Assembly: GCA_963719935.1 (NCBI GenBank)
Contig: CAVRDY010000007.1
Span: 16,335 to 80,334 of the forward strand
Length of the DNA: 64,000 nt
Source: an uncultured Actinomycetes bacterium
Lineage (GTDB): Bacteria > Actinomycetota > Acidimicrobiia > Acidimicrobiales > CAVRDY01
Direction of reading: 5' to 3'
A model generated the notes under the pieces. The model was not told the origin of the DNA. It saw only the letters and a list, made by a program, of their open reading frames with translations, and did not search any database. Within the stretch, counting starts at the first letter, position 1, and the number at the start of each line of letters is the position of its first letter. A program made the translations under genes and the position numbers. Shown here in pieces: positions 1 to 64,000 of the stretch.

Positions 1-654
1 CACCATCTGGTACACGAGGCCCGCACCGAGGATGGAGCCCAGGGCCCCGGGGTGACGCCGGATGCGCCCCACGCCCAGGTGCACGGCTGTGGCGAAGCGC
101 CGCCATCCCTCGCCCTCGGTGAATCGGCCACCGACGCGGGGGTGGTTCACCAACCAGAGCAGGCCCACCAGCCCCCCCAAGGTCACCAGCGCGATGCCGA
201 TCGTGGCCCTCGTCTGGGTGCCTCCGGCCCGCACCTCGCGGTCGAGCGCGAACCCGGCCAGGGTGATGGCGGGGAGCACGATCCAGCCGGTGAGGCGTTC
301 GAGAACGACCGAGGCGAACGATCCGGGCCCGTCGCCGGAGTCCTTGGCGAGGCGGGCGACGCGCACGAAGTCGCCCCCGATGGTCGTGGGCAGGGCGTTT
401 GAGACGAACTGACCGGCCAGCAGGTGGGACAGGAGCCGCCGGTAGTCGCAGCTCAGGGCCAGGGCGTGGGCCACCTCTCGCCAGCGCACCGTGGCCAGCA
501 GGTAGCTGGCGAGCATGAGGATGGCCGCCCCGGCCAGCTCGGCCAGCGACTCCAGGCTCCATGTGGGCAGGAGGTGGGTCCAGTCGACGCCCTCGTCGAG
601 GCGCCAGAACAGCAGGCCGAGCAGCGCGACCGACACGGCCAGCCGTACCGGCAT
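1..654 (-). CDS. Flippase-like / lysylphosphatidylglycerol-synthase TM-region family (UPF0104) membrane protein; C-terminus runs off the window
   Basis: Not in the ORF track because it runs off the edge. My reverse-strand translation from ATG (652-654) reads MPVRLAVSVALLGLLFWRLDEG...LLAGQFVSNALPTTIGGDFVRVARL...TLAGFAL... It has several hydrophobic helices and the N-x-LP-x3-GG[DE]-x2-R motif typical of this family. Confidence 0.6.
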   Translation of the reverse strand, partial: MPVRLAVSVALLGLLFWRLDEGVDWTHLLPTWSLESLAELAGAAILMLASYLLATVRWREVAHALALSCDYRRLLSHLLAGQFVSNALPTTIGGDFVRVARLAKDSGDGPGSFASVVLERLTGWIVLPAITLAGFALDREVRAGGTQTRATIGIALVTLGGLVGLLWLVNHPRVGGRFTEGEGWRRFATAVHLGVGRIRRHPGALGSILGAGLVYQMV

Positions 655-930
655 GGCCCAGCTGCGCTTCGACTCGGTCGTGGCTGCCACCGCCGGTGCT
701 CCCGTCGACTGCTCTCTGGTGGGTCCGAATCTCTCGTGCGTCCAGCTGGATCGGTCCGGAGGACCACCCTACCGCCGCCCCCCGGCACCACCCGCGGCAC
801 CCGGTACGCCAGGGCCGCTGGCGGGCCTCAGCCCGGCCAGTGGCGGCGGCACGGACAACGCCAGGGGGCGCGACCCCATAGCGGTCAGAAGATGCGTACA
901 CTCGTTCGTACCCCTACGGAGGAGGCTCCC

Positions 931-1962
931 ATGACTCGGCGGTTCATCATCCCCATCCTGGCTCTGCTGGCCCTCGTGGCCGCGGCCTGCGGCAACAAGT
1001 CAGCCGATGAGGTCACCTCCCAAGAAGACGACAGCGAGGGGGGCCTGGCGCCCTCCGAGGTGACCGGTGGGTACCTGGCCAAGGTGGCCAAGGACACCCT
1101 CGACGTCGAGACCGGCCGGTTCGAGATGACCATGGACTTCTCCGGCGAGTTCGACGGCACGGCAATCGACGCCTCCATGACGGCCGAAGGTGCATACGAC
1201 AACTCGGTGCCCGCCACCCAGATGAGCATGGACATGGGCTCGTTCATGGACTCGATGCTGGACATGGCCGAGGCCAGCGGTGAGGACATGACCGGTGCCG
1301 AGATGCTCGACGGCATCGACTGGTCGATGGAGACGATCCAGATCGGTGACACGGTCTATGTACGGACCGGGATGTTCGCCATGCTGGGCGGGCTCTTGGG
1401 TACCGAGATCGACGATGACACGTGGTTCCGCGCAGACACCGGTGACATGGCCGGCGGTGACATGGAGTCGCTCACCGGCGCCCAGACCACCGGCATGGAT
1501 CCCGACATCTACCTCGAGTTCATGCAGGGCGCCGGCGAAGACGTCGAAGAGCTGGGCACCGAGGACATCCGGGGTACCGAGGCCACCGGCTACCGGGTCG
1601 AGGTGTCGGTGGCCGACGCTATCGAAGCCCAGGTCGACGACGAGGCAGTTGCCGAGATGGAGGAGATGTTCGAGCAGTTCGGTGGCGGTGAGTACCTCGA
1701 GCTCACCTTCCCGGTTGACATCTACGTCGATGGCGAGGGCAGCGTGCGCCGTGTGGTCCTGGCCATGGACATCGCCGACATGGGATCCGCCCTGGGCATG
1801 TCCGACGCCGACCTCGGCGGAGGCAGCATGGAGATCTCGGTCACCACCGACTTCTTCGACTTCGGCGAGGACATCACCATCGAAGCCCCGCCCGAGGATC
1901 AGGTCCAGGACATGGAAGACCTGATGGGCGGCATGGGCCTCGAGGGCTTCGGCACGAACTGA
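931..1962 (+). CDS. Secreted acidic lipoprotein, function unknown
   Basis: In-frame ATG at 931 within ORF 424..1962. The N-terminus MTRRFIIPILALLALVAAACGN has a signal peptide and lipobox (AAAC). The mature part is Asp/Glu/Met-rich. Confidence 0.7.
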   Translation: MTRRFIIPILALLALVAAACGNKSADEVTSQEDDSEGGLAPSEVTGGYLAKVAKDTLDVETGRFEMTMDFSGEFDGTAIDASMTAEGAYDNSVPATQMSMDMGSFMDSMLDMAEASGEDMTGAEMLDGIDWSMETIQIGDTVYVRTGMFAMLGGLLGTEIDDDTWFRADTGDMAGGDMESLTGAQTTGMDPDIYLEFMQGAGEDVEELGTEDIRGTEATGYRVEVSVADAIEAQVDDEAVAEMEEMFEQFGGGEYLELTFPVDIYVDGEGSVRRVVLAMDIADMGSALGMSDADLGGGSMEISVTTDFFDFGEDITIEAPPEDQVQDMEDLMGGMGLEGFGTN

Positions 1963-2054
1963 GCCGACCCCATCAGGACCCGTCTCGCGAGATGTCGCCC
2001 CGGGCTTGTCCGGGGCGACATGCGCGTGGTGGCCGTCCCCTACCCTGGGCGGCC

Positions 2055-2951
2055 ATGCAGACCCGACGGATCGACATAGGCCCGGTCGAGCTCGAGCTCG
2101 TCGAAGCGGGCGAGGGGGGCCGGCCCCTGCTCCTCCTCCACGGCTTCACGGGCACCAAGGAAGACTTCAGCGACTGGTTCGGCGCCCTGGCTGCCGAGGG
2201 CTGGCACGTGGTGGCCCCCGACCAACGTGGCCACGGCTCCAGCGCCAAGCCGGACACCGAGGCGGACTACAGCCTCGAGCAGTTCGCGTCCGACGCCCTG
2301 GCCCTGGCCGACCGCCTCGGCTTCGAGCGCTTCGCGGTGCTCGGCCACTCGATGGGGGGCATGCTCACCCAGCATCTGGTTCTGGCCGCGCCCCACCGGG
2401 TGACGGCCCTCGTGCTCATGGACACCCACCACGGGTCCCTCGACTCGGTCGACCCCCAGCTGGTCACCATGGGAATCGAGTTGGCCCGCGCCCAGGGGAT
2501 GGAGGTGGTCGCCGACGTGGTGGCCGCCATGGGCGAGGACGACCCGCTGGTGACCCCGGCCTACCGCGAGATGATCGAACGCCGACCCGAACGCAAGGTG
2601 CAGAGCGACGCCAACCTGCGTGCCGTGGCCCCCGCCATGTACGCCGCCATGTTGGCGGCCATCACCTCTGCGGCCACCGAAGACCGCCTGGCACACCTGG
2701 CCGGCCTCGACGTACCCACCCTGGTGATGGTGGGCGAGCAGGACGCCCCCTTCCTGGTGGCCAGCGAGCGGATGGCCGCCACCATCCCCGGAGCCCGGCT
2801 GGCGGTCATCCCCGGGGGTGGTCACAGCCCTCAACTCGAGGCACCCGATGCCTGGTGGGAGGCTTTGGCGGGATTCCTTGCAGCCGTGGCTGCCGAGTCC
2901 GGCGATGCCGGCGATGCAGGAGTCCCATCGGTCGCCGAGGCCGGCCGATGA
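2055..2951 (+). CDS. Alpha/beta-fold hydrolase
   Basis: ORF 1992..2951. Plausible start MQTRRIDIGPVELELVEAGEGGRPLLLLHGFTG (HG oxyanion motif) and nucleophile elbow GHSMGG. Confidence 0.85.
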   Translation: MQTRRIDIGPVELELVEAGEGGRPLLLLHGFTGTKEDFSDWFGALAAEGWHVVAPDQRGHGSSAKPDTEADYSLEQFASDALALADRLGFERFAVLGHSMGGMLTQHLVLAAPHRVTALVLMDTHHGSLDSVDPQLVTMGIELARAQGMEVVADVVAAMGEDDPLVTPAYREMIERRPERKVQSDANLRAVAPAMYAAMLAAITSAATEDRLAHLAGLDVPTLVMVGEQDAPFLVASERMAATIPGARLAVIPGGGHSPQLEAPDAWWEALAGFLAAVAAESGDAGDAGVPSVAEAGR

Positions 2952-4621
2952 CCGGGCCCGGGGAAGCCGCGGAACCCACACCGTCTCGGGCCACGGCGGC
3001 CAGCTGGCTGCCGCCTCCCTGACTCCCTTCGGCGTCGAGGAGATGTTCACCCTCTCGGGCGGCCACATCTTCCCCTTCTACGACGCGGCGGTGGCCGAAG
3101 GCCAAGGTGACGGACGCGTGCGAGTGATCGACATCCGCCACGAGCAGACGGCCACGTTCGCCGCCGAAGGCATCGCCAAGCTGACCCGCCGCCCCGGCGT
3201 GGCCGTGCTCACCGCAGGGCCCGGGAGTCACCAACGGCATCTCTGCGGTCACCACGGCGGCCTTCAACGGATCGCCCCTGGTGGTGCTGGGAGGCCGGGC
3301 CCCGCAGCGGCGATGGGGGTCGGCTCGCTCCAGGAGTTCGACCACGTCCCGGTGCTGGCACCCGATCACCAAGCACGCCGCCACGGTGACCAGCACCGAC
3401 GCCATCTGCGCCGACACCTACGAGGCGCTGCGCATTGCGGCTGAGCCCACACCGGGGGCCGGTGTTCCTCGACTTCCCCCTCGACGTGGTGTTCGGTCAC
3501 GGGACGGGCCAGGTGCCCACGGGGGCGCCCATCGTCGAGCGGGATCGATCCCGACCCCGACGAGGTGGCCCGTGCTGCCGCGCTGCTCGCCACCGCCACC
3601 GCGCCCGCTCTGATCGTCGGCAGCGACGTCTACTGGGCCGGCGCCTGGGAAGCACTGGCGGCGGCCGTCGAGCACCTGCGGGTGCCCACCTTCGTGAACG
3701 GACTGGGTCGGGGTTGCCTGCCCGCCGACCACGAGCTGGCCTTCTCCCGCACCCGGGGCATGCTGAAGACCGACGCCGACGTGGTTGTCGTGGTCGGCAC
3801 GCCCCTCGACTTCCGGCTCTCGTTCGGCTACTTCGGCGACGCCCAGGTGGTCCACGTCGTCGACCACCCCGACCTGCGGGCCACCCACGTGCGACCCGGC
3901 GGTCTCACCGGCGGGCGACCTGGAGCGCCGTGCTCACCTCGCTGGCCGAACTGGAGCGGGCCGCCGTGCCGACCACGAACCGTGGATCGGCCGCCTGCGC
4001 GACGCCGAGGCGGCGGCCCGGGCCGCCGACGAGGCCGCTGCTGGAGGCCGACAGCCGACCCGATCAAGCCCACACGGATCTACGGCGAGCTGCGCCGGGT
4101 GCTCGACGGCGACGCCGTTGTCGTGTGCGACGGCGGCGACTTCGTCTCCTACGCCGGCAAGTACATCGACTCGCAACGAGCCGGGCTGCTGGCTGGATCC
4201 GGGACCCTACGGCTGCCTCGGCACCGGCATGGGCTACGCCATCGCCGCCCGCGTCGCCCACCCCGACCGCCAGGTCGTGGCCGTGCTGGGCGACGGCGCC
4301 GCCGGCTTCTCGCTCATGGACGTCGACACCCTGGTCCGCCACGAGCTGCCGGTGGTCATGGTCGTGGGCAACAACGGCATCTGGGGTCTCGAGAAGCACC
4401 CGATGCAGATGCTCTACGGCTACGACGTGGCCGCCGACCTGCAACCCGGCTGCCGCTACGACCAGGTGGTCACGGCGCTGGGCGGTGCCGGCGAGGTCGT
4501 CACCACCGCCGACGACATCGGCCCCGCTCTCGACCGGGCCTTCGCCGCCGGGGTGCCCTACCTGGTGAACGTGCTCACCGACCCCGCTGACGCCTATCCC
4601 CGCTCGTCCAACCTGGCCTGA
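2948..4621 (+). pseudogene. Thiamine-pyrophosphate enzyme (acetolactate synthase large subunit / oxalyl-CoA decarboxylase-like) disrupted by many frameshifts
   Basis: Family-typical segments are scattered over all three + frames, in ORFs 2818.., 3281.., 3435.., 3565.. and 3785..: GGHIFPFYDAAV...IRHEQTATFAAEGIAKLTRRPGVAVLTAGPG / RAPQRRWG / GSLQEFDHVPVLAP / ITKHAATVTSTDAICADTYEALRIAAEP / RGPVFLDFPLDVVFG / PALIVGSDVYWAGAWEALAAAVEHLRVPTFVNGLGRGCLPADHELAF / [39 protein letters not shown] / [59 protein letters not shown]. Confidence 0.75.
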
Positions 4622-4663
4622 TACCTCGGGCCGCGCAGCTGCCCGGGCGCCGGGTGAGGGGGT

Positions 4664-5041
4664 TCAGCGGGTCTTGTCCAAGAAGCGCTCGCGGTCGACG
4701 AGCACCCGGGTCACGCGTCCCGCGGCCACCAGGCCCCGCTCGTCGCGGGCTGAGACCTTGAAGATGACCCGGCGACCCTTCACCTCTTCCACCGTGGCCT
4801 CGGCGGTGACGGTGGATCCGACGGCGGTGGGTGCCAGGTGATCGAACTGGACCTGCATGGCCACGGTGGTCTCGCCGTCGGCCAACTGACCGGACAAGGC
4901 CCTGACGGTGGCTTCCTCGCACAGTGCGATGAGCCTGGGGGTGCCCAGCACGGGCACGTCTCCCGAGCCCAGGGACACGGCGGTGTCGGCGTCGGAGACG
5001 GTGAGGTCGGCCTGGGCTGCCGAGCCGGGATCCACGGGCAT
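4664..5041 (-). CDS. Hotdog-fold thioesterase family protein
   Basis: 125-aa ORF of typical size. The pattern (LGTPRLIALCEEA...VAMQVQFDHLAPTAVGSTVTAEATVEEVKGRRVIFKVSARDERGLVAAG) fits small hotdog thioesterases. Confidence 0.7.
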   Translation of the reverse strand: MPVDPGSAAQADLTVSDADTAVSLGSGDVPVLGTPRLIALCEEATVRALSGQLADGETTVAMQVQFDHLAPTAVGSTVTAEATVEEVKGRRVIFKVSARDERGLVAAGRVTRVLVDRERFLDKTR

Positions 5042-5178
5042 CTGGATACCATACGAACCCCGCCCCAGCTGCGGCCAACTGCCACCACCCCCGACCCGAC
5101 CCGCGCCGACCCGGTGGCCGGCACGGTGGCCGGCACGGTGAGGGCCCGGTTGCCGCCACCCACCCCGAAAGGCCTGCT

Positions 5179-6570
5179 GTGATCCACGAGGACGTGCTCG
5201 AACGGGTACTCGGTGCCGCCCTGCGCACGGGGGGCGACTTCGCCGAGGTGTTCGCCGAGGACAAGCGCTCCTCCTCGGCCCTCCTCGACGACGGCCGGAT
5301 CGAAGAGCTCACCTCCGGTCGCGACCGAGGCGCAGGAATCCGTGTGGTGGTGGGCGAGACCACCGGGTTCGCCCACACCGCTGACCTGTCCGAAGCGGGT
5401 CTGCACCGTGCCGCGGAGGCCGCCGCGGCCGCGGCCCGGGGAGGTGGGGGCGGAACCCGCGTCGTCGCCCTCGAGAGGAGCGACGCTCCCAGACCCAACG
5501 AGGTCCTGCGCGACCCCGGCGAGGTCGCCAAGGCCACCAAGGTCGAGCTGTTGACCCGCGCCGACGCTTCGGCCCGGGGCGCGGGCGATGCCATCAGCCA
5601 GGTGTCGGCGCGCTACGCCGACAGCCGGCGCCGGATCCTGGTGGCCAACAGCGAGGGGGTCCTCACCGGCGACGAGCAGGTCCGTTCCCTGTTCTCGGTG
5701 AGTTGTGTGGCAACGGGGGACACCGGCATGCAGACCGGCCGCGAGACCGTGGGGCACACGGTGGGCTTCGAGCTCTTCGACCGCCATGATGTCGACGACC
5801 TGGCCGACCGGGCGGCGCAGCGGGCGCTGACCAAGCTGGGCGCCCGTCCCGCCCCCAGTGGTGAGATGCCGGTGGTGATCGCCGCGGGTGGGGGAGGCGT
5901 GCTCTTCCACGAGGCCTGCGGTCACGGGCTCGAAGCCGACCTGGTGGCCAAGGGGGCGTCGGTGTTCCGCGATCGGGTGGGCCAGCAGGTGGCATCCCCG
6001 CTGGTCACACTGGTCGACGACGGCACCATGGCCGAGGAGTGGGGGTGCTTCGCGGTCGACGACGAGGGCAACCCGGCCCAGCGCAACGTCCTGATCGCCG
6101 ACGGTGTGCTCACCGACTACCTGTGGGACCGACTGCGGGCCCGCAAGGCCGACCGGGCCTCCTCGGGCAACGGGCGGCGCCAGAGCTACCAGCACCTGCC
6201 GATGGTGCGAATGACCAACACCTATGTCACCAACGGCACCGAAGATCCCGAAGCCATCATCGCGGGCACCGACCGCGGCGTGTACGTGAGTCAGCTCGGA
6301 GGTGGACAGGTGAACACGGCCACCGGAGACTTCGTCTTCGGCATGACAGAGGCGTACCTGATCGAAGGCGGGCGGATCACCGCCCCCCTGCGGGAGGGAA
6401 ACCTGATAGGCAACGGGCCCGAGGTGCTGGCGTGCATCGATGCGGTGGGCAACGACTTCGCCATGGGCTCACCGGGCACGTGCGGCAAGGACGGTCAGGG
6501 GGTTCCCGTGGGTGACGGCGTACCGACCCTGCGGGTGACGCGCCTCACCGTGGGTGGGACAGCGGCATGA
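5179..6570 (+). CDS. tldD: Metalloprotease TldD
   Basis: 463-aa ORF with full-length TldD-like sequence (GDFAEVFAED...GAGIRVV...HEACGHGLEAD...). Its stop overlaps the pmbA start (ATGA). Confidence 0.9.
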   Translation: MIHEDVLERVLGAALRTGGDFAEVFAEDKRSSSALLDDGRIEELTSGRDRGAGIRVVVGETTGFAHTADLSEAGLHRAAEAAAAAARGGGGGTRVVALERSDAPRPNEVLRDPGEVAKATKVELLTRADASARGAGDAISQVSARYADSRRRILVANSEGVLTGDEQVRSLFSVSCVATGDTGMQTGRETVGHTVGFELFDRHDVDDLADRAAQRALTKLGARPAPSGEMPVVIAAGGGGVLFHEACGHGLEADLVAKGASVFRDRVGQQVASPLVTLVDDGTMAEEWGCFAVDDEGNPAQRNVLIADGVLTDYLWDRLRARKADRASSGNGRRQSYQHLPMVRMTNTYVTNGTEDPEAIIAGTDRGVYVSQLGGGQVNTATGDFVFGMTEAYLIEGGRITAPLREGNLIGNGPEVLACIDAVGNDFAMGSPGTCGKDGQGVPVGDGVPTLRVTRLTVGGTAA

Positions 6571-7919
6571 GCGTCGACGTCGAGAACCTGTTGGCCATCG
6601 GCGACCGCGTGGTGGCCATGGCTCGTGAGGACGAGCAGGTCGAAGTCGTGGTCGTCGAAGACCACGACACCGAGATCCGTGTCTACGAGGGTGAGATCGA
6701 GTCCTTCTCGGTGGCCGACTCGTCGGGGGTGGGGATCCGGGTCGTGCGCGACCACCGCCAGGGATTCGCCTACGCCGGCTCACTCGACGACGACGTGCTG
6801 GCCGACACGCTGGCCGACGCACGCGACAACGCCACCTTCGGCACCCCCGACGAGGCCCTGGGCCTCGCCGAGCCCGACGGGGTGGAACCCGCCTCCCTGG
6901 ATCTCTGGCACGAAGAGGTGCTCACGTTCCCGACCGAGGCCAAGATCGATCTGGCCCTGGCCCTCGAGCGGGCGACGATGGCCGCCGACTCCCGCATGTC
7001 GGGGATCGAGTCCGCTGAGTACGTCGACACGGCCGCGGCGGGGGCCATCGTCACCACCACCGGTGTCCGCACCGCATCGCGTGAGGTGGCCTGCTACCTG
7101 ATGGTGTGGGCCATGGCCACCGAAGGCGACGAGACCCAGACCGGTTTCGGTTGGTCGCTGGGCCGCGACCCGGCCCGCCTCGATCCCGAGGTCGCCGCCG
7201 CGGACACCGCAGAGCGCGCCACCCGGCTGCTGGGAAGCACCAAACCGGCCAGCGAGCGGCTCACCGTGGTGCTCGACCCTTGGGTCACCGCCCAGTTCCT
7301 GGGGATCATCGGGGCCACCCTTTCCGCCGAGGCGGTGTTGAAGGGCCGTTCCCTGTTCGCCGACCGGCTGGGCGAGCCCGTGGCCGCTCCCTTCTTCAGC
7401 CTCGTCGACGACCCCACCGACCCCGACGCGTTCACCGCCACCGAGACCGACGGAGAGGGTCTGGCCACTCGCCGCAACCTCTTGGTGTCCGACGGTGTTC
7501 TGGGCGGGTTCCTCCACAACGCCTACACGGCGCGCCGGATGGACACCCGGTCCACGGGCTCGGCCGTGCGGGGCTTCAAGAGCACCCCCGGCGTTGGTTG
7601 CCATGCCCTGGCCCCTTCTCCGGGCGCCCGGTCCCAGGAGGAGTTGGTGGCAGGAATCGACCACGGCCTGCTGGTTCAGGGGGTGTCGGGCCTGCACTCG
7701 GGAGTGAACCCGGTCTCGGGAGATTTCTCCACGGGGGCCGAAGGCCTACGCATCCGCGACGGCGCCCTGGCCGAACCGGTGCGCGAGTTCACCATCGCCT
7801 CCACGATCCAAAAGATGCTCCTCGACGTCGCCGAGGTGGGCTCCGACCTGATCCGCCTGCCCATGCGGGCCTCGGGGGCCAGCCTGGTGATCGCGGACGT
7901 CACCATGTCGGGCACGTGA
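6567..7919 (+). CDS. pmbA: Metalloprotease PmbA/TldE
   Basis: 450-aa ORF, translationally coupled to tldD, with PmbA/TldD-family sequence throughout. Confidence 0.9.
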   Translation: MSVDVENLLAIGDRVVAMAREDEQVEVVVVEDHDTEIRVYEGEIESFSVADSSGVGIRVVRDHRQGFAYAGSLDDDVLADTLADARDNATFGTPDEALGLAEPDGVEPASLDLWHEEVLTFPTEAKIDLALALERATMAADSRMSGIESAEYVDTAAAGAIVTTTGVRTASREVACYLMVWAMATEGDETQTGFGWSLGRDPARLDPEVAAADTAERATRLLGSTKPASERLTVVLDPWVTAQFLGIIGATLSAEAVLKGRSLFADRLGEPVAAPFFSLVDDPTDPDAFTATETDGEGLATRRNLLVSDGVLGGFLHNAYTARRMDTRSTGSAVRGFKSTPGVGCHALAPSPGARSQEELVAGIDHGLLVQGVSGLHSGVNPVSGDFSTGAEGLRIRDGALAEPVREFTIASTIQKMLLDVAEVGSDLIRLPMRASGASLVIADVTMSGT

Positions 7920-7968
7920 GCGTCCCCTGCGCTGCGTACGCGTAGTCGACTTCCACGCAGATCCGCCT

Positions 7969-8700
7969 TCAACCGGCCTGTCCGTGCAGGGCCAGCACAG
8001 CGGTACCCGACGCGAGGCCGGCGGCGAGCATCGGAACGTGTTGTTCGTTGGCGGCGACGGTGATGGCGTCGGTGTCCACCGCGACGACCACGGCCTCCTC
8101 GGTCACCGTCAGGACGGCACCGGTCCCATCGGTCGTGTGGATGTCGACGACATCGCCTACGCGCAGGGGCGGCACGGCAATGGCGACGGGCACGGCCACG
8201 GCGCGATGCCCCGCAGGGACGAGGGCGGGCGTGCCGTCCAGCCCGGCAGGTGCCACTCGGGCTGCGACGATCGGTTCACCGGCCATTACCGCCTGGGCCA
8301 CCACGCGTCCGACCGGATCCTCCACCAGCCCCAGGCCGGGTGGCGGCGGCCAGTCAACCGTGGCGAGGTCGGCGGGGCCGATACGGGTGCCGGGCACCAG
8401 GTCGTGGGTGGCCACCGTGGTGCGGACGGCCACGGCGTCTCCCGGTGAGGCGAGGGCGTCGAGCCAACCGGGAAGGACCAGTAGCGCCCACAGCGCCGAC
8501 AGGGCTGCGACACCACGGCGGTGGTGTCGCAGCCAGCGAACCGGACGGACGCGCCCGAGGCCCCGCCGCCGGGATCGCGCGGGGAGCCTTCTCGTGTGCG
8601 ACCGGCGGGACGTACGGGGTCGGGGCCACGGACCCCGGGCGTTGGTGGGCGTTGGTGGCGGCACTCGGTTCCCTCCGGGTCGGGATGCACGGGGTCGCAC
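7969..8700 (-). CDS. SAF-domain (CpaB/RcpC-like) protein with N-terminal Arg-rich region and one TM helix; start uncertain
   Basis: ORF 7969..8700. TM AALSALWALLVLPGWL is followed by the SAF-like segment VATHDLVPGTRIGPADL...VMAGEPIVAARV. Its synteny next to fmdB/galU/moeA is common in actinobacteria. Confidence 0.6.
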   Translation of the reverse strand: MRPRASRPGGNRVPPPTPTNARGPWPRPRTSRRSHTRRLPARSRRRGLGRVRPVRWLRHHRRGVAALSALWALLVLPGWLDALASPGDAVAVRTTVATHDLVPGTRIGPADLATVDWPPPPGLGLVEDPVGRVVAQAVMAGEPIVAARVAPAGLDGTPALVPAGHRAVAVPVAIAVPPLRVGDVVDIHTTDGTGAVLTVTEEAVVVAVDTDAITVAANEQHVPMLAAGLASGTAVLALHGQAG

Positions 8701-8775
8701 ACACCCCGGAGGGCACGAGCGTCCGATGGCGTCCCTTTGGGGCGCGAGGGGCCGGTGGCGGCGAGGGGGCGCGGG

Positions 8776-9195
8776 TCAGGCCGCGGTCGTCGAACTGGAG
8801 CCGGTGGTCGAGGTGCTGTTGGCGGAGCCGGACTTGGCTCCCTCACCCGAGGAGCCGTTGCCGCTCTTGGAGCTGGTTCCCGACGAGGAGGACCCGGCCC
8901 CGTCACCCGAGGAGCCGCCGGATTCGTTGCCTGCCTTGGATTCGTTGCTTGCTTTGGATTCCTCGGTTGCCGTGGCGCTCTTGGTCTCACCGGAGGTGGC
9001 CGAAGCCGAACGGCCCGAGGAGCGGCTGTCGGTCTTGTAGAAGCCCGACCCCTTGAAGGAGATGCCCACGGGGCTGAATACCTTGCGCAGAGATCCCTGA
9101 CAGGAGGGGCACTCGGTGAGCGGATCCTCGGTGAAGGCCTGGACAACTTCGAGTTGGTTCCCGCAGCTCCGGCAGGCGTACTCATAGGTGGGCAT
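8776..9195 (-). CDS. FmdB-family zinc-ribbon regulatory protein with Ser/Gly/Thr-rich tail
   Basis: N-terminus MPTYEYACRSCGNQLEVVQAFTEDPLTECPSCQGSLRKVFS is the canonical CxxC...CxxC FmdB zinc ribbon. Confidence 0.85.
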   Translation of the reverse strand: MPTYEYACRSCGNQLEVVQAFTEDPLTECPSCQGSLRKVFSPVGISFKGSGFYKTDSRSSGRSASATSGETKSATATEESKASNESKAGNESGGSSGDGAGSSSSGTSSKSGNGSSGEGAKSGSANSTSTTGSSSTTAA

Positions 9196-9255
9196 CGGTC
9201 GTGTCCTCCGCCGGTGTCGGTGCCCCGCACCCGGAAGGGGTGGGGATCAGGACGG

Positions 9256-9282
9256 TTAGCACTCTCAACTGGTGAGTGCTAA
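9256..9282. promoter_or_regulatory. CIRCE operator (HrcA-binding inverted repeat), perfect consensus
   Basis: TTAGCACTC-tcaactggt-GAGTGCTAA matches the consensus TTAGCACTC-N9-GAGTGCTAA exactly. It lies in the divergent fmdB/galU intergenic region. Confidence 0.7.
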
Positions 9283-9334
9283 GGCTAGCGCGCGGCTCCG
9301 GGCGCTCACCACGTTGGGCTAGCGTGCCTGCCCC

Positions 9335-10213
9335 ATGGCCCCCGTTCGCACGGCTGTGATCCCAGCAGCGGGGCTCGGCACCCGGCTGTTGCCGGCCACC
9401 AAGTCCCTCCCCAAAGAGATGCTCCCGGTGGTGGACAAGCCGGCGATCCAGTACGCGGTGGAAGAGGCCGCGGCGGCGGGAATCGACGATGTGATCATCG
9501 TGACCAGCCGGCACAAGGAGTCGATGGCGGACCACTTCGACCGCACCCTCGAACTCGAGGAGGCCCTCGAACGCAAGGGACGGAGCCAGGACCTGGAGTC
9601 GGTGCGGGCCGTGACCGAGTTGGCCCAGGTGCACCTGGTCCGACAGCCCCAACCCCTGGGCCTCGGGCACGCCGTGGCGGTGGCCCGTCGCCACGTGGGC
9701 GACCGTCCCTTCGCCGTGCTCCTGCCCGACGACCTCGTCGAGAGCCCAGCCGGCCTCGTGGGCATGGTTGAGGCCCACGACTCCCACCAGGCGTCGGTCA
9801 TCGGCCTCATGCGGGCCACGCCCGAACAGCTCACCCAACTCGGCTGCATCGATCCCGAACAGGTCGAGCCGGGGCTGTTCCGGGTGAGGTCGATCGTCGA
9901 GAAGCCTCCCCTGGGAACCGCCCCCTCGGACCTGTCGGTCATCGGCCGGTACGTGTTCACCCCCGAGATCTTCGACGCCATCGACGCCACCGCTCCCGGC
10001 GTCGGCGGCGAGATCCAACTCACCGACGCCATCGGCCTGTTGAACCGCACCCAGCCCGTGCTGGGCTACGAGTTGCCTGTGCGCCGCTTCGACATGGGCA
10101 AGAAGCTGGACTACCTCCAGACGGTGGTCGAGGTGGCCCTGACCCATCCCGAGGTGGGCGATGACTTCCGGTCCTGGCTGGGTGAGCTGGCCCGACGGGA
10201 AGGCCTGGCGTGA
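9335..10213 (+). CDS. galU: UTP--glucose-1-phosphate uridylyltransferase
   Basis: 292-aa ORF. The N-terminus VRTAVIPAAGLGTRLLPATKSLPKEMLPVVDKPAIQY is the GalU signature. Confidence 0.9.
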   Translation: MAPVRTAVIPAAGLGTRLLPATKSLPKEMLPVVDKPAIQYAVEEAAAAGIDDVIIVTSRHKESMADHFDRTLELEEALERKGRSQDLESVRAVTELAQVHLVRQPQPLGLGHAVAVARRHVGDRPFAVLLPDDLVESPAGLVGMVEAHDSHQASVIGLMRATPEQLTQLGCIDPEQVEPGLFRVRSIVEKPPLGTAPSDLSVIGRYVFTPEIFDAIDATAPGVGGEIQLTDAIGLLNRTQPVLGYELPVRRFDMGKKLDYLQTVVEVALTHPEVGDDFRSWLGELARREGLA

Positions 10214-11430
10214 GCCTCGTCCCTCTGGCCGAGGCCAAGGCCCACGTGGCAGCACGCTGCGCTCGCCTGCCGTTGGTGTCCCTGCCGGCTGCCGAAGCCC
10301 TGGGGTTGGTCCTGGCAGCCCCGGTGGTGGCCGGCGAGGACGTACCCCCTTTCGCCAACACCGCCATGGACGGCTTCGCCGTGCAGGCCGCGGACACCGC
10401 CGACGCTCCGGTGACCCTGACCGTGGTGGACACCCTGACCGCGGGCCGTGCCCCCACCCGGACGGTCGGTCCGGGCGAAGCCGTGCGGATCATGACCGGC
10501 GCTCCCATACCCGAGGGGGCCGACGCGGTGGTGATGGTCGAGCGCACCCACCCCGGCGAGGGAGACGACGGCTCCCGGGTGGTCATCGAGGTGCCGGCCG
10601 CGGTCGGGGACAACATCCGGGGGATCGGCGACGACGTGCGTGTGGGCACAGAGGTCCTGGCTGCGGGCACCCGGCTCGGCCCCGCGCAGCTGGGTGTGCT
10701 GGCGATGTTGGGCGTGGAAGTGGTCGAGGTGGTGCGCCGGGTCAGGGTGGGCGTCTTGTCCACCGGTGACGAGTTGGTGGCCGCCGGCGTTGCCCTGGCC
10801 CCGGGTCAGATCCGTGACTCCAACCGGGCGGCGCTGTTGGCGGCGGTGGCCGCTGCGGGCGTTGAGCCCGTCGACCTGGGCTGGTGCCCCGACCAGGATG
10901 AGGCCATCGAGGAGACGGTGCGCCGGGGGTGTGCCACCTGTGACGCCGTGCTGTCCAGTGGCGGGGTGAGCATGGGCGACGTCGACCTCGTGAAGGTGGT
11001 CCTGGATCGCATCGGCGAGATGCGCTGGATGCAGTTGGCGATCAAGCCGGCCAAGCCCTTCGCCTTCGGAGTGGTCGAGGGCGTTCCCGTGTTCGGCCTG
11101 CCGGGCAACCCGGTGTCGTCGCTGGTGTCCTTCGAGCTGCTGGCCCGCCCCGCCCTTCGGGCCATGATGGGCCACCCCCACCCCGAGCGGTGGCAGTTGC
11201 GGGCGGTCGCCGACCAGGGTCTGGCCCGGCGCGCCGACGGCAAGACCCACTTCGTGCGGGTCCTGGTCGACCACGACCCCGAAGGCACCCTGCACGTGCG
11301 GTCCTCGGGGGGCCAGGGTTCACACCAACTGGGGGCCATGGCTCGGGCCCAGGGTCTGGCCGTGCTGCCCGACGGCGAGGCGGTGGCCCCGGGGGCCGAA
11401 GTCCGGGTCATGCTGCTCGACGCCGAGTGA
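10210..11430 (+). CDS. moeA: Molybdopterin molybdotransferase MoeA
   Basis: 406-aa ORF with MoeA-typical motifs (FANTAMDGFAV, GAPIPEGADAVV, SGGVSMGDVD, GLPGNPVSS). GTGA overlap with galU. Confidence 0.9.
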   Translation: MSLVPLAEAKAHVAARCARLPLVSLPAAEALGLVLAAPVVAGEDVPPFANTAMDGFAVQAADTADAPVTLTVVDTLTAGRAPTRTVGPGEAVRIMTGAPIPEGADAVVMVERTHPGEGDDGSRVVIEVPAAVGDNIRGIGDDVRVGTEVLAAGTRLGPAQLGVLAMLGVEVVEVVRRVRVGVLSTGDELVAAGVALAPGQIRDSNRAALLAAVAAAGVEPVDLGWCPDQDEAIEETVRRGCATCDAVLSSGGVSMGDVDLVKVVLDRIGEMRWMQLAIKPAKPFAFGVVEGVPVFGLPGNPVSSLVSFELLARPALRAMMGHPHPERWQLRAVADQGLARRADGKTHFVRVLVDHDPEGTLHVRSSGGQGSHQLGAMARAQGLAVLPDGEAVAPGAEVRVMLLDAE

Positions 11431-11471
11431 GAGGTTGCCCGGCTCGCGCAGGTACCCCGTATCCTGGCGAG

Positions 11472-12476
11472 GTGGTCGCCTCCCCGGGCTCCGGGCCCGC
11501 ACCCCTGGTCGACGGCTTCGGGCGGGTTCACCGCGACCTGCGCATCTCGGTCACCGACCGGTGCAACTTCCGCTGCACCTACTGCATGCCCGCCGAGGGT
11601 GTCGAGTGGCTTCCCCGCCCCGATCTGTTGACCTACGAAGAGACAGAGCGCATCGCCCGTCTGCTGGTCGAGCGCTTCGGATTCGACTGCATCCGCCTCA
11701 CCGGTGGTGAGCCGACCGTGAGGGCCCGCCTGCCGGTGCTGATCGCCAAGTTGGCCCGCCTCGGAGTGGATCTGGCCCTCACCACCAACGGGGCCACGCT
11801 GGCCACGATGGCCGAGGACCTGGCCACCGCGGGGTTGCGGCGGATCAACGTCTCGCTGGACAGCCTCAGGCCCGACCGCTTCCTGGCCATCACCCGGCGT
11901 GACGCCCTCGACACCGTGGTGGCCGGCATCGAGGCCGCTGTGGTGGCGGGCCTGGACCCGGTGAAGGTGAACGTCGTGGTCACCCGGGGCGTCAACGACG
12001 ACGAGGTCGTGGACTTCGCACGGTTCGGGCGCGACCGGGGTGTCGAGGTGCGCTTCATCGAGTACATGCCCCTGGACGCCTCCGAGCGCTGGCAGGCCGA
12101 GCAGGTGGTTCCCTCCGCCGAAGTGGTGGGCCGTATCGCCGAGGTGTTCCCGGTCGAGGGTGTGGCGCGGGGCCACGAACCCGCAGAACGGTTCCGCTAC
12201 CTCGACGGAGCCGGCTCCTTCGGGGTCATCGGCAGTGTCACCGAGCCGTTCTGTGGATCCTGTGACCGGGTGCGCCTCAGCGCCGAGGGCCGTCTGCGGG
12301 CCTGCCTGTTCGCCCTGGAGGAGCACGATCTGCGCGGTCCCCTGCGCGACGGCGCCGACGACGACGAGTTGGCCACGATGATCGCCGCAGTGGTGGCCGG
12401 AAAGTGGGCCGGGCACGGCATCGGCCGCGTCGATTTCATCCGCCCGGCGAAGTCCATGAGCCAGATCGGCGGCTGA
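11472..12476 (+). CDS. moaA: GTP 3',8-cyclase MoaA (radical SAM)
   Basis: In-frame GTG at 11472 after the moeA stop. LVDGFGRVHRDLRISVTDRCNFRCTYCMP carries the CxxxCxxC radical-SAM cluster. C-terminal CGSCDRVRLSAEGRLRACLF. Confidence 0.9.
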   Translation: MVASPGSGPAPLVDGFGRVHRDLRISVTDRCNFRCTYCMPAEGVEWLPRPDLLTYEETERIARLLVERFGFDCIRLTGGEPTVRARLPVLIAKLARLGVDLALTTNGATLATMAEDLATAGLRRINVSLDSLRPDRFLAITRRDALDTVVAGIEAAVVAGLDPVKVNVVVTRGVNDDEVVDFARFGRDRGVEVRFIEYMPLDASERWQAEQVVPSAEVVGRIAEVFPVEGVARGHEPAERFRYLDGAGSFGVIGSVTEPFCGSCDRVRLSAEGRLRACLFALEEHDLRGPLRDGADDDELATMIAAVVAGKWAGHGIGRVDFIRPAKSMSQIGG

Positions 12477-12580
12477 GAGGCTGAGCGAGTCGGCGCAGCC
12501 GTAGCTCCGGTCACGCGCCGGGCTCGCCTCTCGACCGGGGACCGGGGGCCCGGGGCCCGGGGCGCCTACACTCGCCACCC

Positions 12581-13207
12581 ATGTCCGAGCGCGCGCTGAC
12601 CCATCTCGATCCGCTCGGTCGCGCGCGCATGGTCGACGTGACCCCCAAAGAGCCCACGCACCGCCGGGCGGTTGCCCGGGGTCGGGTCAACATGCGGCCC
12701 GAGACGGCTTCGATGGTGGCCAAGGGGGCCGTCGCCAAAGGCGATGTCCTCGCTGTGGCCCGGGTGGCGGGCATCCAGGCCGCCAAGCGGACCTCCGAGC
12801 TCATCCCCCTGTGCCACCCCTTGCTCGTGGGCGCGGTGCTGATCAATTTCGAGCTCCACGACGACTGGATCGAGGTCGAGGCCCACGTGGACACCGTCGA
12901 CCGCACCGGCGTCGAGATGGAGGCGCTCACGGCCTGCTCGGTGGCCTGCCTGACCATCTACGACATGTGCAAGTCCGCCGACCGGGGCATGGAGATCGGT
13001 GAGATCGCCCTCTGGGAGAAGTCGGGGGGTCGGTCGGGCACCTACCGGCGGTCCGACGCGAACGGCAGCTCCGATTCCCCGGATTCCGACGCTGCCGGGG
13101 AATCCGGCACAGCTGCGGGCAGCGGTGCCACCGGCCGGACCGGCCCCGCCCTCGACGCAGCCATCGACGCGGCGCTGGGCCAGCGCTTGGACGTCACCGC
13201 GGACTGA
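12581..13207 (+). CDS. moaC: Cyclic pyranopterin monophosphate synthase MoaC, with a low-complexity C-terminal extension
   Basis: LTHLDPLGRARMVDV...AKRTSELIPLCHPL...VDRTGVEMEALTACSVACLTIYDMCK is the MoaC signature. Confidence 0.9.
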   Translation: MSERALTHLDPLGRARMVDVTPKEPTHRRAVARGRVNMRPETASMVAKGAVAKGDVLAVARVAGIQAAKRTSELIPLCHPLLVGAVLINFELHDDWIEVEAHVDTVDRTGVEMEALTACSVACLTIYDMCKSADRGMEIGEIALWEKSGGRSGTYRRSDANGSSDSPDSDAAGESGTAAGSGATGRTGPALDAAIDAALGQRLDVTAD

Positions 13208-13506
13208 TCCGGGCTGGGCCCGGGTCTCTGTCTGTCCCCAAGCCCGTCCCCAGGGGGTGTGGTGACCAAGGTCACATCTGTGGACGACCCGGCTGACCTG
13301 GGATTCCTCTGAACTCCCGGGTTGGACCTGTGCCAGGGCCCTTGCCCGGACCTTCGAAGGCAGGCAGAGTGGGGGCTCCGGGTGGCAGCTGCCACCGGTT
13401 CGTAGTAGAAACTTCATATTCGTCAAGCGACCGTCATGGTTCGGGGTATCCACCACCTGTCGATTCCCCGGAGGTACGGTCCCGAGAGGAAGTAGGGCTT
13501 CGGGGC

Positions 13507-14163
13507 GTGACGCTGGTGGTTCTCTTCATACTCGGTTTGGTCTGGACGGCTTACCTGCTGTCGTTCCTGCGCAACCAGGCGCGGGTGCGTTCGGCCAACT
13601 CGGTCTCGTCGTTCACCAAGCATCTCGAGGTGCTCGACCGGGCCCGGCCCGCCGCCGGGCTCGCTCCGGTCCCCAAGGTTCCCGTCGTTCGGGCCCCGGT
13701 GGTGCTGCGCCCCGATCCGCTGGTCAGGCCCCCCAAGGTGCGGGGTCTGCTCGGAGGTCAGCCGATAACCGTCGACGATGCCCGCCGCCGCCGCGGAGAG
13801 GTGCTGCGACTCCTGGTGGCGGTAACGGTTGCCGCCGTCGCGGGATCAGCGGCAGTCGGCGGCCCGGTCGTCTACGCCGCCTTCGGTGCGGGCACGATGC
13901 TGTCTGCGTATGTTCTCCTGCTCGTCCGGGCCCAGAAGCTGGCCACACAGAGAGCCGAGCGCGTCCACTACCTGGACCTGCGACACGTAGGCGCCCACGA
14001 GCACCACGCTGGCTGGGACTCCGCGTGGGACGGCGACCCGGATGGCGAGTGGGACGAAGAGTGGGACGAAGAGTGGAGCGAGGACTGGGACACCTGGCCC
14101 GAGGCATGGGACGAGGCGCCCGCCCCCGCCGAGATCGCCCCCGTGTACCGCCTGGCCCGCTGA
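13507..14163 (+). CDS. Hypothetical single-pass membrane protein with Trp/acidic repeat tail
   Basis: In-frame GTG at 13507, preceded by gagaggaag (SD-like). N-terminal TM TLVVLFILGLVWTAYLLSFL and a second hydrophobic stretch VAVTVAAVAGSAAVGGPVVYAAFGAGTMLSAYVLLLV. No family recognised. Confidence 0.5.
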   Translation: MTLVVLFILGLVWTAYLLSFLRNQARVRSANSVSSFTKHLEVLDRARPAAGLAPVPKVPVVRAPVVLRPDPLVRPPKVRGLLGGQPITVDDARRRRGEVLRLLVAVTVAAVAGSAAVGGPVVYAAFGAGTMLSAYVLLLVRAQKLATQRAERVHYLDLRHVGAHEHHAGWDSAWDGDPDGEWDEEWDEEWSEDWDTWPEAWDEAPAPAEIAPVYRLAR

Positions 14164-14164
14164 G

Positions 14165-14797
14165 GTGCCCTCACCGCGACGGGCGGAACTGAGCCAACTG
14201 ACCGAGGTCCTGCGTGCCGACCTGGACGCGGCACACGCGGCTCGAGAACGGGCCCTGCCCAGTTGCCGGGTGACCATCCGCCACTGTGGCTCCGCCATCC
14301 GGGCGGTGCACCGCCTCGAATGGGACCGGGCCCAACAGCTGACCGAAGAAGCGGCCAGCGAGTTGAGCCGCGCCCAGGATGCGCTGGCACCCCACCCCGA
14401 GCTGGCCCGCGCCGGGTTCCTGGGCGATGCCGAGAAGGAGTACGCAGAGGCCCGCCTGACCCTGGCCCTGGTCGGTGGTCACCCGCTCCCGTCAGCCGGC
14501 GACCTCGGCGTGCACCACGCCTCGTGGCTCAAGGGGCTGGCCGAAGCGGCCAGCGAGCTGCGCCGCCACCTCCTCGACCGGCTCCGGTCCGGTGAGCTCG
14601 GCCGGGGCGAGGAGCTGCTCGAGGTTATGGACGACGTGTACGACACCCTCATGACCCTCGACTACCCCGATGCCCTGACCGTGGGGCTGCGTCGCAGCGT
14701 GGATGCCCTGCGGGCAGTGCTGGAGCGCACCCGGGGTGATGTCACCACGACGGTGCTCCAGGCCCGGTTGCAGGCTGCCCTCGAGGCCCGCGCCTGA
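14165..14797 (+). CDS. Translin-family-like protein (helical; putative RNA/ssDNA binding)
   Basis: In-frame GTG at 14165. The pattern EKEYAEARL...ASWLKGLAEAASELRRHLLDRLRSGE...EELLEVMDDVYDTLMTLDYPDAL...LRRSVDALR resembles the translin fold signature (Y-x2-G-x2-D/E-x2-GEL-R-like). The assignment is from memory of the family. Confidence 0.5.
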   Translation: MPSPRRAELSQLTEVLRADLDAAHAARERALPSCRVTIRHCGSAIRAVHRLEWDRAQQLTEEAASELSRAQDALAPHPELARAGFLGDAEKEYAEARLTLALVGGHPLPSAGDLGVHHASWLKGLAEAASELRRHLLDRLRSGELGRGEELLEVMDDVYDTLMTLDYPDALTVGLRRSVDALRAVLERTRGDVTTTVLQARLQAALEARA

Positions 14798-14825
14798 GCC
14801 GGTCAGGGCGTGTGGCGGGGGCTGG

Positions 14826-15758
14826 TCAGGGAATCAGGCGTAGCACCTCGGTGCCCAGTAGGCGCAGGTGGTCGAGGTCGTCGAGGTCGAGCACCTGGAG
14901 GTAGACGCGGCGGGCCCCGACCTCGGCGAAGGACGCCAGGCGGTCGAGGACCTCGGGGGGCCGGCCGCACAAGCCGTTGGCCCGCAGATCCTCCACCGGG
15001 CGCCCTATCGCGCCGGCCCGCCGGGCCACCGCAGCCTCGTCCTCACCGCAGCACACCACCAAGGCCACCGACAGCACCAGGTCATCGGGGTCGCGGCCGA
15101 TGGTGTCGCAGGCCTCCCGGGCCCGTTCGGCGTGGGTCACGAAGTGCTCCAGGGGCACGAAGGGCTGGTTGTACTCGGCGGCGTGGCGGGCGGCCAGGGC
15201 GGGGGTGCGGCGCGGTCCCAACCCGCCCAGGATCACCGGGGGTCCGCCGGGCTGGGCGGGCTTGGGGAGAGCGGGTGAATCCTGGAGTGTGTAGTGGGTG
15301 CCCGCGAAGGAGTAGGGGGTTCCGGGGGGCGTGGCCCACATGCCCCGCAGGACCTCGAGGTGCTCTTCGAGCATGGCGAAGCGCTGGGGGAGGGGAGGGA
15401 AGGGGATGGCGTAGGCGTTGTGCTCACCTTCGTACCAGCCGGTGCCCAGGCCCAGCTCGACCCGGCCCCCACTCATCTGGTCGACCTGGGCGACCGAGAT
15501 GGCCAGCGGACCGGGATGCCGGAAGGTGACCGAGGTGACCAGGGTGCCCAGGCGGATCCGCTCGGTCTCCCTGGCAAGTGCTCCCAGAGTGACCCAGGAG
15601 TCGGTGGGGCCCGGAAGGCCCGAACCCTCACCCATGGCCAGGTAGTGGTCGGAGCGGAAGAAGGCATCGAATCCCTCCTGCTCGGCGGTCAGGGCCGCGG
15701 CCAACTGCTGGTCGTAGGTGGCACCCTGCTGGGGCTCGACGAAGATCCGCAGGTCCAT
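14826..15758 (-). CDS. LLM-class F420-dependent oxidoreductase
   Basis: 310-aa ORF. MDLRIFVEPQQGATYDQ...FRSDHY...RIRLGTLVTSVTFRHPGPLA...GRVELGLGTGW is typical of luciferase-like F420 enzymes. Confidence 0.85.
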   Translation of the reverse strand: MDLRIFVEPQQGATYDQQLAAALTAEQEGFDAFFRSDHYLAMGEGSGLPGPTDSWVTLGALARETERIRLGTLVTSVTFRHPGPLAISVAQVDQMSGGRVELGLGTGWYEGEHNAYAIPFPPLPQRFAMLEEHLEVLRGMWATPPGTPYSFAGTHYTLQDSPALPKPAQPGGPPVILGGLGPRRTPALAARHAAEYNQPFVPLEHFVTHAERAREACDTIGRDPDDLVLSVALVVCCGEDEAAVARRAGAIGRPVEDLRANGLCGRPPEVLDRLASFAEVGARRVYLQVLDLDDLDHLRLLGTEVLRLIP

Positions 15759-15883
15759 GGCCGCACCCTAGCGAGGGTTGTCCACGTCCCGGCCGGCGCC
15801 GTCCCGGATCTGATCGTTCCCGGGTGGGTGAGGAACCCGGGTGGGTAGGTCCCCGGGGCGGCGCTATCCTGCGGTTTCCCTGC

Positions 15884-15957
15884 GGGGGTGTAGCTCAGCT
15901 GGCTAGAGCGCTTCGGTCGCATCGAAGAGGCCGTGGGTTCGAATCCCATCACCTCCA
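15884..15957 (+). tRNA. tRNA-Ala (anticodon CGC)
   Basis: Manual cloverleaf: acceptor GGGGGTG/CACCTCC with the G3:U70 Ala identity pair, D-arm GCTC..GAGC, anticodon stem CTTCG/CGAAG with loop GT-CGC-AT, T-arm GTGGG-TTCGAAT-CCCAT, discriminator A. CCA is not encoded. Confidence 0.9.
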
Positions 15958-16324
15958 CTGGTCGTTGTGGATTTCACAACGTTGCGCTGCCCAAAGGCGG
16001 GTTCGCCCCGGGGGCGATCAGGACCGGACGGGCCGCCCGCCTGGTTCCGCCGTCCGCGGCTCATCCGCGCGGTGGTCGATGACGTTGTGCGGAGGCGGAT
16101 ACCTTCCGGCGGGCAGACTGGGTGCTCCAGGGGATCCTTCCGCTCTGGCTACGGCCCAACGCCTGAGCCTGCTGCTTGGTCCCCTCGACCACATGGGAGT
16201 CGAGCTGGTCCGAGACATTCGGCGCCCGCCACCGTTTCCGGGCTTGAGATCCAAGGCGCCTAGACAGGGGCGCCGGGTCTGGCGGACGAGATCGCGGCCG
16301 GGCGCCCAGCGCAAACCGCGGGAC

Positions 16325-17596
16325 TCAACCCGCGGTCCAGAGCGATGACATGGGTAACGACATGAGGTTCGGACCGAACGATCGGGGCCGATCTCCACAG
16401 TGCAACACGACGCCGGCGACGAACGACTTCCCAAGATGTCGTTGCAGTGAGCGAAGTCCGGCGAAATCCTCCTCTCGGACATCGATGGCGGCCTTGACCT
16501 CGACGCCCGCCACGCGGCCGTCTGGTGTCTCGAGCAAGAGATCGACTTCGACGCCGCTGCGGTCTCGCCAGTGGAACAGGGCCGCCTCCTGATCGGACCA
16601 TGTCAGCTGCCTCGCCAGCTCGCCGGCCACGAAGCTCTCGAGCAGTTGACCCGAGTGCACCGCGGTGGGCCGAGCCAACCCGTCGGCATCGGTGCCCAGA
16701 AGGTAGGCGGCTAGGCCTGAGTCAACGATGTGGACCTTCGGACGGTGGACGACCTTCGACGTGAGGTTCCGCGACCAGGCCGGAACGAGATGGTGAAGGT
16801 AGATGGTCTCCAGCAGCGGGAGATATCGCCGCAGCGTTGCGGCCGGGATCCCGATCTCCCGGCCGATGTCCGCCGCGTTCAGCTCCCTGGCAGTCCGCGC
16901 GGCAATGAGACCAACGATGGATCGAAGGCTCTGCTTGTGCTGGAGGTCGGCGAGCTCGCGGACGTCCTTCATGGTCACCGTGCGAACGTAGTCAGCTAGG
17001 AACTCGCGGCGGTCGGTGAGCGTGTCGGCGAGCACGGCCTCCGGGAACCCTCCTCTGCACACCCGCTCGAAGATCTCTCGGCGCGACAGCGGCGGATGCG
17101 CTACAAGGCGGAGCTGGCCGGCATCTTGGAGGAGCACATCGATGAAGCGGTCCGGTGACGCGTCGATCTCGCCCTGGGAGAGCGGCCACATGTCGACGAA
17201 CCGCACTCGGCCTGCGAGCGACTCGGACAGGCGTGGCTCGGTGAGGAACCTCGTCGAACCAGCAAGAACGAATCGACCACGCGTCGGCTGTCGGTCGACC
17301 TCCGCCTTGACCGCGAGCACGAGCGGGTCACCCCCGCGCTGCACCTCATCGATGAAGAGGGGTTCGTCGAACCCGGTCACGAACCCGGTGGGGTCGGTCC
17401 GGGCTGAGCGCAGGTCGGCGGTGCGATCGAGGCTCACATACGTCCCGCCGAGTGTCCGGTGGAGCACGCCGAGTACCGACGTCTTGCCAACCTGACGCGG
17501 ACCGTTGATGACCAGAACCCGAGCAGCCTTCAGCCGCCGTTCGGCCAGACCGACCGCACGTCGAGCGATGAACCGCTCGGGAAGCTCGATCGTCAC
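16325..17596 (-). CDS. AAA-family ATPase with DUF4143 C-terminal domain
   Basis: 423-aa ORF. Walker A VINGPRQVGKTS and Walker B LFIDEVQ. Overall layout matches AAA_14 + DUF4143 proteins. Confidence 0.85.
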   Translation of the reverse strand: MTIELPERFIARRAVGLAERRLKAARVLVINGPRQVGKTSVLGVLHRTLGGTYVSLDRTADLRSARTDPTGFVTGFDEPLFIDEVQRGGDPLVLAVKAEVDRQPTRGRFVLAGSTRFLTEPRLSESLAGRVRFVDMWPLSQGEIDASPDRFIDVLLQDAGQLRLVAHPPLSRREIFERVCRGGFPEAVLADTLTDRREFLADYVRTVTMKDVRELADLQHKQSLRSIVGLIAARTARELNAADIGREIGIPAATLRRYLPLLETIYLHHLVPAWSRNLTSKVVHRPKVHIVDSGLAAYLLGTDADGLARPTAVHSGQLLESFVAGELARQLTWSDQEAALFHWRDRSGVEVDLLLETPDGRVAGVEVKAAIDVREEDFAGLRSLQRHLGKSFVAGVVLHCGDRPRSFGPNLMSLPMSSLWTAG

Positions 17597-17787
17597 GTCC
17601 GTACTCTAACGAATGATTCGTCCCCTCGTGTGTGAGCGAAACGTCCCCAATGTCCGTTCAAAATACAGTGGAGAATATCGACAATACATCGGGGTCGGGG
17701 TTCGAGAGTAGTCTCATCAGGTCCAGGTCTCAGGTGCCGTCGCTGCGTTGACGATGTGTCGCATCACATCGAAGGCTGCGACCGACC

Positions 17788-18168
17788 TCACACGTCGATG
17801 AGCGGCAGCTGGGGGTCGAGCCGACGGAGGTCGTCACGATCCGATGTGACCACCGCATGACCCGCGCGGTGGGCGCAGACCACGACGTGCGCATCCGCGA
17901 GATCTGCCGTACCCGTGGCGGCCAGTAGCTGCCCGACCAAGGAGGCGTTCGCTCGATCCAGTGCAACCGTCTTGGTTCGCGGCTGTCGGAGCAGCCTCAT
18001 CAAGCCAACCTGGCGCGCCGGCACCCGAACCACCTGTGCGAGTGCAGTGGCCGGCACGATCACCTCAGCACCGAGCTCTTGTGCACGGACCAGCAGCGCA
18101 ACGACCCGCCGATCGTTTCGTTCGAGCGCTATCAGTCCCCCTGCGTCGAGCGTTATCCCGTTGCTCAT
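17788..18168 (-). CDS. vapC: PIN-domain ribonuclease toxin (VapC-like)
   Basis: 126 aa. Acidic PIN residues lie in LDAGGLIALE...TSDRDDLRRLD. There is a 4-bp overlap with the upstream small RHH-like gene. Confidence 0.75.
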   Translation of the reverse strand: MSNGITLDAGGLIALERNDRRVVALLVRAQELGAEVIVPATALAQVVRVPARQVGLMRLLRQPRTKTVALDRANASLVGQLLAATGTADLADAHVVVCAHRAGHAVVTSDRDDLRRLDPQLPLIDV

Positions 18169-18416
18169 GCGACCGAGCGCGTCGCAGAGGCCAGGACCTC
18201 GTCAGCCCATGCTCGCTCCTCGGCGGAGAGCGGGCCACCGCTCACGGCGAGCGCTTCATCGAGCGTCCGCTGCCACCCTGCGACGTCGTCGAGCACGACA
18301 CCGACGGCGTGCTGCACGAAGCCGGACACCGAAGCCGCCTTGCCGTGCGCCACGAGGTGTCGCATCGCTTCGAGCTGCTCCTCTGGAACCGTGACGGTCA
18401 CCTTCACCGATGCCAT
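18165..18416 (-). CDS. Type II antitoxin (ribbon-helix-helix-like) partner of the PIN toxin
   Basis: The internal ATG (MASVKVTVTVPEEQLEAMRHLV...) gives an 83-aa protein. The beta-strand then helix N-terminus is typical of RHH/CopG antitoxins. Overlaps vapC by 4 bp. Confidence 0.65.
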   Translation of the reverse strand: MASVKVTVTVPEEQLEAMRHLVAHGKAASVSGFVQHAVGVVLDDVAGWQRTLDEALAVSGGPLSAEERAWADEVLASATRSVA

Positions 18417-18534
18417 ACCGATGACCATAGTCCTCCACTGGACCCCCACGCACCGCAGCCTGCTCTGGGGACCAGGGCAAGCAGGGCTGGGGGAGGGTGG
18501 GCGTACATCCGCGATGCATTGGTATGGTCGGCCG

Positions 18535-19848
18535 ATGCCAGCTCGCTCGACTCATGCTCTGGTGCTCCTCGTCGTGCTCGCTCTGCTTGCCGGGGCGTGC
18601 GGATCTGACGGCTCTTCCGGTGATGGGGGAACCACCGACGCCAACGATCCGGAGATGCCAGCGGAGGTCGACGAAGCGGCCGCCGCCGCTGTGCGTCTTG
18701 TCGGTCAGCTGGGCGGCGAGGAGGCTTTCGCGGCTGTCTTCTTGGCACTCGACCGGGGGTACGACGTGAGCCAGCTCCTGGACCCCGGCGTGACGCTCGC
18801 CGCCGAGGGGACGGTCGAGGGTGTCGAGCCCCAGCATGAGCCGTTCGGGGCGACCGACGTGACGGCTGGCGAAGAGGACAGTGGCGATGAGGACAGCGCC
18901 GAAGATGACAGCGCCGAAGATGACAGCGCCGAAGATGACAGCGCCGACGAGGAGAGCATGGGTGCGCCGCGGGTCGAGTTCGTGTCGCTGCGAACCTTCT
19001 CCGCTGACGACGAGGACGACGTCGGGCGGCCGGATCGCGATGCGACGATGGCCGGGATAACGGGAATCGAGCTGACACTGCACGAGATCTGGGAGGGTGC
19101 AGGCGAGGAGGACTTCATCTCGGGGCTCGAACAGTTCCTTCCCGCCCGCGATGACTCGCCCACCCCCGGGCCGGACAGCGGCGACGACCTGAGCGAGCGC
19201 GACGCCCAGGTCCTGCTCGGGATCCTCTTGCTGTCGCTACGGGGATACACCCCAGGACAGATCGCCGCCGGCATGGCCACGGGCAGCATCGTGGGCGGAT
19301 CGGACTCCCAGATCTGCCTCAGCATCGACGGCGAGGAACCGGAGATGGCCTTCGACCGGTTCGCCGCGTTCTGCCAGATGGTGGTCGAGGGCACCAGCGG
19401 GACGTCCGGAAGCGGTGATACTGGCGCCGAACAGGCGTCGGAGGGCGGGAACACAGCGCTGGAGGGCATCCCCACAGGTCTCTATGAGGGCACGGTCGAC
19501 ACGTCGACAGGGGGCTTCCGCTCCGGGGTCAGCATCGACTCTGCGGATGTCACACTCCAGTACGCGAACGGGGGCGTGCTCGTCGACTGGACGGTGAGCT
19601 GGACCGAGGAGTCCGGCGAATGCGTCACGACCGGTACCGACTCCTGGTCGGGTTCGGAGGTGACCCTCTCCGACGCCCAGGGCTTCTCGATCCGAGGTGC
19701 GCGCGAGTTCCAGCCGGGCAGCGACTCGACCTGTGAACTCGGAGCCGAACCCAGCAGCTTCAGTCGTGTGTTCCGCTTCGACGTCGAGGGATCCGTCGTC
19801 ACCAGCGACATCGGTGTCGGGATCGCGACCATCGATCTCGGCGACTGA
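18535..19848 (+). CDS. Secreted acidic lipoprotein, function unknown (contains DSAED repeat)
   Basis: In-frame ATG at 18535 (alternative 18514). MPARSTHALVLLVVLALLAGACGSDG has a signal peptide and lipobox. The long upstream part of ORF 18079.. overlaps the TA genes and is not credible. Confidence 0.65.
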   Translation: MPARSTHALVLLVVLALLAGACGSDGSSGDGGTTDANDPEMPAEVDEAAAAAVRLVGQLGGEEAFAAVFLALDRGYDVSQLLDPGVTLAAEGTVEGVEPQHEPFGATDVTAGEEDSGDEDSAEDDSAEDDSAEDDSADEESMGAPRVEFVSLRTFSADDEDDVGRPDRDATMAGITGIELTLHEIWEGAGEEDFISGLEQFLPARDDSPTPGPDSGDDLSERDAQVLLGILLLSLRGYTPGQIAAGMATGSIVGGSDSQICLSIDGEEPEMAFDRFAAFCQMVVEGTSGTSGSGDTGAEQASEGGNTALEGIPTGLYEGTVDTSTGGFRSGVSIDSADVTLQYANGGVLVDWTVSWTEESGECVTTGTDSWSGSEVTLSDAQGFSIRGAREFQPGSDSTCELGAEPSSFSRVFRFDVEGSVVTSDIGVGIATIDLGD

Positions 19849-19928
19849 AGGGCCAGGCACACGCTGTCCCAGAAGCCCGGGTAGCGGTACCGCATGTAGT
19901 CGATGTATCGGACGGGTCGGCGGGGCCT

Positions 19929-20543
19929 TCAGTGTGCCGGGCGTGTGAACCAGTAGACGCCGGCGCGCATGTGGCCTATGGGGAAGGGGACGTCGAAGGA
20001 GGTCTGGTCGTCGTCCTGGAGCTGCAAGGGGGCGAAGAGCTCGATCGCCTGGTCGCGTGTGAGGCGACCAGGGCCCTTGGGGATCCAGCCAACGCGGGGT
20101 CGGTCCGAGAAATGGATCAGGACGTAGTCACCCCCAGGCGCCAGCCACTGGTCTAGGCGGTCCCGGTAGGCGGCAACACGTGTTCGAGGGAGGTGGTGGA
20201 GGCAACCCGAGTCGAGGACGATGTCGAAGGGTTCAGCTGCCTCGTAGGTGGTGACCTCGCACTCGTGGAGCTCGAGGCTGACGCCTGCCTGGGTGGCTCT
20301 GGCCCGGGTGGCGTCGAGGGCAGCCGAAACGAAGTCGAGGCCGACAACGTCGTAGCCGGCCTTCGCGAGGTACACCGCGTAGACGCCCTCACCGCAGCCG
20401 ACGTCCAGTGCCCTTCCGGGCGTTCCTCTACGGCTGACCGCACGCTCCAGCAGCTCGGGTGGTCGGTCGCGGTGCCACGGGAGGTTCTCGACGCCGCTGG
20501 TGCGGCGGTAGAGATGAGAGAAGACGCTGCGTTGCAGGTTCAT
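19929..20543 (-). CDS. Class I SAM-dependent methyltransferase
   Basis: 204 aa. Motif I is ALDVGCGEGVYAVYLAKAGYDVVGLD, with post-I and motif II FDIVLDSGCLHH. Confidence 0.85.
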   Translation of the reverse strand: MNLQRSVFSHLYRRTSGVENLPWHRDRPPELLERAVSRRGTPGRALDVGCGEGVYAVYLAKAGYDVVGLDFVSAALDATRARATQAGVSLELHECEVTTYEAAEPFDIVLDSGCLHHLPRTRVAAYRDRLDQWLAPGGDYVLIHFSDRPRVGWIPKGPGRLTRDQAIELFAPLQLQDDDQTSFDVPFPIGHMRAGVYWFTRPAH

Positions 20544-20578
20544 GATTCCCAGACGGCTCGAGCGGGTAATCGGGTGGG

Positions 20579-21205
20579 TCAGAAGCAGGGGACTGACGGT
20601 GCGCTCGCGTTGTGAGGGTCGAGCGCAGGGTCTGAGGCTGCCAGCGTGCCTTCGAACCAGGGGTCACGCTTCCAGTCCGGGACCGGAGGCATGTCCGTCC
20701 CGGACGGAACGAACGCCGAGCGCTGTGCCAAGGCGTAACGGTGCACGTACCGGCGACAGTTGGCGAAAACCTCCAGCGCTTGGACACGCACCACGAACTG
20801 TGCCCCTGGATAGTCCTCCACCATCGGATCATCGGGATCGATCGAGGCGTCACCGTTGAGACGAAGGCGGGTGCCCGTCTCGAACTCGATGAACAGCATC
20901 CCGACGCCGGGGTTGACGGTGAGGTTTCCAGAACTGAGGTACATGCCGTTGCCGTCGTAGCTTGGGAAGGCCAGCGACCGCTCGTCAAGGACTCTCACGA
21001 AACCTGGCTCTCCGCCCTTGTAGGAGCACTCCGGCCGCCCGGCTTCATCAGCTGTCGCGAGGAAGAACATGTCGCGAGCCTCGATGAATGCCCGGTGCTG
21101 TGGAGTGATCCGGTCAATGGTGCCCTCCGCGAGACGATCAGCCAGGCGTCGGGTGTCGAACCGATCCTGGAACTCGCGCTGGCCATGGTGATAGTCGTGT
21201 GCCAC
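20579..21205 (-). CDS. Pyridoxamine 5'-phosphate oxidase-family (FMN-binding split barrel) protein
   Basis: 208 aa. ARDMFFLATADEAGRPECSYKGG...FPSYDGNGMYLSSGNL...LFIEFETGTRLRLNG is typical of PNPOx-like proteins. Confidence 0.75.
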   Translation of the reverse strand: MAHDYHHGQREFQDRFDTRRLADRLAEGTIDRITPQHRAFIEARDMFFLATADEAGRPECSYKGGEPGFVRVLDERSLAFPSYDGNGMYLSSGNLTVNPGVGMLFIEFETGTRLRLNGDASIDPDDPMVEDYPGAQFVVRVQALEVFANCRRYVHRYALAQRSAFVPSGTDMPPVPDWKRDPWFEGTLAASDPALDPHNASAPSVPCF

Positions 21206-21248
21206 CGCTCTCCTTCCCGGCCCCGCGGGAGGCGAAGATCACGCTGAT

Positions 21249-22031
21249 GTGGGGAGGCTACCGCTGGAGCGCGGCGACCTGCCCGACACGGCCGCGGCGC
21301 GAGCTCCTCTTCAGCATCCGCCGAGCGTCGTCGCGCTCTGGAACGCTGAGCCTCCCGCCCCGGATCTGGCACCCGGCACCCGGCATCCGGCGTACCGGGA
21401 CAACCCGCGCGAAGCTCGTCGCGTGGGGGACGAACGATGGAACTCGAGTCTGCACGCGTTCGAGATGCTGCTGCGGGCCGCACCCGCACGAATGCAGCGG
21501 GGCCTCGACGTGGGCTGCGGCGAAGGCGAGACAGCACGGAGGCTTCGCACGCGCGTCGCGTCGGTCGTCGGACTCGACCCCGATCCCGGGAGTATCGATC
21601 AGGCGCGCTCACACGACGATGACATCGAGTACCTCATCGGTGCACTCGGCGACATCGAGCTCGCTGAAGGCTCCTTCGATGTCGTGAGCGCAGTGGGCGT
21701 GCTCCACCACCTCGACCAGCAAACTGGACTCAGAGAGCTTGCTCGGCTGGTTCGGCCGGGCGGGACCCTGCTCGTCGTGGGGCTCGCTCGGTCCCGCTCG
21801 CCCCGTGACTTCGCACGCGACGCCCTCGACACCGTCGCAGTTCGCCGGCATGCCGTCACCAAGGGCGTCTGGGAGACGCCCTCGCCCAAGATCTGGCCAC
21901 CTCCCCTGACCTACGCCGAGACACGTGCCGCTTCGCTCGACGCGTTGCCCGGCGCTCGATACCGGCGAATGCCCTACTTCCGCTACGGCGTGACCTGGCA
22001 CGCGCCCGCCACTGGACGAGTCGCCTCGTGA
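21249..22031 (+). CDS. Class I SAM-dependent methyltransferase (start uncertain)
   Basis: Motif I GLDVGCGEGETARRL...VVGLDPD, and FDVVSAVGVLHHL...LVRPGGTLLVVG. Confidence 0.7.
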   Translation: MGRLPLERGDLPDTAAARAPLQHPPSVVALWNAEPPAPDLAPGTRHPAYRDNPREARRVGDERWNSSLHAFEMLLRAAPARMQRGLDVGCGEGETARRLRTRVASVVGLDPDPGSIDQARSHDDDIEYLIGALGDIELAEGSFDVVSAVGVLHHLDQQTGLRELARLVRPGGTLLVVGLARSRSPRDFARDALDTVAVRRHAVTKGVWETPSPKIWPPPLTYAETRAASLDALPGARYRRMPYFRYGVTWHAPATGRVAS

Positions 22032-22134
22032 CCGATCTATCCGCGGTGAGGCGCGCTGGCTGGCGATCGAGGCCCAAGGGCTGGCCCGTGAGCGTCCGAG
22101 CGGGCGGATAGACCGTCGTCATCTGCGCTCGGTC

Positions 22135-23229
22135 ATGGGCCATGTCGGAACGATTCAGCTCGACGCGGTCAATGTGGTCGAGCGAACGCAGTTCGTCGTT
22201 CCGTTCAGCCGGCTGGGCGCATACGACCCCACGCGCTTCCACGCCATGACCGGTCCGGGCGGCGAGTGGTTCGAGTACTGGGGCCATGCGGCATCGCTCA
22301 TGCCGGCGAGGATGCAGCCGCTGTTGCGCTGGAAGATGGATCGCTTCGGTGAGCTCCAGAGCACGGGCAAGTGGGGCGAGCGCCTACGTTCCTACATCCG
22401 CGCCAACGCGGACTACGTCGCTGCCGTACGCGACGAGGTGCGCGATCGGGGACCGTTGACCGCCTCGGATCTGAGCGATCCGCGCCGGCGCGACGGCGAG
22501 TGGTGGGGACGTCGCAGCGAAGGCCGCCAGGTGCTCGAGTGGCTGTTCGGCCACGGCGAGGTCGTCGCTTGGAGGGAGCCGTCCTTCGAGCGGGTCTACG
22601 ACCTGCCTCACCGCGCGCTTCCTGCCGAGGTCTTGGCCACTCCCACACCCCCCGTCGAAGATGCGAAGCGGGCGCTGGTGGCATCAGCCGTTCGATCGCT
22701 CGGCGTGGCGACGATCAGCGACGTTGCCGACTACTTCCGGATGAAGCGCGCCGACGCGCAGCACGCCGTCGAGGCGCTCGTCGAGGAAGGGCAGCTCGTC
22801 GGGGTCACCGTGGAGGGATGGCGCCACCCCGGCTTCTGTCCTGCCGATGTCGACCCTCGGCCGCCTCGGCGCTCCACAGCGACGCTGTTGTCACCGTTCG
22901 ACTCGCTGATCTGGGCACGGGATCGCACGGCGCGACTCTTCGGCTTCGACTATCGGATCGAGATCTACGTGCCAAGCGGTGACCGGCGCCACGGGTACTA
23001 CGTGCTGCCGTTGCTGTTGGGGGACGAGCTCGTCGCCCGGTTCGACCTGAAGGCCGACCGCCAGGTATCGGTACTGCGTGTTCTCGGCGTGTACGCGGAG
23101 CCCGGCGCGGACCGTCAGGCCCTGGTCGACGCAGCGCTACCTGAGCTCGACCGGTTGCGTAGCTGGCTCGGCCTCGGTCGTCTCACGGTCGGCCGGCGGG
23201 GCAACCTGGCCAAGGTCCTGCGACCCTGA
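22135..23229 (+). CDS. YcaQ/AlkZ-like winged-helix DNA glycosylase family protein (homology extends upstream of the first canonical start)
   Basis: 364-aa ORF. TIQLDAVNVVERTQFVVPFSRLG...WFEYWGHAASLMP...FRMKRADA...LLSPFDSLIWARDRTARLFGFDYRIEIYVP...GYYVLPLLLGDELVARFDLKADR matches the family. The same frame upstream reads ...GEARWLAIEAQGLARERP, which looks like the usual N-terminus. Confidence 0.75.
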   Translation: MGHVGTIQLDAVNVVERTQFVVPFSRLGAYDPTRFHAMTGPGGEWFEYWGHAASLMPARMQPLLRWKMDRFGELQSTGKWGERLRSYIRANADYVAAVRDEVRDRGPLTASDLSDPRRRDGEWWGRRSEGRQVLEWLFGHGEVVAWREPSFERVYDLPHRALPAEVLATPTPPVEDAKRALVASAVRSLGVATISDVADYFRMKRADAQHAVEALVEEGQLVGVTVEGWRHPGFCPADVDPRPPRRSTATLLSPFDSLIWARDRTARLFGFDYRIEIYVPSGDRRHGYYVLPLLLGDELVARFDLKADRQVSVLRVLGVYAEPGADRQALVDAALPELDRLRSWLGLGRLTVGRRGNLAKVLRP

Positions 23230-23270
23230 CCCCAGTGGTGGGCGCCTTCGATGCTGATCCTCTCGACCAG

Positions 23271-24899
23271 CTACACGGTCTGGTCGTCGAGCGCGTGGAC
23301 GTTGGCCGCGCCAGGAGAGAAGGCAGTGGCGAGAACGCGCTCCTGGGGCTTCTCCGACGCCGTCTTGGGGATCTCGTCCATGACCTGCAGGTAGCTGGGT
23401 ACGAAGTTCGCCTCCAAGGACGACCGGCACGCGGCGAACACTGCGGCCGGGTCGAGCGCGACTCCCTCCACACCGACGACGGCAGCCACGACGTCGCGCT
23501 CACCGGGTGCTCCCGATGCCGCGGGAACCCCGTATACGAACACGTCGACGACGCTCGGGATCTCGGCGATCGCCTTCTCGACGAATCCGGCGCTGATGAA
23601 CTCACCGTTGCGTCTGATCCCCCCACCGGACCGGAAATCGAAAAACAGCCAGCCTTCCTCGTCACGGTGACCCATGTCGCCGCTCCGGTTCCACCCGCGG
23701 CGGATCTTGCGCTCCGAAGCCTCGGGATCTCCGTGGTACTCGATGCTGGCGTCGCCCCCGGCGGGACGGCAGCAGATCTCTCCGATCACACCGGGCGGGC
23801 ACTCCTTGCCCTCCTCGTCGAGGATCCTCATCTCGATGCCTGCCATCGGCTTCCCGAACGAGCCGACCGGTCCCTCACCGACGGGCTTCCATGCCATGCC
23901 ACCGCCGTCCATGGCCCCGTAGAACTCGAGGATCTCAACCCCGAAACGGCTCTCGAACGCTTCCCACAGCGCCGCCGGCATACCTCCGCTCACGACCATG
24001 CGCACCGGGTTGTCGGCGTCGTCGGCCCGGGCCGGCTCGCTGTAGATCGCCGTGGCTATCCCGCCCAGCATCGAAAAGGTCGTGCATCCGTAGGCCCGGC
24101 ACACCTCCCAGAGTCGGGACCTGGTGAACCGTCGGCTGTACACGGCTCGCAGGCCCATGCTCAGCGAGGGGGCGAGGGTCACCGACTGGGAGTTGCCGTG
24201 CGTGAGCGACAATCCCGTGTACGGGCGTTCGTCTTCGCGGTAGCCGAAGAAGTGCCCGAGGAAGGCCGCTCCGCAGAACCGGTAGTTGGACCCCACGATC
24301 CCCTTGGGGTCGCCCGTGGTGCCCGAGGTGTACATGATCTGCAACGGGGCCTCCGAGCTCACGGCGCGCCCGTCGACGGTGGCCACCGGGTGCTCGAGCA
24401 GCGCCGCGAAGGGCTCGGCCCACGAGGGGAGCTGAGCACCGCCTTCGATCTCGCCTGCGTCCACCACGAGTACCCAGCCGAGTTCGGTCAGACCCTCCCG
24501 CAAGCGGGCCACCTCGTCCAGGCAGGCCTCGGAGGTAACGAGACCCCCGCAGCCGACCTTGCCGAGCATGTACGCGAGCTTGTCGCCCCGGGTGCGCGGA
24601 TCGATCGGCACGAACACCGCGCCCAGGATCGAGGCGGCGATCATCGTCTCCACGAACTCGGGATGGTTGCGGAGCATGATCGCGAACCGATCGCCGGGCT
24701 CGACTCCCAGAGCGATCAGGCCGGCCGCGATCCGGTTGGCGTTCTCGGCGAGGTCGGCGTAGGTGCGCACCTCGTCAGGGGTCGTCCCTCCATCGAGGGT
24801 GAGGTGCTCGAAGGTCAGCACGTCGAGTGCGGGCTGGCTGTCCGCGCGTAGCCGGACCAGGTCGGCCAGGATCATCTCGTCGAGTTGGCGGGCACTCAT
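23271..24899 (-). CDS. AMP-dependent acyl-CoA synthetase/ligase
   Basis: 542 aa with the AMP-binding motif IMYTSGTTGDPKGIV and a conserved C-terminal ...PKTASEKPQ. Confidence 0.9.
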   Translation of the reverse strand: MSARQLDEMILADLVRLRADSQPALDVLTFEHLTLDGGTTPDEVRTYADLAENANRIAAGLIALGVEPGDRFAIMLRNHPEFVETMIAASILGAVFVPIDPRTRGDKLAYMLGKVGCGGLVTSEACLDEVARLREGLTELGWVLVVDAGEIEGGAQLPSWAEPFAALLEHPVATVDGRAVSSEAPLQIMYTSGTTGDPKGIVGSNYRFCGAAFLGHFFGYREDERPYTGLSLTHGNSQSVTLAPSLSMGLRAVYSRRFTRSRLWEVCRAYGCTTFSMLGGIATAIYSEPARADDADNPVRMVVSGGMPAALWEAFESRFGVEILEFYGAMDGGGMAWKPVGEGPVGSFGKPMAGIEMRILDEEGKECPPGVIGEICCRPAGGDASIEYHGDPEASERKIRRGWNRSGDMGHRDEEGWLFFDFRSGGGIRRNGEFISAGFVEKAIAEIPSVVDVFVYGVPAASGAPGERDVVAAVVGVEGVALDPAAVFAACRSSLEANFVPSYLQVMDEIPKTASEKPQERVLATAFSPGAANVHALDDQTV

Positions 24900-26128
24900 G
24901 CCTTCAACACCGTCACCAGCATGGCGGCCGCGTCGTTGCCCTTCTTGCCGCCACCGTTCTGGGTGAGGCCCACCCGGGCGCCCTCGACCTGGCGTTCACC
25001 GCCTCGCCCCTGGAGCTGCAGGGTCACCTCGGTCACCTGGGCCAGGCCGGTGGCTCCCACCGGGTGACCCTTGCGCAGCAGGCCACCCGACGTGTTCACG
25101 GGGAGGCGACCACCCAGACGGGTCGCCCCGGACTCGACGAGTGGCCCCCCTCCTCCTTCCTCGCAGAGGCCCAGTTGCTCGTACCCGATGATCTCCGCCG
25201 GTGCCGACGCGTCGTGGAGCTCGACCACATCGAGGTCGTCGGGACCGACTCCGGCTTCCTCGTAGGCCTCCGCGGCGCACAACCTCACCGTGTCGGGCTC
25301 GTCGGCAGCGTGGTTCCACCCCGAGTGCATGACCATCGAGCACACCCGCACCGGCGAGCGCACTGCGAGCTCGCGGGCCTTGCGTGGGCTCATCACCACC
25401 GCGGCGGCGGCGCCGTCGCCGATCGGGGAGCACATGGCCCGCGTCAACGGTTCGACGATCAGGCGTTCCGCCAGCACCTCGTCCACGCTCAGCGCATCAC
25501 GGAACTGGGCCTTGGGGTTGAGGCTCCCGTGGAAGGAGTTCTTCGCCGCGACCTCGGCGAACTGGCGCTTGGTCGTGCCGTAGCGTTCCATGTGGTCGCG
25601 GGCCGCCATGGCGTACACGTCCATGAACATCGACCGGTTCTGTCCGGCCCCGTCCGAACCGGCCCCCTGCGAACCGGCACTTTCCGAACCGGCCAGAGCC
25701 TCGAGCATCTCGGCGATCTCGTCCACGTCCACCGCTCCGGCGAATGCGGCGAAGCTACGGGTCTTGTCGGGGTGCGTGAGCTTCTCGACTCCCAGCGCCA
25801 GCACGATGTCGTGCATTCCGGCGGTCACCATCACACAGGCCTGGTGCAACGCCGTCGACCCGCTGGCGCACGCGTTCTCGACGTTGATGATCGGGATCTT
25901 GCCGACCCCCAGCGGGGAGAGGACCACCTGTCCCCTGATCGACTCCTGACCGGTAACCACGCCCGCCGCGGAGTTGCCGACGAAGGCTGCCTCGACAGCG
26001 TCCAGATCGATGCCCGCGTCGCCCACCGCCTCGGTCACCGCCTCGGCACTCAGGTCCTTCAGGTTGCGGTCGGGGTGCTTGGCGAACCGTGTCATGCCGA
26101 CCCCGGCTATGACCGCATCGAAACGCAT
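24896..26128 (-). CDS. Thiolase-like protein (SCP-x / lipid-transfer-protein type)
   Basis: 410 aa. MRFDAVIAGVGMTRFAKH...NVENACASGSTAL...GHPVGATG. Overlaps the acyl-CoA synthetase start by 4 bp. Confidence 0.85.
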   Translation of the reverse strand: MRFDAVIAGVGMTRFAKHPDRNLKDLSAEAVTEAVGDAGIDLDAVEAAFVGNSAAGVVTGQESIRGQVVLSPLGVGKIPIINVENACASGSTALHQACVMVTAGMHDIVLALGVEKLTHPDKTRSFAAFAGAVDVDEIAEMLEALAGSESAGSQGAGSDGAGQNRSMFMDVYAMAARDHMERYGTTKRQFAEVAAKNSFHGSLNPKAQFRDALSVDEVLAERLIVEPLTRAMCSPIGDGAAAAVVMSPRKARELAVRSPVRVCSMVMHSGWNHAADEPDTVRLCAAEAYEEAGVGPDDLDVVELHDASAPAEIIGYEQLGLCEEGGGGPLVESGATRLGGRLPVNTSGGLLRKGHPVGATGLAQVTEVTLQLQGRGGERQVEGARVGLTQNGGGKKGNDAAAMLVTVLKA

Positions 26129-26173
26129 TCAACTACCTCCTCGGTCGTCGGCGCCCGGCATGGCGCGCGCTTG

Positions 26174-26962
26174 TCAGAGCAGACCCTGCCCCGGGAGATC
26201 GAACGCCTCGCGCAGGAACAGAAGTTCTTGTTCCCTCCAGGGCAGCGGGGCGGGACGCTGGATCATCTTCCTGGCCTTCAGGTCTTGCACCACCTCGTCC
26301 GAGCGTGGGAACGCCTCACCGTAGGTGTTGAGGTGGAACATCTCCTCGAAGGGTGGTCGCGGACGCTGGCCGCCCGCCTCCGGGTCCTCGGCGGGGTAGC
26401 CGACGGTCTGGGACACGAGCACCCGGCAGGTGTCGGGAAGCCCCAGCTTGATGCGAAGGCCGTCGGGATCCCCCGAGCCCAGGCAACAGGTACCCAGGCC
26501 CAGGTCGAAGGCCACGAGCGTCGCCTGGGCTATCCCCTGGCCGCAGTCCACCTCGCCGAGACCGGGGTTTCGCAGCGCCTCGTTGGCGGCCTCCATCAGC
26601 GGGATGAGGGTGTTCTCGGCCTCGTCCTTCTTCTGGTCGCCGTAGCCGACGGCACCCACATCGATCAGCTCGCGCAGGCGCCCACCGATCTCGGCGGTCG
26701 CCTCGGTCTCGATGTACCAGACGATGACGACCGGTGCGAGGGGGATCTGGTAGCCCCCGACGGGCGACGGCAGAGCGTCGAGCACCTCCTTTGGGGCGCT
26801 GTCCCGTTCGATCACCAACGCCCTGAGGCTCGCGACGTTCCCCCAGTGCGAAGCGAGCCGCGCCGCTTCGAGCATGCACTGGATCTTCTCCCGCTCGACC
26901 GGGCGGAAGGGCAACAGGAACCGGATGGAACGCCGGTTCCCGATCACTTCGAACAGATCCAT
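26174..26962 (-). CDS. Nitroreductase-family protein
   Basis: 262 aa. N-terminal LFEVIGNRRSIRFLLPFRPVEREKIQCMLEAARLASHWGN is the typical nitroreductase start. Confidence 0.75.
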   Translation of the reverse strand: MDLFEVIGNRRSIRFLLPFRPVEREKIQCMLEAARLASHWGNVASLRALVIERDSAPKEVLDALPSPVGGYQIPLAPVVIVWYIETEATAEIGGRLRELIDVGAVGYGDQKKDEAENTLIPLMEAANEALRNPGLGEVDCGQGIAQATLVAFDLGLGTCCLGSGDPDGLRIKLGLPDTCRVLVSQTVGYPAEDPEAGGQRPRPPFEEMFHLNTYGEAFPRSDEVVQDLKARKMIQRPAPLPWREQELLFLREAFDLPGQGLL

Positions 26963-26971
26963 TGCTTCCTC

Positions 26972-28174
26972 CTAGAGCTTGGTGGCGCCGACGAGAGAGA
27001 GCACTTCGTTGCACCCGTCCTCGATCAGCGAGGCACGTGCGTCGCGCAGCAGCTTCTCGACCGGGTACTCGCGGGACAGCCCGTTGCCACCGAAGATCTG
27101 CAGGGCGGCGTTGGCGACGTCGAACGCGGTCTGCGTGCAGAACACCTTGGCCGCGATCGAGTACTGGAGTGTCGGTCCCGCGACCGTGCCGTGGTCGGCG
27201 ACCCTACGGGACAGCGCCCGGGCGGCCTCGACCTGCTGGAACATCTTGAACAGCCGGCCCCCCACGCTCTGGTGCTCGAAGATGGGTCTTCCCCCCTGCA
27301 CACGTTCCTTGGCGTAGTCGAGAGCCAGGTCGTAGCCCGCCCGTGCGACACCCACGAAGAGCTGGCTCATCGCCGCGTTGGCGTAGGCGAGCATCCCCTC
27401 GAGGGCGAGCTCGTACATCTCGGGAGGAACCACCCGGTACGACGCCGGGACCCGTACCTCGTCGAAGAAGATCTCACCCTGGTTCAGGGAGCGCTGTCCG
27501 AGCTTGTCGAGAGGCTTGGGGCGCGAGATCCCGGGTAGGTCCAGTGGGACCACGAAGACCGCACCACCGAGCTGGTCGCCGCCGTCGTCGTGAGCGCAGA
27601 ACAGGACCGCGATGTCGGCAATGGATCCGTTGGACACCCAGGCGGCCTTCTGGCCGCTGATCACGAAGTCGATTCCGTCGGCCCGGGCGACGCAGTTGGG
27701 CCGCCTCGCCGGGTCGGCCAGGTAGTGCTCGGGCCGGCCCACGGTGTCGCTCCCGTGGTCGGGCTCGGTGAGAGCCCAGCACCCGATCTTCGGGTCCTCG
27801 GGTGAGTTGAAGCGCTCGATTAGCTCGGTGTCACCGGACAGCATCACGAAAGGTGGATGGAGTTGACCGAGCCCCAGTGAGATCGTGAGACCGACATCGC
27901 CCCAGGAGAGCTCCTCGTTGACGATGCAGCCCAGCCTGGCCCGGGTGGCGGGGTCAAGCGAGGGATCCGTGGCGATCCCGTCGAGGCCGAGCTGGTGGTA
28001 CCGACGGAACGTGTCCCACAGCGGCGAGTCCTCGGCGATCACCTCGGAGGGGTCGGGCATGCGGTCCAGTTCACGACCGACGGGTCGTAGCACCTCTTCG
28101 GCGAAGCGGTGCGCCGTCTGTCGAATCTCGAGATCCTCCTGGCTGAGACCGATGTCCAGGCCGGTGGCGGTCAT
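26972..28174 (-). CDS. Acyl-CoA dehydrogenase
   Basis: 400 aa. CWALTEPDHGSD, and C-terminal QIFGGNGLSREYPVEKLLRDA, characteristic of ACADs. Confidence 0.9.
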   Translation of the reverse strand: MTATGLDIGLSQEDLEIRQTAHRFAEEVLRPVGRELDRMPDPSEVIAEDSPLWDTFRRYHQLGLDGIATDPSLDPATRARLGCIVNEELSWGDVGLTISLGLGQLHPPFVMLSGDTELIERFNSPEDPKIGCWALTEPDHGSDTVGRPEHYLADPARRPNCVARADGIDFVISGQKAAWVSNGSIADIAVLFCAHDDGGDQLGGAVFVVPLDLPGISRPKPLDKLGQRSLNQGEIFFDEVRVPASYRVVPPEMYELALEGMLAYANAAMSQLFVGVARAGYDLALDYAKERVQGGRPIFEHQSVGGRLFKMFQQVEAARALSRRVADHGTVAGPTLQYSIAAKVFCTQTAFDVANAALQIFGGNGLSREYPVEKLLRDARASLIEDGCNEVLSLVGATKL

Positions 28175-28250
28175 GTCTTCCTGCCTTTCCTCCGGCTCGT
28201 TGGTAGCCGGCCGAATCCGGGCGCGCCTCGCTCAGAACCGAGCCAGGTGT

Positions 28251-28264
28251 TGAAACGCGTTCCA
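28251..28264. promoter_or_regulatory. Candidate TetR-type (KstR-like) operator upstream of the ACAD-nitroreductase-thiolase-ligase operon
   Basis: TGAAACGCGTTCCA fits TnnAACnnGTTnnA with the palindromic core AACGCGTT. It lies 77 nt upstream of the ACAD start codon (28174). Confidence 0.35.
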
Positions 28265-28322
28265 GTGTGCACGCCAGCAGTCTGGCTCATCTCCCGGGGT
28301 CGCCGCGCCGGGTGCTCTGCGG

Positions 28323-28370
28323 TTTTCGGGGAGCTTTGTTGCTCACACGAACCACAAAGCTCCCCGAAAA
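28323..28370. terminator. Strong hairpin (17-bp perfect stem, 14-nt loop) downstream of the flavodoxin-like gene
   Basis: TTTTCGGGGAGCTTTGT (28323-28339) pairs perfectly with ACAAAGCTCCCCGAAAA (28354-28370). The stem has T-run/A-run ends, so it could terminate in either direction. Confidence 0.5.
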
Positions 28371-28463
28371 GGTCACCGGGTCAGGTCGACCGGGGCCGGG
28401 GTGTCTAGCTCTAGCGACGGGCTGGGGGCGGGGGCGAAGGCGGGCTCGGACGCGAGTCACCCG

Positions 28464-29054
28464 TCACTGAGCCGGCTCACCGGTGGTGCTCGCCGCGCGC
28501 TGGTCGGTGTCTTCGAGGCGGGCGGCCAAGGCCTCGCCCCACTGGCGGGCCCGGTCCAGTTCTCCGGCGATCAACGGGCCGTCCATGTCCTCCACCAGGA
28601 AGCTCTCGGGCTCGACCAGCAGGTCGAAGCCATGGTGGCGCAGGCGGTGGGCGATCCCTCGGGCGGCCGACCCGGTGAGCGCAGTCGGGCCGTGGGTTCG
28701 GGTGTCGAAGGAGGCTCCGGGCCGGTCCACAACCTTGGGCAGGTGGTGGAACCAGGTGCGCAGACCCTCGCCGGTGGCGTGCTCGTCGAGGTGCTCGTCC
28801 AGGGGTTCCTCAGCGGCGGCGGCCCGCGCCCGGGCCTCGTCCACCGAGGTCTGCCGGGTGGTGGACCACGACATGCCATGGACATGGGTCGGGCCCCCGA
28901 CCACGACGGCGTCGGCCTCGACCACGCGGGTGGCCACCGCTTCCTCCACGGCGCACACCTCCACCGTGTGGGTTCCCGCCAGACCTTGGGCGACGGCGTC
29001 GGCCACGGCGTGGGTGTTGCCGAACATGGACTCGTAGACGACCAGAACCTGCAT
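28464..29054 (-). CDS. Flavodoxin-like domain protein
   Basis: 196 aa. MQVLVVYESMFGNTHAVADAVAQGL...ADAVVVGGPTH is the classic flavodoxin-like N-terminus. Confidence 0.75.
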   Translation of the reverse strand: MQVLVVYESMFGNTHAVADAVAQGLAGTHTVEVCAVEEAVATRVVEADAVVVGGPTHVHGMSWSTTRQTSVDEARARAAAAEEPLDEHLDEHATGEGLRTWFHHLPKVVDRPGASFDTRTHGPTALTGSAARGIAHRLRHHGFDLLVEPESFLVEDMDGPLIAGELDRARQWGEALAARLEDTDQRAASTTGEPAQ

Positions 29055-29173
29055 GGCGGTACCTCCGTTCAGCTACTGACACCGTCTCTTGTCCGGTGGC
29101 CCGGCGAACAGGGGCGCAAGTCACCTCACCACCGGGATTCGTCCCCCCGGGCCCCGGCCGGTAGAAACGGGGG

Positions 29174-30109
29174 ATGACCGACGGCGACTTCGCCCGTGAC
29201 ACCGACGTGGTGGCCGACCCGCTGCAGCCCGGGCGCTGGCGCGCCGACCTGCCCGAGGCGTGGAAGGTGTTCTACGCCTTCGGCGGGGCCACCATGGCCA
29301 CGGCACTGCGGGCCGCCACCCGTGCCCTGGACCGCCCCGACCTGCACCCGGTGCTGGCCACGGCCGTGTTCATCTCGCCCGTGCCGTGCGGTCCGTTGGT
29401 GGTGGACACCACGGTGCTGCGCTCGGGGCGCTCTGCCGCCCAGGTCACAGCGGCACTGTCGGCGTCCCCGGCCCCGGATTCTGGGGACTCGCCGGAAGCC
29501 GCACCACCCGCCCCCGGCGTTCACCTCACAGCCGTGTTCGGTGCTGACCACGAGACCGGGGTGTCCTTCGTGGACGCCGAGTACCCCGATGACGCCATCC
29601 CGGTGGACCAGGCCGAGGCACCCCCACCCATGCCCGAGGACTCGCCGTTCGCCGACATCAACTACCACCGTCAGACCGACTGGCGTCCCGCCCAGCGCGG
29701 CATGGCCTTCCGCACCAGCGAAGACTGGATCCCCGGTCCGGCGCGGTCGCTGTCCTGGCATCGCCTGGTGCGCGAACCTCGCCTGGCCGACGGCACCGTG
29801 GACCCCTTGGCCCTGTGCATGGCGGCCGACATCCTGAGTCCTGCCATCTTCAGCCGGCTCGGCCCGCTCGGGCCCGACAACCCGCCCTTCCTGGTGCTGT
29901 CCCTGGAGATCACCGTCCAGTTCGTGGCGCCCACCACCTCGGCGTGGCTCCTCCAGCACACCCGGGTGCCCGTGGCCGGCGACGGCTACGCCTACAGCCA
30001 GGTGGAGCTGTGGGATGTCGACCGCCGCCTGGTGGCCCTGGCCTCCCAGCGAGGTCACATCCGGCCGGTGTCACTAGAGCGCTTCGCCGCTCCTGACGGC
30101 ACGGCCTGA
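29174..30109 (+). CDS. Acyl-CoA thioesterase (double hotdog, TesB-like family)
   Basis: 311 aa. FGGATMATALRAA...RSGRSAAQV in the first half and LSLEITVQFVAP...GYAYSQVELWD in the second half are typical of thioesterase II-like proteins. Confidence 0.7.
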   Translation: MTDGDFARDTDVVADPLQPGRWRADLPEAWKVFYAFGGATMATALRAATRALDRPDLHPVLATAVFISPVPCGPLVVDTTVLRSGRSAAQVTAALSASPAPDSGDSPEAAPPAPGVHLTAVFGADHETGVSFVDAEYPDDAIPVDQAEAPPPMPEDSPFADINYHRQTDWRPAQRGMAFRTSEDWIPGPARSLSWHRLVREPRLADGTVDPLALCMAADILSPAIFSRLGPLGPDNPPFLVLSLEITVQFVAPTTSAWLLQHTRVPVAGDGYAYSQVELWDVDRRLVALASQRGHIRPVSLERFAAPDGTA

Positions 30110-30300
30110 GGAAGGCCCCGGGGGTACGGCCTGAGGAAGGCCCCGGGGGTACGGCCTGAGGAAGGCCCCGGGGGTACGGCCTGAGGAAGGCCCCGGGGGT
30201 ACGGCCTGAGGAAGGCCCCGGGGGTACGGCCTGAGGAAGGCCCCGGGGGTACGGCCTGAGGAAGGCCCCGGGGGTACGGCCTGAGGAAGGCCCCGGGGCA
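30101..30300. repeat. Perfect tandem repeat, 25 bp x 8 (ACGGCCTGAGGAAGGCCCCGGGGGT)
   Basis: Direct reading: eight head-to-tail copies, with only the last 2 nt of copy 8 differing. The first copy contains the thioesterase stop codon (30107-30109). Confidence 0.95.
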
Positions 30301-30342
30301 AAGCGTGTGACCGTTGGGGGCGGTGACCGCTAGAACGAGGCC

Positions 30343-32301
30343 ATGCGCACGGCCTGTCCCCTCGATTGCCCCGACACCTGCTCGCTGGAAGTCGAGGTGG
30401 CCGACGGTCGGCTGGTGTCGGTGGGTGCCGCCCCGGCCGGTCCGGACACCAATCCCATGACCCAGGGGTGGATCTGTGCCAAGGTGCGCCGCCACGCCGA
30501 ACGGGTCCATGGGCCCGACCGGGTGCTGACCCCGCTGGTGCGCACCGGCGAAAAAGGTGAGGGTCGCTTCTCTGAGGTGTCCTGGGACGAAGCCACAGAC
30601 CGGGTCGCCGAATCCTGTCGCCAGGCCCTGGATCGTCACGGTCCAGCGGCCCTGGTGCCGTACCTGTACAACTCCTCCGCCGGCGTGTTGGCCGCCAGCG
30701 CCCTGGCACCGCTGTTGTGGAGGGCCCTGGGTGCCACCCACGTGCCCCACACCCTGTGCGCCGCGCCCTCCAGCGAGGCCCGGCGCCTGGTGATGGGAAG
30801 GCTGCCCAGCGCAGACCCCCGAGCGGTACTGGACGCTTCCCTCGTAGTGGTCTGGGGTGCCAACCCCTCTGTGTCCAACACCCACTGGCAGTCCCTGGTG
30901 GCCCAGGCCCAGCGCCGCGGTGCTCGCCTCGTGGTCGTCGATCCCCGGCGCATCCCCCTGGCCGCCCGGGCCGACGTGCACCTGGCCCTGCGTCCGGGAA
31001 CCGACGTGGTCGCCGCCCTGGCCCTGGCCCACCGCCTGGCCGAGCTGGGCGGCATCGACGAGGCCTTCGTGGCCGACCACGTGGAAGGGGCCACCGAGCA
31101 CCTGGCGGCTGCGGCGGCATGGCCACTGGACCGGGCTGCGGACACCTGCGGGGTGGAAGCCAGCGACCTCGATGCCGTGGCGGGACTCCTGGCCGAGGTG
31201 CGTCCCGCCTTCTTCCGGCCCGGCTGGGGGATGGAGCGCAACACCAACGGCGGTTCGGCCTGGCGGGCCGTGCTCGGTCTGGCTGCCCTCACCGGCAACA
31301 TCGGCAGGTCCGGAGCGGGCCTGTACTGGAGCACGTCCCGGGCCTTCGGCTGGGACGAAGACGCGCTGGCCACGTCGGTGATGGGGCAGTCCCCGCCCCC
31401 TCCGGCACGGGTTCTGGCCCAGCACCGCCTGGCCGATTGGCTCGGTGATCCCGACCTGTCCCCGCCCGTGGCAGTCCTGTTCGTGCAGGGGGCCAACCCT
31501 GCGGTCATGTGCCCCGACCAGTCCCGGGTACTGGCCGGACTGGCCCGCCCCGACGTCTTCTGCGTGGTCCACGACCAGGTGCTCACCGACACGGCCCGTT
31601 TCGCCGACGTGGTCCTGCCCGCCACCACCCACTTCGAAGCGGCCGACGTCACCTCGTCCTATGGGAGCTTCGGGAGCGAGGTCATGCCCCCGGTGATCCC
31701 TCGGGTGGGGGAGAGTCGTACCAACGACGAGGTGGCAGTAGCCCTGGCAGCCCGGTTGGGCCTCTCGGGCTTCGACGCTGACCCGGCCGCGCTGGCGCAG
31801 GCCGGCGGCCGGGCCGAGTTGGCCCAGGCTCTGGGGGGCGGGCACCACGGCTGGCGGCCTGTGGATCCCGGTCCCCAGGAACCCCGCACGCGCATCCGCC
31901 TGGCTGTCGACGAGGCGGGCGTCGACCCCGTGGCCACCTACCGGGAGCCGCCCGTGTCCCACCCGCTGTCGCTCCTGTCACCGGCGGGACCACGCGCCAT
32001 CAACTCGGTCTTCGGCGAGCGGGCCCGTACCCAGGTGCTGTCCCTGCACCCCGACGACGCGTCCGACCGCAGCATCGGTGAGGGCCAGTTGGTGCGCGTG
32101 TGGAACGACCGGGGCAGCGTCCTGGCCACGGCCCACCTCGATTCGGCCCTGCGTCCCGGGGTGGTGGCCATCACGAAGGGCGCCTGGCTGCGGGCTGCTC
32201 CCGGCGGGACGGTCAACATGTTGACGCCCACAACCGAAGCCGACCTGGGCGGCGGGGCCTGCTTCCACGACGCCCGGGTCGAGGTGACCGCCGTTCCCTG
32301 A
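30343..32301 (+). CDS. Molybdopterin (bis-MGD) oxidoreductase family protein
   Basis: 652 aa. The N-terminal 4Fe-4S motif is CPLDCPDTCSLEV (C-x2-C-x3-C). Molybdopterin-binding and C-terminal beta-barrel regions (LSLHPDDA...GQLVRVWNDRGS) are present. Confidence 0.9.
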   Translation: MRTACPLDCPDTCSLEVEVADGRLVSVGAAPAGPDTNPMTQGWICAKVRRHAERVHGPDRVLTPLVRTGEKGEGRFSEVSWDEATDRVAESCRQALDRHGPAALVPYLYNSSAGVLAASALAPLLWRALGATHVPHTLCAAPSSEARRLVMGRLPSADPRAVLDASLVVVWGANPSVSNTHWQSLVAQAQRRGARLVVVDPRRIPLAARADVHLALRPGTDVVAALALAHRLAELGGIDEAFVADHVEGATEHLAAAAAWPLDRAADTCGVEASDLDAVAGLLAEVRPAFFRPGWGMERNTNGGSAWRAVLGLAALTGNIGRSGAGLYWSTSRAFGWDEDALATSVMGQSPPPPARVLAQHRLADWLGDPDLSPPVAVLFVQGANPAVMCPDQSRVLAGLARPDVFCVVHDQVLTDTARFADVVLPATTHFEAADVTSSYGSFGSEVMPPVIPRVGESRTNDEVAVALAARLGLSGFDADPAALAQAGGRAELAQALGGGHHGWRPVDPGPQEPRTRIRLAVDEAGVDPVATYREPPVSHPLSLLSPAGPRAINSVFGERARTQVLSLHPDDASDRSIGEGQLVRVWNDRGSVLATAHLDSALRPGVVAITKGAWLRAAPGGTVNMLTPTTEADLGGGACFHDARVEVTAVP

Positions 32302-32353
32302 CTCGGCCTTCTGGCTCGGCCTTCTCGCTCGGCCTCCTGGCTCGGGCCGTCCG
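32302..32353. repeat. Imperfect tandem repeat, 13 bp x 4 (CTCGGCCTTCTGG)
   Basis: ctcggccttctgg / ctcggccttctcg / ctcggcctcctgg / ctcgggccgtccg, starting immediately after the oxidoreductase stop codon. Confidence 0.6.
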
Positions 32354-32396
32354 CGCCGGTTGGGTGACGGCACGCCGCGATGGGCATGATCCCCGC

Positions 32397-33200
32397 ATGG
32401 ACTTCGCCACGATGATGGCCCTCGAACCCCACGGCCCCGACACCTGGATCGGGGTCGGACCCAGCTATCCGTGGGGCGGTCTCTACGGTGGTCAGATCGT
32501 GGCCCAGGCCCTGCGGGCCGCCTCCCACACCGTGGGCGCCGAGTACCGGGTGCACTCCCTGCACGCCTACTTCATCCGGCTGGGCGATGCCACCGAACCC
32601 ATCCGCTTCGAGGTGGACCGCGTTCGCAACGGGCGCACCTTCGCCACCCGCCGGGTGGTGGCCCGCCAGGCGGTGGGGGCCATATTGACCCTGGCCGCCT
32701 CCTTCCAGACCCACGAGGACGCTCCCGACGTCCAGACCGCCTCCCTGCGCGAGATCCCCGGACCCGACGACCTGCCTTCCGAATCCTGGAGCCCGGTGTT
32801 CGACCGCCGCTTCGTACCCACCGAAGCCCTGCCGGGCCGGGCCACCGGGTGGTTGCGCATGCTCGGCGCCGTGGGTGAGGACCCGGTTCTGCACGCGTGC
32901 GCCTTGGCGTTCCTCTCCGACGACCTGCCCACCGACGCGGCTGTCGCCCAGCACCCGGACCGGGCCCGCCAGCGTGCGGAAGGAGGGCCGGGGTTCTGGA
33001 GCGCCAGCCTCGACCACGCCATCTGGTTCCACCGTGACCTGGCCGCCGACGACTGGCACGTCCACGACTTCACCTGCCACGGGTTGTTGAGCTCGAGGGG
33101 ACTGTCCATCGGCGAGGTGTTCACCGCCGGGGGCGTGCACGTCGCCACCGTCACCCAGGAGGTGCTGCTGCGTCCCCGCCGTCCTGGTCAGCCCGGCTGA
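32397..33200 (+). CDS. tesB: Acyl-CoA thioesterase II
   Basis: In-frame ATG at 32397. MDFATMMALEPHGPDTWIGV...GGLYGGQIVAQAL...VHSLHAYFIRLGD...PIRFEVDRVRNGRTFATRRV is the TesB signature. Confidence 0.85.
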   Translation: MDFATMMALEPHGPDTWIGVGPSYPWGGLYGGQIVAQALRAASHTVGAEYRVHSLHAYFIRLGDATEPIRFEVDRVRNGRTFATRRVVARQAVGAILTLAASFQTHEDAPDVQTASLREIPGPDDLPSESWSPVFDRRFVPTEALPGRATGWLRMLGAVGEDPVLHACALAFLSDDLPTDAAVAQHPDRARQRAEGGPGFWSASLDHAIWFHRDLAADDWHVHDFTCHGLLSSRGLSIGEVFTAGGVHVATVTQEVLLRPRRPGQPG

Positions 33201-34387
33201 CCCGTGTCCGCCAGGTCTGCGTCGACCGGCTGCGCTGGTTCGGGCGGGCCCGGTCCATCACCCGGTCCTTCAGGAGGGCCCGTGGCCAAGAACTCAACTC
33301 CGAGGCCCCCGGTGCGGGTACGGGCCATGCGGGTGAGGGGCAGTCCGGTGTGGTCGGCCAGGCGCCGGTCGGCGCACAACAGGATCACACCCCAGCCCGC
33401 CAGACGGCTGCGGACCACGTCCCCGAATCGGGCGTAGAGGTTGCGTAGATCCCCACCTCCCACTCGCGTCCCGAAGGGTGGGTTGGTGACCACCCAACCC
33501 ACCCCGCCCGGCGACTCCAGCGCCGACACGGCAGCCTGTTCGAAGCGCACGTCGCCGGCCACCTGAGCGCGGCCGGCGTTGCCGGTGGCCGCCGCCACAG
33601 CTCCAGCGTCGCGGTCGGCGCCCACGAGGGCCACACCTGCGGTGGCCCGTGCCCGGCTCCGGGCCTCACCGGTGACCGAGGCCCAGGTGCCGGGCTCGAA
33701 TCCGGGGGTTCGGCAGACGGCGTGGTGGCGTCCCTCGGCGGGGGGCAGGGACCGCGCCAGGCGGGCCGCCTCGATCACGACGGTCCCCGACCCGCAGAAG
33801 GGGTCGACCAGCGGCATCGTCCCGTCCCATCCCACCGCCACGAGCAGGGCCGCGGCCAGGGTGGGCCGCAGGGGTGCCTTGGCAGTGGCCAGCCGCCAGC
33901 CGCGCCGGTGCAGGGGTGAGCCGGACGTGTCGATGCTCACCGAGACCCGGTCGCGCGCGATCCGGACCACGACACCGACGTCCTCGTGACCGGTGGCGCC
34001 CGTTGCGGGGTCGGCGGGATCCGCAGCCGGGCAGCCGGTCACCCGGTGCACCCGTTCGGCCACCGCGCCCGTGTGGTAGAGGGTCGAGGACCGGCTGGAG
34101 GCCCGGACCCGTATCGCCGAACCGCGGCGTAGCCAGGGATCCCACTCGAGGTCGGCCAGGCGCCGTTCCAGCGACGAGAACGTGGTGGCCCCGAAGGACC
34201 CCAGGCGCACCTCGACGGCCTCAGCGGTGCGCAGCCAAAGGTTGGCCGAGTACAGCTGGCGGGTCGACGCCGAGAACGGAACGAACCCTCGCGCTCCCGG
34301 GCCGGGTCGCAGGCCCAGGGCGCGCAGCTCGGTGACCAGGATCGACTCCAGGCCCGGGCTGCAGGTGGCGGCACAGTCGTGGGACAA
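33188..34387 (-). CDS. THUMP-domain class I SAM-dependent RNA methyltransferase (UPF0020/RlmL-like)
   Basis: ORF 33188..34507. The likely TTG start at 34387 gives MSHDCAATCSPGLESILVTEL... LRPTLAAALL...DPFCGSGTVVIEAA and NPPFG motifs are present. Confidence 0.8.
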   Translation of the reverse strand: MSHDCAATCSPGLESILVTELRALGLRPGPGARGFVPFSASTRQLYSANLWLRTAEAVEVRLGSFGATTFSSLERRLADLEWDPWLRRGSAIRVRASSRSSTLYHTGAVAERVHRVTGCPAADPADPATGATGHEDVGVVVRIARDRVSVSIDTSGSPLHRRGWRLATAKAPLRPTLAAALLVAVGWDGTMPLVDPFCGSGTVVIEAARLARSLPPAEGRHHAVCRTPGFEPGTWASVTGEARSRARATAGVALVGADRDAGAVAAATGNAGRAQVAGDVRFEQAAVSALESPGGVGWVVTNPPFGTRVGGGDLRNLYARFGDVVRSRLAGWGVILLCADRRLADHTGLPLTRMARTRTGGLGVEFLATGPPEGPGDGPGPPEPAQPVDADLADTGQPG

Positions 34388-34469
34388 GGTCGCGGACCCT
34401 ATCGGGCTCCGGCACGACGGCCCCACGCTGGATCCGCCCGACGGCGACGTCGGGTGCGACGATGGGGCG

Positions 34470-36002
34470 ATGGGCACCCCCGAATCGGTCCTGGTGATCG
34501 GCGCCACCGGCTACATCGGCCGGCGGCTCGTGCACGACCTCGTCGAGGGCGGTCACCGGGTCCGTTGCCTGGCCCGCAACCCGGCCAAGCTGGCAGGTGA
34601 GCCCTGGGCCGAAGTCGTCGAGGTCGTGGCAGGCGATGTCACCGCCCCCGACTCACTGCCGGGAACCTTCGCCGGGATGGATGCCGTCTACTACCTCGTC
34701 CACTCCATCGGTGGGGCGGGCGACTGGGAGGCCCGTGACCGCCGGGCGGCCACCAACGTGGCCCGGGCCGCCGAATCCGCCGGCCTGTCCCAGATCATCT
34801 ACCTGGGCGGGCTCGGGGATGCCACGTCGGGCACCCTCTCATCGCACCTGCGAAGCCGTCACGAGGTCGGCGAACAGCTCGCGTCCGGGCCGGTCCCGGT
34901 CACCGAGCTTCGGGCCGCGGTCGTGATCGGCAGCGGCAGCGCGTCCTTCGAGATGCTGCGCCACCTGACCGAGGTGCTGCCCGTCATGGTGACTCCGCGC
35001 TGGGTGGAGACCCGGTGCCAACCCATCGCGGTGCGCGACGTGTTGGTCTACCTGGTCGGCGTGTTGGGTAGACCCGGGGCGTTGGGTCGGGTGTTCGAGA
35101 TCGGCGGGGCCGACGTGGTCACCTACCGCCAGATGATGCAGGGCTACGCCGAGGTTGCCGGACTCCGCCGCCGGGTGATCCTTCCCGTTCCGGTGCTGTC
35201 ACCGTCGCTGTCCTCGCGCTGGATCGGGCTGGTGACACCGCTACCCACCGATCTGGCCCGTCCTCTGGTCGACAGCCTCGTCAACGAGGTCGTGGTCCAC
35301 GACCACGCCATCGACGCCGTGGTCCCCCACGAGCCGCTCGGCTACCGCGAAGCGTTGGCCGCGTCCTTGCGGCGGATCGATGATCTGGACGTGGTCACGA
35401 CCTGGGCCGATGCCGAGCTGTTCGGGCGCAGCCCCGCCGATCCGATGCCGACTGACCCCCACTGGGCCGGGGGCACGGTGCTGGAGGACCACCAGGTGCG
35501 CCGTGCCGCCGCAACGCCTGAGGCGGTGTTCGCCGTGGTGCGGGGCATCGGCGGTGACCGAGGGTGGCTGGTGGGCGGGTGGATGTGGCGGCTGCGAGGC
35601 CTGGTTGACCAGCTGGTGGGAGGTATCGGCATGCGCCGGGGCCGCCGCCATCCCGACAAGCTGCGCGTGGGAGACACAGTGGACTTCTGGCGGGTCGAGG
35701 CCCTCGAGGTCGACCACCTGTTGCGCCTGCGCGCCGAGATGCGTCTGCCCGGAGAGGCCTGGTTGGAGTGGCGGGTCGAACCCGCCCCCGAGGTCGGTCC
35801 GGGCACCGGACGTGTCGGCAGCGTGCTGAACCAGCGGGCGCGTTTCCACCCCCGGGGGCTGGTTGGTCGCGCCTACTGGTACGCGCTGGTGCCCTTCCAC
35901 GGACTCATCTTCGGTCCGCTGGCCACCGAGGTTGTGCGTCGGGCCGAGGAGGGGGCGACGAACGGATGTGCCGACGCTCCCGTGTCGGACGCTCCCGCTT
36001 AG
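34470..36002 (+). CDS. NAD(P)H-binding SDR-family protein with C-terminal DUF2867-like domain
   Basis: In-frame ATG at 34470. VLVIGATGYIGRRLVHDLVEGGHRVRCLARNP is a Rossmann GxxGxxG motif. The long C-terminal domain has WRVE...LRLRAEMRLPGEAWLEW, typical of DUF2867. Confidence 0.8.
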   Translation: MGTPESVLVIGATGYIGRRLVHDLVEGGHRVRCLARNPAKLAGEPWAEVVEVVAGDVTAPDSLPGTFAGMDAVYYLVHSIGGAGDWEARDRRAATNVARAAESAGLSQIIYLGGLGDATSGTLSSHLRSRHEVGEQLASGPVPVTELRAAVVIGSGSASFEMLRHLTEVLPVMVTPRWVETRCQPIAVRDVLVYLVGVLGRPGALGRVFEIGGADVVTYRQMMQGYAEVAGLRRRVILPVPVLSPSLSSRWIGLVTPLPTDLARPLVDSLVNEVVVHDHAIDAVVPHEPLGYREALAASLRRIDDLDVVTTWADAELFGRSPADPMPTDPHWAGGTVLEDHQVRRAAATPEAVFAVVRGIGGDRGWLVGGWMWRLRGLVDQLVGGIGMRRGRRHPDKLRVGDTVDFWRVEALEVDHLLRLRAEMRLPGEAWLEWRVEPAPEVGPGTGRVGSVLNQRARFHPRGLVGRAYWYALVPFHGLIFGPLATEVVRRAEEGATNGCADAPVSDAPA

Positions 36003-36049
36003 GTTTGCCCCGGACCGGTCGGGTGGTCTGGCCCACGCCCCGATCCGGC

Positions 36050-36850
36050 CTAGCGCTCCGAATCGGGCGGGCGACCCACCGAAACGTCTCCGACCCTGTC
36101 GAGATCGAGGCGCTCTCCGCTGGAGTTGCTCCTCTCCACGTCGGCCACCTGCTCCTGGATTGCGATCGTGTCGGGTCGCAGCTGGCATGCCAGGAACAAC
36201 TGCCCTTCCAGGGCCAGCCCTTCTTCCAGGGCCAGTTCGCGGCCTTCGAGCACGGCGCGCTTGGCGGCCACCACGGCATGGCGTGGCGGGCGGGTCAGGC
36301 GCTCGGCCCAGCCCAGTGCGGCGTCCAGGAAGCCTTCGTCTGGGAGCACTGCCTCGACCAGTCCGATGCGGGCCGCTTCCAGGGCGTCGACGATCCTCCC
36401 CGACAGGATCATCTCCGCAGCCCGACCCACCCCGACCAGGCGTGGAAGTCGTTGCGTTCCTCCGGCACCGGGGATGATCCCGACCAGCACCTCGGGCTGG
36501 CCGAAGTGGGCCGAGGCGGCCGCCACTCGCAGGGTGCAGGCGAGGGCCAGTTCGCAGCCCCCACCCCAGGCTTGACCGTTGACCGCCGCCACCACCGGCT
36601 GGGGCATCGTGGCCAGGCGCGCCATGGTGCGGGGCCAGGCACCGGGGTCTCCCACCGGTTGTCCCCGACCCAGTGCGGCCAGGTCGTCGAGGTCGGCGTG
36701 GGCTACGAAGTAGCCGGGGACCCCACCGGTGAGCACGAGAACGCTGATCGTCTCGTCGACAGCGACGGTCTCGACGATCTCACCCAACTCGGCCATGGCA
36801 GCCATGCTCATGAGGTTCATGGGTGGCCGGGTGAAGGTGGCCAGGGCCAC
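36050..36850 (-). CDS. Enoyl-CoA hydratase/isomerase (crotonase) family
   Basis: 266 aa. VLVLTGG...FVAHADL..., VAAVNGQAWGGGCELALACTLRVAA and GGTQRLPRLVG are canonical crotonase motifs. Confidence 0.85.
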   Translation of the reverse strand: MALATFTRPPMNLMSMAAMAELGEIVETVAVDETISVLVLTGGVPGYFVAHADLDDLAALGRGQPVGDPGAWPRTMARLATMPQPVVAAVNGQAWGGGCELALACTLRVAAASAHFGQPEVLVGIIPGAGGTQRLPRLVGVGRAAEMILSGRIVDALEAARIGLVEAVLPDEGFLDAALGWAERLTRPPRHAVVAAKRAVLEGRELALEEGLALEGQLFLACQLRPDTIAIQEQVADVERSNSSGERLDLDRVGDVSVGRPPDSER

Positions 36851-36877
36851 CCGGAATCGGGTGCTCCAGGGTCCAGT

Positions 36878-36978
36878 TCGTCATGGTCGCTCAACGCTCC
36901 GTGTCGTCATGGTCGCTCAACGCTCCGTGTCGTCATGGTCGCTCAACGCTCCGTGTCGTCATGGTCGCTCAACGCTCC
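36878..36978. repeat. Perfect tandem repeat, 26 bp x 3.9 (TCGTCATGGTCGCTCAACGCTCCGTG)
   Basis: Three full identical units (36878-36955) plus a 23-nt partial unit. That partial unit contains the stop codon and the last codons of the minus-strand phosphodiesterase gene. Confidence 0.9.
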
Positions 36979-37832
36979 CGGGGCAGCGGGCCGCCGGCGC
37001 GACAGCGGGCCTCGTAGTCGGTCCAGTCGGGGATGATGGTGCGCAGGTCGATGGTCCGGTGTGGGAGGCGCGCGTCGGTGGTGGAGGAGTAGAGGTCGCC
37101 TTCCTGCCACCACCAGAGGGAAATGGGGCTGGCCAGGTCGGTGACCAGGGGCGGGCTGACCTGAGGGTCCAGGCCCAGGCACGACTGGTAGGTCAGGGCC
37201 GGGGCGCTGGCCACCCGGGCGTGGGCCCATCCGACCTCAACGGCGCGGTGCACGTGGCCGCACAGCACGGCCCGTACCTGGGGGTGGCGGTCCACCACGG
37301 TCCGCAGCTCTGCGGTGCCAGGCAGGCCCCCGTAGTCCATCCACCACATCCCCGTGACGAACGGCGGGTGGTGCAGGCAAACGACGCTGGGGTGTTCGGG
37401 GGCGGCGGCCAACGTGGTGTCCAACCAGGCCAGCTCGTCGTCGGTGAGGCACCCGTCGTGGTGGTCGGTGCGGGTCGAGTCGATGGCGACCAGGCGCAGC
37501 GGGTGGTCGTCGACGACCCACCGCAGGGGACCGTCGCCGGCCAGCTCGGGGTGGTCGGGGAAGGCCGCCCTCAGCGCGGCCGGGTCGTCGTGGTTGCCCG
37601 CCAGCAGGTAGATGGGGGCGTCCAAGGGGGCCAGCAGTTCCCGCAGCCGGGCGTACTGGTCAGGGTGACCCCTGTCGGTCAGGTCGCCGGTGATGACCAC
37701 AGCGTCGACGTTGCGGTCGAGGCCGTTGAGCTGGACCACGACGGCCTCGAGCTGGGCCGCCCCGTCGCTGAAGGAGGCGATGAGAGAGTCTGGGTCGCTG
37801 ACGTGGATGTCGGAGAGGTGAGCCAGGAGCAC
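36969..37832 (-). CDS. Metallophosphoesterase (CpdA-like 3',5'-cyclic-nucleotide phosphodiesterase family)
   Basis: 287 aa. HLSDIHV, ITGDLTDRG, GNHDD and CGHVH motifs are all present. Confidence 0.85.
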   Translation of the reverse strand: MLLAHLSDIHVSDPDSLIASFSDGAAQLEAVVVQLNGLDRNVDAVVITGDLTDRGHPDQYARLRELLAPLDAPIYLLAGNHDDPAALRAAFPDHPELAGDGPLRWVVDDHPLRLVAIDSTRTDHHDGCLTDDELAWLDTTLAAAPEHPSVVCLHHPPFVTGMWWMDYGGLPGTAELRTVVDRHPQVRAVLCGHVHRAVEVGWAHARVASAPALTYQSCLGLDPQVSPPLVTDLASPISLWWWQEGDLYSSTTDARLPHRTIDLRTIIPDWTDYEARCRAGGPLPRER

Positions 37833-37860
37833 GGGGTCAGGCTAGGCCGGTTCGCCTGGG

Positions 37861-38877
37861 TCAACCGGCGGGCTCATCTGTCTGGGGGAAGATCCGGTCG
37901 AACCAGCCGACGAGCAGGGCGGCGGCGGCTTCACCGTCGTGGGTCAGGCCGGTTTCGGTGGTGTCGAAGCCGTGCTCGGCGCCCTCCACCACGTGGGCCG
38001 AAGCCTGGTAGCCCGCGACCTCGACCCCGGCCGCCAGGTACTCCTGTTGGGGGATGATGTCGCCGAGGTCCAGGGATCCGGTGAACAGGACCACCGGACC
38101 GGTGGCGCCGGCCGCGTTGACCACCGAGTCGGCGGCCTGCCAGCGGCGGCGCACCTCGGGGTCGGGATCGTCACGGTCGCCGCCGTAGTACTGGCGGTCG
38201 TACTGCATGGTCCCGTCGTAGGTGCTGTAGAAGCCCACGAAGGCGTTGAGGTGGTCGGGGATGGCCGCCCACAACTCGGGGCTGTCGAACAGCGGGTGGC
38301 CCGGGGTGGTGAAGGCCACCGCACCCAGCCGGGCTCCGGCGGAGACCCCGTGGAGGGCGATGCGTTCGGGGTCCAGGCCCAAAGCCGGCGCCGAGCCCCG
38401 AAGCCACTGCACGGCCGCCTTGACGTCTTGTTCGGGGACGGGGAACACCGGTGACTCGGTGCTGCCGGGCGAGAAGAGGTGGTAGTTGACCGACAGGGTG
38501 GTGTAGCCGGCATCGGTGTAGATCTGGGACCAGCCCGTCATCCCGGTGTGGTTGCCGCCGATCCCCCCGCCTCCGTGGACCAGAACGATGCCCACGTCGC
38601 GGGCGCGCTCGGGGGCGGGCCGGCACAGCTCGCTGTCCTGTGCGTCCAGCGAGGCGGCAGGGGTTGTGACGACCATGGCGCAGCCCCCGGGTGCCACTCC
38701 CGGGTCGGGCAGGGTGACGGGGGCCAGGGTGGTGGGGCCGGGGGCACCTTCGGGTCCGGGAGCGGTGAAGGTGGTGGGTCCGGTGCCCGGGGCCGGGTCC
38801 TCGGCTCCCGTGGACGAGCAGGCGAGGGCGACGGCGCCGAGGGTGACAGAACCCACGGCCAGGGCGACCCGCCGCAT
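37861..38877 (-). CDS. Secreted alpha/beta hydrolase (esterase/lipase-like) lipoprotein
   Basis: The internal ATG gives MRRVALAVGSVTLGAVALACSS (lipobox). HGGGG oxyanion motif and nucleophile GVSAGA. Confidence 0.8.
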   Translation of the reverse strand: MRRVALAVGSVTLGAVALACSSTGAEDPAPGTGPTTFTAPGPEGAPGPTTLAPVTLPDPGVAPGGCAMVVTTPAASLDAQDSELCRPAPERARDVGIVLVHGGGGIGGNHTGMTGWSQIYTDAGYTTLSVNYHLFSPGSTESPVFPVPEQDVKAAVQWLRGSAPALGLDPERIALHGVSAGARLGAVAFTTPGHPLFDSPELWAAIPDHLNAFVGFYSTYDGTMQYDRQYYGGDRDDPDPEVRRRWQAADSVVNAAGATGPVVLFTGSLDLGDIIPQQEYLAAGVEVAGYQASAHVVEGAEHGFDTTETGLTHDGEAAAALLVGWFDRIFPQTDEPAG

Positions 38878-38976
38878 CCCGCGACGAGGGTGGCCGGAGC
38901 GCGTGCGCGTCGACGGTGACACAGATCGAGCCTATGCCCCGAGGCTTCCTGACCTGCGCGACGGGACGGCGCCAGG

Positions 38977-38997
38977 GATCTGACGGGTCGTCAGATC
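38977..38997. promoter_or_regulatory. Perfect 9-3-9 palindrome, candidate repressor operator upstream of the ACAD-SDR pair
   Basis: GATCTGACG-ggt-CGTCAGATC ends 21 nt upstream of the GTG start at 39018. Confidence 0.4.
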
Positions 38998-39017
38998 GGC
39001 GGGTAGCCTGCCTGGCC

Positions 39018-40229
39018 GTGGACCTGTCGCCCCACCCCGAGGACGAATCCTTCCGGGCCGAGGTGCGCGGCTACCTCGCAGCCGCCCTCTCGGGCGAGTT
39101 CGCTGTGGTGCGGGGCCGGGGTGGGCCGGGTGACGAGCACGCCTTCGTCACCGAGCGCCTGGCCTGGGAGCGCCGCCTGGGAGCCGACGGTTGGACCTGT
39201 GTGGGATGGCCCACCGAGCACGGAGGGCAAGGGCTGTCGCTGGACCACCAGATCGTGTTCCACGAGGAGTACGCCCGCGCCGGGGGTCCGGGCCGGGTGG
39301 GCATCGTGGGCGAGGGCCTTCTGGGGCCGACGTTGATCCACTTCGGTTCTCCCGCTCAGCAGCGCCGCTTCCTGCCCGGGATCGTGGCCGGCACCGAGGT
39401 GTGGTGCCAGGGCTACAGCGAACCCGACGCCGGTTCGGACCTGGCCAACCTGAAGACCCGGGCCGTGCTCGACGGCGACCACTGGGTGCTGGAAGGCCAG
39501 AAGGTGTGGACCAGCCTGGCCCACTTCTCGCACTGGTGCTTCGTGCTGGCGCGTACCGACCCCGACGCCGCCCCACACCGGGGAATCACGTACTTCCTGG
39601 TGGCCATGGACAGCCCCGGAATCGAGATCCGACCCATCCGCCAGATCACCGGGACCGCCGAGTTCAACGAGACCTTCTTCGACGGGGTGCGGGTGCCCGC
39701 CGACCAGGTGGTGGGCGAGGTGAACGGTGGTTGGAAGGTGGCCATGGGAACCCTGGCCTTCGAACGGGGCGAGTCGACGCTGGGTCAACAACTCGTGTTC
39801 TCACGCGAGTTCGAAGCGGTGGTGACCACCGCCCGGGCCAACGGCGCGCTCGGTGATCCATCGGTTCGCCAGCGGCTGGCGGCGATGTGGTCACGTCTGC
39901 AGATCCTGAGGTGGAACACCTTGCGTGTGCTCTCTGGTGAGGCCGGCCAAGCCCAACTCAGCGGGGCGGCCATGGTCACGAAGCTCTACTGGGCGAGCCT
40001 GCACCGAGACCTCGGAGACCTGGCCCTGGATGTGTCCGGAGGCGCGGGAACGATCTGCGCCTCCCCCGAGGACGACCCCGCCGACACCGGCGGGTACATG
40101 CTGTCCGCTGCGCAGAAGCTGTTCCTGTTCACCCGGGCTGACACCATCTACGGAGGAACGAACCAGATCCAGCGCAACCTCATCGGCGAGCGGGCCCTGG
40201 GCCTGCCCCGCGAGCCCCGCACCAGCTAA
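39018..40229 (+). CDS. Acyl-CoA dehydrogenase
   Basis: In-frame GTG at 39018. WCQGYSEPDAGSDLANLKTRA..., NGGWKVAMGTLAFERG and IYGGTNQIQRNLIGERALGLP are ACAD motifs. Confidence 0.9.
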   Translation: MDLSPHPEDESFRAEVRGYLAAALSGEFAVVRGRGGPGDEHAFVTERLAWERRLGADGWTCVGWPTEHGGQGLSLDHQIVFHEEYARAGGPGRVGIVGEGLLGPTLIHFGSPAQQRRFLPGIVAGTEVWCQGYSEPDAGSDLANLKTRAVLDGDHWVLEGQKVWTSLAHFSHWCFVLARTDPDAAPHRGITYFLVAMDSPGIEIRPIRQITGTAEFNETFFDGVRVPADQVVGEVNGGWKVAMGTLAFERGESTLGQQLVFSREFEAVVTTARANGALGDPSVRQRLAAMWSRLQILRWNTLRVLSGEAGQAQLSGAAMVTKLYWASLHRDLGDLALDVSGGAGTICASPEDDPADTGGYMLSAAQKLFLFTRADTIYGGTNQIQRNLIGERALGLPREPRTS

Positions 40230-40243
40230 CACCTGGAGGTCCC

Positions 40244-41026
40244 ATGTCCGTGTCGGTCCCGCCCTATCCCCACGGCCGCCAGCTCCTGGTCGGCAGGTCT
40301 GTCGTGGTCACCGCCGCTGCCGGGACAGGCATCGGCCATGCCCTGGCCCGGCGCTGTGCCGAGGAGGGCGCCCGGGTACTCATCAGCGACATGCACGAAC
40401 GCCGCCTGGCCGAGGCGGCCGAACGCCTGGAGGACGTGTGTGGTGGTCGTCCCCCTTCGGTGCGTTGCGACGTGACGGTGGAAGCCGACGTGCAGGCGTT
40501 GTTCGATGCGGCGCAGGACGAGCTCGGCGGGGTGGACGTGATGATGAACAACGCCGGCCTGGGTGGCACGGCCCGCCTGGTGGACATGAGCGACGAGCAG
40601 TGGTCCGCGGTGGTGGACGTGACCCTCAACGGCACCTTCCGCTGCACCCGCGCCGCCTTGCGTCATATGGCGCCCCGGGGCGGGGGCGCCATCGTGAACA
40701 ACGCCTCGGTTCTGGGGTGGCGGGCCCAGGACGGCCAGGCTCACTACGCGGCGGCCAAGGCCGGGGTGATGGCCCTGACCCGGTGCGCGGCGGTGGAGGC
40801 AGCCGGGTCCAACGTGCGGGTCAACGCAGTGGCACCCTCGCTGGCAATGCACCCGTTCCTGGCCAAGGTGACCAGCGACGAGCTGCTGGAGGAGTTGACG
40901 CAGAAGGAGGCGTTCGGGCGGGCCGCCGAGCCCTGGGAGGTTGCCAACGTGATGGTCTTCCTGGCCAGCGATCTGGCCAGCTACCTGACCGGCGAGGTCA
41001 TATCGGTGTCCAGCCAGCACCCGTGA
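40244..41026 (+). CDS. SDR-family oxidoreductase (FabG-like)
   Basis: 260 aa. TAAAGTGIGHA (TGxxxGxG), NNAG, and catalytic YAAAKAG. Confidence 0.9.
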   Translation: MSVSVPPYPHGRQLLVGRSVVVTAAAGTGIGHALARRCAEEGARVLISDMHERRLAEAAERLEDVCGGRPPSVRCDVTVEADVQALFDAAQDELGGVDVMMNNAGLGGTARLVDMSDEQWSAVVDVTLNGTFRCTRAALRHMAPRGGGAIVNNASVLGWRAQDGQAHYAAAKAGVMALTRCAAVEAAGSNVRVNAVAPSLAMHPFLAKVTSDELLEELTQKEAFGRAAEPWEVANVMVFLASDLASYLTGEVISVSSQHP

Positions 41027-41029
41027 GGG

Positions 41030-41623
41030 TTGGTTCGCCCCTGGCTCGCACCGGGCGCGTGCCATGCTCTGGTCGTGGATGCGGGAGCAGGCAAGGTGGT
41101 GCGCGTGGGTGTCACCGGGCACCGTGCGCTGGCCGCACAGGATGCGCTGGCCCGGGCCGTCGACGCCGTTCTCGACGACGTCCTGGCCGGCGTGGGCGGG
41201 GGAGAAGACCCCGACCGATGTCCGACGCTGGAAGTCGTGTCGTCGCTGGCCGAGGGAGCCGACCGCCTCGTCGTCGACCGGGTGCTGGTGCACACCGGCA
41301 GCCGCCTGGTGGTGGTGCTGCCCCTCGACCCCGACGACTACGAGACCGACTTCGCCGACCCGGCCTCGGTCGGTGCCTTCCGGGCGATGCTCGAGCGGGC
41401 GGCCGAGGTGGAGATCACCGGACCCGACCCCGGCGGCAGCCGGGAGTCGGCCTACGAGCGGGCCGGGCAGGCCGTCGTCGAACGCTGCGACGTGCTGCTC
41501 GGCCTCTGGGACGGCACCTCGTCGCGAGGCAGGGGCGGCACGGCCGACATCATCGACCACGCCCGGGAGCGAGGTCGTGCCGTGGTCATCGTCCCCGTCA
41601 CCCGAGCTGAGCCCCAGCCATGA
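41030..41623 (+). CDS. Stand-alone SLOG/DprA/YpsA-like Rossmannoid protein (predicted nucleotide-derivative binding); the true start is probably GTG at 41096
   Basis: Sequence VRVGVTGHR...SSLAEGADRLVVDRVL...RLVVVLPLDPDDYETDF...YERAGQAVVERCDVLLGLWDG...GGTADIIDHARERGRAVVIVPV. This mirrors the SLOG/DprA layout: N-terminal G-rich strand, [S/G]xAxGxD, a parallel strand, then D-hhhhh-W/Y-D-G...GGT...A...G+xVhhhP. The SD-like gggagcagg precedes 41096. Confidence 0.55.
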   Translation: MVRPWLAPGACHALVVDAGAGKVVRVGVTGHRALAAQDALARAVDAVLDDVLAGVGGGEDPDRCPTLEVVSSLAEGADRLVVDRVLVHTGSRLVVVLPLDPDDYETDFADPASVGAFRAMLERAAEVEITGPDPGGSRESAYERAGQAVVERCDVLLGLWDGTSSRGRGGTADIIDHARERGRAVVIVPVTRAEPQP

Positions 41624-41659
41624 CGGCGGAGCCCCAGTCATGACGGCGGAGCGCAGGCA

Positions 41660-43369
41660 ATGAGGTGGATCGACTCGTCGCGGCGCCGCTGGTACCTGCT
41701 GGCCGCCTGCTGGGTCGGCCTCCTGGTGATCGGCATGGGTGGCTTCATCGAGCAGTCCCACGAAGGTGACCTGGGTCGCGGCTTCCTGGACAACCTGTAC
41801 CTGACACTCCAGCTCGCCACCCTCGACTACGACGGCGGCTCCACCGCCCTCAACTGGCGGCTTGAGATCGCCCGGTTCGTGGCCCCCGTCATGGCTGCGG
41901 GCACCGTGCTGCAGACGGCGTCGGTGGTCTTCCGTGACCAGTTCCTGCGCTGGCGCATCGGCTTCTCCAAAGGGCACACGGTTGTGTGTGGCCTCGGTCC
42001 CGCCGGCACCCGCCTGGCCATCGCCCTGGCCCGCGAGGGGCACCCGGTCGTGGGTGTCGACGCCGACCCGGCCGCCAGTGGCCTGGCCGCGCTACGTGAC
42101 GCCGACGTCCCCGCCCTGGCCGGGGATCCCACCGATGCCGAAGTGCTCCTTGCCGCACGGGTCGACCGGGCGGCGCAGGTGGTGGCCTTCGACCGCGACG
42201 ACGCCGCGAATGTGGCGGTCACGGCCGCAGTTCGTGCGGTGCCCCGCCACGGCAACGACACCGCTCTGCGGTGCTCGGTGCACCTGACCGACGCCGAGCT
42301 CACCGAACTGCTGCGCGGGGCCGATCTGGGTGGCAGCAGCGACGTGCGCGTCGAGTTCTTCAACCTGCACGAGCGGGGGGCCCGGGCGTTGCTGGGCGAG
42401 GTGGAGGCCTTCGGGGACGGGTCCCGGCCCCCGCACCTGGTGGTCGTGGGGATGGGCCAACTGGGCCGCAGTCTGGTGGTGGCCGCCGCCCAGCAGTGGG
42501 CCGAGGTGGGCCAAGGGCCCCTGGTCGTATCGCTGGTCGACCGGGACGCCGCCGGACGGTGGAACGCGCTGCTCCTCCAGCACCCGGCCCTGGAGGCGGC
42601 CGCCGACGCCCGCTGCCTCGCCTTCGATCTGGAGGCCCCCACCGCCGACATGGTCCAGCGCTTCACGACCGTGCTGCTCGACGAGGCCCCCACCGCAGTG
42701 GCCGTCGTGCTGGCCGACGAGTCCCTGGCCCTGTCCACCTCCCTGTTCGTGCACAAGACCCTGGGCCGCCCGTCGGTGCCGGTGGTGGTGCGCACCAGCG
42801 CCGATGCCGGGCTGGCGGGAATCGTCACCTCGACCGGCACCCCCGATCCGCACCAGCCGGCTCGATTCCCGGGTCTGGTGCTGTTCCCGTTCCTCGACCG
42901 CACCTGCTCGCCGGCCATCATCGAGGGCGGTGTGCGTGAGCAGTTGGCCCGCGCCATCCACGAGGACCACACCGCACGGGCAGGCCACGACGGGGGTCTG
43001 CACCGTCCCTGGGACCAGCTCGACGACGCCGAGCGTGAGTCGAGTCGCCGGGCCGCCGACGGAATCGTCGACACCCTGGCAGACGTCGGTTTCGAGCTCG
43101 TACCGCTGCGACGCTGGGGAGCGGCCGAGGTTCCCTTCACCGACGCCGAGGTGGAGCGACTGGCCCGGGTCGAGCACGAACGTTGGCGAGCCGAACGCCA
43201 GGCCCAGGGTTGGCGCCACGGGCCCTCCCGCGACGACGACGCCAAGCTCAACCCGCTGCTGGTCGCCTGGGTCGATGCTCCAGCAGAAGCCCAGGCCGCC
43301 AACCGGGACGCCGTGCGGACCCGCCCCGGCATGCTGGCGAGAGCAGGCTTCGAGCTGGCCCGCAGCTGA
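41660..43369 (+). CDS. 2-TM P-loop cation-channel-like protein fused to two TrkA-N/RCK Rossmann domains and a C-terminal RyR domain
   Basis: 569 aa. TM1 is WYLLAACWVGLLVIGMGGFI. Pore-helix/filter-like segment FLDNLYLTLQLATLDYDGG (compare T-V-G-Y-G-D). TM2 is LEIARFVAPVMAAGTVLQTASVVF. RCK1 is HTVVCGLGPAGTRLAIALAREGHPVVGVDAD and RCK2 is HLVVVGMGQLGRSLV. C-terminus LARAIHEDHTARA...WDQLDDAERESSRRAADGIVDTL...LARVEHERWRAERQAQGW...NPLLVAWVDAPAEAQAANRDAV resembles RyR (PF02026-type) repeats. Confidence 0.7.
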   Translation: MRWIDSSRRRWYLLAACWVGLLVIGMGGFIEQSHEGDLGRGFLDNLYLTLQLATLDYDGGSTALNWRLEIARFVAPVMAAGTVLQTASVVFRDQFLRWRIGFSKGHTVVCGLGPAGTRLAIALAREGHPVVGVDADPAASGLAALRDADVPALAGDPTDAEVLLAARVDRAAQVVAFDRDDAANVAVTAAVRAVPRHGNDTALRCSVHLTDAELTELLRGADLGGSSDVRVEFFNLHERGARALLGEVEAFGDGSRPPHLVVVGMGQLGRSLVVAAAQQWAEVGQGPLVVSLVDRDAAGRWNALLLQHPALEAAADARCLAFDLEAPTADMVQRFTTVLLDEAPTAVAVVLADESLALSTSLFVHKTLGRPSVPVVVRTSADAGLAGIVTSTGTPDPHQPARFPGLVLFPFLDRTCSPAIIEGGVREQLARAIHEDHTARAGHDGGLHRPWDQLDDAERESSRRAADGIVDTLADVGFELVPLRRWGAAEVPFTDAEVERLARVEHERWRAERQAQGWRHGPSRDDDAKLNPLLVAWVDAPAEAQAANRDAVRTRPGMLARAGFELARS

Positions 43370-43392
43370 CCGCTGGTTGCGCGGCCGGTGGG

Positions 43393-46300
43393 CTAGTTGC
43401 GCGACTGGAGGTCGGCGATCATCTGGTCGAGCTGGGCCACCATGGCCTGTAGTTGGGGGCCGTAGCCGGCCGCGGTCCGGCGGGCCTGGTGCAACGCGTC
43501 GAGAGCCTCGGGCACGCGGCCCAACAGGCCCAGCAGCTCCCCACGGTTGGCGGTGGCGAACAGCACCCCCTGGGCGTTGCCGCCGGCCTGGGCCAGGCCC
43601 AACTGCTCCTCGACGCAGGCCAACGCCTCGGCGAGGTCACCCTGGTAGCGCAAGACGATGGCCTGGTTGCCCACGCAGGCCGCCAAGCCGACCTGGTCGC
43701 CGAGTCGCCGGCACAAGACGTCCTGCTCGTCGAGCAAGGCAGCGGCCTGGGTCAGCAACGCGTGGTCGACGTTGGTGGCGTCGCCGGCCGCCCCGGCGGG
43801 CTGTGCCCGGTTGATGCACAGCAACGCCTGCTCGCCCAGCGCCCGCTGGAGGGCGGCGTCGTCACCCAGAGCCCGGTAGGCGACCACCAGCGACGACCAC
43901 AACGACTCGGCATTGGCGGTGTCACCGACCTGATAGGCGAGGCCGATGCCCTGTTCGCCCCACTGCTTGGCTGACGCCGCAACCCCCAGCCGGGCAGCCG
44001 CGTCGGCAGCTCTGGCGTAGTCCGCGACAGCGGCCGCCAGGTCCTGGTGCTGGTGGTGGACCTGAGCCCGGTTGGCCAGTATCGGCAGCAGCGTCGAGTA
44101 GGCCCGCAGCTCTGTCAGGACCGGTTCGGCCTGGCCGTAGCGTTCGAGGGCGTCCGCCCAGCGCTGCTCGGCGAGGTCACAGGTGCCCAGGTTGACGGTG
44201 GCCACGGCCACGGCGTGGCGATCACCGGTTGCCTGGGCCACCCGCAGCTCCTCTTCGTGGGTCGCCCGGCACCCCGCCAGGTCGCCCTGTTCACGGCGGG
44301 CCGTGCCGATGAGACCCAGGGCCACGGCGGTCTGGGTGGCCGCGCCGGCGTTGCGGGCGGTCAGCTCGGCCTCACGGGCCCGGCGTTCCACCTCGGGCCA
44401 GTCGCCGCTCATCGATGCGGCCATGGCACCGGCGGACAGAACCCTTGCCAGCATTCCCGAATCGGCCATCTTGCGAGCCAGGGACTCGGCTTCGGCCGCA
44501 GTGGCCAGAGCCGCGTCGAGATGAGCGAGTTGGCTGTGCATGACCACCTGGTTGAGGAGCGCCTCGAGCAGTCCCCGGCGGTCGCCCATCTCACGGCAGG
44601 TCTCTGCGTGGGCCACGGTCAGCGCCAGCGCCTCGCTGATGTCACCCCGATCAGCCAGGATCGATGCCCGCCCTGCACGCGCCCGGGACACGCCGAGCGG
44701 GTCGCCGGCATCCAGGCACAGCTGCTCCTGCTCGTCGATGCGGGCCAGTGCCTCGTCGAAGCGAGCCTGGAGGACCAGCAGCTGGGCCTGGTTGCCCAAG
44801 TTGGCTTGGAGGTCTGCGGTGTCACCCCGTTGGCGGCAAAGGGCCTCTTCCTCGGCGAACAGCGCAGATGCCTCCTGGGTGCGACCGGCGTCGCGGCACA
44901 CCATGGCCAGGTTGCCCATGGCAGCCCCCAGCAGGGCCTGGTCTTCCGCGGCCCGGCCGCGCTCGACGGCCTCGCGCAGCACCGGGTCGGCCCCGGCCAG
45001 GTCACCCTGGGACCACAGGGCCGCACCGAGGTTCACCAGGGCGGCCCGGAGCCTGGAGTCACCGCCGGGTGCGTCGTCCCGCCCGGCGGAGGACCGGCGG
45101 GCCTGGTCCACCAGGAACCTGTTGAGCACCAGCGCCTCGGCGGGGTGGCCGGCATCGGTGAGCAGGCGCGCCACGCCCCACACGAGGTGGCGGCGCCCCG
45201 CGATCCCCGTCACCCCCTCTGACCCTTCGGCGGCTGCGGGTGGCGGCCCGGTCTCGCTGGCGGCCGGGTCGTCGAGAACGGGCCGGTAGACGTCGGTCAT
45301 GGAGTGGCCTGCGGACTCGGCGTGCACCCAGAGCCGGCGCAGGTCACCTACCGAACGCACGTAGGCCACTTCGGTGAACGCCAGGTCGGCCAGGGTGTGG
45401 GCCAGCCCGGCGGTGTCTCCTGCTCCCAGCTGTTGCCATCCCAGCTCGTCGACGACCCGGTCACCCAGCGGCCGTCCGGCGAAGTAGGCGGCCAGGCGTG
45501 CGTGGGCGGCTCGTTGCGCCGCGTCGTCGGACAGGTAGCGGTCGGTCACGGCCCGGCGGAGGTGTTCGGTGCCGAACCCCACCAGCCCGGCCCGTGTCAC
45601 CAGGCCCTGCTCAGCTGCCAGGAACAGGGGTGACCAGACGGCCCGGGGAGGGGGGTGGCGTCTCCGGGACCGAGCAGGTCGAGCAGCTCGGCTTCGGCCA
45701 GGCCCCGCCGGGCGGCCCACAGCAGTGAGAAGGCGTCGCGGGTGAGCCCGGGACGGTCACGTTCGAAGTCGCGCTCGTAGCGGGTGAGCACCAACTCGAA
45801 CAGGTCGTCGACCGTGTCGGCAGCCAGCAGGTGGTCGATCAGCTCACCAAGGGTGAAGTGGTCGCCGTGCTGGCGCAGCTCGTCCAGCACGGTCCGCAGG
45901 TACAGCGGGTTACCTGTGCGGGGGGCCTGGGTCAGGCGCAGCAGGTGGTGCTCGTCGAGACCCTTCGAGAACCGGGCGAGGAAGGTGGTGATCAACATCC
46001 GGCGCTCGTCCTCGTCGAGGGGGGGCACCTCCAGGCTCGGCCAACCCCGGCCGAGCGCAGCGGCCAGGGGGCGCCCGCCCGCCGAGGTGAGCACCACCCG
46101 CACTCCGCCCGCTGGAACCGCAGGGAGCCAGCCCAGGTCAGGGGCACCATCCTCGTCCACGAGGCGGTCCACGCCGTCGAGCACCAGCACGGTGCGCCGG
46201 GCGCCGGCGCCGGCCTGTAGCAGGGCGTGGGCCAGCGCTGCCCGCAGGCCGGGGGCATCGGCGGGCAGGTCGTCGGGACCAGTACCAGACCAGTCGTCGC

Positions 46301-47270
46301 TACCGTTACCGGGCTGCTCGTCGTTGCCGGTGTGGCTGTGGGCCCGCGCCAGCTCGCCGATCAGGCGGCCGGCCAGCTCCCGCCAGTCCGCGGACGCTGC
46401 GGTGGCACCCACGTAGTGCTCGATCACGACCTCGTCGGGCCGGGTGGCGCGCCGTGATGCCGCCCAGTGGGCCACCAGTGCCGAGGCCCCGGCGCCCGAT
46501 TCGCCGGTGACGACCAGCGGAGGTCCGGCCCCGTCGGCTTGTGCCTCGAGGCGGGCGGCCAGTGCGGGCCGGGCCACGAAGCCGGCGAAGCGGCTGGCGG
46601 CGAAGGCGGCGTGCTCGGCGGCGGCCCGGTCGAGGGGGTCGGGCAGGGAATGCTCGGGGTAGAGGCGGTCGACGAGGGCACTGAGGTCGGCCAGCACCTG
46701 GTCGCCCAGAGCCGCAGGATCGGGGTAGTCGCGCACTGGGTGCCCAGAGGTGCGGATGCGGTCCTTCAGCGCCTCGAGCTTCGCCACTCCCTCAGGGGTG
46801 TCCTCGAGGAAGAGGCCCTGCTCGTCGCCGGGCAGTCCCTCGACCCAGGCCGGGTCACGCAGATAGAAGAAGGCGTGGCCGGCGGCCTCGGGGTCGTTGA
46901 TGACGCCGTGGAGGATCTCCATCTCGGTGACCGAACGCCCGCGGGCGTCGGCCAGCCAGCCCAGCTCGGCGGCCAGGTCGGCGGGGATCTCGTCGGGGAC
47001 CCAGCCATAGCGTTGGCCCAGCAGGCCGATGAAGTACGGGCGGCTCCGTTCTATCTCTGCCAGGCAGATGGGCAGCACCGCCCCCTCGGCCTTCTGCTCG
47101 TCGGTGACCCCCCAGCGCAGGTCGACCTCGCTCCAGGTGACGCCCCGCTCCTCGCAGCGTCGGCGGACCTGGGGGAACACCCGCTTTACCAGCTCCTCGC
47201 GCTCGAGCTGCATGTCGCGGAACGTGGAGGAGATGAAGACCCGGATCACCCGGGGATCGGTGTCGCTCAC
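43393..47270 (-). pseudogene. DUF4062-NACHT-TPR STAND NTPase, split by a single frameshift (ORFs 45597..47468 and 43393..45720)
   Basis: Likely GTG start at 47270. DUF4062 hallmark IRVFISSTFRDMQLEREELVKRVFPQVRRRCEERGV. P-loop region PLVVTGESGAGASALV. Walker B RTVLVLDGVDRL. The winged-helix region continues across the frame change (..LLGPGDATPLP | RAVWSPLFLAAEQGLVTRAGLVGFGTEHLRRAV). It is followed by about 700 aa of TPR repeats. Confidence 0.8.
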
Positions 47271-47316
47271 CGCCAGATCCTCGCACCCCCGTCCGCCCCC
47301 TCGGTCAGAGAACGAG

Positions 47317-47541
47317 TCAATACCACCACATGTCGTGGCGCTTGCGTTCGCGCCGTACGTCTTTTGCGCCGAACTCGGTGGGTAGCTCCATCCCATCGGA
47401 GAGCCGGCGCAGCCGGTAGCCCGTGTCGGCGGTTGCGAGTACCTCGAAGCCGCGGGCCCAGGAGTCATCGAAGCGCTTGCGCACCTCCACCCGTGTGCCC
47501 GCCGGGAGGTCGAGTGCCAGCCGTGTCGCGACCTCGGTCAT
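47317..47541 (-). CDS. Small hypothetical protein (74 aa) between rnhB and the STAND gene
   Basis: The internal ATG at 47541 is preceded by ggggaaggggg. MTEVATRLALDLPAGTRVEVRKRFDDSWARGFEVL...KRHDMWWY. No family recognised. Confidence 0.45.
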   Translation of the reverse strand: MTEVATRLALDLPAGTRVEVRKRFDDSWARGFEVLATADTGYRLRRLSDGMELPTEFGAKDVRRERKRHDMWWY

Positions 47542-47706
47542 CTTCTGGCCCCCTTCCCCTGGGTAGTCGCCGTGATCCGCCTTGGTGCCGCCGATGACCA
47601 ATTGTCGACGGCACAGATGCCGAGGGCAAGGGGAGTGCCCGCAATTCTTCGTTCGCATCCGCTTGCAGGCGTGGATCTACAGCGCACAGCCCGAACTGGA
47701 GGCGGG

Positions 47707-48405
47707 TCAGGTGAACAGCTGTTGCTGGCCGGCGGGTGGGGTGCGGGGGCAGCCCGTCCAGGGCTGGTGGTCCATGAACACCCAGCTGCGGCGGTGGATG
47801 GCTGTGGGGCCCATGCCGGCCAGAGCCATCTGGTGGCGCGGGCAGGGGTAGCCCTTGTTGTGCTCGAAGTCGTAGCCGGGGTGATGGATCGCCTCGCCGC
47901 GCATGATCCGGTCGCGGGTCACCTTGGCGAGGATCGAAGCCGCGGCGATCGACAGGCACGTGGCGTCGCCCTTCACGATGCTCTCCGTGATCCCCCCGCC
48001 AACGAAGTCCCACGACCCGTCCACCAACACCCGGTCGGGTACGACTCCAAGCGCTTCGAGGGCGCGGCGGGCAGCCAGGCGTTGCGCGGCGGACATGCCG
48101 AGCGCGTCGCACTCGTCGTGGCTGGCATGTCCTACCGACCACGCCTCGCACCATCCCGCCACCCGGTCGAAGATCGCTTCCCGCTCGGCCTCGGTGAGCA
48201 TCTTGGAGTCGCGCAACTTGTAGACACGCCGCTCCGAGGGGATCACCGCGGCCCCGACCGTGAGGGGTCCCGCCCACGATCCCCGGCCCACCTCGTCCAC
48301 TCCCACGACCACGCGGTGACCGTCGGACCACAAAGCCTGTTCCCGTTGCCGCGACGGTGCCCGGTGGCGGAGAGCCTTGCGGAGCGGCGGGACCGTTGCG
48401 GCCAT
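47707..48405 (-). CDS. rnhB: Ribonuclease HII
   Basis: 232 aa. VVGVDEVGRGSWAGPLTVGA, DSKML and SIAAASILAKVTRD are RNase HII motifs. Confidence 0.9.
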   Translation of the reverse strand: MAATVPPLRKALRHRAPSRQREQALWSDGHRVVVGVDEVGRGSWAGPLTVGAAVIPSERRVYKLRDSKMLTEAEREAIFDRVAGWCEAWSVGHASHDECDALGMSAAQRLAARRALEALGVVPDRVLVDGSWDFVGGGITESIVKGDATCLSIAAASILAKVTRDRIMRGEAIHHPGYDFEHNKGYPCPRHQMALAGMGPTAIHRRSWVFMDHQPWTGCPRTPPAGQQQLFT

Positions 48406-48528
48406 TGCCGGGACCCTACCGGTCCGACCTGATCCGGGTGCGCTACCGTCGCCTCATGCGACTGGCGACCATGTCCAGGCCAACACCTGCGCGACCCGCG
48501 GTGGGTCACCCCCGCCACGTCATGGCCG

Positions 48529-48978
48529 TTGCGGGTCCCACCAGTTCGGGCCAGGTCACATCGACGTGCTCCCCAGCGCCCCTCCCGGGGGCTGGTGGCC
48601 GCCGCCCGGATCGTGGCCCGCACCGGCGCCGCCTGGTCGGTGGGCTCTGAGCGGTCATGGTTCTGTGTGGGCTCCCGCCGCAGCGCGCTGAGCGTGGGCT
48701 CGGCGCTGTCGGCAGGTTCGGTGCTGTCGGCGGCCTCGGTCCTGTCGGTGGGATCCCTGGGATCTGTGGCGTCGGCCGGATCCATCCTCTCCATCGCCTC
48801 CACCGGTTCGATCCTTTCGATCGGAGCCTCGGGCGGAGTGCTCCGGGTGGGAGGCCGCCGCCCCGGTCCATCCGGTGCCTCCGAAGGTGGGATGCAGGCC
48901 GACGAGGTGGTACGCAGGATCTCGGGTCTCGTCACGGTGGCCGCCATGGTGGGTGCCGCGCACCGCTCTGCTGCCTGA
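48529..48978 (+). CDS. Hypothetical protein with Ser/Leu/Gly hexad repeats (S-x-L-S-x-G/A); strand and frame uncertain
   Basis: The ORF reads ...SALSVGSALSAGSVLSAASVLSVGSLGSVASAGSILSIASTGSILSIGASGG... followed by the hydrophobic C-terminus ISGLVTVAAMVGAA. The competing minus-strand ORF 48243..48947 has similar codon-position GC. Confidence 0.3.
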   Translation: MRVPPVRARSHRRAPQRPSRGLVAAARIVARTGAAWSVGSERSWFCVGSRRSALSVGSALSAGSVLSAASVLSVGSLGSVASAGSILSIASTGSILSIGASGGVLRVGGRRPGPSGASEGGMQADEVVRRISGLVTVAAMVGAAHRSAA

Positions 48979-49042
48979 CCAACCGCTCACGCAGACGCTC
49001 CATCCTGTGTCCGGCTGTGGCGCTCGGGCGCGGACCTGGGCG

Positions 49043-51433
49043 ATGGCCTACGCTGGCGCCGTGTACTGGCGGCGGACGGGTCAGTTCCAGGCTTTGCGAG
49101 TTGTGCGGGTCCTCGTGGTGTTGGGGGCGGTGCTGACCGCGAGTGTGATGCCGGCCGCGTCTGTTCCGGGCGGTCACGTGACGGCGGGCGCTGAAGAACC
49201 TGGGGTGCGCTACCTGGATCACGTCTTCGCCGAGGTCGACAGCCAGTTCGACGTCGTCTACGGCGAGTCAATGGACGACGGGATCCTCACCGATCTGAAG
49301 ATGGACGTCTACCAGCCCCGCGGGGACACCCTCGAGCGGCGTCCCCTGCTCATCTGGATCCACGGCGGCACCTTCGTCACCGGCGACAAGAGCAGCCACC
49401 GAGACGAGGCCGCCGACTTCGCTCGCCGAGGCTACGTGAGCGCCACCATCAACTACCGCCTGGCCGAGGGAGCCCACTGGGAGGGGACCTCCCTCAGCGA
49501 CGTGCTCTCGGACTGGGACTTCATCGCGGCTGTGTATGAGGCGTTCAAGGATGCAGACCAGGCCCTTCAGTACTTCCACGACCACGCTGACGAGTGGGGC
49601 ATCGACCCCGACAGGATGTCGGTGGCGGGCTATTCGGCGGGGGCGGTCACGGCCATCAACACAGGTGTGATGCACGAGCGCCAGAAGGGGAACGGGGTGG
49701 CCCCCACCGACACCTCCGCGGTGACCGGCGCAGTGGTGTCCTTCGCCGGTCTGACCACCATGCTGTTCCCCGAACGGGGCGAGCCTGACATCCTCATGCT
49801 CCACGGCACCAAGGACAAGACCGTCTACTACGACGAGGCCGTGAACTTCTGCAACGGTGCCAACAGTCGCGGCGTGTACTGCGAGCTGCACTCCTTCGTC
49901 GGGGGAGCGCACGGCATCATCTCGGACTGGAACATCCTGCGCGACGAGACCGCCCAGTTCCTCTACGACCACGACATCGATCCGAGTCCCTGGATCGAGC
50001 GGGTCGCGCCCAACACCGGTCCGATCTCCGGTGGCTACCGGATCGAGGTGATAGGTCGGAACTTCACCGGCCTCGACACGGTCACCATCAACGGAGTGGC
50101 CACCGACTTCACCGTGGTGGACGACTACCACTTGTGGGCCACGGTGCCACCCATCGCCAACCCGTGGCTGGTCCACGTCCGGGTCACGAACCATCGGGGA
50201 AGCTCGCCGACCGGTTCCTGGACCTACTTCGGCTACCGGGCACCGACCCCGGGCCAGGGATCCCTGTCCGGGCAGGTCCGTGACCACGCTGGTGACCCCC
50301 TGCCGGGGGCCACGGTCCACATCGCCCGCAGCGACGGGACCGAAGAGGCGACCGCCACCACCGCGGCCGACGGCTCATGGGTGCTGCACCACCTGCCAGC
50401 GGTAGCCGCGCCCGATGGTTACCGGGTCGGCGTGGAGGCACCCGCCGGCCGGCCCGACGCCCCCGAGTGGTATCTGGACGCGCCCAGCTCCGATGCGGCC
50501 ACGCTGGTGCCCGTGCCCGATGGCGGGATCAGCTCGGGAATCGACGTCCAACTCGATGCCGGCACTGCGGCGGGCACGGTCGTGGGAGCGGAGGGGGTGC
50601 CCATCGAGGGTGCCGCGGTCAGCATCGTGGACGGCGAAGCGACCGTGGGTACCGCCACGAGCGCCGCCGACGGAACCTGGGAGCTGCTCGTGGCCCCAGG
50701 GTCCTACACCCTGGAGGTGACCCCGCCCGGTCACGTCGAAGAGCTGCACCGTGATCTGGCCCCCGGCACGACGGCGGGCGACGCCGTGGTCGTGACCGAC
50801 GGTGCCACCACGGTGGTCCCGGTGGTGGCCCAGCCCGTGTGCGCGCCGGTGCCGGTCTTCATCGACGTGGGTGCACCTGGAGCCGAGGCCAGCTGCGGTG
50901 AGATCGAGTGGATGGCCTCAGCAGGCATCACCACCGGTTTCGCGGACGGCACGTTCCGGCCCGAACAGGGTCTCACCCGTCAGGCGCTGATGGCCTTCTT
51001 GCACCGGCTCGCAGGTACACCCGAACCACCTGCCGATGCCCCGACCTTCACCGACGTCCAGGCCAACCATCCCTTCGCCGGGGCCATCGCCTGGGCGGCT
51101 TCGATGGGCATCACCACAGGTTTCGCCGACGGGACCTTCCGCCCCGCCACCCCTGTCACCCGCCAGGCATTCGCCGCCTTCATGCACCGCCTGGCCGGCA
51201 CCCCCGCCGGACCCCACGGCCCGCCCCTGCCCGCCGACCTGGCGCCCACCCACCCGTTCTTCGCCGAGCTGTCCTGGCTGAGCGACGGACGCTACGAGGC
51301 CCTCACCTGGGCGCCGACCTGGCCTGATCTCATGGGCGACGGGACGCTGTCGCCGTCGTCTGCGGTCGTGCGTCGCACCGTTGCGGCCGCCCTCTACCGG
51401 CTGGTGGCGGAGGGTCTCGTCGCCCCGGTCTGA
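49043..51433 (+). CDS. Secreted multidomain esterase: alpha/beta hydrolase + IPT/TIG + carboxypeptidase-regulatory-like repeats + C-terminal SLH domains
   Basis: In-frame ATG at 49043 with the hydrophobic signal VRVLVVLGAVLTASVMPAAS. Esterase motifs are LIWIHGGTF and GYSAGA. IPT/TIG: VAPNTGPISGGYRIEVIGRNFTG. Cna/CarboxypepD_reg-like: GSLSGQVRDHAGDPLPGATV. SLH-like: FIDV...IEWMASAGITTGFADGTFRP...LTRQALMAFLHRL and FTDV...IAWAASMGITTGFADGTFRP...VTRQAFAAFMHRL. Confidence 0.8.
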   Translation: MAYAGAVYWRRTGQFQALRVVRVLVVLGAVLTASVMPAASVPGGHVTAGAEEPGVRYLDHVFAEVDSQFDVVYGESMDDGILTDLKMDVYQPRGDTLERRPLLIWIHGGTFVTGDKSSHRDEAADFARRGYVSATINYRLAEGAHWEGTSLSDVLSDWDFIAAVYEAFKDADQALQYFHDHADEWGIDPDRMSVAGYSAGAVTAINTGVMHERQKGNGVAPTDTSAVTGAVVSFAGLTTMLFPERGEPDILMLHGTKDKTVYYDEAVNFCNGANSRGVYCELHSFVGGAHGIISDWNILRDETAQFLYDHDIDPSPWIERVAPNTGPISGGYRIEVIGRNFTGLDTVTINGVATDFTVVDDYHLWATVPPIANPWLVHVRVTNHRGSSPTGSWTYFGYRAPTPGQGSLSGQVRDHAGDPLPGATVHIARSDGTEEATATTAADGSWVLHHLPAVAAPDGYRVGVEAPAGRPDAPEWYLDAPSSDAATLVPVPDGGISSGIDVQLDAGTAAGTVVGAEGVPIEGAAVSIVDGEATVGTATSAADGTWELLVAPGSYTLEVTPPGHVEELHRDLAPGTTAGDAVVVTDGATTVVPVVAQPVCAPVPVFIDVGAPGAEASCGEIEWMASAGITTGFADGTFRPEQGLTRQALMAFLHRLAGTPEPPADAPTFTDVQANHPFAGAIAWAASMGITTGFADGTFRPATPVTRQAFAAFMHRLAGTPAGPHGPPLPADLAPTHPFFAELSWLSDGRYEALTWAPTWPDLMGDGTLSPSSAVVRRTVAAALYRLVAEGLVAPV

Positions 51434-51461
51434 TCGGGCCGGCGGCAGGCGGAGCCCGAGC

Positions 51462-52127
51462 TCAGCTGGCCCGCCGGCGCGACCGCCGGTCGGGGTCGGC
51501 CGGCCACTCGGAGAGCACCCGGGCCGGGAGTCGCGAGGCGAGGCCCTCGGCGGTGGCCAGCAGCCGCCCCAGGTCGTCGCCATCTCCCCGTTGGGTGATC
51601 CCCACCGCGTAAGGGCCGGAGAACGCGAATGTCCAGCCCCGGTGCGCAGCCAGGTACTCGCAGAGCTCGCTGGCCAGCAGGGCGGTGGTGAACTCGTGCT
51701 CGTGGCCCCGGCGTTCGCCGGGGGCGGGCTGGCCCGGACGGCGCTTGGGCACCAGCGAGGTTCCCGGCGTGTCCAACTCGAAGGTGGGCCAGTCCGCCGG
51801 GTAGCGGAGCACGAAGCCGGTGCGGGGCTCGGGCCGTTGTGTGCCGGCACGCTCGTCGAAGTCGAATATCGCAGCCGGCGTACCGTCGCTGAGTCGGCCG
51901 CCGAACACGTCGGCGACGCCGCCGGGATGGTCGAGGGTGCGCAGCACGACCAGCACAGCGGTGAGCTCTCGTTCACCGACTCCCACGGCGTGCTCGAAGC
52001 CGATGCGCTCACCGTGGGCGCGCATCCGGCGGAGGCGGGCCCGGGCCTCGCGCCGGTCGCGGAGGCCCACCTCCCACAGGCCGTAGGCCAACCCGCTGAA
52101 CACGATCATCCAGAGCCACACCGGCAC
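51462..52127 (-). CDS. Hypothetical protein with one N-terminal TM helix (start uncertain)
   Basis: ORF 51462..52244, trimmed to an in-frame GTG (VPVWLWMIVFSGLAYGLWEV...) to avoid overlap with the kinase gene. No family recognised. Confidence 0.4.
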   Translation of the reverse strand: MPVWLWMIVFSGLAYGLWEVGLRDRREARARLRRMRAHGERIGFEHAVGVGERELTAVLVVLRTLDHPGGVADVFGGRLSDGTPAAIFDFDERAGTQRPEPRTGFVLRYPADWPTFELDTPGTSLVPKRRPGQPAPGERRGHEHEFTTALLASELCEYLAAHRGWTFAFSGPYAVGITQRGDGDDLGRLLATAEGLASRLPARVLSEWPADPDRRSRRRAS

Positions 52128-52200
52128 GTGCCCATCCAATCGCACCCGGGGCACGCGTGGGTGGATGCTGTGTCTGGCCAACCGGTGGTCAGCCCGGTGG

Positions 52201-53560
52201 TCAGCCCGGTGGTGCGGGTAGGTGTATCGCCACGGTGGCGCCACCGCCGGGGGTTGTGGCCACCGAGACCGAGCCGCCGTGGGCCCGGGCCACCTGGTCG
52301 ACGATGGCCAGACCCAGGCCTGAGCCTGGAAGTGTGCGCGCGGTCTCCGCTCGGTAGAACCGGTCGAAAACCCTGGGGGCGTCCCCGGGAGCGATCCCCG
52401 GTCCGTGATCGGCGACGGCCAGGACGCACCCCCCGGTCCCCTCGGGAGTGACCGTGATGGTGACCGCTGTTCCTTCGGGGCTGAACTTCTGGGCGTTGTC
52501 GACCAGGTTCGACAGGGCGCGCTCCAGTAGCACCGGTGCTCCCCGGACCACCACCGCCCGCTCGTAGACGACCTCGACGGGCCGGTCGTAGCGGCGGCGG
52601 GCCCGGGAGGCGACCCGCTCGGCCAGCGTTCTCACCTCGACGTCCTCGTGCTCGGCTTCGCCGCCGGGGCTCTCGGTGGCCAGGTCGACCAGCTCGGTCA
52701 CCAGGGACGTGAGCTCCTCGAGTTCTGCTGCGGCGGCCTCCACCAGCTCCTGGCGCTGGGCGGACCCCAGCATGGGGGCACGGGCCAGCAGCTCCACGTT
52801 GGTCCGCAGGGTGGTGAGCGGAGTGCGCAGCTCGTGGCTGGCGTCCATGACCAGCTGCTGCTGCTGTTGGCGGCTCTCGGCCAGCGCCGCAGTCATGGTG
52901 GTGAAGCTGGCGGCCAGCCGGCCCACCTCGTCACGGCGGGTCTCGTCGCCCCGTGATCCGTCGATGACTTGGGGCGGCTCGGTGCCGGCGGCGATGGCCT
53001 CGGTGGCGGCGGTGAGACGCTCGATGGGACGCGTCAGTCGCCGGGCCACCAGCCACCCGACCGCCGCGGCAAGCCCGGTGGCCAGTACGGCGGTGATCCC
53101 CAGCCGGGTCCGCAAACCGGCGAGGGCGTCGTCGATCTCGTTGCGTGGCCGGGCCACCTGGACCGCACCGGTGTCGGTGGCGATGGTGTGCATCCGGTAG
53201 GCGGTGCCGGCCAACTCCACGTCGCGCACCACCGGTGGTCCCGGGGTCGACGCCCGTTCGCGGGTCGCGCTCGTCCACCGGGAGGGATCCCAGAGGGGAG
53301 CTGCCCCGGACCTCACCGCGGGCGTCGAGGATCTGGACGACGGTGCCGGGGGGCAGCACCGGGACCCCGGGCCGTGCCGGCCCCCCGGGCGCGGCGGGGG
53401 TGGGGGCCGGCGTCGGGATGGTGGCAGCGGCGCGCAGCGAGGCATCGAGTCCCGAGACCAGCTCCTCCTCGGTGGAGAGCCATGCCGCCCAGGAAACGGT
53501 GCCCACCGCGGCGGCCACCACGAGACCGACCACCAGAGCCAGCCGCCAGCGCAGACTCAC
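52201..53560 (-). pseudogene. Sensor histidine kinase (HAMP-HisKA-HATPase), interrupted by one frameshift near 53240-53250
   Basis: The N-terminal part is in ORF 52931..53560 (MSLRWRLALVVGLVVAAAVG...LGSLPVDERD). The rest is in ORF 52201..53445 (..PPVVRDVELAGTAYRMHTIA...HAMP...SHELRTPLTTL...NLVDNAQKFSP...DHGPGI...GSGLGLAIV). GTGA overlap with the response regulator stop. Confidence 0.8.
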
Positions 53561-54258
53561 GACTCTCGCAGCGTGTAGCCCACACCCCGCACGGTGTGCA
53601 ACAGCCGGTCCTCGCCGTCTGCCTCGGTCTTGCGGCGCAGGTAGCCGACGTACACGTCGAGGGACTTGGAGCCCGTCTCGAAGTCGTAGCCCCAGATGCG
53701 TTCGTAGATGACGTCGCGGGACAGCACCAGGCCGGCGTTGCGGGCCAGAAGCTCGAGCAGGTCGAACTCGAGCTTGGTGAGCGACACCTCTCGTGCGCCT
53801 CGCTGGACGCGCCGGGAGGTGGGGTCGATCACCAGGTCGCAGACGCGAAGGGGAGTGTCGCTGAGCGCAGCGGTCGGCCGGCGTAGCAGCGCCCGCACCC
53901 GGGCCAGCAGTTCGTCGAGAGCGAAGGGCTTGACCAGGTAGTCGTCGGCCCCGGCGTCGAGGCCTTCCACCCGGTCGGCGACGGTGTGGCGGGCCGTGAG
54001 CATGAGAACGGGGACGTGGAAGCCCCGCTGGCGTAGCAGTCGGCAGGCGGTCAGCCCGTCCACGTGGGGCATCGCCACGTCCAACACCACCAGGTCGGGG
54101 GCTTCCGCCACGACCTGTTCCAGGGCTTCGGCCCCGTCCCGGGCGAGCACCACCTGGTAGCCCTCGAAGCCCAGCACCCGAGCCAGGGATTCCCGCAGAG
54201 CCCTGTCATCCTCGGCCACCAGCACCCGGGCGGCGGCGTCGAGGGGGGTGGCGGTCAT
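53557..54258 (-). CDS. OmpR-family response regulator
   Basis: The in-frame ATG at 54258 gives 233 aa. VLVAEDDRALRESL...DLVVLDVAMPHVDG...LMLTAR...DDYLVKPF, plus the winged-helix C-terminus LTKLEFDLLELL...VRGVGYTL. Confidence 0.9.
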   Translation of the reverse strand: MTATPLDAAARVLVAEDDRALRESLARVLGFEGYQVVLARDGAEALEQVVAEAPDLVVLDVAMPHVDGLTACRLLRQRGFHVPVLMLTARHTVADRVEGLDAGADDYLVKPFALDELLARVRALLRRPTAALSDTPLRVCDLVIDPTSRRVQRGAREVSLTKLEFDLLELLARNAGLVLSRDVIYERIWGYDFETGSKSLDVYVGYLRRKTEADGEDRLLHTVRGVGYTLRES

Positions 54259-54491
54259 GCCCCCATGCTGGCAGGAGCGGGTAAGAGCGTGGTGAGAAGC
54301 GGGCGCCCGGCGACTCGCTCGCCAGGCGAGCCAGGCGGTGGCGGCAGGCCTGCGCGGCGGGTTTGGGGCGCAGGAAGTGACCGTTTCGGTGGACTTGTGC
54401 GCCGACTGGAGCCCGGCGCGGGCCTTGCCGGCACCCGGCACCCGATGCCCGGCGCGGCCCTTGCCGGCACCCGATGCCCGATGCGGAGCGG

Positions 54492-55766
54492 TCAGCGCTG
54501 GGTGCCCACCGCCAGCTCGCGGAAGGGTGAGGTGGTGTTGATTCCCGGGTCCTTGGGGAGGCCCAGCACACGCTCGCCCACGATGTTGCGCAGCACCTCG
54601 TCGGTGCCGCCGGCGACGCGCATGCCGGGGACGCCCAGGAGCATCCCGTTCCAGGCGTAGGTGCCCCACTCGCCGGTGTCGGCGGTGATGCGGGGCCCCA
54701 GGACCCGGGCCACGAACTCGGTGACCCGGCACAGGTTGTCGGTCAGCGCGAGCTTGGCGATCGACATCTCGGGGCCGGGGAGCTGGCCTGCCTTGATCTT
54801 GTCCATGGCCCGCTGGTTGGTGAACTTGGCCACCTGGAAGTGGACGTACAGGTCGGCCAGCTCGTCACGCACCGAGCGGGTCGTCGCGACAGCCGAAGTG
54901 GTCGACCAACAGGGTGAGCCGCTCGATGAGCCCCAGGCCGCCCCCGCCACCTCCGGCCGCGCCCGCACCGATCGAGGCTCGCTCGTTCATGAGCGTGGTG
55001 AGCGCCACACCCCAGCCCTGGTTCACGTCACCGAGGCGATGGTGTCGGGGACCCGCACCTCGTCGAAGAACACCTCGTTGAAGGCGGCGCCACCGGTCAT
55101 CTGGCGCAGGGGTCGCACCTCCACCCCGGGTGCGTGCATGTCCACGACGAAACCGGTGAGACCCTTGTGCTTGGGTTGTTCGACGTCGGTGCGGCAGATG
55201 ATCTCGCCGATGTCGGAGTAGTGGGCGCCCGAGGTCCACACCTTCTGGCCGGTGAGGAGCCACTCGTCGCCGTCGCGCTCGGCGCGGGTCTGGAGGCTGG
55301 CCAGGTCCGAGCCGGCACCCGGCTCGCTGAAGAGCTGGCAGCCCACGATGTCACCCCGGTACAGCTTGGGGAGCAGGTCGGCGGCCACCTCGGGCCGAGC
55401 GTGGTCCTTGATGGTGGGGGCCACCATGCCCAAGCCGATCCCGAAGAAGGTCTGACTGGGCACCTCGTAGCGGGACTCGAGGCTGGAATAGGCACGCTCG
55501 AAGGTGCCGGGCAGCTCACGGCCCCCCAGCTGGGCGGGGCCGGTGATCCAGCCCAGCCCGGCGTCGAAGCGCTTGGCACGCCACGCTTTGGCCTTGGCCA
55601 GCTCTTCCAGCTCGACGGTGCGGTCGACCTCCTCGAACAGTGAGACTTCGTCGGAGCCTTGGCCCCATTCAGCCTGGGTGTCGTTGGTCTCGACGCGACG
55701 TGTGGCGTTGGCGTCGAGGAAGGAAGTGACCTCGGAGCGGAACTCCTCGAGGGTGATCTCAGCCAT
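54492..55766 (-). pseudogene. Acyl-CoA dehydrogenase interrupted by two frameshifts (about 55044-55052 and about 54873-54880)
   Basis: It comes in three consecutive pieces. ORF 55023..55814 reads MAEITLEEF...CQLFSEPGAGSDLASLQTRA...FNEVFFDEVRVPD. ORF 54865..55263 reads ..LGDVNQGWGVALTTLMNERASIGA.. ORF 54492..54968 reads ..VRDELADLYVHFQV...RVAGGTDEVLRNIVGERVLGLP. Confidence 0.8.
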
Positions 55767-55798
55767 GGCGGGCCTCCGGTTAACAGTGTTCGCTCTTC

Positions 55799-55814
55799 TT
55801 GACCGTGCGGTCAA
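55799..55814. promoter_or_regulatory. Perfect 16-bp palindrome upstream of the frameshifted ACAD (candidate operator)
   Basis: TTGACCG-tg-CGGTCAA lies 33 nt upstream of the ATG at 55766, in a divergent intergenic region. Confidence 0.3.
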
Positions 55815-55876
55815 TCTACCGGGCGCCCTCCTTCGGTGCCGAACCGTGGGGCGCTGTCTCCGGGTAGCGTGAGCCG

Positions 55877-56380
55877 ATGGTACGTGTGCGCTGGTGGGTC
55901 CTGGCGATCTGGGGTGGTGTGACCGCTCTCACCTGGTCGGTGCGGGTCGTCAACGTCTGGAGTGACCTTCTGCCCAGCACCGAGGAGCGGGTGGCGGTCA
56001 CCGCCGTCGCCGCCAGCTTCGTGGTTCTGGGCCTGGTGGTGAGCGTGCTGTCGCTCGGCATGCGCCGCTACCTGCCCACCCGGGGAGACCACATCATCGT
56101 GGGGGCTCTGGCAGGCTGGACCGTGGGCGTGTGGGCCATGCGCATCCTCGCCATCGCCGCCGGCGACCACACCACCGGATTCGTGGCCGTTCACGCCCTG
56201 GTAGCGGGGGTGTCCATGGCCCTGGCAGTGGTCTGCTGGCGGGAGGTGGCCCGGTTGCCGGTTCCCGAACGCCCTCCCGCCGAGGGGAACTTCGAGAGTG
56301 CCACGGACCCCGGGCCGGAAGCGCCGGACACGGCTGACGTTGTGAGCACCGCGAGCACCGCGAGCACCGCGAGCGCCTGA
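55877..56380 (+). CDS. Hypothetical integral membrane protein (4 predicted TM helices)
   Basis: 167 aa with an ATG start. Hydrophobic helices are WWVLAIWGGVTALTW, VAVTAVAASFVVLGLVVSVLSL, IIVGALAGWTVGVWAMRILAI and FVAVHALVAGVSMALAVVCW. Confidence 0.6.
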   Translation: MVRVRWWVLAIWGGVTALTWSVRVVNVWSDLLPSTEERVAVTAVAASFVVLGLVVSVLSLGMRRYLPTRGDHIIVGALAGWTVGVWAMRILAIAAGDHTTGFVAVHALVAGVSMALAVVCWREVARLPVPERPPAEGNFESATDPGPEAPDTADVVSTASTASTASA

Positions 56381-56463
56381 GCACCGGCACATAACCTGGT
56401 GGAGCGCCGGTTCCTCCTGCGGGTTCGGTTGTCCAGGCGGCCGGGCAGTAGCCTCCAGAACCC

Positions 56464-56775
56464 ATGGGCCAGCCTGTCAGCGTCGTCCAGAAGACTTCGT
56501 CCATTCCGGGCGTGCTGCGTTTCGAGACCAACCGCAACCTCACCGGCATGGGCAAGGAGATCTACGCCTCGCCGGCCGACATCGAACGTGACCGGCCCAC
56601 CGACCGCCTCGCCCGCCGACTCTTCGACCTGGGGGGAGTACACAACGTGGTCGTGTACGGCGGGGTGATCACCGTCGAGGCTGATGCCGGCCTGGCCCCC
56701 CGCGTCCAGGCGGTGATCCAGGACCTGTACCTCTACTACCAGCCCGGCGACGCCCCCCAGATGGTGGACTCCTGA
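56464..56775 (+). CDS. Nfu/NifU N-terminal-domain-like small protein
   Basis: 103 aa. SIPGVLRFETNRNLTG...LARRLFDLGGVHNVVVYGGVITVE resembles the Nfu_N scaffold domain. The assignment is from memory. Confidence 0.55.
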   Translation: MGQPVSVVQKTSSIPGVLRFETNRNLTGMGKEIYASPADIERDRPTDRLARRLFDLGGVHNVVVYGGVITVEADAGLAPRVQAVIQDLYLYYQPGDAPQMVDS

Positions 56776-56903
56776 GCCGGAACTGGCTGAGATTCGCGGG
56801 TTGGGCGATCGATGCGGGCGATACCGCCCGGACCCCGGGGCCGTTGGTGCGCTGATCTTCCCGCGGCATACTGGCCTTCCCACAAGCCACAGGGGGATCG
56901 TTC

Positions 56904-57662
56904 ATGACTGCCAGGATCGGGGTGCAGTTCCACCCCCAGCACACCACCGTCGAGGCCCTGCGCCAAGCCGCTCGCACTGTCGAAGAGATGGGTGCCGACA
57001 GCATCTGGGTGTGGGACCACTTCTACCCGCTCTACGGTCCACCCGAGGGCAACCACTTCGAGGGATGGACACTGCTGGCGGCCATCGGGGCCGACACCTC
57101 GCGGGCCATGGTGGGCACGCTGGTGGCCTGCAACACCTACCGCAACCCCGACCTGCACGCCGACATGGCCCGCACCATCGACCACATCACCGGCGGCCGT
57201 GCCTATCTGGGCATCGGGGCCGGGTGGTTCGAGCGCGACTACGAGGAGTACGGCTACGAGTTCGGTACAGCGGGCAGTCGTCTGCGTGATTTGGAGACAG
57301 CCCTGAAGCGGATCAAGGCCCGGATCCCTGCGCTGTCCCCGCCGCCGGTGGGTCGCCTGCCCATCCTGGTCGGCGGGTCCGGCGAGAAGGTGACCCTGCG
57401 CCTGGTGGCCACCTACGCCGACGCGTGGAACGCCTTCGGTCCCCCCGACTCGTGGGCCCACAAGAACGGGGTGCTGGACGACTGGTGTGCCGAGGTGGGT
57501 CGCGACCCGGCCGAGATCGAGCGCACGGTGCTGCTCAACGACCCCTCCGAGGTGGACCAGATCTCCGAGTTCGTGGCCGCCGGCTGTGACCACGTCATCG
57601 TGGGGGTGGGTGACCCCACCCGACTCGATCACGTGGAGCGGGCCCTGTCCTTCCGGAGCTGA
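56904..57662 (+). CDS. LLM-class F420-dependent oxidoreductase
   Basis: 252 aa. GADSIWVWDHF...GWTLLAAIGADTSRAMVGTLVACNTYRNP...YLGIGAGWFERDY is typical of the LLM/F420 family. Confidence 0.85.
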   Translation: MTARIGVQFHPQHTTVEALRQAARTVEEMGADSIWVWDHFYPLYGPPEGNHFEGWTLLAAIGADTSRAMVGTLVACNTYRNPDLHADMARTIDHITGGRAYLGIGAGWFERDYEEYGYEFGTAGSRLRDLETALKRIKARIPALSPPPVGRLPILVGGSGEKVTLRLVATYADAWNAFGPPDSWAHKNGVLDDWCAEVGRDPAEIERTVLLNDPSEVDQISEFVAAGCDHVIVGVGDPTRLDHVERALSFRS

Positions 57663-57723
57663 CGCTGACGGCGGTCTTGACCAGCCGGCTGCCTGACCTG
57701 CCGTTGACCCGGGGTTGCGCCCG

Positions 57724-57739
57724 GCGAACACCTGTTCGA
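57724..57739. promoter_or_regulatory. LexA (SOS) box, actinobacterial type
   Basis: GCGAAC-acct-GTTCGA against consensus TCGAAC-N4-GTTCGA (1 mismatch). It lies 12 nt upstream of the imuA' GTG start. Confidence 0.7.
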
Positions 57740-57750
57740 TACTGTCGACC

Positions 57751-58533
57751 GTGCCGTCCCTGGCCGTCGACCCTGCCGTCACCCTGGCCGCCCGCCCGGT
57801 CACCCTGGCCGCCGACCAGGTCCTGCCTCTCCTACCGGCGCTGGGTCACCTCGTCCCCTGGGAGGGGTTGGCCCGGGGGGTCACGGTGGCCTGCGCGGGA
57901 GCGGGAGCCACCTCCCTGGCCCTGGCCCTGGTGTCCGAGGCGTCACGAGCCGGCTCCTGGGTGGCGGTGGTGGGATGGCCCGGGTTGGGGTGTGGGGCGG
58001 TAGCCGGATCGGGTGTGTGCCTGGAGCGCCTGATCCTGGTCCCCGCTCCACCCGAGGCGCGCCGGGTGGACGTGCTGGCCGCGCTGGTGGGTGCCGTGGA
58101 CGTGGTGCTGGTCGGGCCTGCCGCCCCGCCGCCGCCCGGCCCGGCCCGCCGTCTCGGGGCCCGGGCCCGTGAGCGGGCGACCACCCTGGTGCTGGCCGGC
58201 AGCTCCTGGCCGGCCCCCACCGACCTGGTCCTGTCGGTCGACCGGCAGACCTGGGTGGGTCTGGGCGCAGGCCACGGCCACCTCCAGGGCCGCCGGGTGC
58301 GGGTGACCGCCACCGGCCGGGGGCGAGCAGCCCGGGCCCGCACCGCCCAGCTGTGGCTCCCCGACGAGCACGGGCAGGTGCGCCCCGCTCCCGTCACCGG
58401 TCACCCGGGTCGGCCCGGTCACCCCGACCGGGAAAGCCTCCCTCCCGTCACCCGACGTGCGGGCCCGGTGCCGGGGGGTGCCGGCCTGCGCTCGCTGCGC
58501 CTCGGGTCCCGGGTTCCCGACGCGGTGGCATGA
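57751..58533 (+). CDS. imuA: ImuA'-like mutasome accessory protein (RecA-fold, cell-division-inhibitor SulA-like family)
   Basis: Position and coupling support the call: ATGA overlap with imuB and the SOS box upstream. GAGATSLALALVSEASRAGSWVAVVG...LERLILV is typical of ImuA'. Confidence 0.65.
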   Translation: MPSLAVDPAVTLAARPVTLAADQVLPLLPALGHLVPWEGLARGVTVACAGAGATSLALALVSEASRAGSWVAVVGWPGLGCGAVAGSGVCLERLILVPAPPEARRVDVLAALVGAVDVVLVGPAAPPPPGPARRLGARARERATTLVLAGSSWPAPTDLVLSVDRQTWVGLGAGHGHLQGRRVRVTATGRGRAARARTAQLWLPDEHGQVRPAPVTGHPGRPGHPDRESLPPVTRRAGPVPGGAGLRSLRLGSRVPDAVA

Positions 58534-60245
58534 CCGCCCCGGTGCGCACGCTGGCGGTGTGGTGCCCCGACTGGCCGGTCGTGGCCACCGGGGCTCCCCT
58601 GGCCGAGCCGGTGGCGGTGGTGCGCTCCAACCGGGTGGTGGCCTGCTCACCCGGAGCCCGCCGACGTGGCGTGACCCCGGGCCTGCGCCGCCGTGAGGCC
58701 CAGGGGCGCTGCCCCGACCTGGTGGTGGTCGACGCCGACCCGGACCGGGACGCCCGCAGTTTCGAGGCGGTGCTCGCCGCCGTCGAGGCCTTCGCTCCCC
58801 GCCTCGAGGTCGAGTGCCCCGGCGCCTGCACGCTGCCCACCCGGGGGCCGTCGCGCTACTTCGGTGGCGACCAGGCTCTGGCCCAGCAGGTGCTGGCGGC
58901 GGTGCACGACGTGCTGGCCGGCCGGTGCTCGCCGCAGGCGGGCGCGCCGGCAACGGTACGGGTGGGGGTCGCCGACGGCGCCTTCGCCGCCCACCTGGCT
59001 GCCCGGTCGTCAGCAACCGATCGGGCATCAGGCCCGGTCACCGGACCGTTGGTCGACCCCCTGGTCGTCCCGCCCGGAGGATCCCCGAACTTCCTGGCCC
59101 CCTGGCCACTGGACACCCTCGACCGGCCCGAGCTGGTCGGAGTGCTCACCCGTCTGGGGATCACCACCCTGGGGGCCCTGGCGGCCCTTCCCGTCGGCTC
59201 CCTTCTCGAGCGCTTCGGTCGTGAAGGGGAAGCGGCTCATCGCCTGGCCTCGGGTCTGGACACCCACCCCCCGCACCTGCGTACCCCATCCCCAGATCTG
59301 GAGGTGGCCGTCGAGCTGGACCCTCCCGCCGACCAGGTCGACCAGGTCGCCTTCGCGGCCAAGACCCTGGCCGACGAGCTGCATTGCCGCCTGGCCCCCC
59401 GGGGTCTGGCCTGCACCCGGGTGGTGATCCGGGCCGAGAGCGACCACGGTGATAGCCACGAGCGGGCATGGCGCCACGAGGGAATCCTGAGCGCGGCGGC
59501 CCTGGCCGAACGGGCCCGTTGGCAGATCGACGGGTGGTTGAACGGTCCCGTCCGGGCACGACCCACCGCGGGGATAGGCCGACTGGTGCTGGTCCCCACC
59601 GAGGTGGTGGCTGCCACCGGCCGCCAACTCGACTTCTGGGGAGGTGAGAGCGACGCCACCGAGCGGGCCCTTCGGGTCCTGGCCCGCCTGGAGACCCTGG
59701 TGGGCCCCGAGGGGGTGCTGGCGGCCGACCCGCAGGGTGGGCGCGAACCCGGTGACCAGGTCGCGCTGGTGCCGGCGTCCACGCTCGATCTGGCTGCCCG
59801 TGCCGGATCGGCTGCCAGCGTCGGCACGGGACTCACAGAGGGAGCACCCTGGCCGGGCCGGGTTCCCGCTCCCGCCCCCGCCCGGCTGCACGACCCACCC
59901 CTGCCCGTTGCAGTCAATGCCAACTGGGATCAGGCCAACTGGGATCAGGCCAACTGGGATCAGGCCAACCGGGATCAGGCCAACCGGGATCAGACGCAGC
60001 GGGATGATGCCGTGAGCGTCGACGGGAGGGGTCAGGTGTCAGCGCCGCCGGCCCGGGTGTGCATCGGGACGGGTCCGTGGGCAGAGGTGGTGGCCTGGGG
60101 TGGGCCATGGCTGTTGGACGAGTGGTGGTGGGACGGGGCCCGCCGGCGTCGCCGGGCCCGCTTCCAGGTGGTAACCGACCAGGGCCAGGCGTACCTGCTG
60201 GTACTGGAAGGGGGTAGCTGGTGGTGCACGGCCACCTATGACTGA
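58530..60245 (+). CDS. imuB: ImuB, Y-family-polymerase-like mutasome subunit
   Basis: In-frame ATG at 58530. RTLAVWCPDWPVVA...NRVVACSPGARRRGVTPGLRRREAQGRCPDLVVVDADPDRDARSFEAV...RGPSRYFGG is the ImuB N-terminal signature. Confidence 0.8.
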   Translation: MTAPVRTLAVWCPDWPVVATGAPLAEPVAVVRSNRVVACSPGARRRGVTPGLRRREAQGRCPDLVVVDADPDRDARSFEAVLAAVEAFAPRLEVECPGACTLPTRGPSRYFGGDQALAQQVLAAVHDVLAGRCSPQAGAPATVRVGVADGAFAAHLAARSSATDRASGPVTGPLVDPLVVPPGGSPNFLAPWPLDTLDRPELVGVLTRLGITTLGALAALPVGSLLERFGREGEAAHRLASGLDTHPPHLRTPSPDLEVAVELDPPADQVDQVAFAAKTLADELHCRLAPRGLACTRVVIRAESDHGDSHERAWRHEGILSAAALAERARWQIDGWLNGPVRARPTAGIGRLVLVPTEVVAATGRQLDFWGGESDATERALRVLARLETLVGPEGVLAADPQGGREPGDQVALVPASTLDLAARAGSAASVGTGLTEGAPWPGRVPAPAPARLHDPPLPVAVNANWDQANWDQANWDQANRDQANRDQTQRDDAVSVDGRGQVSAPPARVCIGTGPWAEVVAWGGPWLLDEWWWDGARRRRRARFQVVTDQGQAYLLVLEGGSWWCTATYD

Positions 60246-61216
60246 CCCCCGTCCACGCAGGCAAACCGGACACTGCCCCGGGCCACCTTCTTCGCCTCGT
60301 ACATGAGCCCGTCGGCCACATGGACCATCTCCTCCACGGTGGAAGGGACGGCGACGAAGGTGGCACACCCGATCGAGCCACGAGGGGTCAGCCCCGAAGG
60401 ATCCGGGTGATCCAAGACCTCCTGGAGGCGCCGGGCCACCTGTTGGGCGGCGTCGGCGCCCGTGTCCACCAGGGCGACGGCGAACTCGTCGCCACCCATC
60501 CGGGCGAACCAGTCTGTGGGTCGCAGCTCGGCGGATACGCGCTCGGTGAACAGCTGGAGCAGCCGGTCCCCCTTCTCGTGGCCCAGTTGGTCGTTGACGC
60601 GCTTCAGGTCATCGAGGTCGACGTAGATGAGGCTGATGGGCTCACCGCTGCGCTCGGCCCGCTGGCGGTCCACCCCAACCTGGGCGTAGAAGGCGCGGCG
60701 GTTGGCGATACCGGTCAGCTCATCATGGGCGGCGTTCTGCTCTATGGCCTCGATCAGGCGGCGCAGCAGGGTGGTCAGGTAGGCGAACCCGGCGAAGAAG
60801 ACGAACCGGAACCCCGTGTTCGCTATGTCGATCGCCAGGGAGGGCCCTCCGCTCACCACCTGGGTGGCCGCAAGATTGGCGCCGGCGGCCGCCACGCTGG
60901 TGAAGAACCCCCCCCGTGGTCCCAGCACCCAGGCCGCCATACCGACGGAAGGCAGGTAGAAGAGCGTCAGGGCCAGGGAATCCCCGGTAGCGATGTCCAG
61001 GGCGGTGACCAGACCCAGCCAGGCCAGCGACAGCACCCAAGCGGAGGAGGGCCCGAGTTGGCGCAGGGCCAGGATTCTTCGCACGGCCTGACCTTCGAAG
61101 CCCTCGCCGACCGATGGCAAGTTGGGGGAGATCCTGAGCGTGAGAGCCGTCCTCGATTCCCGTGGCCCCACGTCGGCTGGGCCTGAGCGCCAGGCAGAGG
61201 CTACACCGCGCGACAT
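60236..61216 (-). CDS. Membrane-anchored diguanylate cyclase (GGDEF domain); start uncertain
   Basis: Several TM helices are followed by HDELTGIANRRAF...YVDLDDLKRVNDQLGHEKGD...ARMGGDEFAV...LMYEAKK. Intact GGDEF motif. Confidence 0.8.
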   Translation of the reverse strand: MSRGVASAWRSGPADVGPRESRTALTLRISPNLPSVGEGFEGQAVRRILALRQLGPSSAWVLSLAWLGLVTALDIATGDSLALTLFYLPSVGMAAWVLGPRGGFFTSVAAAGANLAATQVVSGGPSLAIDIANTGFRFVFFAGFAYLTTLLRRLIEAIEQNAAHDELTGIANRRAFYAQVGVDRQRAERSGEPISLIYVDLDDLKRVNDQLGHEKGDRLLQLFTERVSAELRPTDWFARMGGDEFAVALVDTGADAAQQVARRLQEVLDHPDPSGLTPRGSIGCATFVAVPSTVEEMVHVADGLMYEAKKVARGSVRFACVDGGQS

Positions 61217-61290
61217 CACCAAGCTGCCGTCGGGCCGTTGTCCGCGAGATCCTCCCCGCCCGGGGCACCCGGAATGGCCACACTGGTGGC

Positions 61291-62535
61291 GTGGTGCAGG
61301 CACAGGAACCCGCGGGGTCCGGCGTGGACCGGGGCGAGCTACGGCGACTGACTGAACGCTGGTTCGTGCGGCGCGGCGTCCCCCACCTGATCGACGACTA
61401 CTCAGCCGGCGAGGACATCTTCACCCGGACCCTGCCGGTCCTGGCGCTGCTTGTCCTGGTGGAGCTGACCGAGCCGATGCGCGACGAGGCGCCGCTGTGG
61501 TCCAACGCCCTGGTGCTGGTGGTGGGTGCCGCGGTGGTGGTGGGCGCGCTGGCGGTCACCAACCGGGTCCGGGGTCGCCCCTGGAATCGGCGCCCCGACC
61601 GGGTGGGTCCGGCGGAGCTGGTGTTGTTCGTCCTTATCGGCCCGGCCGTGCAGGTGGCCTTCGGCGAGGTGGCCAACGCCGGTGTCACCCTGGCAGCCAA
61701 CCTCGCCGTGCTGGGACTCGTGTACGTCGTCACCAGCTACGGGCTCCTGCCCATGACCCGCTGGGCCGTGGGTCAGCTCGGCCGCCAGCTCGCAGACGTG
61801 GCCAACCTCATGATCCGCTCGCTGCCCCTGTTGCTCGTGTTCACGATGTTCATGTTCCTCAACAACGAGATGTGGCAGGTGGCCCACGACGTCTCACGGC
61901 TCTGGTTCGGAGTCGCGATGGGTCTGCTGGTCGCTACCGGAGGCCTCTTCATGGTCATCCGTCTCGCCCGCGAGACCGAAGGGATGCGCCGTTTCACCTC
62001 CTGGGAGGAGGTCACCGAATTGGTGGAGGGAACCCCCGTGGCCGCGCTGGCCGAGATGGCCGCCCGAACCGCAGGTGCCATCGGCGAGGTCCGGGATCCG
62101 GAAGCCCGGGACCCGTGGGATGGCAGCCCGGGAGCCACGCCCCCGCTGTCCCGGCGGGCCCGGGTCAACCTGGGTCTCAACCTCTTCGTCAGTCAGGCCA
62201 CCCAGATCGCCTTCGTGGCCATCACCATCGGTGCCTTCTACTTCGCTTTCGGGCTGCTGGTGGTCAGCCCGGCCACCGTGGCCACCTGGACCGGTGTCGA
62301 GGTCGTCGATCCGCTCGCCACCTGGGAGCTGTGGGGTGACTCCCTGGTGGTCACCGACTCCCTGCTGGTGGTGTGCGCCTTCGTGAGCGCCATCGCCGGG
62401 CTGCAGTTCACGGTCTCGGCCCTCACCGACGCCTCCTACCGTGAGGAGTTCAGCGGAGACCTCCTGGGCGCCCTGCGCACCGACCTGGCCGTGCGGGCGG
62501 TGTACCTGCGCTGCCTGGGCTCATCCCAGGTGTGA
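61291..62535 (+). CDS. Hypothetical polytopic membrane protein
   Basis: ORF 61162..62535, trimmed to the GTG at 61291. It has at least 7 hydrophobic helices (e.g. LPVLALLVLVELT, ALVLVVGAAVVVGALAV, LPLLLVFTMFMFL, IAFVAITIGAFYFAFGLLVV). No family recognised. Confidence 0.55.
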   Translation: MVQAQEPAGSGVDRGELRRLTERWFVRRGVPHLIDDYSAGEDIFTRTLPVLALLVLVELTEPMRDEAPLWSNALVLVVGAAVVVGALAVTNRVRGRPWNRRPDRVGPAELVLFVLIGPAVQVAFGEVANAGVTLAANLAVLGLVYVVTSYGLLPMTRWAVGQLGRQLADVANLMIRSLPLLLVFTMFMFLNNEMWQVAHDVSRLWFGVAMGLLVATGGLFMVIRLARETEGMRRFTSWEEVTELVEGTPVAALAEMAARTAGAIGEVRDPEARDPWDGSPGATPPLSRRARVNLGLNLFVSQATQIAFVAITIGAFYFAFGLLVVSPATVATWTGVEVVDPLATWELWGDSLVVTDSLLVVCAFVSAIAGLQFTVSALTDASYREEFSGDLLGALRTDLAVRAVYLRCLGSSQV

Positions 62536-62625
62536 CCTCCAACACATCGGGGTTGGCCTGGAATATGGTGTCGGGGTCGGGAACCCGCGTGCACCTCGTA
62601 GTGGCCCGGCCTGAGGGAGGTAGCC

Positions 62626-64000
62626 ATGGCTGGCAGTACGGGTATCCGAGCCCGGACCTCGAGGTTGCGGCCACTCGTGGCCCTTTTCGCAGTCTGGGTG
62701 GTGGTGGCCAGCGCCTGCGGATCGGGCGACGACGATGGCGGCGACGAGGCGACCGGCACCACCACGACCACCTCACCGGGTGAACCCCAGCAGGGCGGCA
62801 AGCTGGTGTTCGCGGTCACCGCCGAGACCGATGGCTGGAACCCCTCGGCCAGCCGCTGGGGCCCGAGCGCATTCAGCGTCGCCCGCGCCGTGTACGACCC
62901 GCTCACGGTCATCGACCTCGAGGGTGTGGCCCAGCCCTACCTGGTTGAGTCCATCACGCCCAACGACACCCTCACCGAGTGGACCATCACGATCCGCGAG
63001 GGCGTCACCTTCCACAACGGTGACCCGCTGACGACCGAAGTGCTCGCCACCTTCCTCAAGACCATGCAGCTGTCCGTGCTCGCAGGCTTCGCCTTCGACC
63101 CCATCGACGCTGTTGCCGTGCTGAACGACACCCAGGTGGTGGTCATCACCAACGAGCCCTGGGCCACGTTCCCCGCCATGTTGTCGGGTCAGCCCGGCTA
63201 CATGGTCCATCCCGACGTGCTGACCGGCAAGGTCACAGACCCGCTGGGGACCGGTCCGTTCGTGTTCAAGGAGTGGACTCCCGACGACCACCTGAGTGTG
63301 GTGGCCAACCCAGACTACTGGCGGCCCGGCCTGCCGTATCTGGACGAGGTCGAGTTCAAACCCACACCCGACGCCGCGACAAGGCGCGCCGCGTCTGGCC
63401 AGCAACGACGTGGATCTCATCCACACCAACGCCGCCGCCGACCTCATGGAGATCGGGCGGGACGGTGCGGGAGCCCCGGAGGGCTTCGTCGCAGTGTTCG
63501 ATGGCAGCGCCGGTGACGAGGCGCACCTCGGACTCAACACCCAGACCGGTCCCACCGCCGACCTGGACGTGCGCCGGGCCCTGGCCCTGGCCACCGACCG
63601 CCAGGCCCTGGTGGACGGACTTTACGAGGGCTTCTTCGAGATCGCCGACGGGCCCTTCGACCCCGAGTCGTTCTGGTGGTCCGACGCAGGTTGGCCCGAA
63701 CCCGACCCCGACGCGGCCGCCGCTCTGGTGGAGGCCTGGGAGGAGGAGAACGGCCCGCTCAAGATCCGTTTGATGGTCATCGCCAGCCCCGAGAACCTCG
63801 AGTTGGGTCAGGCCATCCAGCAGCAGTGGGACGGGGCCGGCATCGAAGCCGACGTGGAGGCCATCCCCGAAGCCGTCTTCTCCGAGGCCATGCTCCTGGG
63901 CAACTTCGACGCGTTCGCGATCCAGTACTACAACCGCTCCGATCCCGACGAGCACTTCCACTTCTGGGATCCCAACCGCATCGGCGCACCGGGCGAGTTG
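62626..64000 (+). pseudogene. ABC transporter substrate-binding protein (family 5, peptide/nickel type), lipoprotein; one frameshift near 63390; 3' end beyond the window
   Basis: Signal and lipobox LVALFAVWVVVASACGS. YDPLTVIDLEG...WTITIREGVTFHNGDPLT...GTGPFVFKEWTPDDHLSVVANPDYW. After ..PDAATRRAA the family-like sequence continues in the next frame (LASNDVDLIHTNAAADL...VRRALALATDRQALVDG...), which stays open to position 64000. Confidence 0.8.

Follow-up and report, generated by a model that had tools for sequence, protein, structure and literature searches.

A DUF4062-STAND gene convergent with a SLOG-channel gene pair: a possible NAD+/ADP-ribose-centered conflict module of Actinomycetota

Introduction

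The DUF4062 domain, for which a TIR- or nucleoside deoxyribosyltransferase-like nature had been given in a preliminary description of the locus reported here, has been published as an NADase, which hydrolyzes NAD+ to ADP-ribose (ADPR) and nicotinamide (bioRxiv 10.64898/2026.05.01.722283; bioRxiv 10.64898/2026.09.04.749371). The characterized DUF4062 enzymes are NAD+-depleting effectors, DUF4062 genes are enriched near defense genes, and all the bacterial examples tested are anti-phage. NIR (DUF4062)-Avs (PsAvs2) and other NLR-like DUF4062 defense proteins (bioRxiv 10.64898/2026.09.04.749371), as well as Swarozyc and Evangelion, have, as does the protein described here, an N-terminal DUF4062 NADase head with a conserved catalytic Glu, a STAND module, and C-terminal TPR. 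NIR-Avs converts NAD+ to ADPR and nicotinamide, and the same output is expected of our protein. The published DUF4062-Avs proteins are encoded by single genes and act through NAD+ depletion alone, so that a second effector is not required. Whereas the described DUF4062 defense systems are single genes or, in the case of Vesta, paired with a phosphatase, the gene here is conserved beside those for a SLOG protein and a channel.

Thoeris (type I ThsB-ThsA and the predicted SLATT/ion-channel types) likewise uses a TIR-type NAD+ enzyme (bioRxiv 10.64898/2025.12.03.692087); as proposed here, the SLOG-type ligand pocket is on another protein, and the outcome is damage to the membrane. ThsA binds cADPR through its SLOG domain. 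However, the enzyme here is a DUF4062 domain fused to a STAND-TPR sensor and not a free TIR, the SLOG domain stands alone as a small protein, RCK and RyR Repeat12 (R12) domains are found in the proposed effector, and the genes converge, whereas those of Thoeris form an operon. The Thoeris survey purposely dropped TIRs within Avs proteins as mere NAD+ depleters (bioRxiv 10.64898/2025.12.03.692087).

Results

The window, which is the whole stretch of 64,000 nucleotides analyzed from an uncultured Acidimicrobiales bacterium (contig CAVRDY010000007.1), contains a SLOG gene and a channel gene on the plus strand that converge on a DUF4062-STAND-TPR gene on the minus strand, the three forming a block of about 6.2 kb (41096-47249).

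38916-40229: ACAD, upstream flank
40244-41026: SDR, upstream flank
41096-41623, plus: SLOG-fold protein (YpsA/YAcAr-like), 175 aa, GC3 frame, directly upstream of the channel gene
41660-43369, plus: GsuK-like channel gene, 569 aa (Pfam TrkA_N, E=1.7e-16; RyR, E=1.4e-11)
43370-43392: intergenic gap of 23 nt between convergent stops (ORF coordinates)
45597-47468 and 43393-45720, minus: STAND gene as found, two overlapping ORFs
47707-48453, minus: RNase HII, downstream flank

The genes sit in true coding frames as judged by a GC3/GC2 frame plot, which, together with the ORF calls, bears out the presence of the SLOG, channel, and STAND genes as preliminarily described, and the identification of the flanking genes confirms the placement of the block between ACAD/SDR and the RNase HII region. 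The stop codons (that of the channel gene ending at 43369 and that of the STAND gene being 43393-43395) agree with the gap of 23 nt, and the matches obtained with Pfam, phmmer, and Foldseek agree with the domain identities originally given. Two points had to be amended. The end coordinate of 47541 was too far, the likely start codon of the STAND gene being GTG at 47249 (47270 at the furthest), and the supposed island character did not hold: the flanks examined carried no further defense or mobility genes, and the window shows no defense-island context. Neither a GC anomaly in the window, nor a tRNA by the block, nor repeats flanking it were found, and the block has no island character apart from the insertion itself.

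The frameshift previously noticed in the STAND gene is present in the sequence and is mended by one inserted C. The insertion of this C in the run GCCACCCCCCTCCCC^GGG (about 45642-45655) results in a single ORF of 1285 aa, in which the 3' part is contiguous with the 5' part, and the repaired junction LLDLLGPGDATPLPRAVWSPLF agrees with LLDLLGATAGAPLPRAVLSPVY in the homologue at locus L005. As a second 1-nt deletion adjoining a C run splits another ACAD gene at about 55030, faulty assembly is the probable cause of the frameshift, and the gene is unlikely to be a pseudogene. The parts of the STAND gene, which is on the minus strand, and the frameshift site are as follows.

47211-47231: motif SSTFRDM of the NADase head
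46695-47249: DUF4062/NIR TIR-like NADase head (Pfam DUF4062, E=1.1e-13, in the 5' ORF)
47001-47018: motif GQRYGW of the head
46914-46934: catalytic motif SVTEMEI of the head
45645-46694: STAND NTPase module (Pfam AAA_16, AAA_22)
46482-46505: degenerate Walker A, GESGAGAS
46167-46187: Walker B, LVLDGVD
45642-45655: frameshift site, 1-nt deletion in a C/G homopolymer tract
43393-45644: winged-helix region and TPR sensor repeats (Pfam TPR_12, E=3e-21, and other TPR families)

A phmmer comparison of the head with the TIR-like domain of human TEP1 (PDB 11gz) gave E=1.3e-28 with 177 residues aligned, and the equivalents of TEP1 R908, R976, and E1008 are kept in the alignment. This comparison identifies the head as a TEP1-like NADase domain in which the catalytic residues are intact. 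In human TEP1, the TIR-like head is also N-terminal to a STAND/NACHT-type NTPase; unlike the protein described here, TEP1 has WD40 repeats, resides in vault and telomerase particles, and has no known channel partner. The Walker A lysine is missing throughout the channel-linked clade, which sets it apart from the NIR-Avs–type systems, and is present in all other homologues of the alignment. Between close loci, the TPR domain shows moderate conservation (50-57%). In a PADLOC search, the 3' part matched only a generic TPR model, and the SLOG and channel proteins were both unrecognized.

The channel protein, which is identical to database protein P0001, was modeled by AF2 with a pLDDT of 86, and the top Foldseek matches of the model were GsuK (4gx0/4gx5), the TrkA ring, MthK, and RyR3 Repeat12. 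On this model, a 2-TM pore whose filter is degenerate is joined to two Rossmann/RCK domains and, at the C-terminus, a RyR Repeat12; these parts, all on the plus strand, are as follows.

41678-41962: pore module from AF2 secondary structure (TM1, residues 7-36; pore helix, 42-54; filter-like loop TLDYDGG, 55-65; TM2, 66-101)
41969-42904: two tandem Rossmann/RCK domains (TrkA_N at residues 108-194; AF2/Foldseek match to TrkA and the GsuK tandem RCK)
42911-43366: RyR Repeat12-like domain of two repeats (Pfam RyR, E=1.4e-11)

In each subunit of GsuK and MthK (PDB 4gx0-4gx5, 6oly), a TM1-P-TM2 pore likewise precedes two RCK/Rossmann domains, and GsuK, the closest structural match, has been solved in ADP- and NAD-bound forms (PDB 4gx1, 4gx2). 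In contrast to these channels, the filter reads TLDY(D/G)GG and deviates from the K+ signature TVGYGD, and an additional C-terminal RyR Repeat12 and a linked SLOG gene are present. The segment FLDNLYLTLQLATLDYGGG is nearly invariant in the conservation profile of the channel family, and the translation and profile indicate two RCK GxGxxG motifs, GLGPAG and GMGQLG, each with an acidic residue after beta-2.

The Repeat12 domain matched R12 of RyR1, RyR2, and RyR3 at 1e-12 to 1e-14 by phmmer and that of RyR3 with a TMt of 0.5-0.59 by Foldseek. The ligands of RyR/R12 domains include ADPR, cADPR isomers, and adenine nucleotides (PMC13232231). As in phage RyDEP (PMC13232231; PDB 6uhh, 9l9b), PF02026 is present in two repeats forming an R12-like domain, and the ligand-contacting His and Trp are invariant, H506 and W509 of the channel family corresponding to RyDEP H75 and W78. 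Unlike RyDEP, the domain is host-encoded and fused to a channel, with Asn (N531 and N548, mapped by spacing) at what appear to be the positions of RyDEP H100 and D117. Because of these Asn residues, ligand binding seems likelier than glycosidase activity. The Repeat12, which was absent from the preliminary account, is the best candidate for a reader of an ADPR-type ligand.

The small protein encoded directly upstream is identical to database protein P0121. It has no Pfam match itself, and PF10686 YAcAr was matched by 21 of the 48 members of its family. Its AF2 model (pLDDT of 95) gave YpsA 2nx2 (TM 0.71), ShosA, the ThsA SLOG domain, MCP, and LOG as the top Foldseek matches and also matched phage YAcAr/DUF2493 proteins, indicating, at the level of a predicted structure, a YpsA/YAcAr-type SLOG fold. 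In the loci compared, the SLOG gene is separated from the channel gene by 0-45 nt or overlaps it by 4 nt, and this tight spacing suggests that the SLOG protein is an auxiliary channel subunit.

The co-occurrence called for in the preliminary description was found across genomes. In a channel-seeded scan, a convergent STAND gene was downstream in all six loci with a channel identity of at least 40% and an available flank, these being from Thermoleophilia, Ilumatobacteraceae, and other Actinomycetota, and a STAND-seeded metagenome scan again yielded the convergent SLOG-channel pair in L016, L018, L022, and L045. The channel is present in 11 of the 13 loci of the STAND clade of the window that had enough flank (L007 included). 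Only 1 of the 45 pairs of the 10 positive loci shares more than one flanking gene, so that the module has been kept in about nine different genomic contexts. The channel and STAND trees, built quickly by NJ with no support values and including loci from related MAGs that are not independent, group alike (L004 with L006, L016 with L022, and L003 with L018) and are broadly congruent. The STAND gene occurs without the channel among housekeeping genes at L027 and L041, where it shares the degenerate P-loop of the linked clade. The channel occurs without STAND at L013-L015 and L096-L098, five of these six also being without SLOG, and the solo channels represent one derived clade in the channel tree and not the ancestral state. 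Unrelated genes (sigma factor, Dps, SDR) lie between the partners in L004, L016, L022, and L045, which, together with the convergence, excludes co-transcription of STAND and the channel. No association of the module with plasmids or viral contigs was found.

In other DUF4062-STAND clades, different RyR and/or SLOG genes are repeatedly located directly upstream on the same strand, with architectures including RelA_SpoT-TPR-LSDAT-RyR, AAA-RyR, RyR-TPR-S-SLOG-cyclase, SLOG-DUF4231 with TM helices, and TM-TrkA_N. Such genes numbered 28 within 3 kb of STAND genes versus 4 further off, and many of the encoded partners are soluble multidomain proteins without a pore.

Discussion

The retention of the trio across distant genomes points to a defense circuit, not described before, whose channel may be opened by the breakdown of NAD. 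We consider it an even call whether the three genes constitute one conserved NAD+/ADPR-centered conflict module of Actinomycetota, which would probably represent NADase-based immunity in a previously undescribed form; no link between a DUF4062 NADase and RyR-domain ADPR sensing was found in the searchable literature. Such a module could consist of an NLR/Avs-like protein of about 1285 aa, in which TPR is the presumed invader sensor, STAND would oligomerize, and DUF4062 would cleave NAD; the 175-aa SLOG protein as a channel auxiliary; and a GsuK-like tetramer with a non-K+-type filter and, per subunit, two putative dinucleotide-binding RCK domains and an R12 nucleotide pocket. Taking the NADase chemistry of DUF4062 and the ADPR/cADPR binding by RyR from the literature, and building on the gene structure, the domains, the intact NADase motifs, and the co-localization and co-inheritance of the genes, we infer the trigger, ligand, reading site, channel gating, and phenotype as follows. 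Recognition of an invader by the TPR domain would lead to assembly of the STAND protein, and the NADase heads would then turn NAD+ into ADPR (or a close derivative) and nicotinamide. Because TEP1 yields ADPR/ADPRP only, with no special ADPR derivative or dedicated signal, and DUF4062 enzymes deplete NAD+, the signal would have to be ADPR itself or the loss of NAD+. The drop in NAD+ and rise in an ADPR-type ligand may be sensed at the Repeat12, RCK, and/or SLOG sites, and the opening of the pore would allow cation flow and membrane depolarization, resulting in growth arrest or abortive infection in addition to NAD+ depletion.

TRPM2, whose N-terminal MHR1/2 domain is SLOG-like, is a channel gated by ADPR, and, in plants, TIR-NLRs produce ADPR-derived signals that lead to helper-NLR Ca2+ channels. 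In both, as proposed here, a cation channel is opened by a nucleotide derived from NAD+, and either a SLOG-type pocket or a TIR-type enzyme borne on an NLR is involved; however, their pores have no homology to the one here, and the likeness is one of analogy and not of membership.

The genes could instead be two independent neighbors, namely, a self-sufficient DUF4062-Avs–type NAD+ depleter and an unrelated nucleotide-regulated cation channel with a SLOG subunit, the channel serving either physiology or a separate defense. This is unlikely in our estimation, although it would accord with the sufficiency of NIR-Avs, Vulcan, Swarozyc, and Evangelion as single genes, the solo STAND loci, the channels found alone among housekeeping genes (L014, L015, and L096-L098), and the convergence of genes with unrelated insertions between them. 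The channel family is, moreover, very large (1463 clusters at E<=1e-30), and most of its members probably lack such a partner. On the other hand, co-occurrence in 11 of the 13 loci of the clade, in about nine unrelated contexts, the broadly congruent trees, and the derived position of the solo channels argue against independence, as do the recurrent RyR/SLOG neighbors of other DUF4062-STAND clades and the coincidence of the linkage with the clade-specific loss of the Walker A lysine.

A linkage of function could also take the form of regulation, with the SLOG and RyR-channel proteins not being effectors. They might buffer or degrade basal ADPR-type products against autoimmunity, like phage RyDEP sponges/glycosidases or the Vesta/Metis phosphatases, or lie upstream of a STAND protein that has a degenerate NTP switch and is licensed by ion or nucleotide status. 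RyR-domain proteins are able to sequester or cleave cADPR signals, Vesta has tightly linked accessory genes that are dispensable for defense, and both the poreless soluble partners in other clades and the lost Walker A lysine would fit; however, a membrane pore with a gating ring would be an odd design for a buffer, Asn at the likely position of the RyDEP catalytic Asp argues against a glycosidase, and STAND persists alone with the same degenerate P-loop. We regard such regulation as rather improbable. Very improbable in our view is a role apart from phages, in which NAD+ status would be coupled to membrane potential in an actinobacterial circuit for stress, dormancy, or development. The ordinary metabolism genes flanking the block, the lack of plasmid or viral-contig association, and a TPR domain that is not hypervariable speak for it, and the enrichment of DUF4062 genes by defense genes and the anti-phage activity of all the tested bacterial examples speak against it. 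So does the NLR-like architecture, along with STAND paralogues in tandem arrays, found at many metagenome loci and typical of diversifying immune receptors.

Organization and genomic setting of the module

The module under study consists of a SLOG gene and a channel gene on the plus strand, which converge on a gene for a DUF4062-STAND-TPR protein on the minus strand. Because the G+C content of the window is approximately 72%, long ORFs are present in every frame; real genes were chosen by a codon-position GC plot together with a GC3-GC2 gene call.

Genes of the module and its immediate flanks
38916-40229, plus strand, acyl-CoA dehydrogenase (ACAD), GC-based gene call
40244-41026, plus strand, SDR, GC-based gene call
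41096-41623, plus strand, 175-aa ORF, SLOG protein
41660-43369, plus strand, 569-aa ORF, channel, TrkA_N and RyR (Pfam)
43370-43392, 23-nt gap between the convergent stop codons
43393-45720, minus strand, STAND 3' ORF, TPR families (Pfam), overlapping the 5' ORF
45597-47468, minus strand, STAND 5' ORF, DUF4062 and AAA_16 (Pfam), overlapping the 3' ORF
47707-48453, minus strand, RNase HII

The ORF coordinates reproduce exactly the 23-nt convergent gap claimed in the preliminary description, the observation of which was confirmed as a whole. Its interpretation of the block as an island was not, as the 10 kb on each side holds ordinary metabolism genes, a histidine kinase and an S-layer esterase, and the block has no compositional anomaly and no nearby tRNA or flanking repeats that would mark an insertion. 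It is therefore a 6.2-kb insert among housekeeping genes rather than a recognisable defence island; the part of that interpretation that stands is the gene linkage, with the mechanism kept as a proposal. A scan of viral contigs for the channel gave no match, and plasmid searches gave distant RyR-only or DUF4062-only matches and nothing closer, so that these searches give no support to mobility. On the window, PADLOC returned only a generic TPR match, and a promoter and terminator scan gave no usable signal at this high G+C content.

On the minus strand, the overlap of the two STAND ORFs lies around GCCACCCCCCTCCCCGGG, and the insertion of one C yields a single ORF of 1285 aa, the repaired junction of which (LLDLLGPGDATPLPRAVWSPLF) agrees with that of the intact homologue in L005 (LLDLLGATAGAPLPRAVLSPVY; L numbers denote homologous loci from the genome scan, the metagenome scan or single look-ups). 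The homologues of L001, L004 and L005 each lie within one long ORF. A second lesion was found in an ACAD gene at 54492-55928 on the minus strand, which is split into two ORFs, one with the middle domain and the other with the C-terminal domain, at a junction near 55030 with a 1-nt deletion beside a C run (ACC^AT). A true STAND pseudogene was judged less likely in view of this lesion of the same type and of the intact homologues. With two 1-nt lesions in 64 kb, a homopolymer error of the assembly is the favoured explanation of the frameshift, as judged from the assembled sequence.

Linkage of the STAND and channel genes

A genome scan seeded with one channel protein, not with an alignment, yielded 12 loci. 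A convergent STAND homologue was present downstream in all six loci that had a channel identity of at least 40% and a downstream flank (L001 and L003-L007), all from MAGs that belong to Thermoleophilia, Ilumatobacteraceae and other Actinomycetota, and the SLOG gene was located immediately 5' of the channel gene in L002-L007. L001 carries, at 8293-11668, two tandem paralogous channels and the convergent STAND gene without SLOG; these channel copies adjoin the clade of solitary channels in the channel tree. All six individually checked channel homologues (L013-L015 and L096-L098) were without a STAND gene; L013 retains SLOG, and the other five are solitary in housekeeping surroundings. By neighbour joining, the solitary channels were united in a single derived clade, with the linked channels basal and paraphyletic. 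The solitary channel of L014 (5420-8985) comes straight after ClpB, near an Abi_alpha gene.

The reciprocal linkage was evaluated by a metagenome scan with an alignment of the STAND N-terminal part, which yielded 80 loci that were subjected to six-frame HMM scans and placed in a tree, where one STAND clade holds the window. The co-occurrence proposed as a check in the preliminary description was borne out, as STAND and channel genes were present together in 11 of the 13 loci of this clade with enough flank, L019 being borderline in the count. The channel-positive members with at least 5 kb downstream are the window, L001, L003-L006, L016, L018, L022 and L045, to which L007 is added as a further channel-positive locus. 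The exception is the sister pair L027 and L041, where the STAND gene stands alone among housekeeping genes and no replacement effector was found beside it. Among the 45 pairs of positive loci, only L016 and L022 have more than one flanking gene in common; the linkage is therefore not residual synteny. L004 with L006, L016 with L022 and L003 with L018 were grouped together in both the channel tree and the STAND tree. The two genes are neighbours and not an operon, since unrelated genes lie between them in four loci: PNPOx-like, YciI-like and ECF sigma-factor genes in L016 (11889-14206) and L022 (8538-10758), a Dps-like gene in L045 and an SDR gene in L004. Taken together, the gene linkage is well supported.

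The STAND protein and its DUF4062 head

The head of the STAND protein matched DUF4062 (Pfam, E=1.1e-13) and was aligned over 177 residues with the TIR-like domain of human TEP1 (PDB 11gz, E=1.3e-28). When TEP1 residues were mapped with the offset set by R908 in SSTFRDM, the counterparts in the window head were the second Glu in SVTEMEI for the catalytic E1008 and the Arg in GQRYGW for the sulphate-binding R976, all three motifs being conserved in every homologue examined. The protein thus has the N-terminal DUF4062 with a predicted catalytic glutamate that defines NIR-STAND defence proteins, NIR being the DUF4062 NADase head. DUF4062 is the effector of the Avs/NLR-like, Swarozyc, Evangelion, Vulcan and Vesta defence systems (bioRxiv 10.64898/2026.05.01.722283; 10.64898/2026.09.04.749371), and the TIR/NDT-like nature of the head given in the preliminary description proved correct, its biochemistry now being published in the same preprints. 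The closeness of this actinobacterial head (46695-47249, minus strand) to the human TEP1 domain, including the GRSVTEME motif, is unusual.

The STAND module has an AAA_16 match (Pfam) and the Walker B Asp, and its Walker A sequence, GESGAGAS (46482-46505), departs from the canonical GxxGxGK[ST]. The Walker A lysine was missing in 19 of 19 members of the window clade (the window, L001, L003-L006, L016-L020, L022-L024, L027, L028, L035, L041 and L045), in which GESGAGAS, GxGTS, GADLT and GCGVS were found as variants; the approximately 70 other homologues recovered all have GxGKS/T at this position, and Walker B and the NADase motifs are retained in both groups. TPR_12 and other TPR families (Pfam), at approximately residues 226-606 of the 3' ORF, constitute a C-terminal repeat sensor. 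NCBIfam gave nothing specific on the N-terminal part. At least two DUF4062-STAND paralogues per locus, usually as same-strand tandems, were observed in L021, L026, L047, L048, L055 and L058 and likewise in L075, L078, L080, L083, L084 and L091, a pattern expected of diversifying immune receptors.

The channel and SLOG proteins

The channel was modelled by AlphaFold2 with a pLDDT of 86. After TM2, the model has two Rossmann domains and then a helical C-terminal domain.

Membrane part of the channel in the AlphaFold2 model
Residues 7-36, TM1
Residues 42-54, pore helix
Residues 55-65, filter loop, low confidence
Residues 66-101, TM2

By Foldseek, the model was aligned with GsuK, a multi-ligand K+ channel, including its full-length chains (E=3e-9 to 1e-8), with the TrkA gating ring and MthK as further matches, and a sequence search agreed (GsuK 4gx0, 3e-5). 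The predicted topology, TM1-pore helix-TM2 followed by an RCK gating ring, is that of the GsuK/MthK class, and the model indicates that the 569-aa protein is likely to form a pore. The nearly invariant filter motif is TLDYDGG in the window and TLDYGGG in the family consensus, and the K+ signature TVGYGD is absent from the channel; K+ selectivity is not expected of the predicted pore on the basis of this motif. Each of the two Rossmann domains keeps its GxGxxG motif and, following beta-2, an acidic residue. The full architecture is widespread, as it was found in 1463 clusters (50% identity, E<=1e-30).

The C-terminal domain matched RyR (Pfam PF02026, E=1.4e-11) and the Repeat12 domain (R12) of RyR1-3 at 1e-12 to 1e-14 in the sequence search, and Foldseek placed it on Repeat12 of human RyR3. 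It is a two-repeat R12 with the conserved His and Trp, H506 and W509, which are invariant and match the His and Trp contacting ADPR in the phage RyR-domain enzyme RyDEP. The positions of RyDEP H100 and of its catalytic D117 are Asn in the channel, the latter being the nearly invariant N548 (by spacing from H506). The glycosidase dyad of RyDEP is formed by H75 and D117, and from the Asn at the second of these we infer that R12 is more likely a binding pocket than a glycosidase. Binding or cleavage of 2'/3'cADPR is known from RyDEP and related proteins (PMC13232231), and there are crystal structures of RyR3 R12 with bound ATP and ADP (PDB).

The 175-aa SLOG protein (record P0121) has 1468 relatives at E<=0.001. 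Pfam and NCBIfam gave no match to the window protein itself; 21 of 48 relatives matched PF10686 YAcAr (best E=2.6e-6), and a few matched DprA. Since a search of the family profile against PDB sequences gave marginal TraI matches only, fold comparison was needed for its placement. The AlphaFold2 model from the family alignment (pLDDT 95) best matched YpsA (2nx2, E=8.7e-7, TM 0.71) by Foldseek, followed by ShosA, the SLOG domain of ThsA (Thoeris), the Moco carrier protein (MCP) and LOG, and also matched many phage YAcAr/DUF2493 proteins. The motifs GHR, LAEGADR and GxGGT are invariant. As modelled, the small protein is a genuine SLOG fold with Gly-rich loops, of the YpsA/YAcAr branch and an uncurated family. 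A 20-nt tandem duplication (GCTGAGCCCCAGCCATGACG / GCGGAGCCCCAGTCATGACG, 41606-41645) straddles its stop codon. In the annotated relative L013, the end of the SLOG gene overlaps the beginning of the channel gene by 4 nt; in the window, the two are kept 36 nt apart by this duplication.

Proposed mechanism and alternatives

The module is probably a variant of NADase-based immunity. In its most economical reading, to which we give an even chance, the TPR-STAND protein would sense an invader and assemble, its NADase heads would convert NAD+ to ADPR, the NAD+/ADPR shift would be read by the R12, RCK and/or SLOG pockets, and the non-selective pore would open, adding depolarisation to the loss of NAD+. 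Here, the folds, motifs and linkage are observed, the enzyme chemistry and the binding by R12 are taken from the cited preprints, and the remainder is our inference. The more specific version, in which the TEP1-type NADase of an NLR-like receptor serves as both signal generator and NAD+ drain and ADPR or a derivative gates the cation channel directly via the R12 pocket and the SLOG subunit, is put forward tentatively, as somewhat less probable than not.

The two units might instead be independent and merely neighbours. Published NIR systems suffice as single genes and both partners are also found solo, as in the sister pair without a channel and the channels in housekeeping surroundings; beside this stands the presence of both genes in most window-clade loci, and we consider such independence unlikely. 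The degenerate P-loop makes attractive the idea that the SLOG/RyR proteins are buffers or upstream licensors of the STAND protein, which nevertheless seems improbable to us, and a non-defence circuit coupling NAD to membrane potential seems more improbable still.

The proposed NADase-to-channel module would work similarly to Thoeris, and to this extent the Thoeris-like logic suggested in the preliminary description holds; membership does not, there being no free TIR and no operon. Whereas in Thoeris a stand-alone TIR signal synthase, ThsB, shares an operon with the effector, DUF4062 is here part of a STAND-TPR protein whose gene converges on those of SLOG and the channel; and whereas the Thoeris effector reads an ADPR-derived signal through a SLOG/Macro pocket fused to a toxic domain, SLOG is here a separate 175-aa protein and the pore has predicted R12 and RCK pockets of its own. 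The STAND gene resembles those of NIR-Avs-like proteins in its DUF4062 head and TPR sensor but lacks their canonical Walker A, and the channel resembles GsuK but differs by its non-K+ filter and the added R12 domain. The DUF4062 papers nowhere mention SLOG, TrkA, RyR or channels, and the RyDEP paper (PMC13232231) does not discuss host channel fusions; other searches of the accessible literature found no DUF4062-RyR link, with an earlier mention of SLOG-TrkA/RyR possible in the founding SLOG work (Burroughs et al, 2015).

The characterisation of DUF4062/NIR NADases, human TEP1 among them, dates only from 2026, as does that of the RyR-domain ADPR binders. From the conserved module, with R12 fused to a pore and SLOG beside it, it would seem that NADases carried by STAND proteins are able to act through a second effector in the membrane, a possibility excluded by design in current surveys; the systematic Thoeris survey expressly discarded TIRs within Avs proteins (bioRxiv 10.64898/2025.12.03.692087). 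The module also makes nucleotide gating via R12 tractable in a bacterial setting, with relevance to the long-standing dispute over how cADPR acts on ryanodine receptors. If the channel is indeed gated by ADPR, it could represent a prokaryotic forerunner of animal ADPR/cADPR-to-RyR/TRPM2 signalling and likewise of plant TIR-NLR-to-Ca2+-channel immunity, and would offer a simple system for asking whether R12 domains sense (c)ADPR under physiological conditions.

RyR and SLOG partners of other DUF4062-STAND clades

Outside the window clade, RyR and/or SLOG genes were found at 15 further loci of the 80, mostly directly upstream of the STAND gene and on the same strand. The partner architectures were RelA_SpoT-TPR-LSDAT_prok-RyR, AAA/MoxR-RyR, RyR-TPR-S-SLOG-guanylate cyclase, a protein that joins SLOG to the membrane domain DUF4231, and a TM-TrkA_N protein. 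The density of RyR/SLOG was 28 in 289 kb within 3 kb of STAND versus 4 in 218 kb farther away, a five-fold enrichment with a binomial p=2e-4 for loci that are not all independent. Of the arguments for a functional link, this recurrence of differing solutions around one enzyme family is the strongest. The RyR/SLOG genes around DUF4062-STAND look like an undescribed partner network, and we predict that such a network extends more widely around these receptors. Large multidomain proteins that end in RyR or bear SLOG were observed directly 5' of DUF4062-STAND in the metagenome loci L031, L051, L055, L057 and L062, and likewise in L073, L078, L083 and L084.

Follow-up and report, generated by a model that had tools for sequence, protein, structure and literature searches.

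Gene structure and domain architecture

The question raised by this locus is what protein is encoded by two overlapping open reading frames (ORFs) in a 64-kb stretch of DNA from an uncultured Actinomycetes bacterium (the window), and why that protein should be interrupted by a frameshift and carry a P-loop without its lysine. An earlier note on this DNA had suggested a decaying gene, a phase-variable gene, a non-hydrolysing sensor variant or a sequencing error. We favour, with a probability of about 0.7, a joint reading in which the gene encodes an NLR-like NADase sensor, the loss of lysine is ancient and maintained, the frameshift is most likely an assembly error, and the protein would signal to its SLOG and RCK-RyR neighbours.

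The two ORFs, at 45597..47468 and 43393..45720 on the minus strand, lie in frames one base apart. Once one base was added, a protein of 1,292 aa without any other stop was restored, with GTG at 47270 as its likely start codon and GAGGA before it. Each of the 120 best homologues is encoded by one ORF (about 1,166-1,414 aa), nearly all of them span 97-100% of the restored protein, and full-length single-ORF homologues (about 1,250 aa) are 50-69% identical to it. The two ORFs are a single NIR(DUF4062)-STAND-TPR gene (43393..47270, minus strand; ~1,292 codons with one 1-nt deletion), and the earlier proposal of one gene of ~1290 aa was borne out. GC3 did not serve to filter genes, since high values also occur in the antisense frames of this sequence (70.5% GC).

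The order of domains that had been proposed, DUF4062 followed by a STAND-type NTPase and TPRs, was recovered with Pfam. The NIR/DUF4062 TIR-like NADase domain occupies residues 8-205 (46656..47249, minus strand; AF2 pLDDT about 90), and PF13271 matched residues 10-119 with 50.3 bits against a gathering cutoff of 24.7. The STAND NTPase core and its helical/winged-helix module follow at residues 236-540 (45651..46565, minus strand; AAA_16, 38.5 bits; AF2 pLDDT 88). The C-terminal TPR array, the presumed ligand sensor, covers about 600-700 aa (about residues 690-1292; 43396..45200, minus strand), with matches to TPR_12 (67.8 bits), TPR_1, TPR_2 and TPR_MalT and profile matches to LGN/Pins and kinesin-light-chain TPRs. 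The protein thus has the parts of a STAND layout: a P-loop NTPase fold, a helical/winged-helix module and C-terminal repeats.

Two family labels given earlier were not supported. The NTPase had been called NACHT-type; PF05729 gave no match to the window protein at E<=0.01, and Foldseek placed the core among generic STAND/AAA+ folds (ORC/Cdc6, Avs3, MalT, NRC2, ZAR1 and CED-4). Precomputed or weak NACHT matches do exist for some homologues, and a DUF4062-NACHT-WD40 relative scored 37.8 bits with PF05729 against a cutoff of 26.7. Membership of the Avs-like proteins was likewise not upheld. With PADLOC, the full protein matched only a generic TPR model, the N-terminal 540 aa matched none, and five neighbours gave no match; NCBIfam returned only TPR matches, far below cutoff. 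The surroundings showed no defence island or mobile element and consist of metabolic or housekeeping genes (RNase HII, acyl-CoA dehydrogenases, SDR, esterases and a two-component system). No paired helper paralogue was found within the 64-kb window.

Site and cause of the frameshift

The frame break described in the earlier note was confirmed, but its placement in a C6 run at 45649-45654 was not. That run (G6 on the plus strand) actually lies at 45650..45655 and adjoins the lesion; the best-supported site of the 1-nt deletion is a C4 run (G4 on the plus strand) at 45645..45648. With an extra base in the C6 run the protein reads TPPPRAVW, and with one in the C4 run TPLPRAVW. As homologues read PLP[R/H/Q]AVWSPL at this point, the C4 run, and not C6, is where the missing base is to be placed. 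The closest relative has the codons CTC CCC CAC GCC where the window has CTC CCC -GG GCC, and an independent codon-usage Viterbi path switched frame at 45644/45645. The lesion is therefore a 1-nt deletion in a short run (C5 to C4, or G4 to G3) beside the C6 run.

The frameshift is real in the deposited record and private to the window gene: all 120 best homologues are intact and none is split at the site. Downstream of the shift, 151 of 160 family-conserved residues (94.4%) are kept, compared with a homologue mean of 96.3% and a 5th percentile of 92.7%. Within the same 64 kb, a TPP enzyme gene switches frame at least 10 times and an acyl-CoA dehydrogenase gene 2 times; following the frames yields full-length Pfam domains in both. 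Because homologues are intact, no decay follows the shift and metabolic genes nearby are frame-broken, the lesion is most likely an assembly indel and, less likely, a very recent inactivating mutation. Splitting is also seen in long contigs: the STAND orthologue was called as three fragments in each of two ENA contigs (238 kb and 207 kb), and the TrkA-RyR gene as two fragments in one of them and three in the other. Of the readings in the earlier note, sequencing error is the best account of the frameshift, and the lesion carries little biological weight.

The two ordinary metabolic genes together hold at least 12 further frame breaks. The distribution of breaks is uneven, with at least 10 in one 1.7-kb gene and 3 in the other ~62 kb, which is not as uniform sequencing error predicts. 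Searches for an independent intact copy were negative: JGI metagenomes scanned for the exact pattern across the frameshift site contained none, proteins searched with a segment of 181 aa that bridges the site gave no match above 73% identity, and a look-up of the window's SLOG protein returned only a 1.7-kb Logan contig that ends short of the site.

A true recent inactivation, leaving the sensor as a fresh pseudogene that was perhaps costly or no longer needed, is an unlikely alternative to an assembly indel, even though the deletion is present in the deposited sequence and a very recent pseudogene would give the same sequence picture as an artefact. The two other frame-broken genes could mean that this genome is accumulating pseudogenes, and the absence of the window's STAND fragments from database proteins, where its SLOG neighbour is present (P0269), is consistent with a pseudogene call by the annotator. 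Against this stand a single lesion in 3.9 kb, coding potential that is unbroken on either side of the shift, downstream conservation at the level of intact homologues, and the splitting of the same genes into several pieces in comparable long-contig assemblies, which looks technical rather than biological. The same downstream conservation contradicts the decaying gene of the earlier note. It is very improbable that the gene is switched by, or expressed through, the homopolymer, whether by slipped-strand phase variation or by programmed -1 ribosomal or transcriptional slippage at C CCC G. By sequence logic, a -1 slip of tRNA-Pro on CTC CCC GGG would give exactly the conserved PLPRAVW, and C6 and C4 runs do lie side by side. 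The runs are nevertheless short (4-6 nt, and just 4-5 nt at the lesion itself), a canonical X XXY YYZ heptamer is lacking, and none of the 120 homologues needs a frameshift. Relatives use one frame with varied codons (CTG CCG CAC, GTC CCG CAC and others), so that no slippery site is conserved, and we rejected programmed frameshifting and phase variation on this ground.

The probable N-terminal NADase domain

NADase activity of NIR/DUF4062 domains has been shown only in 2026 preprints, for bacterial defence proteins and human TEP1 (10.64898/2026.05.01.722283, 10.64898/2026.09.04.749371). A profile of the window family matched the NIR domain of human TEP1 (PDB 11gz_A) over positions 8-205 with E=2.2e-36. 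The motif SVTEMEIL, which aligns to SVTEMEV of TEP1, contains the candidate catalytic glutamate or glutamates, E116-M-E118 (46917..46925, minus strand). E116 is present in 125/125 relatives lacking the P-loop lysine (K-less) and in 135/142 that have it (K+), and E118 is present in 125/125 and 142/142, respectively (267/267 in total). The reference catalytic glutamates of NIR domains are TEP1 E1008, reported as catalytic (bioRxiv 10.64898/2026.09.04.749371), PsAvs2 E108 and KpSwz E97. The equivalent of TEP1 E1008 is either E116 or E118. Judging from these matches and residues, the head of the window protein is probably a TIR-like NADase with intact catalytic glutamates, and it would hydrolyse NAD+ to ADPR and nicotinamide.

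Loss of the Walker A lysine

The P-loop reads GESGAGAS at 46482..46505 (minus strand), as described earlier, and lies in the AF2 model between a strand at 252-255 and a helix at 262-276. It departs from the Walker A consensus GxxxxGK[ST] in that alanine (Ala262) replaces the lysine; the Ser/Thr after the lysine position is retained. Alignment showed the lysine in 0 of the top 120 homologues, whereas relatives in other phyla read GESGSGKSALL. The 125 K-less sequences, all from Actinomycetota records, form one NJ clade nested among the GESGSGKSALL relatives, and one Fitch change, with K at the root, accounts for them. Relaxation in this clade is limited to columns 262-267 and a few others. Retained are G259 (124/125), S/T263 (119/125), R302, R408 and the Walker B aspartate D365 (119/125, and 142/142 K+ relatives), which sits in VLVLDGVDRL at 46161..46190 (minus strand), a motif that the earlier note had also found to be kept.

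On the evidence of these alignments, GESGAGAS is a clade-wide, ancient loss of the lysine and not decay, and appears as a selectively maintained trait of one monophyletic actinobacterial branch. Because the loss is clade-wide and ancient, the non-hydrolysing sensor variant suggested earlier fits the P-loop. The K-less STAND module is most likely a non-hydrolysing scaffold for oligomerisation or switching. It may still bind nucleotide, since its glycine-rich loop is kept, as are the Walker B aspartate and the Ser/Thr that follows the missing lysine. A large, well-conserved bacterial clade with the NADase but without the lysine amounts to a natural experiment that asks if ATP hydrolysis is required by NLR-type switches.

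Neighbouring SLOG and TrkA_N-RyR genes

Two genes on the opposite strand accompany the STAND gene. The nearer (41660..43369, plus strand) encodes a TrkA_N(RCK)-RyR membrane protein (TrkA_N 61 bits and RyR 44.9 bits in Pfam) with two TM helices, a pore-loop-like segment, two RCK (TrkA_N) Rossmann domains and a C-terminal R12-type RyR domain in which the HxxW ligand motif is conserved; its PDB matches include RyR1-3 repeats and the GsuK RCK channel. Upstream of it, 41096..41623 (plus strand) encodes a small SLOG-fold protein of 175 aa (AF2 pLDDT 95) that matched no Pfam family even at E<=10. The top Foldseek matches of the latter were YpsA (2nx2; E=5e-7, TM 0.71), DprA, ShosA and the ThsA SLOG domain with 3'cADPR. 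A sequence-only PDB search had given a weak match to DprA (E=0.06) and a spurious one to GAPDH, and the fold search resolved its identity.

The TrkA_N-RyR gene is a conserved neighbour of the STAND gene, at 24/32 loci of the K-less and 9/21 of the K+ type, and the SLOG gene co-occurs with the STAND gene across loci. In the window and most actinobacterial loci the STAND gene is convergent with the SLOG/TrkA-RyR pair, with a 23-bp spacer between the TrkA_N-RyR and STAND genes in the window, and therefore the STAND gene and the pair are not co-transcribed there. TrkA-RyR and STAND genes are also convergent in Acidobacteriota (L045, L063), and they run in the same direction in Chloroflexota (L032, L039) and Phycisphaerales (L065). 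Five metagenome contigs (L113, L138, L152, L154, L155) have RyR, SLOG and DUF4062-STAND genes co-directionally in that order, the third gene of L113 being DUF4062-NACHT-WD40 by Pfam. Elsewhere, members of this SLOG family occur as fusions with SLATT domains beside TIR_2 sensors. Both neighbours are absent in 6 of the 32 K-less loci with enough flank (a Propionibacteriaceae group), and many loci of the SLOG family have neither RyR nor DUF4062 genes. Only 2 loci, both from Propionicimonas, have an ADP-ribosylglycohydrolase gene upstream of the K-less gene.

Proposed function

Isomers of cADPR are ligands or substrates of RyR domains (PMC13232231), and SLOG domains sense cADPR in Thoeris (10.64898/2025.12.03.692087; PMC9503650). 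The linkage to SLOG and RyR genes, together with the co-directional gene sets in other phyla, points to a Thoeris-like module for NAD-derived signalling. We tentatively propose, at somewhat less than even odds, that the K-less NIR-STAND-TPR protein is the signal generator of an undescribed three-part pathway of this kind. Ligand binding by the TPR array would drive oligomerisation without ATP hydrolysis, and oligomerisation would activate the NADase. The active enzyme would convert NAD+ into ADP-ribose-type products, and these products, or the fall in NAD+, would be read by the YpsA-like SLOG protein and by the RyR domain of the RCK-RyR membrane protein, a putative RCK-gated, channel-like protein, with a change in ion flux as the outcome. 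The biological role of such coupling would be immunity or another form of signalling.

The protein could instead be an ordinary stand-alone antiphage protein of the Avs type that kills by NAD+ depletion, with the SLOG and TrkA_N-RyR genes as vertically inherited syntenic neighbours in Actinomycetota. PsAvs2 has the same NIR-STAND-TPR layout and acts alone in this way, the window genes are convergent across their short spacer, and one K-less subgroup is without the neighbours. We nevertheless consider this account rather unlikely. The pairing recurs outside Actinomycetota in differing gene orders, the three genes are co-directional in the five metagenome contigs, and the same SLOG family is found, fused to SLATT, beside TIR_2 sensors. 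Moreover, no PADLOC Avs model matches, and conservation is unusually high for an arms-race sensor even in the TPR region.

The NIR systems published so far act by depleting NAD+, and signalling is unreported for them (10.64898/2026.05.01.722283, 10.64898/2026.09.04.749371). SLOG and RyR domains both bind cADPR-type molecules, and their recurrent linkage to the NIR-STAND gene suggests that some NIR enzymes signal and do not merely deplete NAD+. If the proposed pathway is correct, bacteria would have a counterpart of cADPR/RyR signalling, one cellular system in which RyR domains, SLOG domains and TEP1-type NADases are joined. The linkage also offers a testable bacterial setting for the long-debated connection between cADPR and RyR.

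Comparison with known systems

The RCK domains of the neighbour share GxGxxG motifs with GsuK, which is regulated by NAD+/ADP and is, like MthK, an RCK-gated channel; unlike K+ channels, the neighbour is without the K+ selectivity filter (TLDYDG versus TVGYGD). Its RyR domain has in common with the phage RyDEP RyR proteins an R12-type repeat with HxxW, but it is fused to a membrane RCK protein and the RyDEP catalytic Asp is unconserved.

The human NIR-NACHT proteins TEP1, NWD1, NWD2 and NPHP3 likewise carry a NIR domain ahead of a STAND NTPase, and the TEP1 domain has the motifs IRxFISSTFRDM, DLRWGVT, GxLGxRYG and SVTEME in common with the window family. The eukaryotic proteins have a canonical NACHT and WD40 or other repeats, to which TEP1 adds a TROVE domain, whereas the window protein has TPRs, a P-loop without lysine and no PF05729 score. 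Plant and animal NLRs with degenerate or dispensable P-loops, such as the sensor NLRs of pairs (reviewed in PMC3478704), are also immune-type STAND proteins kept under selection without the canonical lysine. In contrast to these, the window protein has no helper paralogue within the 64 kb, and its loss of lysine marks out a large clade of prokaryotic proteins whose N-terminal effector is a predicted enzyme.

In Thoeris a TIR protein produces an ADPR-derived signal, which an effector senses through SLOG, Macro, SLATT or a channel. The proposed module resembles it in that a TIR-like, putatively NAD+-cleaving enzyme adjoins a protein of SLOG fold and a membrane protein that carries nucleotide-binding domains. 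The putative producer in the window differs in being a DUF4062 domain within a STAND-TPR sensor. An RCK-RyR partner is not described as an effector in 10.64898/2025.12.03.692087, the orientation in Actinomycetota is convergent, and NIR has no known signal molecule. The closest layout is that of PsAvs2 and other NIR-STAND-repeat defence proteins (bioRxiv 10.64898/2026.09.04.749371), which also combine an N-terminal NADase with a catalytic Glu, a STAND module and TPR-type repeats in a single polypeptide. Compared with these, the window protein matches no PADLOC Avs model and lies outside a defence island, its clade is without the Walker A lysine throughout, and its family is 50-69% identical over the full length across Acidimicrobiia and has recurrent SLOG and RCK-RyR neighbours.

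Reading frame and site of the frame break

The STAND gene (43393-47270, minus strand) lies in a window of 70.5% G+C and is split into two minus-strand ORFs, at 45597..47468 upstream and 43393..45720 downstream, which overlap in frames one base apart. The GTG at 47270, preceded by GAGGA, is most plausibly the start of the upstream ORF; translation from it gives MSDTDPRVIRVF..., in agreement with homologue N-termini. Once one base is added, the gene reads through as a 1,292-aa protein, free of other stops. The P-loop, GESGAGAS, is at 46482-46505, exactly where an earlier note on this DNA had located it, and Walker B, VLVLDGVDRL, is at 46161-46190; the C6 run that the note gave as 45649-45654 is actually at 45650-45655.

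The same note assumed an extra C in this run. With the base inserted there, the protein reads ...DATPPPRAVW...; with the base placed in the neighbouring C4 run (45645-45648), it reads ...DATPLPRAVW.... Homologues read PLP[R/H/Q]AVWSPL at the site. The closest relative has CTC CCC CAC GCC versus CTC CCC -GG GCC in the window, and a codon-usage Viterbi path, built independently of homologues, changes frame at 45644/45645. Together, the homologue reading, the codons of the closest relative and the Viterbi switch place the lesion beside the C6 run and not inside it. The break is thus a 1-nt deletion that turned a C5 run into C4 (or G4 into G3).

Origin of the frameshift

The best 120 homologues are single ORFs without exception (120/120; about 1,166-1,414 aa), and nearly all of them cover 97-100% of the restored protein. 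When family-conserved residues (those with 90% or more conservation across the family) were scored, 167/168 were kept before the frameshift and 151/160 (94.4%) after it, compared with a homologue mean of 96.3% and a 5th percentile of 92.7%. Neither side of the shift showed any sign of decay by this score, and the suggestion of a decaying gene is thus contradicted, as retention after the shift is inside the homologue range.

We consider the frameshift to be an artefact, with a probability of about 0.65-0.7. Two ENA long contigs that carry the same SLOG / TrkA-RyR / STAND cluster (L084 8001-14077; L087 8001-13902) both have the STAND orthologue called in three pieces, and the TrkA-RyR gene in two (L084) or three (L087), a sign that indel errors may be common in such high-GC genes. 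Within the window, a TPP (thiamine-pyrophosphate) enzyme gene, acetolactate-synthase-like (2944-4617, plus strand), needs at least 10 frame switches, after which the TPP_enzyme_N/M/C matches are full-length; this points to either poor polishing of the stretch or a pseudogene with many frameshifts. An acyl-CoA dehydrogenase gene (54496-55772, minus strand) is broken in frame near 55030-55041 and again, about 160 nt away, near 54872-54880, the two breaks compensating each other, and Acyl-CoA_dh_M/_1 is complete in the frame-corrected protein. Frame breaks are clustered in one gene, which is not what uniform error predicts. Because a search for a second, independent copy of this organism's STAND gene found none, we also retain a recent pseudogene, produced by a very recent real mutation, as a distinctly less probable reading. 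Regulated slippage is highly improbable: no slippery site is conserved among relatives at the frame break, and programmed frameshifting and phase variation, including the homopolymer switch proposed in the earlier note, were therefore ruled out.

Domain content and fold

Pfam searches of the restored protein matched DUF4062 (50.3 bits), AAA_16 (38.5 bits, above cutoff) and TPR_12/TPR_1/TPR_2, confirming the DUF4062 and TPR parts of the proposed architecture. For the window protein there was no NACHT match (PF05729) at E<=0.01, AAA_16 appearing in place of the NACHT-type NTPase previously named; some homologues do score for NACHT, by precomputed or weak hits. A PADLOC scan matched no Avs model and gave no support to the label Avs-like as a family assignment.

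The family profile matched the DUF4062 domain of human TEP1 (PDB 11gz_A) with E=2.2e-36 and long identical motifs. Three preprints from 2026 (including 10.64898/2026.05.01.722283 and 10.64898/2026.09.04.749371) demonstrate the DUF4062 ("NIR") domain to be a TIR-like NADase that converts NAD+ to ADPR and nicotinamide and requires a catalytic Glu for activity; it is at work in Swarozyc, Evangelion, Vulcan, Vesta, an Avs2 protein and human TEP1. In the corresponding motif, SVTEMEIL, E116 and E118 are invariant in the clade of relatives without the Walker A lysine (K-less), and E118 in 267/267 relatives examined.

Residues 1-540 were modelled with AlphaFold2 (pLDDT 88.1), and GESGAGAS falls between strand 252-255 and helix 262-276, the position of Walker A. 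Fold matches of this model were STAND/AAA+ proteins: ORC/Cdc6, Avs3, MalT, NRC2, ZAR1 and CED-4. A low-complexity stretch peculiar to the window protein, HTGNDEQPGNGSDDWSGTG, is inserted at residues 313-331 (window about 46278-46334, minus strand), between the regions of Walker A and Walker B; almost all relatives lack it, and model confidence there is low.

Loss of the Walker A lysine

Alignment to homologues upheld the report of a P-loop without lysine, the residue being present in 0/120 best homologues. When one genome per species was scanned, 339 relatives came to light. GESGSGKSALL...LDALNQLEDRDG is the sequence in members from Chloroflexota, Acidobacteriota, Planctomycetota and further phyla, and lysine-less forms occurred only in records titled Actinomycetota. 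After an exhaustive search (3,966 representative clusters, E<=1e-30), 267 sequences were aligned, with the lysine present in 142 (K+) and absent from 125. The 125 K-less sequences form a single clade with no lysine-bearing sequence inside on a neighbour-joining tree, and parsimony needs one change, from a K root to K-less.

Columns K262, A264-A267, E306, G399 and P455 are relaxed in this clade, and G259 (124/125), Ser/Thr263 (119/125), Walker B D365 (119/125), R302 and R408 are kept. Conservation of the NIR and helical/winged-helix modules equals or exceeds that in K+ relatives. This column-wise pattern is not that of decay, and reads as that of a module still needed after the loss of hydrolysis, and perhaps of gamma-phosphate contact. 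K-less genes are single-copy and syntenic, unlike the K+ set of one MAG, SRR22302370_binner13_Refined_2, with at least six DUF4062-STAND paralogues (L053, L058, L059, L061, L070, L082).

Genomic neighbourhood

The flanks are ordinary: RNase HII, an SLH-domain esterase, an SDR, acyl-CoA dehydrogenases and a two-component system. The esterase (48875-51433, plus strand) is a large secreted BD-FAE/COesterase that also carries TIG, CarboxypepD_reg and, for cell-wall anchoring, three SLH domains; a small ORF (47317-47658) and RNase HII separate it from the STAND gene, to which it lies upstream. A tRNA-Ala (CGC; 15884-15958, plus strand) is the sole Rfam/ARAGORN match in the window.

Convergent with the STAND gene across a 23-bp spacer is a TrkA_N-RyR gene (41660-43369, plus strand). 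Its 569-aa product combines two TM segments with two RCK/TrkA_N Rossmann domains and, C-terminally, a RyR repeat; a pore-loop-like segment, LYLTLQLATLDYDGG, stands in place of a K+ filter. The HxxW ligand motif of the RyR repeat is conserved. At the His position of 'K-x-H-P', partners of K-less STANDs have Asn; among partners of K+ STANDs, three actinobacterial ones (L030, L037, L038) have His and the others Asn or Thr. Upstream of the TrkA_N-RyR gene lies a gene for a 175-aa protein (41096-41623, plus strand) that matches no Pfam family, and whose model (pLDDT 95) is a confident SLOG fold with YpsA, DprA, ShosA and ThsA SLOG with 3'cADPR as top matches. It carries the motifs GVTGHR, SSLAEGADR and WDG..RGRGGTAE and has at least 620 homologues, 0 annotated. 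SLOG domains are established cADPR sensors (PMC9503650; 10.64898/2025.12.03.692087), and binding or cleavage of 2'/3'cADPR by RyR domains has recently been demonstrated (PMC13232231).

Where 4 kb or more of flank was available downstream, the TrkA_N-RyR gene was present at 24/32 K-less and 9/21 K+ loci, mostly with the SLOG gene too. The same pairing occurs in Acidobacteriota, and is co-directional in Chloroflexota and Phycisphaerales. A reciprocal scan, started from the SLOG profile, recovered RyR->SLOG->DUF4062-STAND gene sets in one direction (L113 2188-8766; L154 849-7916; L138, L152, L155), in which these three domain families are arranged differently. The first gene of these sets encodes a protein of 900-1000 aa with tandem RyR repeats at its C-terminal end, and the third gene of L113 is by Pfam DUF4062-NACHT-HTH_NWD1-WD40, a TEP1/NWD1-like bacterial protein. 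Other SLOG members are fused to SLATT_1/DUF4231 two-TM effector domains beside TIR_2-WD40 and TIR_2-PQQ-propeller proteins (L135 4159-10548; L133 8953-12895), or to TM segments upstream of a K+ DUF4062-STAND gene (L081 about 6300-8100); many SLOG loci had neither RyR nor DUF4062 partner. Two Propionicimonas loci lack RyR and SLOG neighbours; just upstream of their K-less STAND genes is a protein that by motif (GDALG, GNGSLMR, GGNDTDT) looks like an ADP-ribosylglycohydrolase (L051 6873-7901; L064 5523-6458).

Proposed mechanism and comparison with known systems

With the gene structure, the domain content, the clade-wide lysine loss under continued conservation and the recurrent neighbourhood established, we propose that the TPR array would sense a ligand, the STAND module would oligomerise without ATP hydrolysis and the NIR domain would cleave NAD+, and that the SLOG protein and the RCK-RyR membrane protein would detect either its products or the fall in NAD+. 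An antiviral role would be one possible reading: NIR relatives of the family are defensive, but the K-less clade is chromosomally stable, unusually conserved and outside a defence island.

Neither a lysine-less NIR-STAND clade nor a DUF4062/SLOG/RCK-RyR association was mentioned in the papers covered by a limited literature search. The window protein differs from canonical STAND NTPases in its Walker A and falls outside the Avs models. It is closest in layout to NIR-Avs2 and in NIR sequence to TEP1/NWD1-type proteins, and the predicted logic of the system is closest to that of Thoeris.
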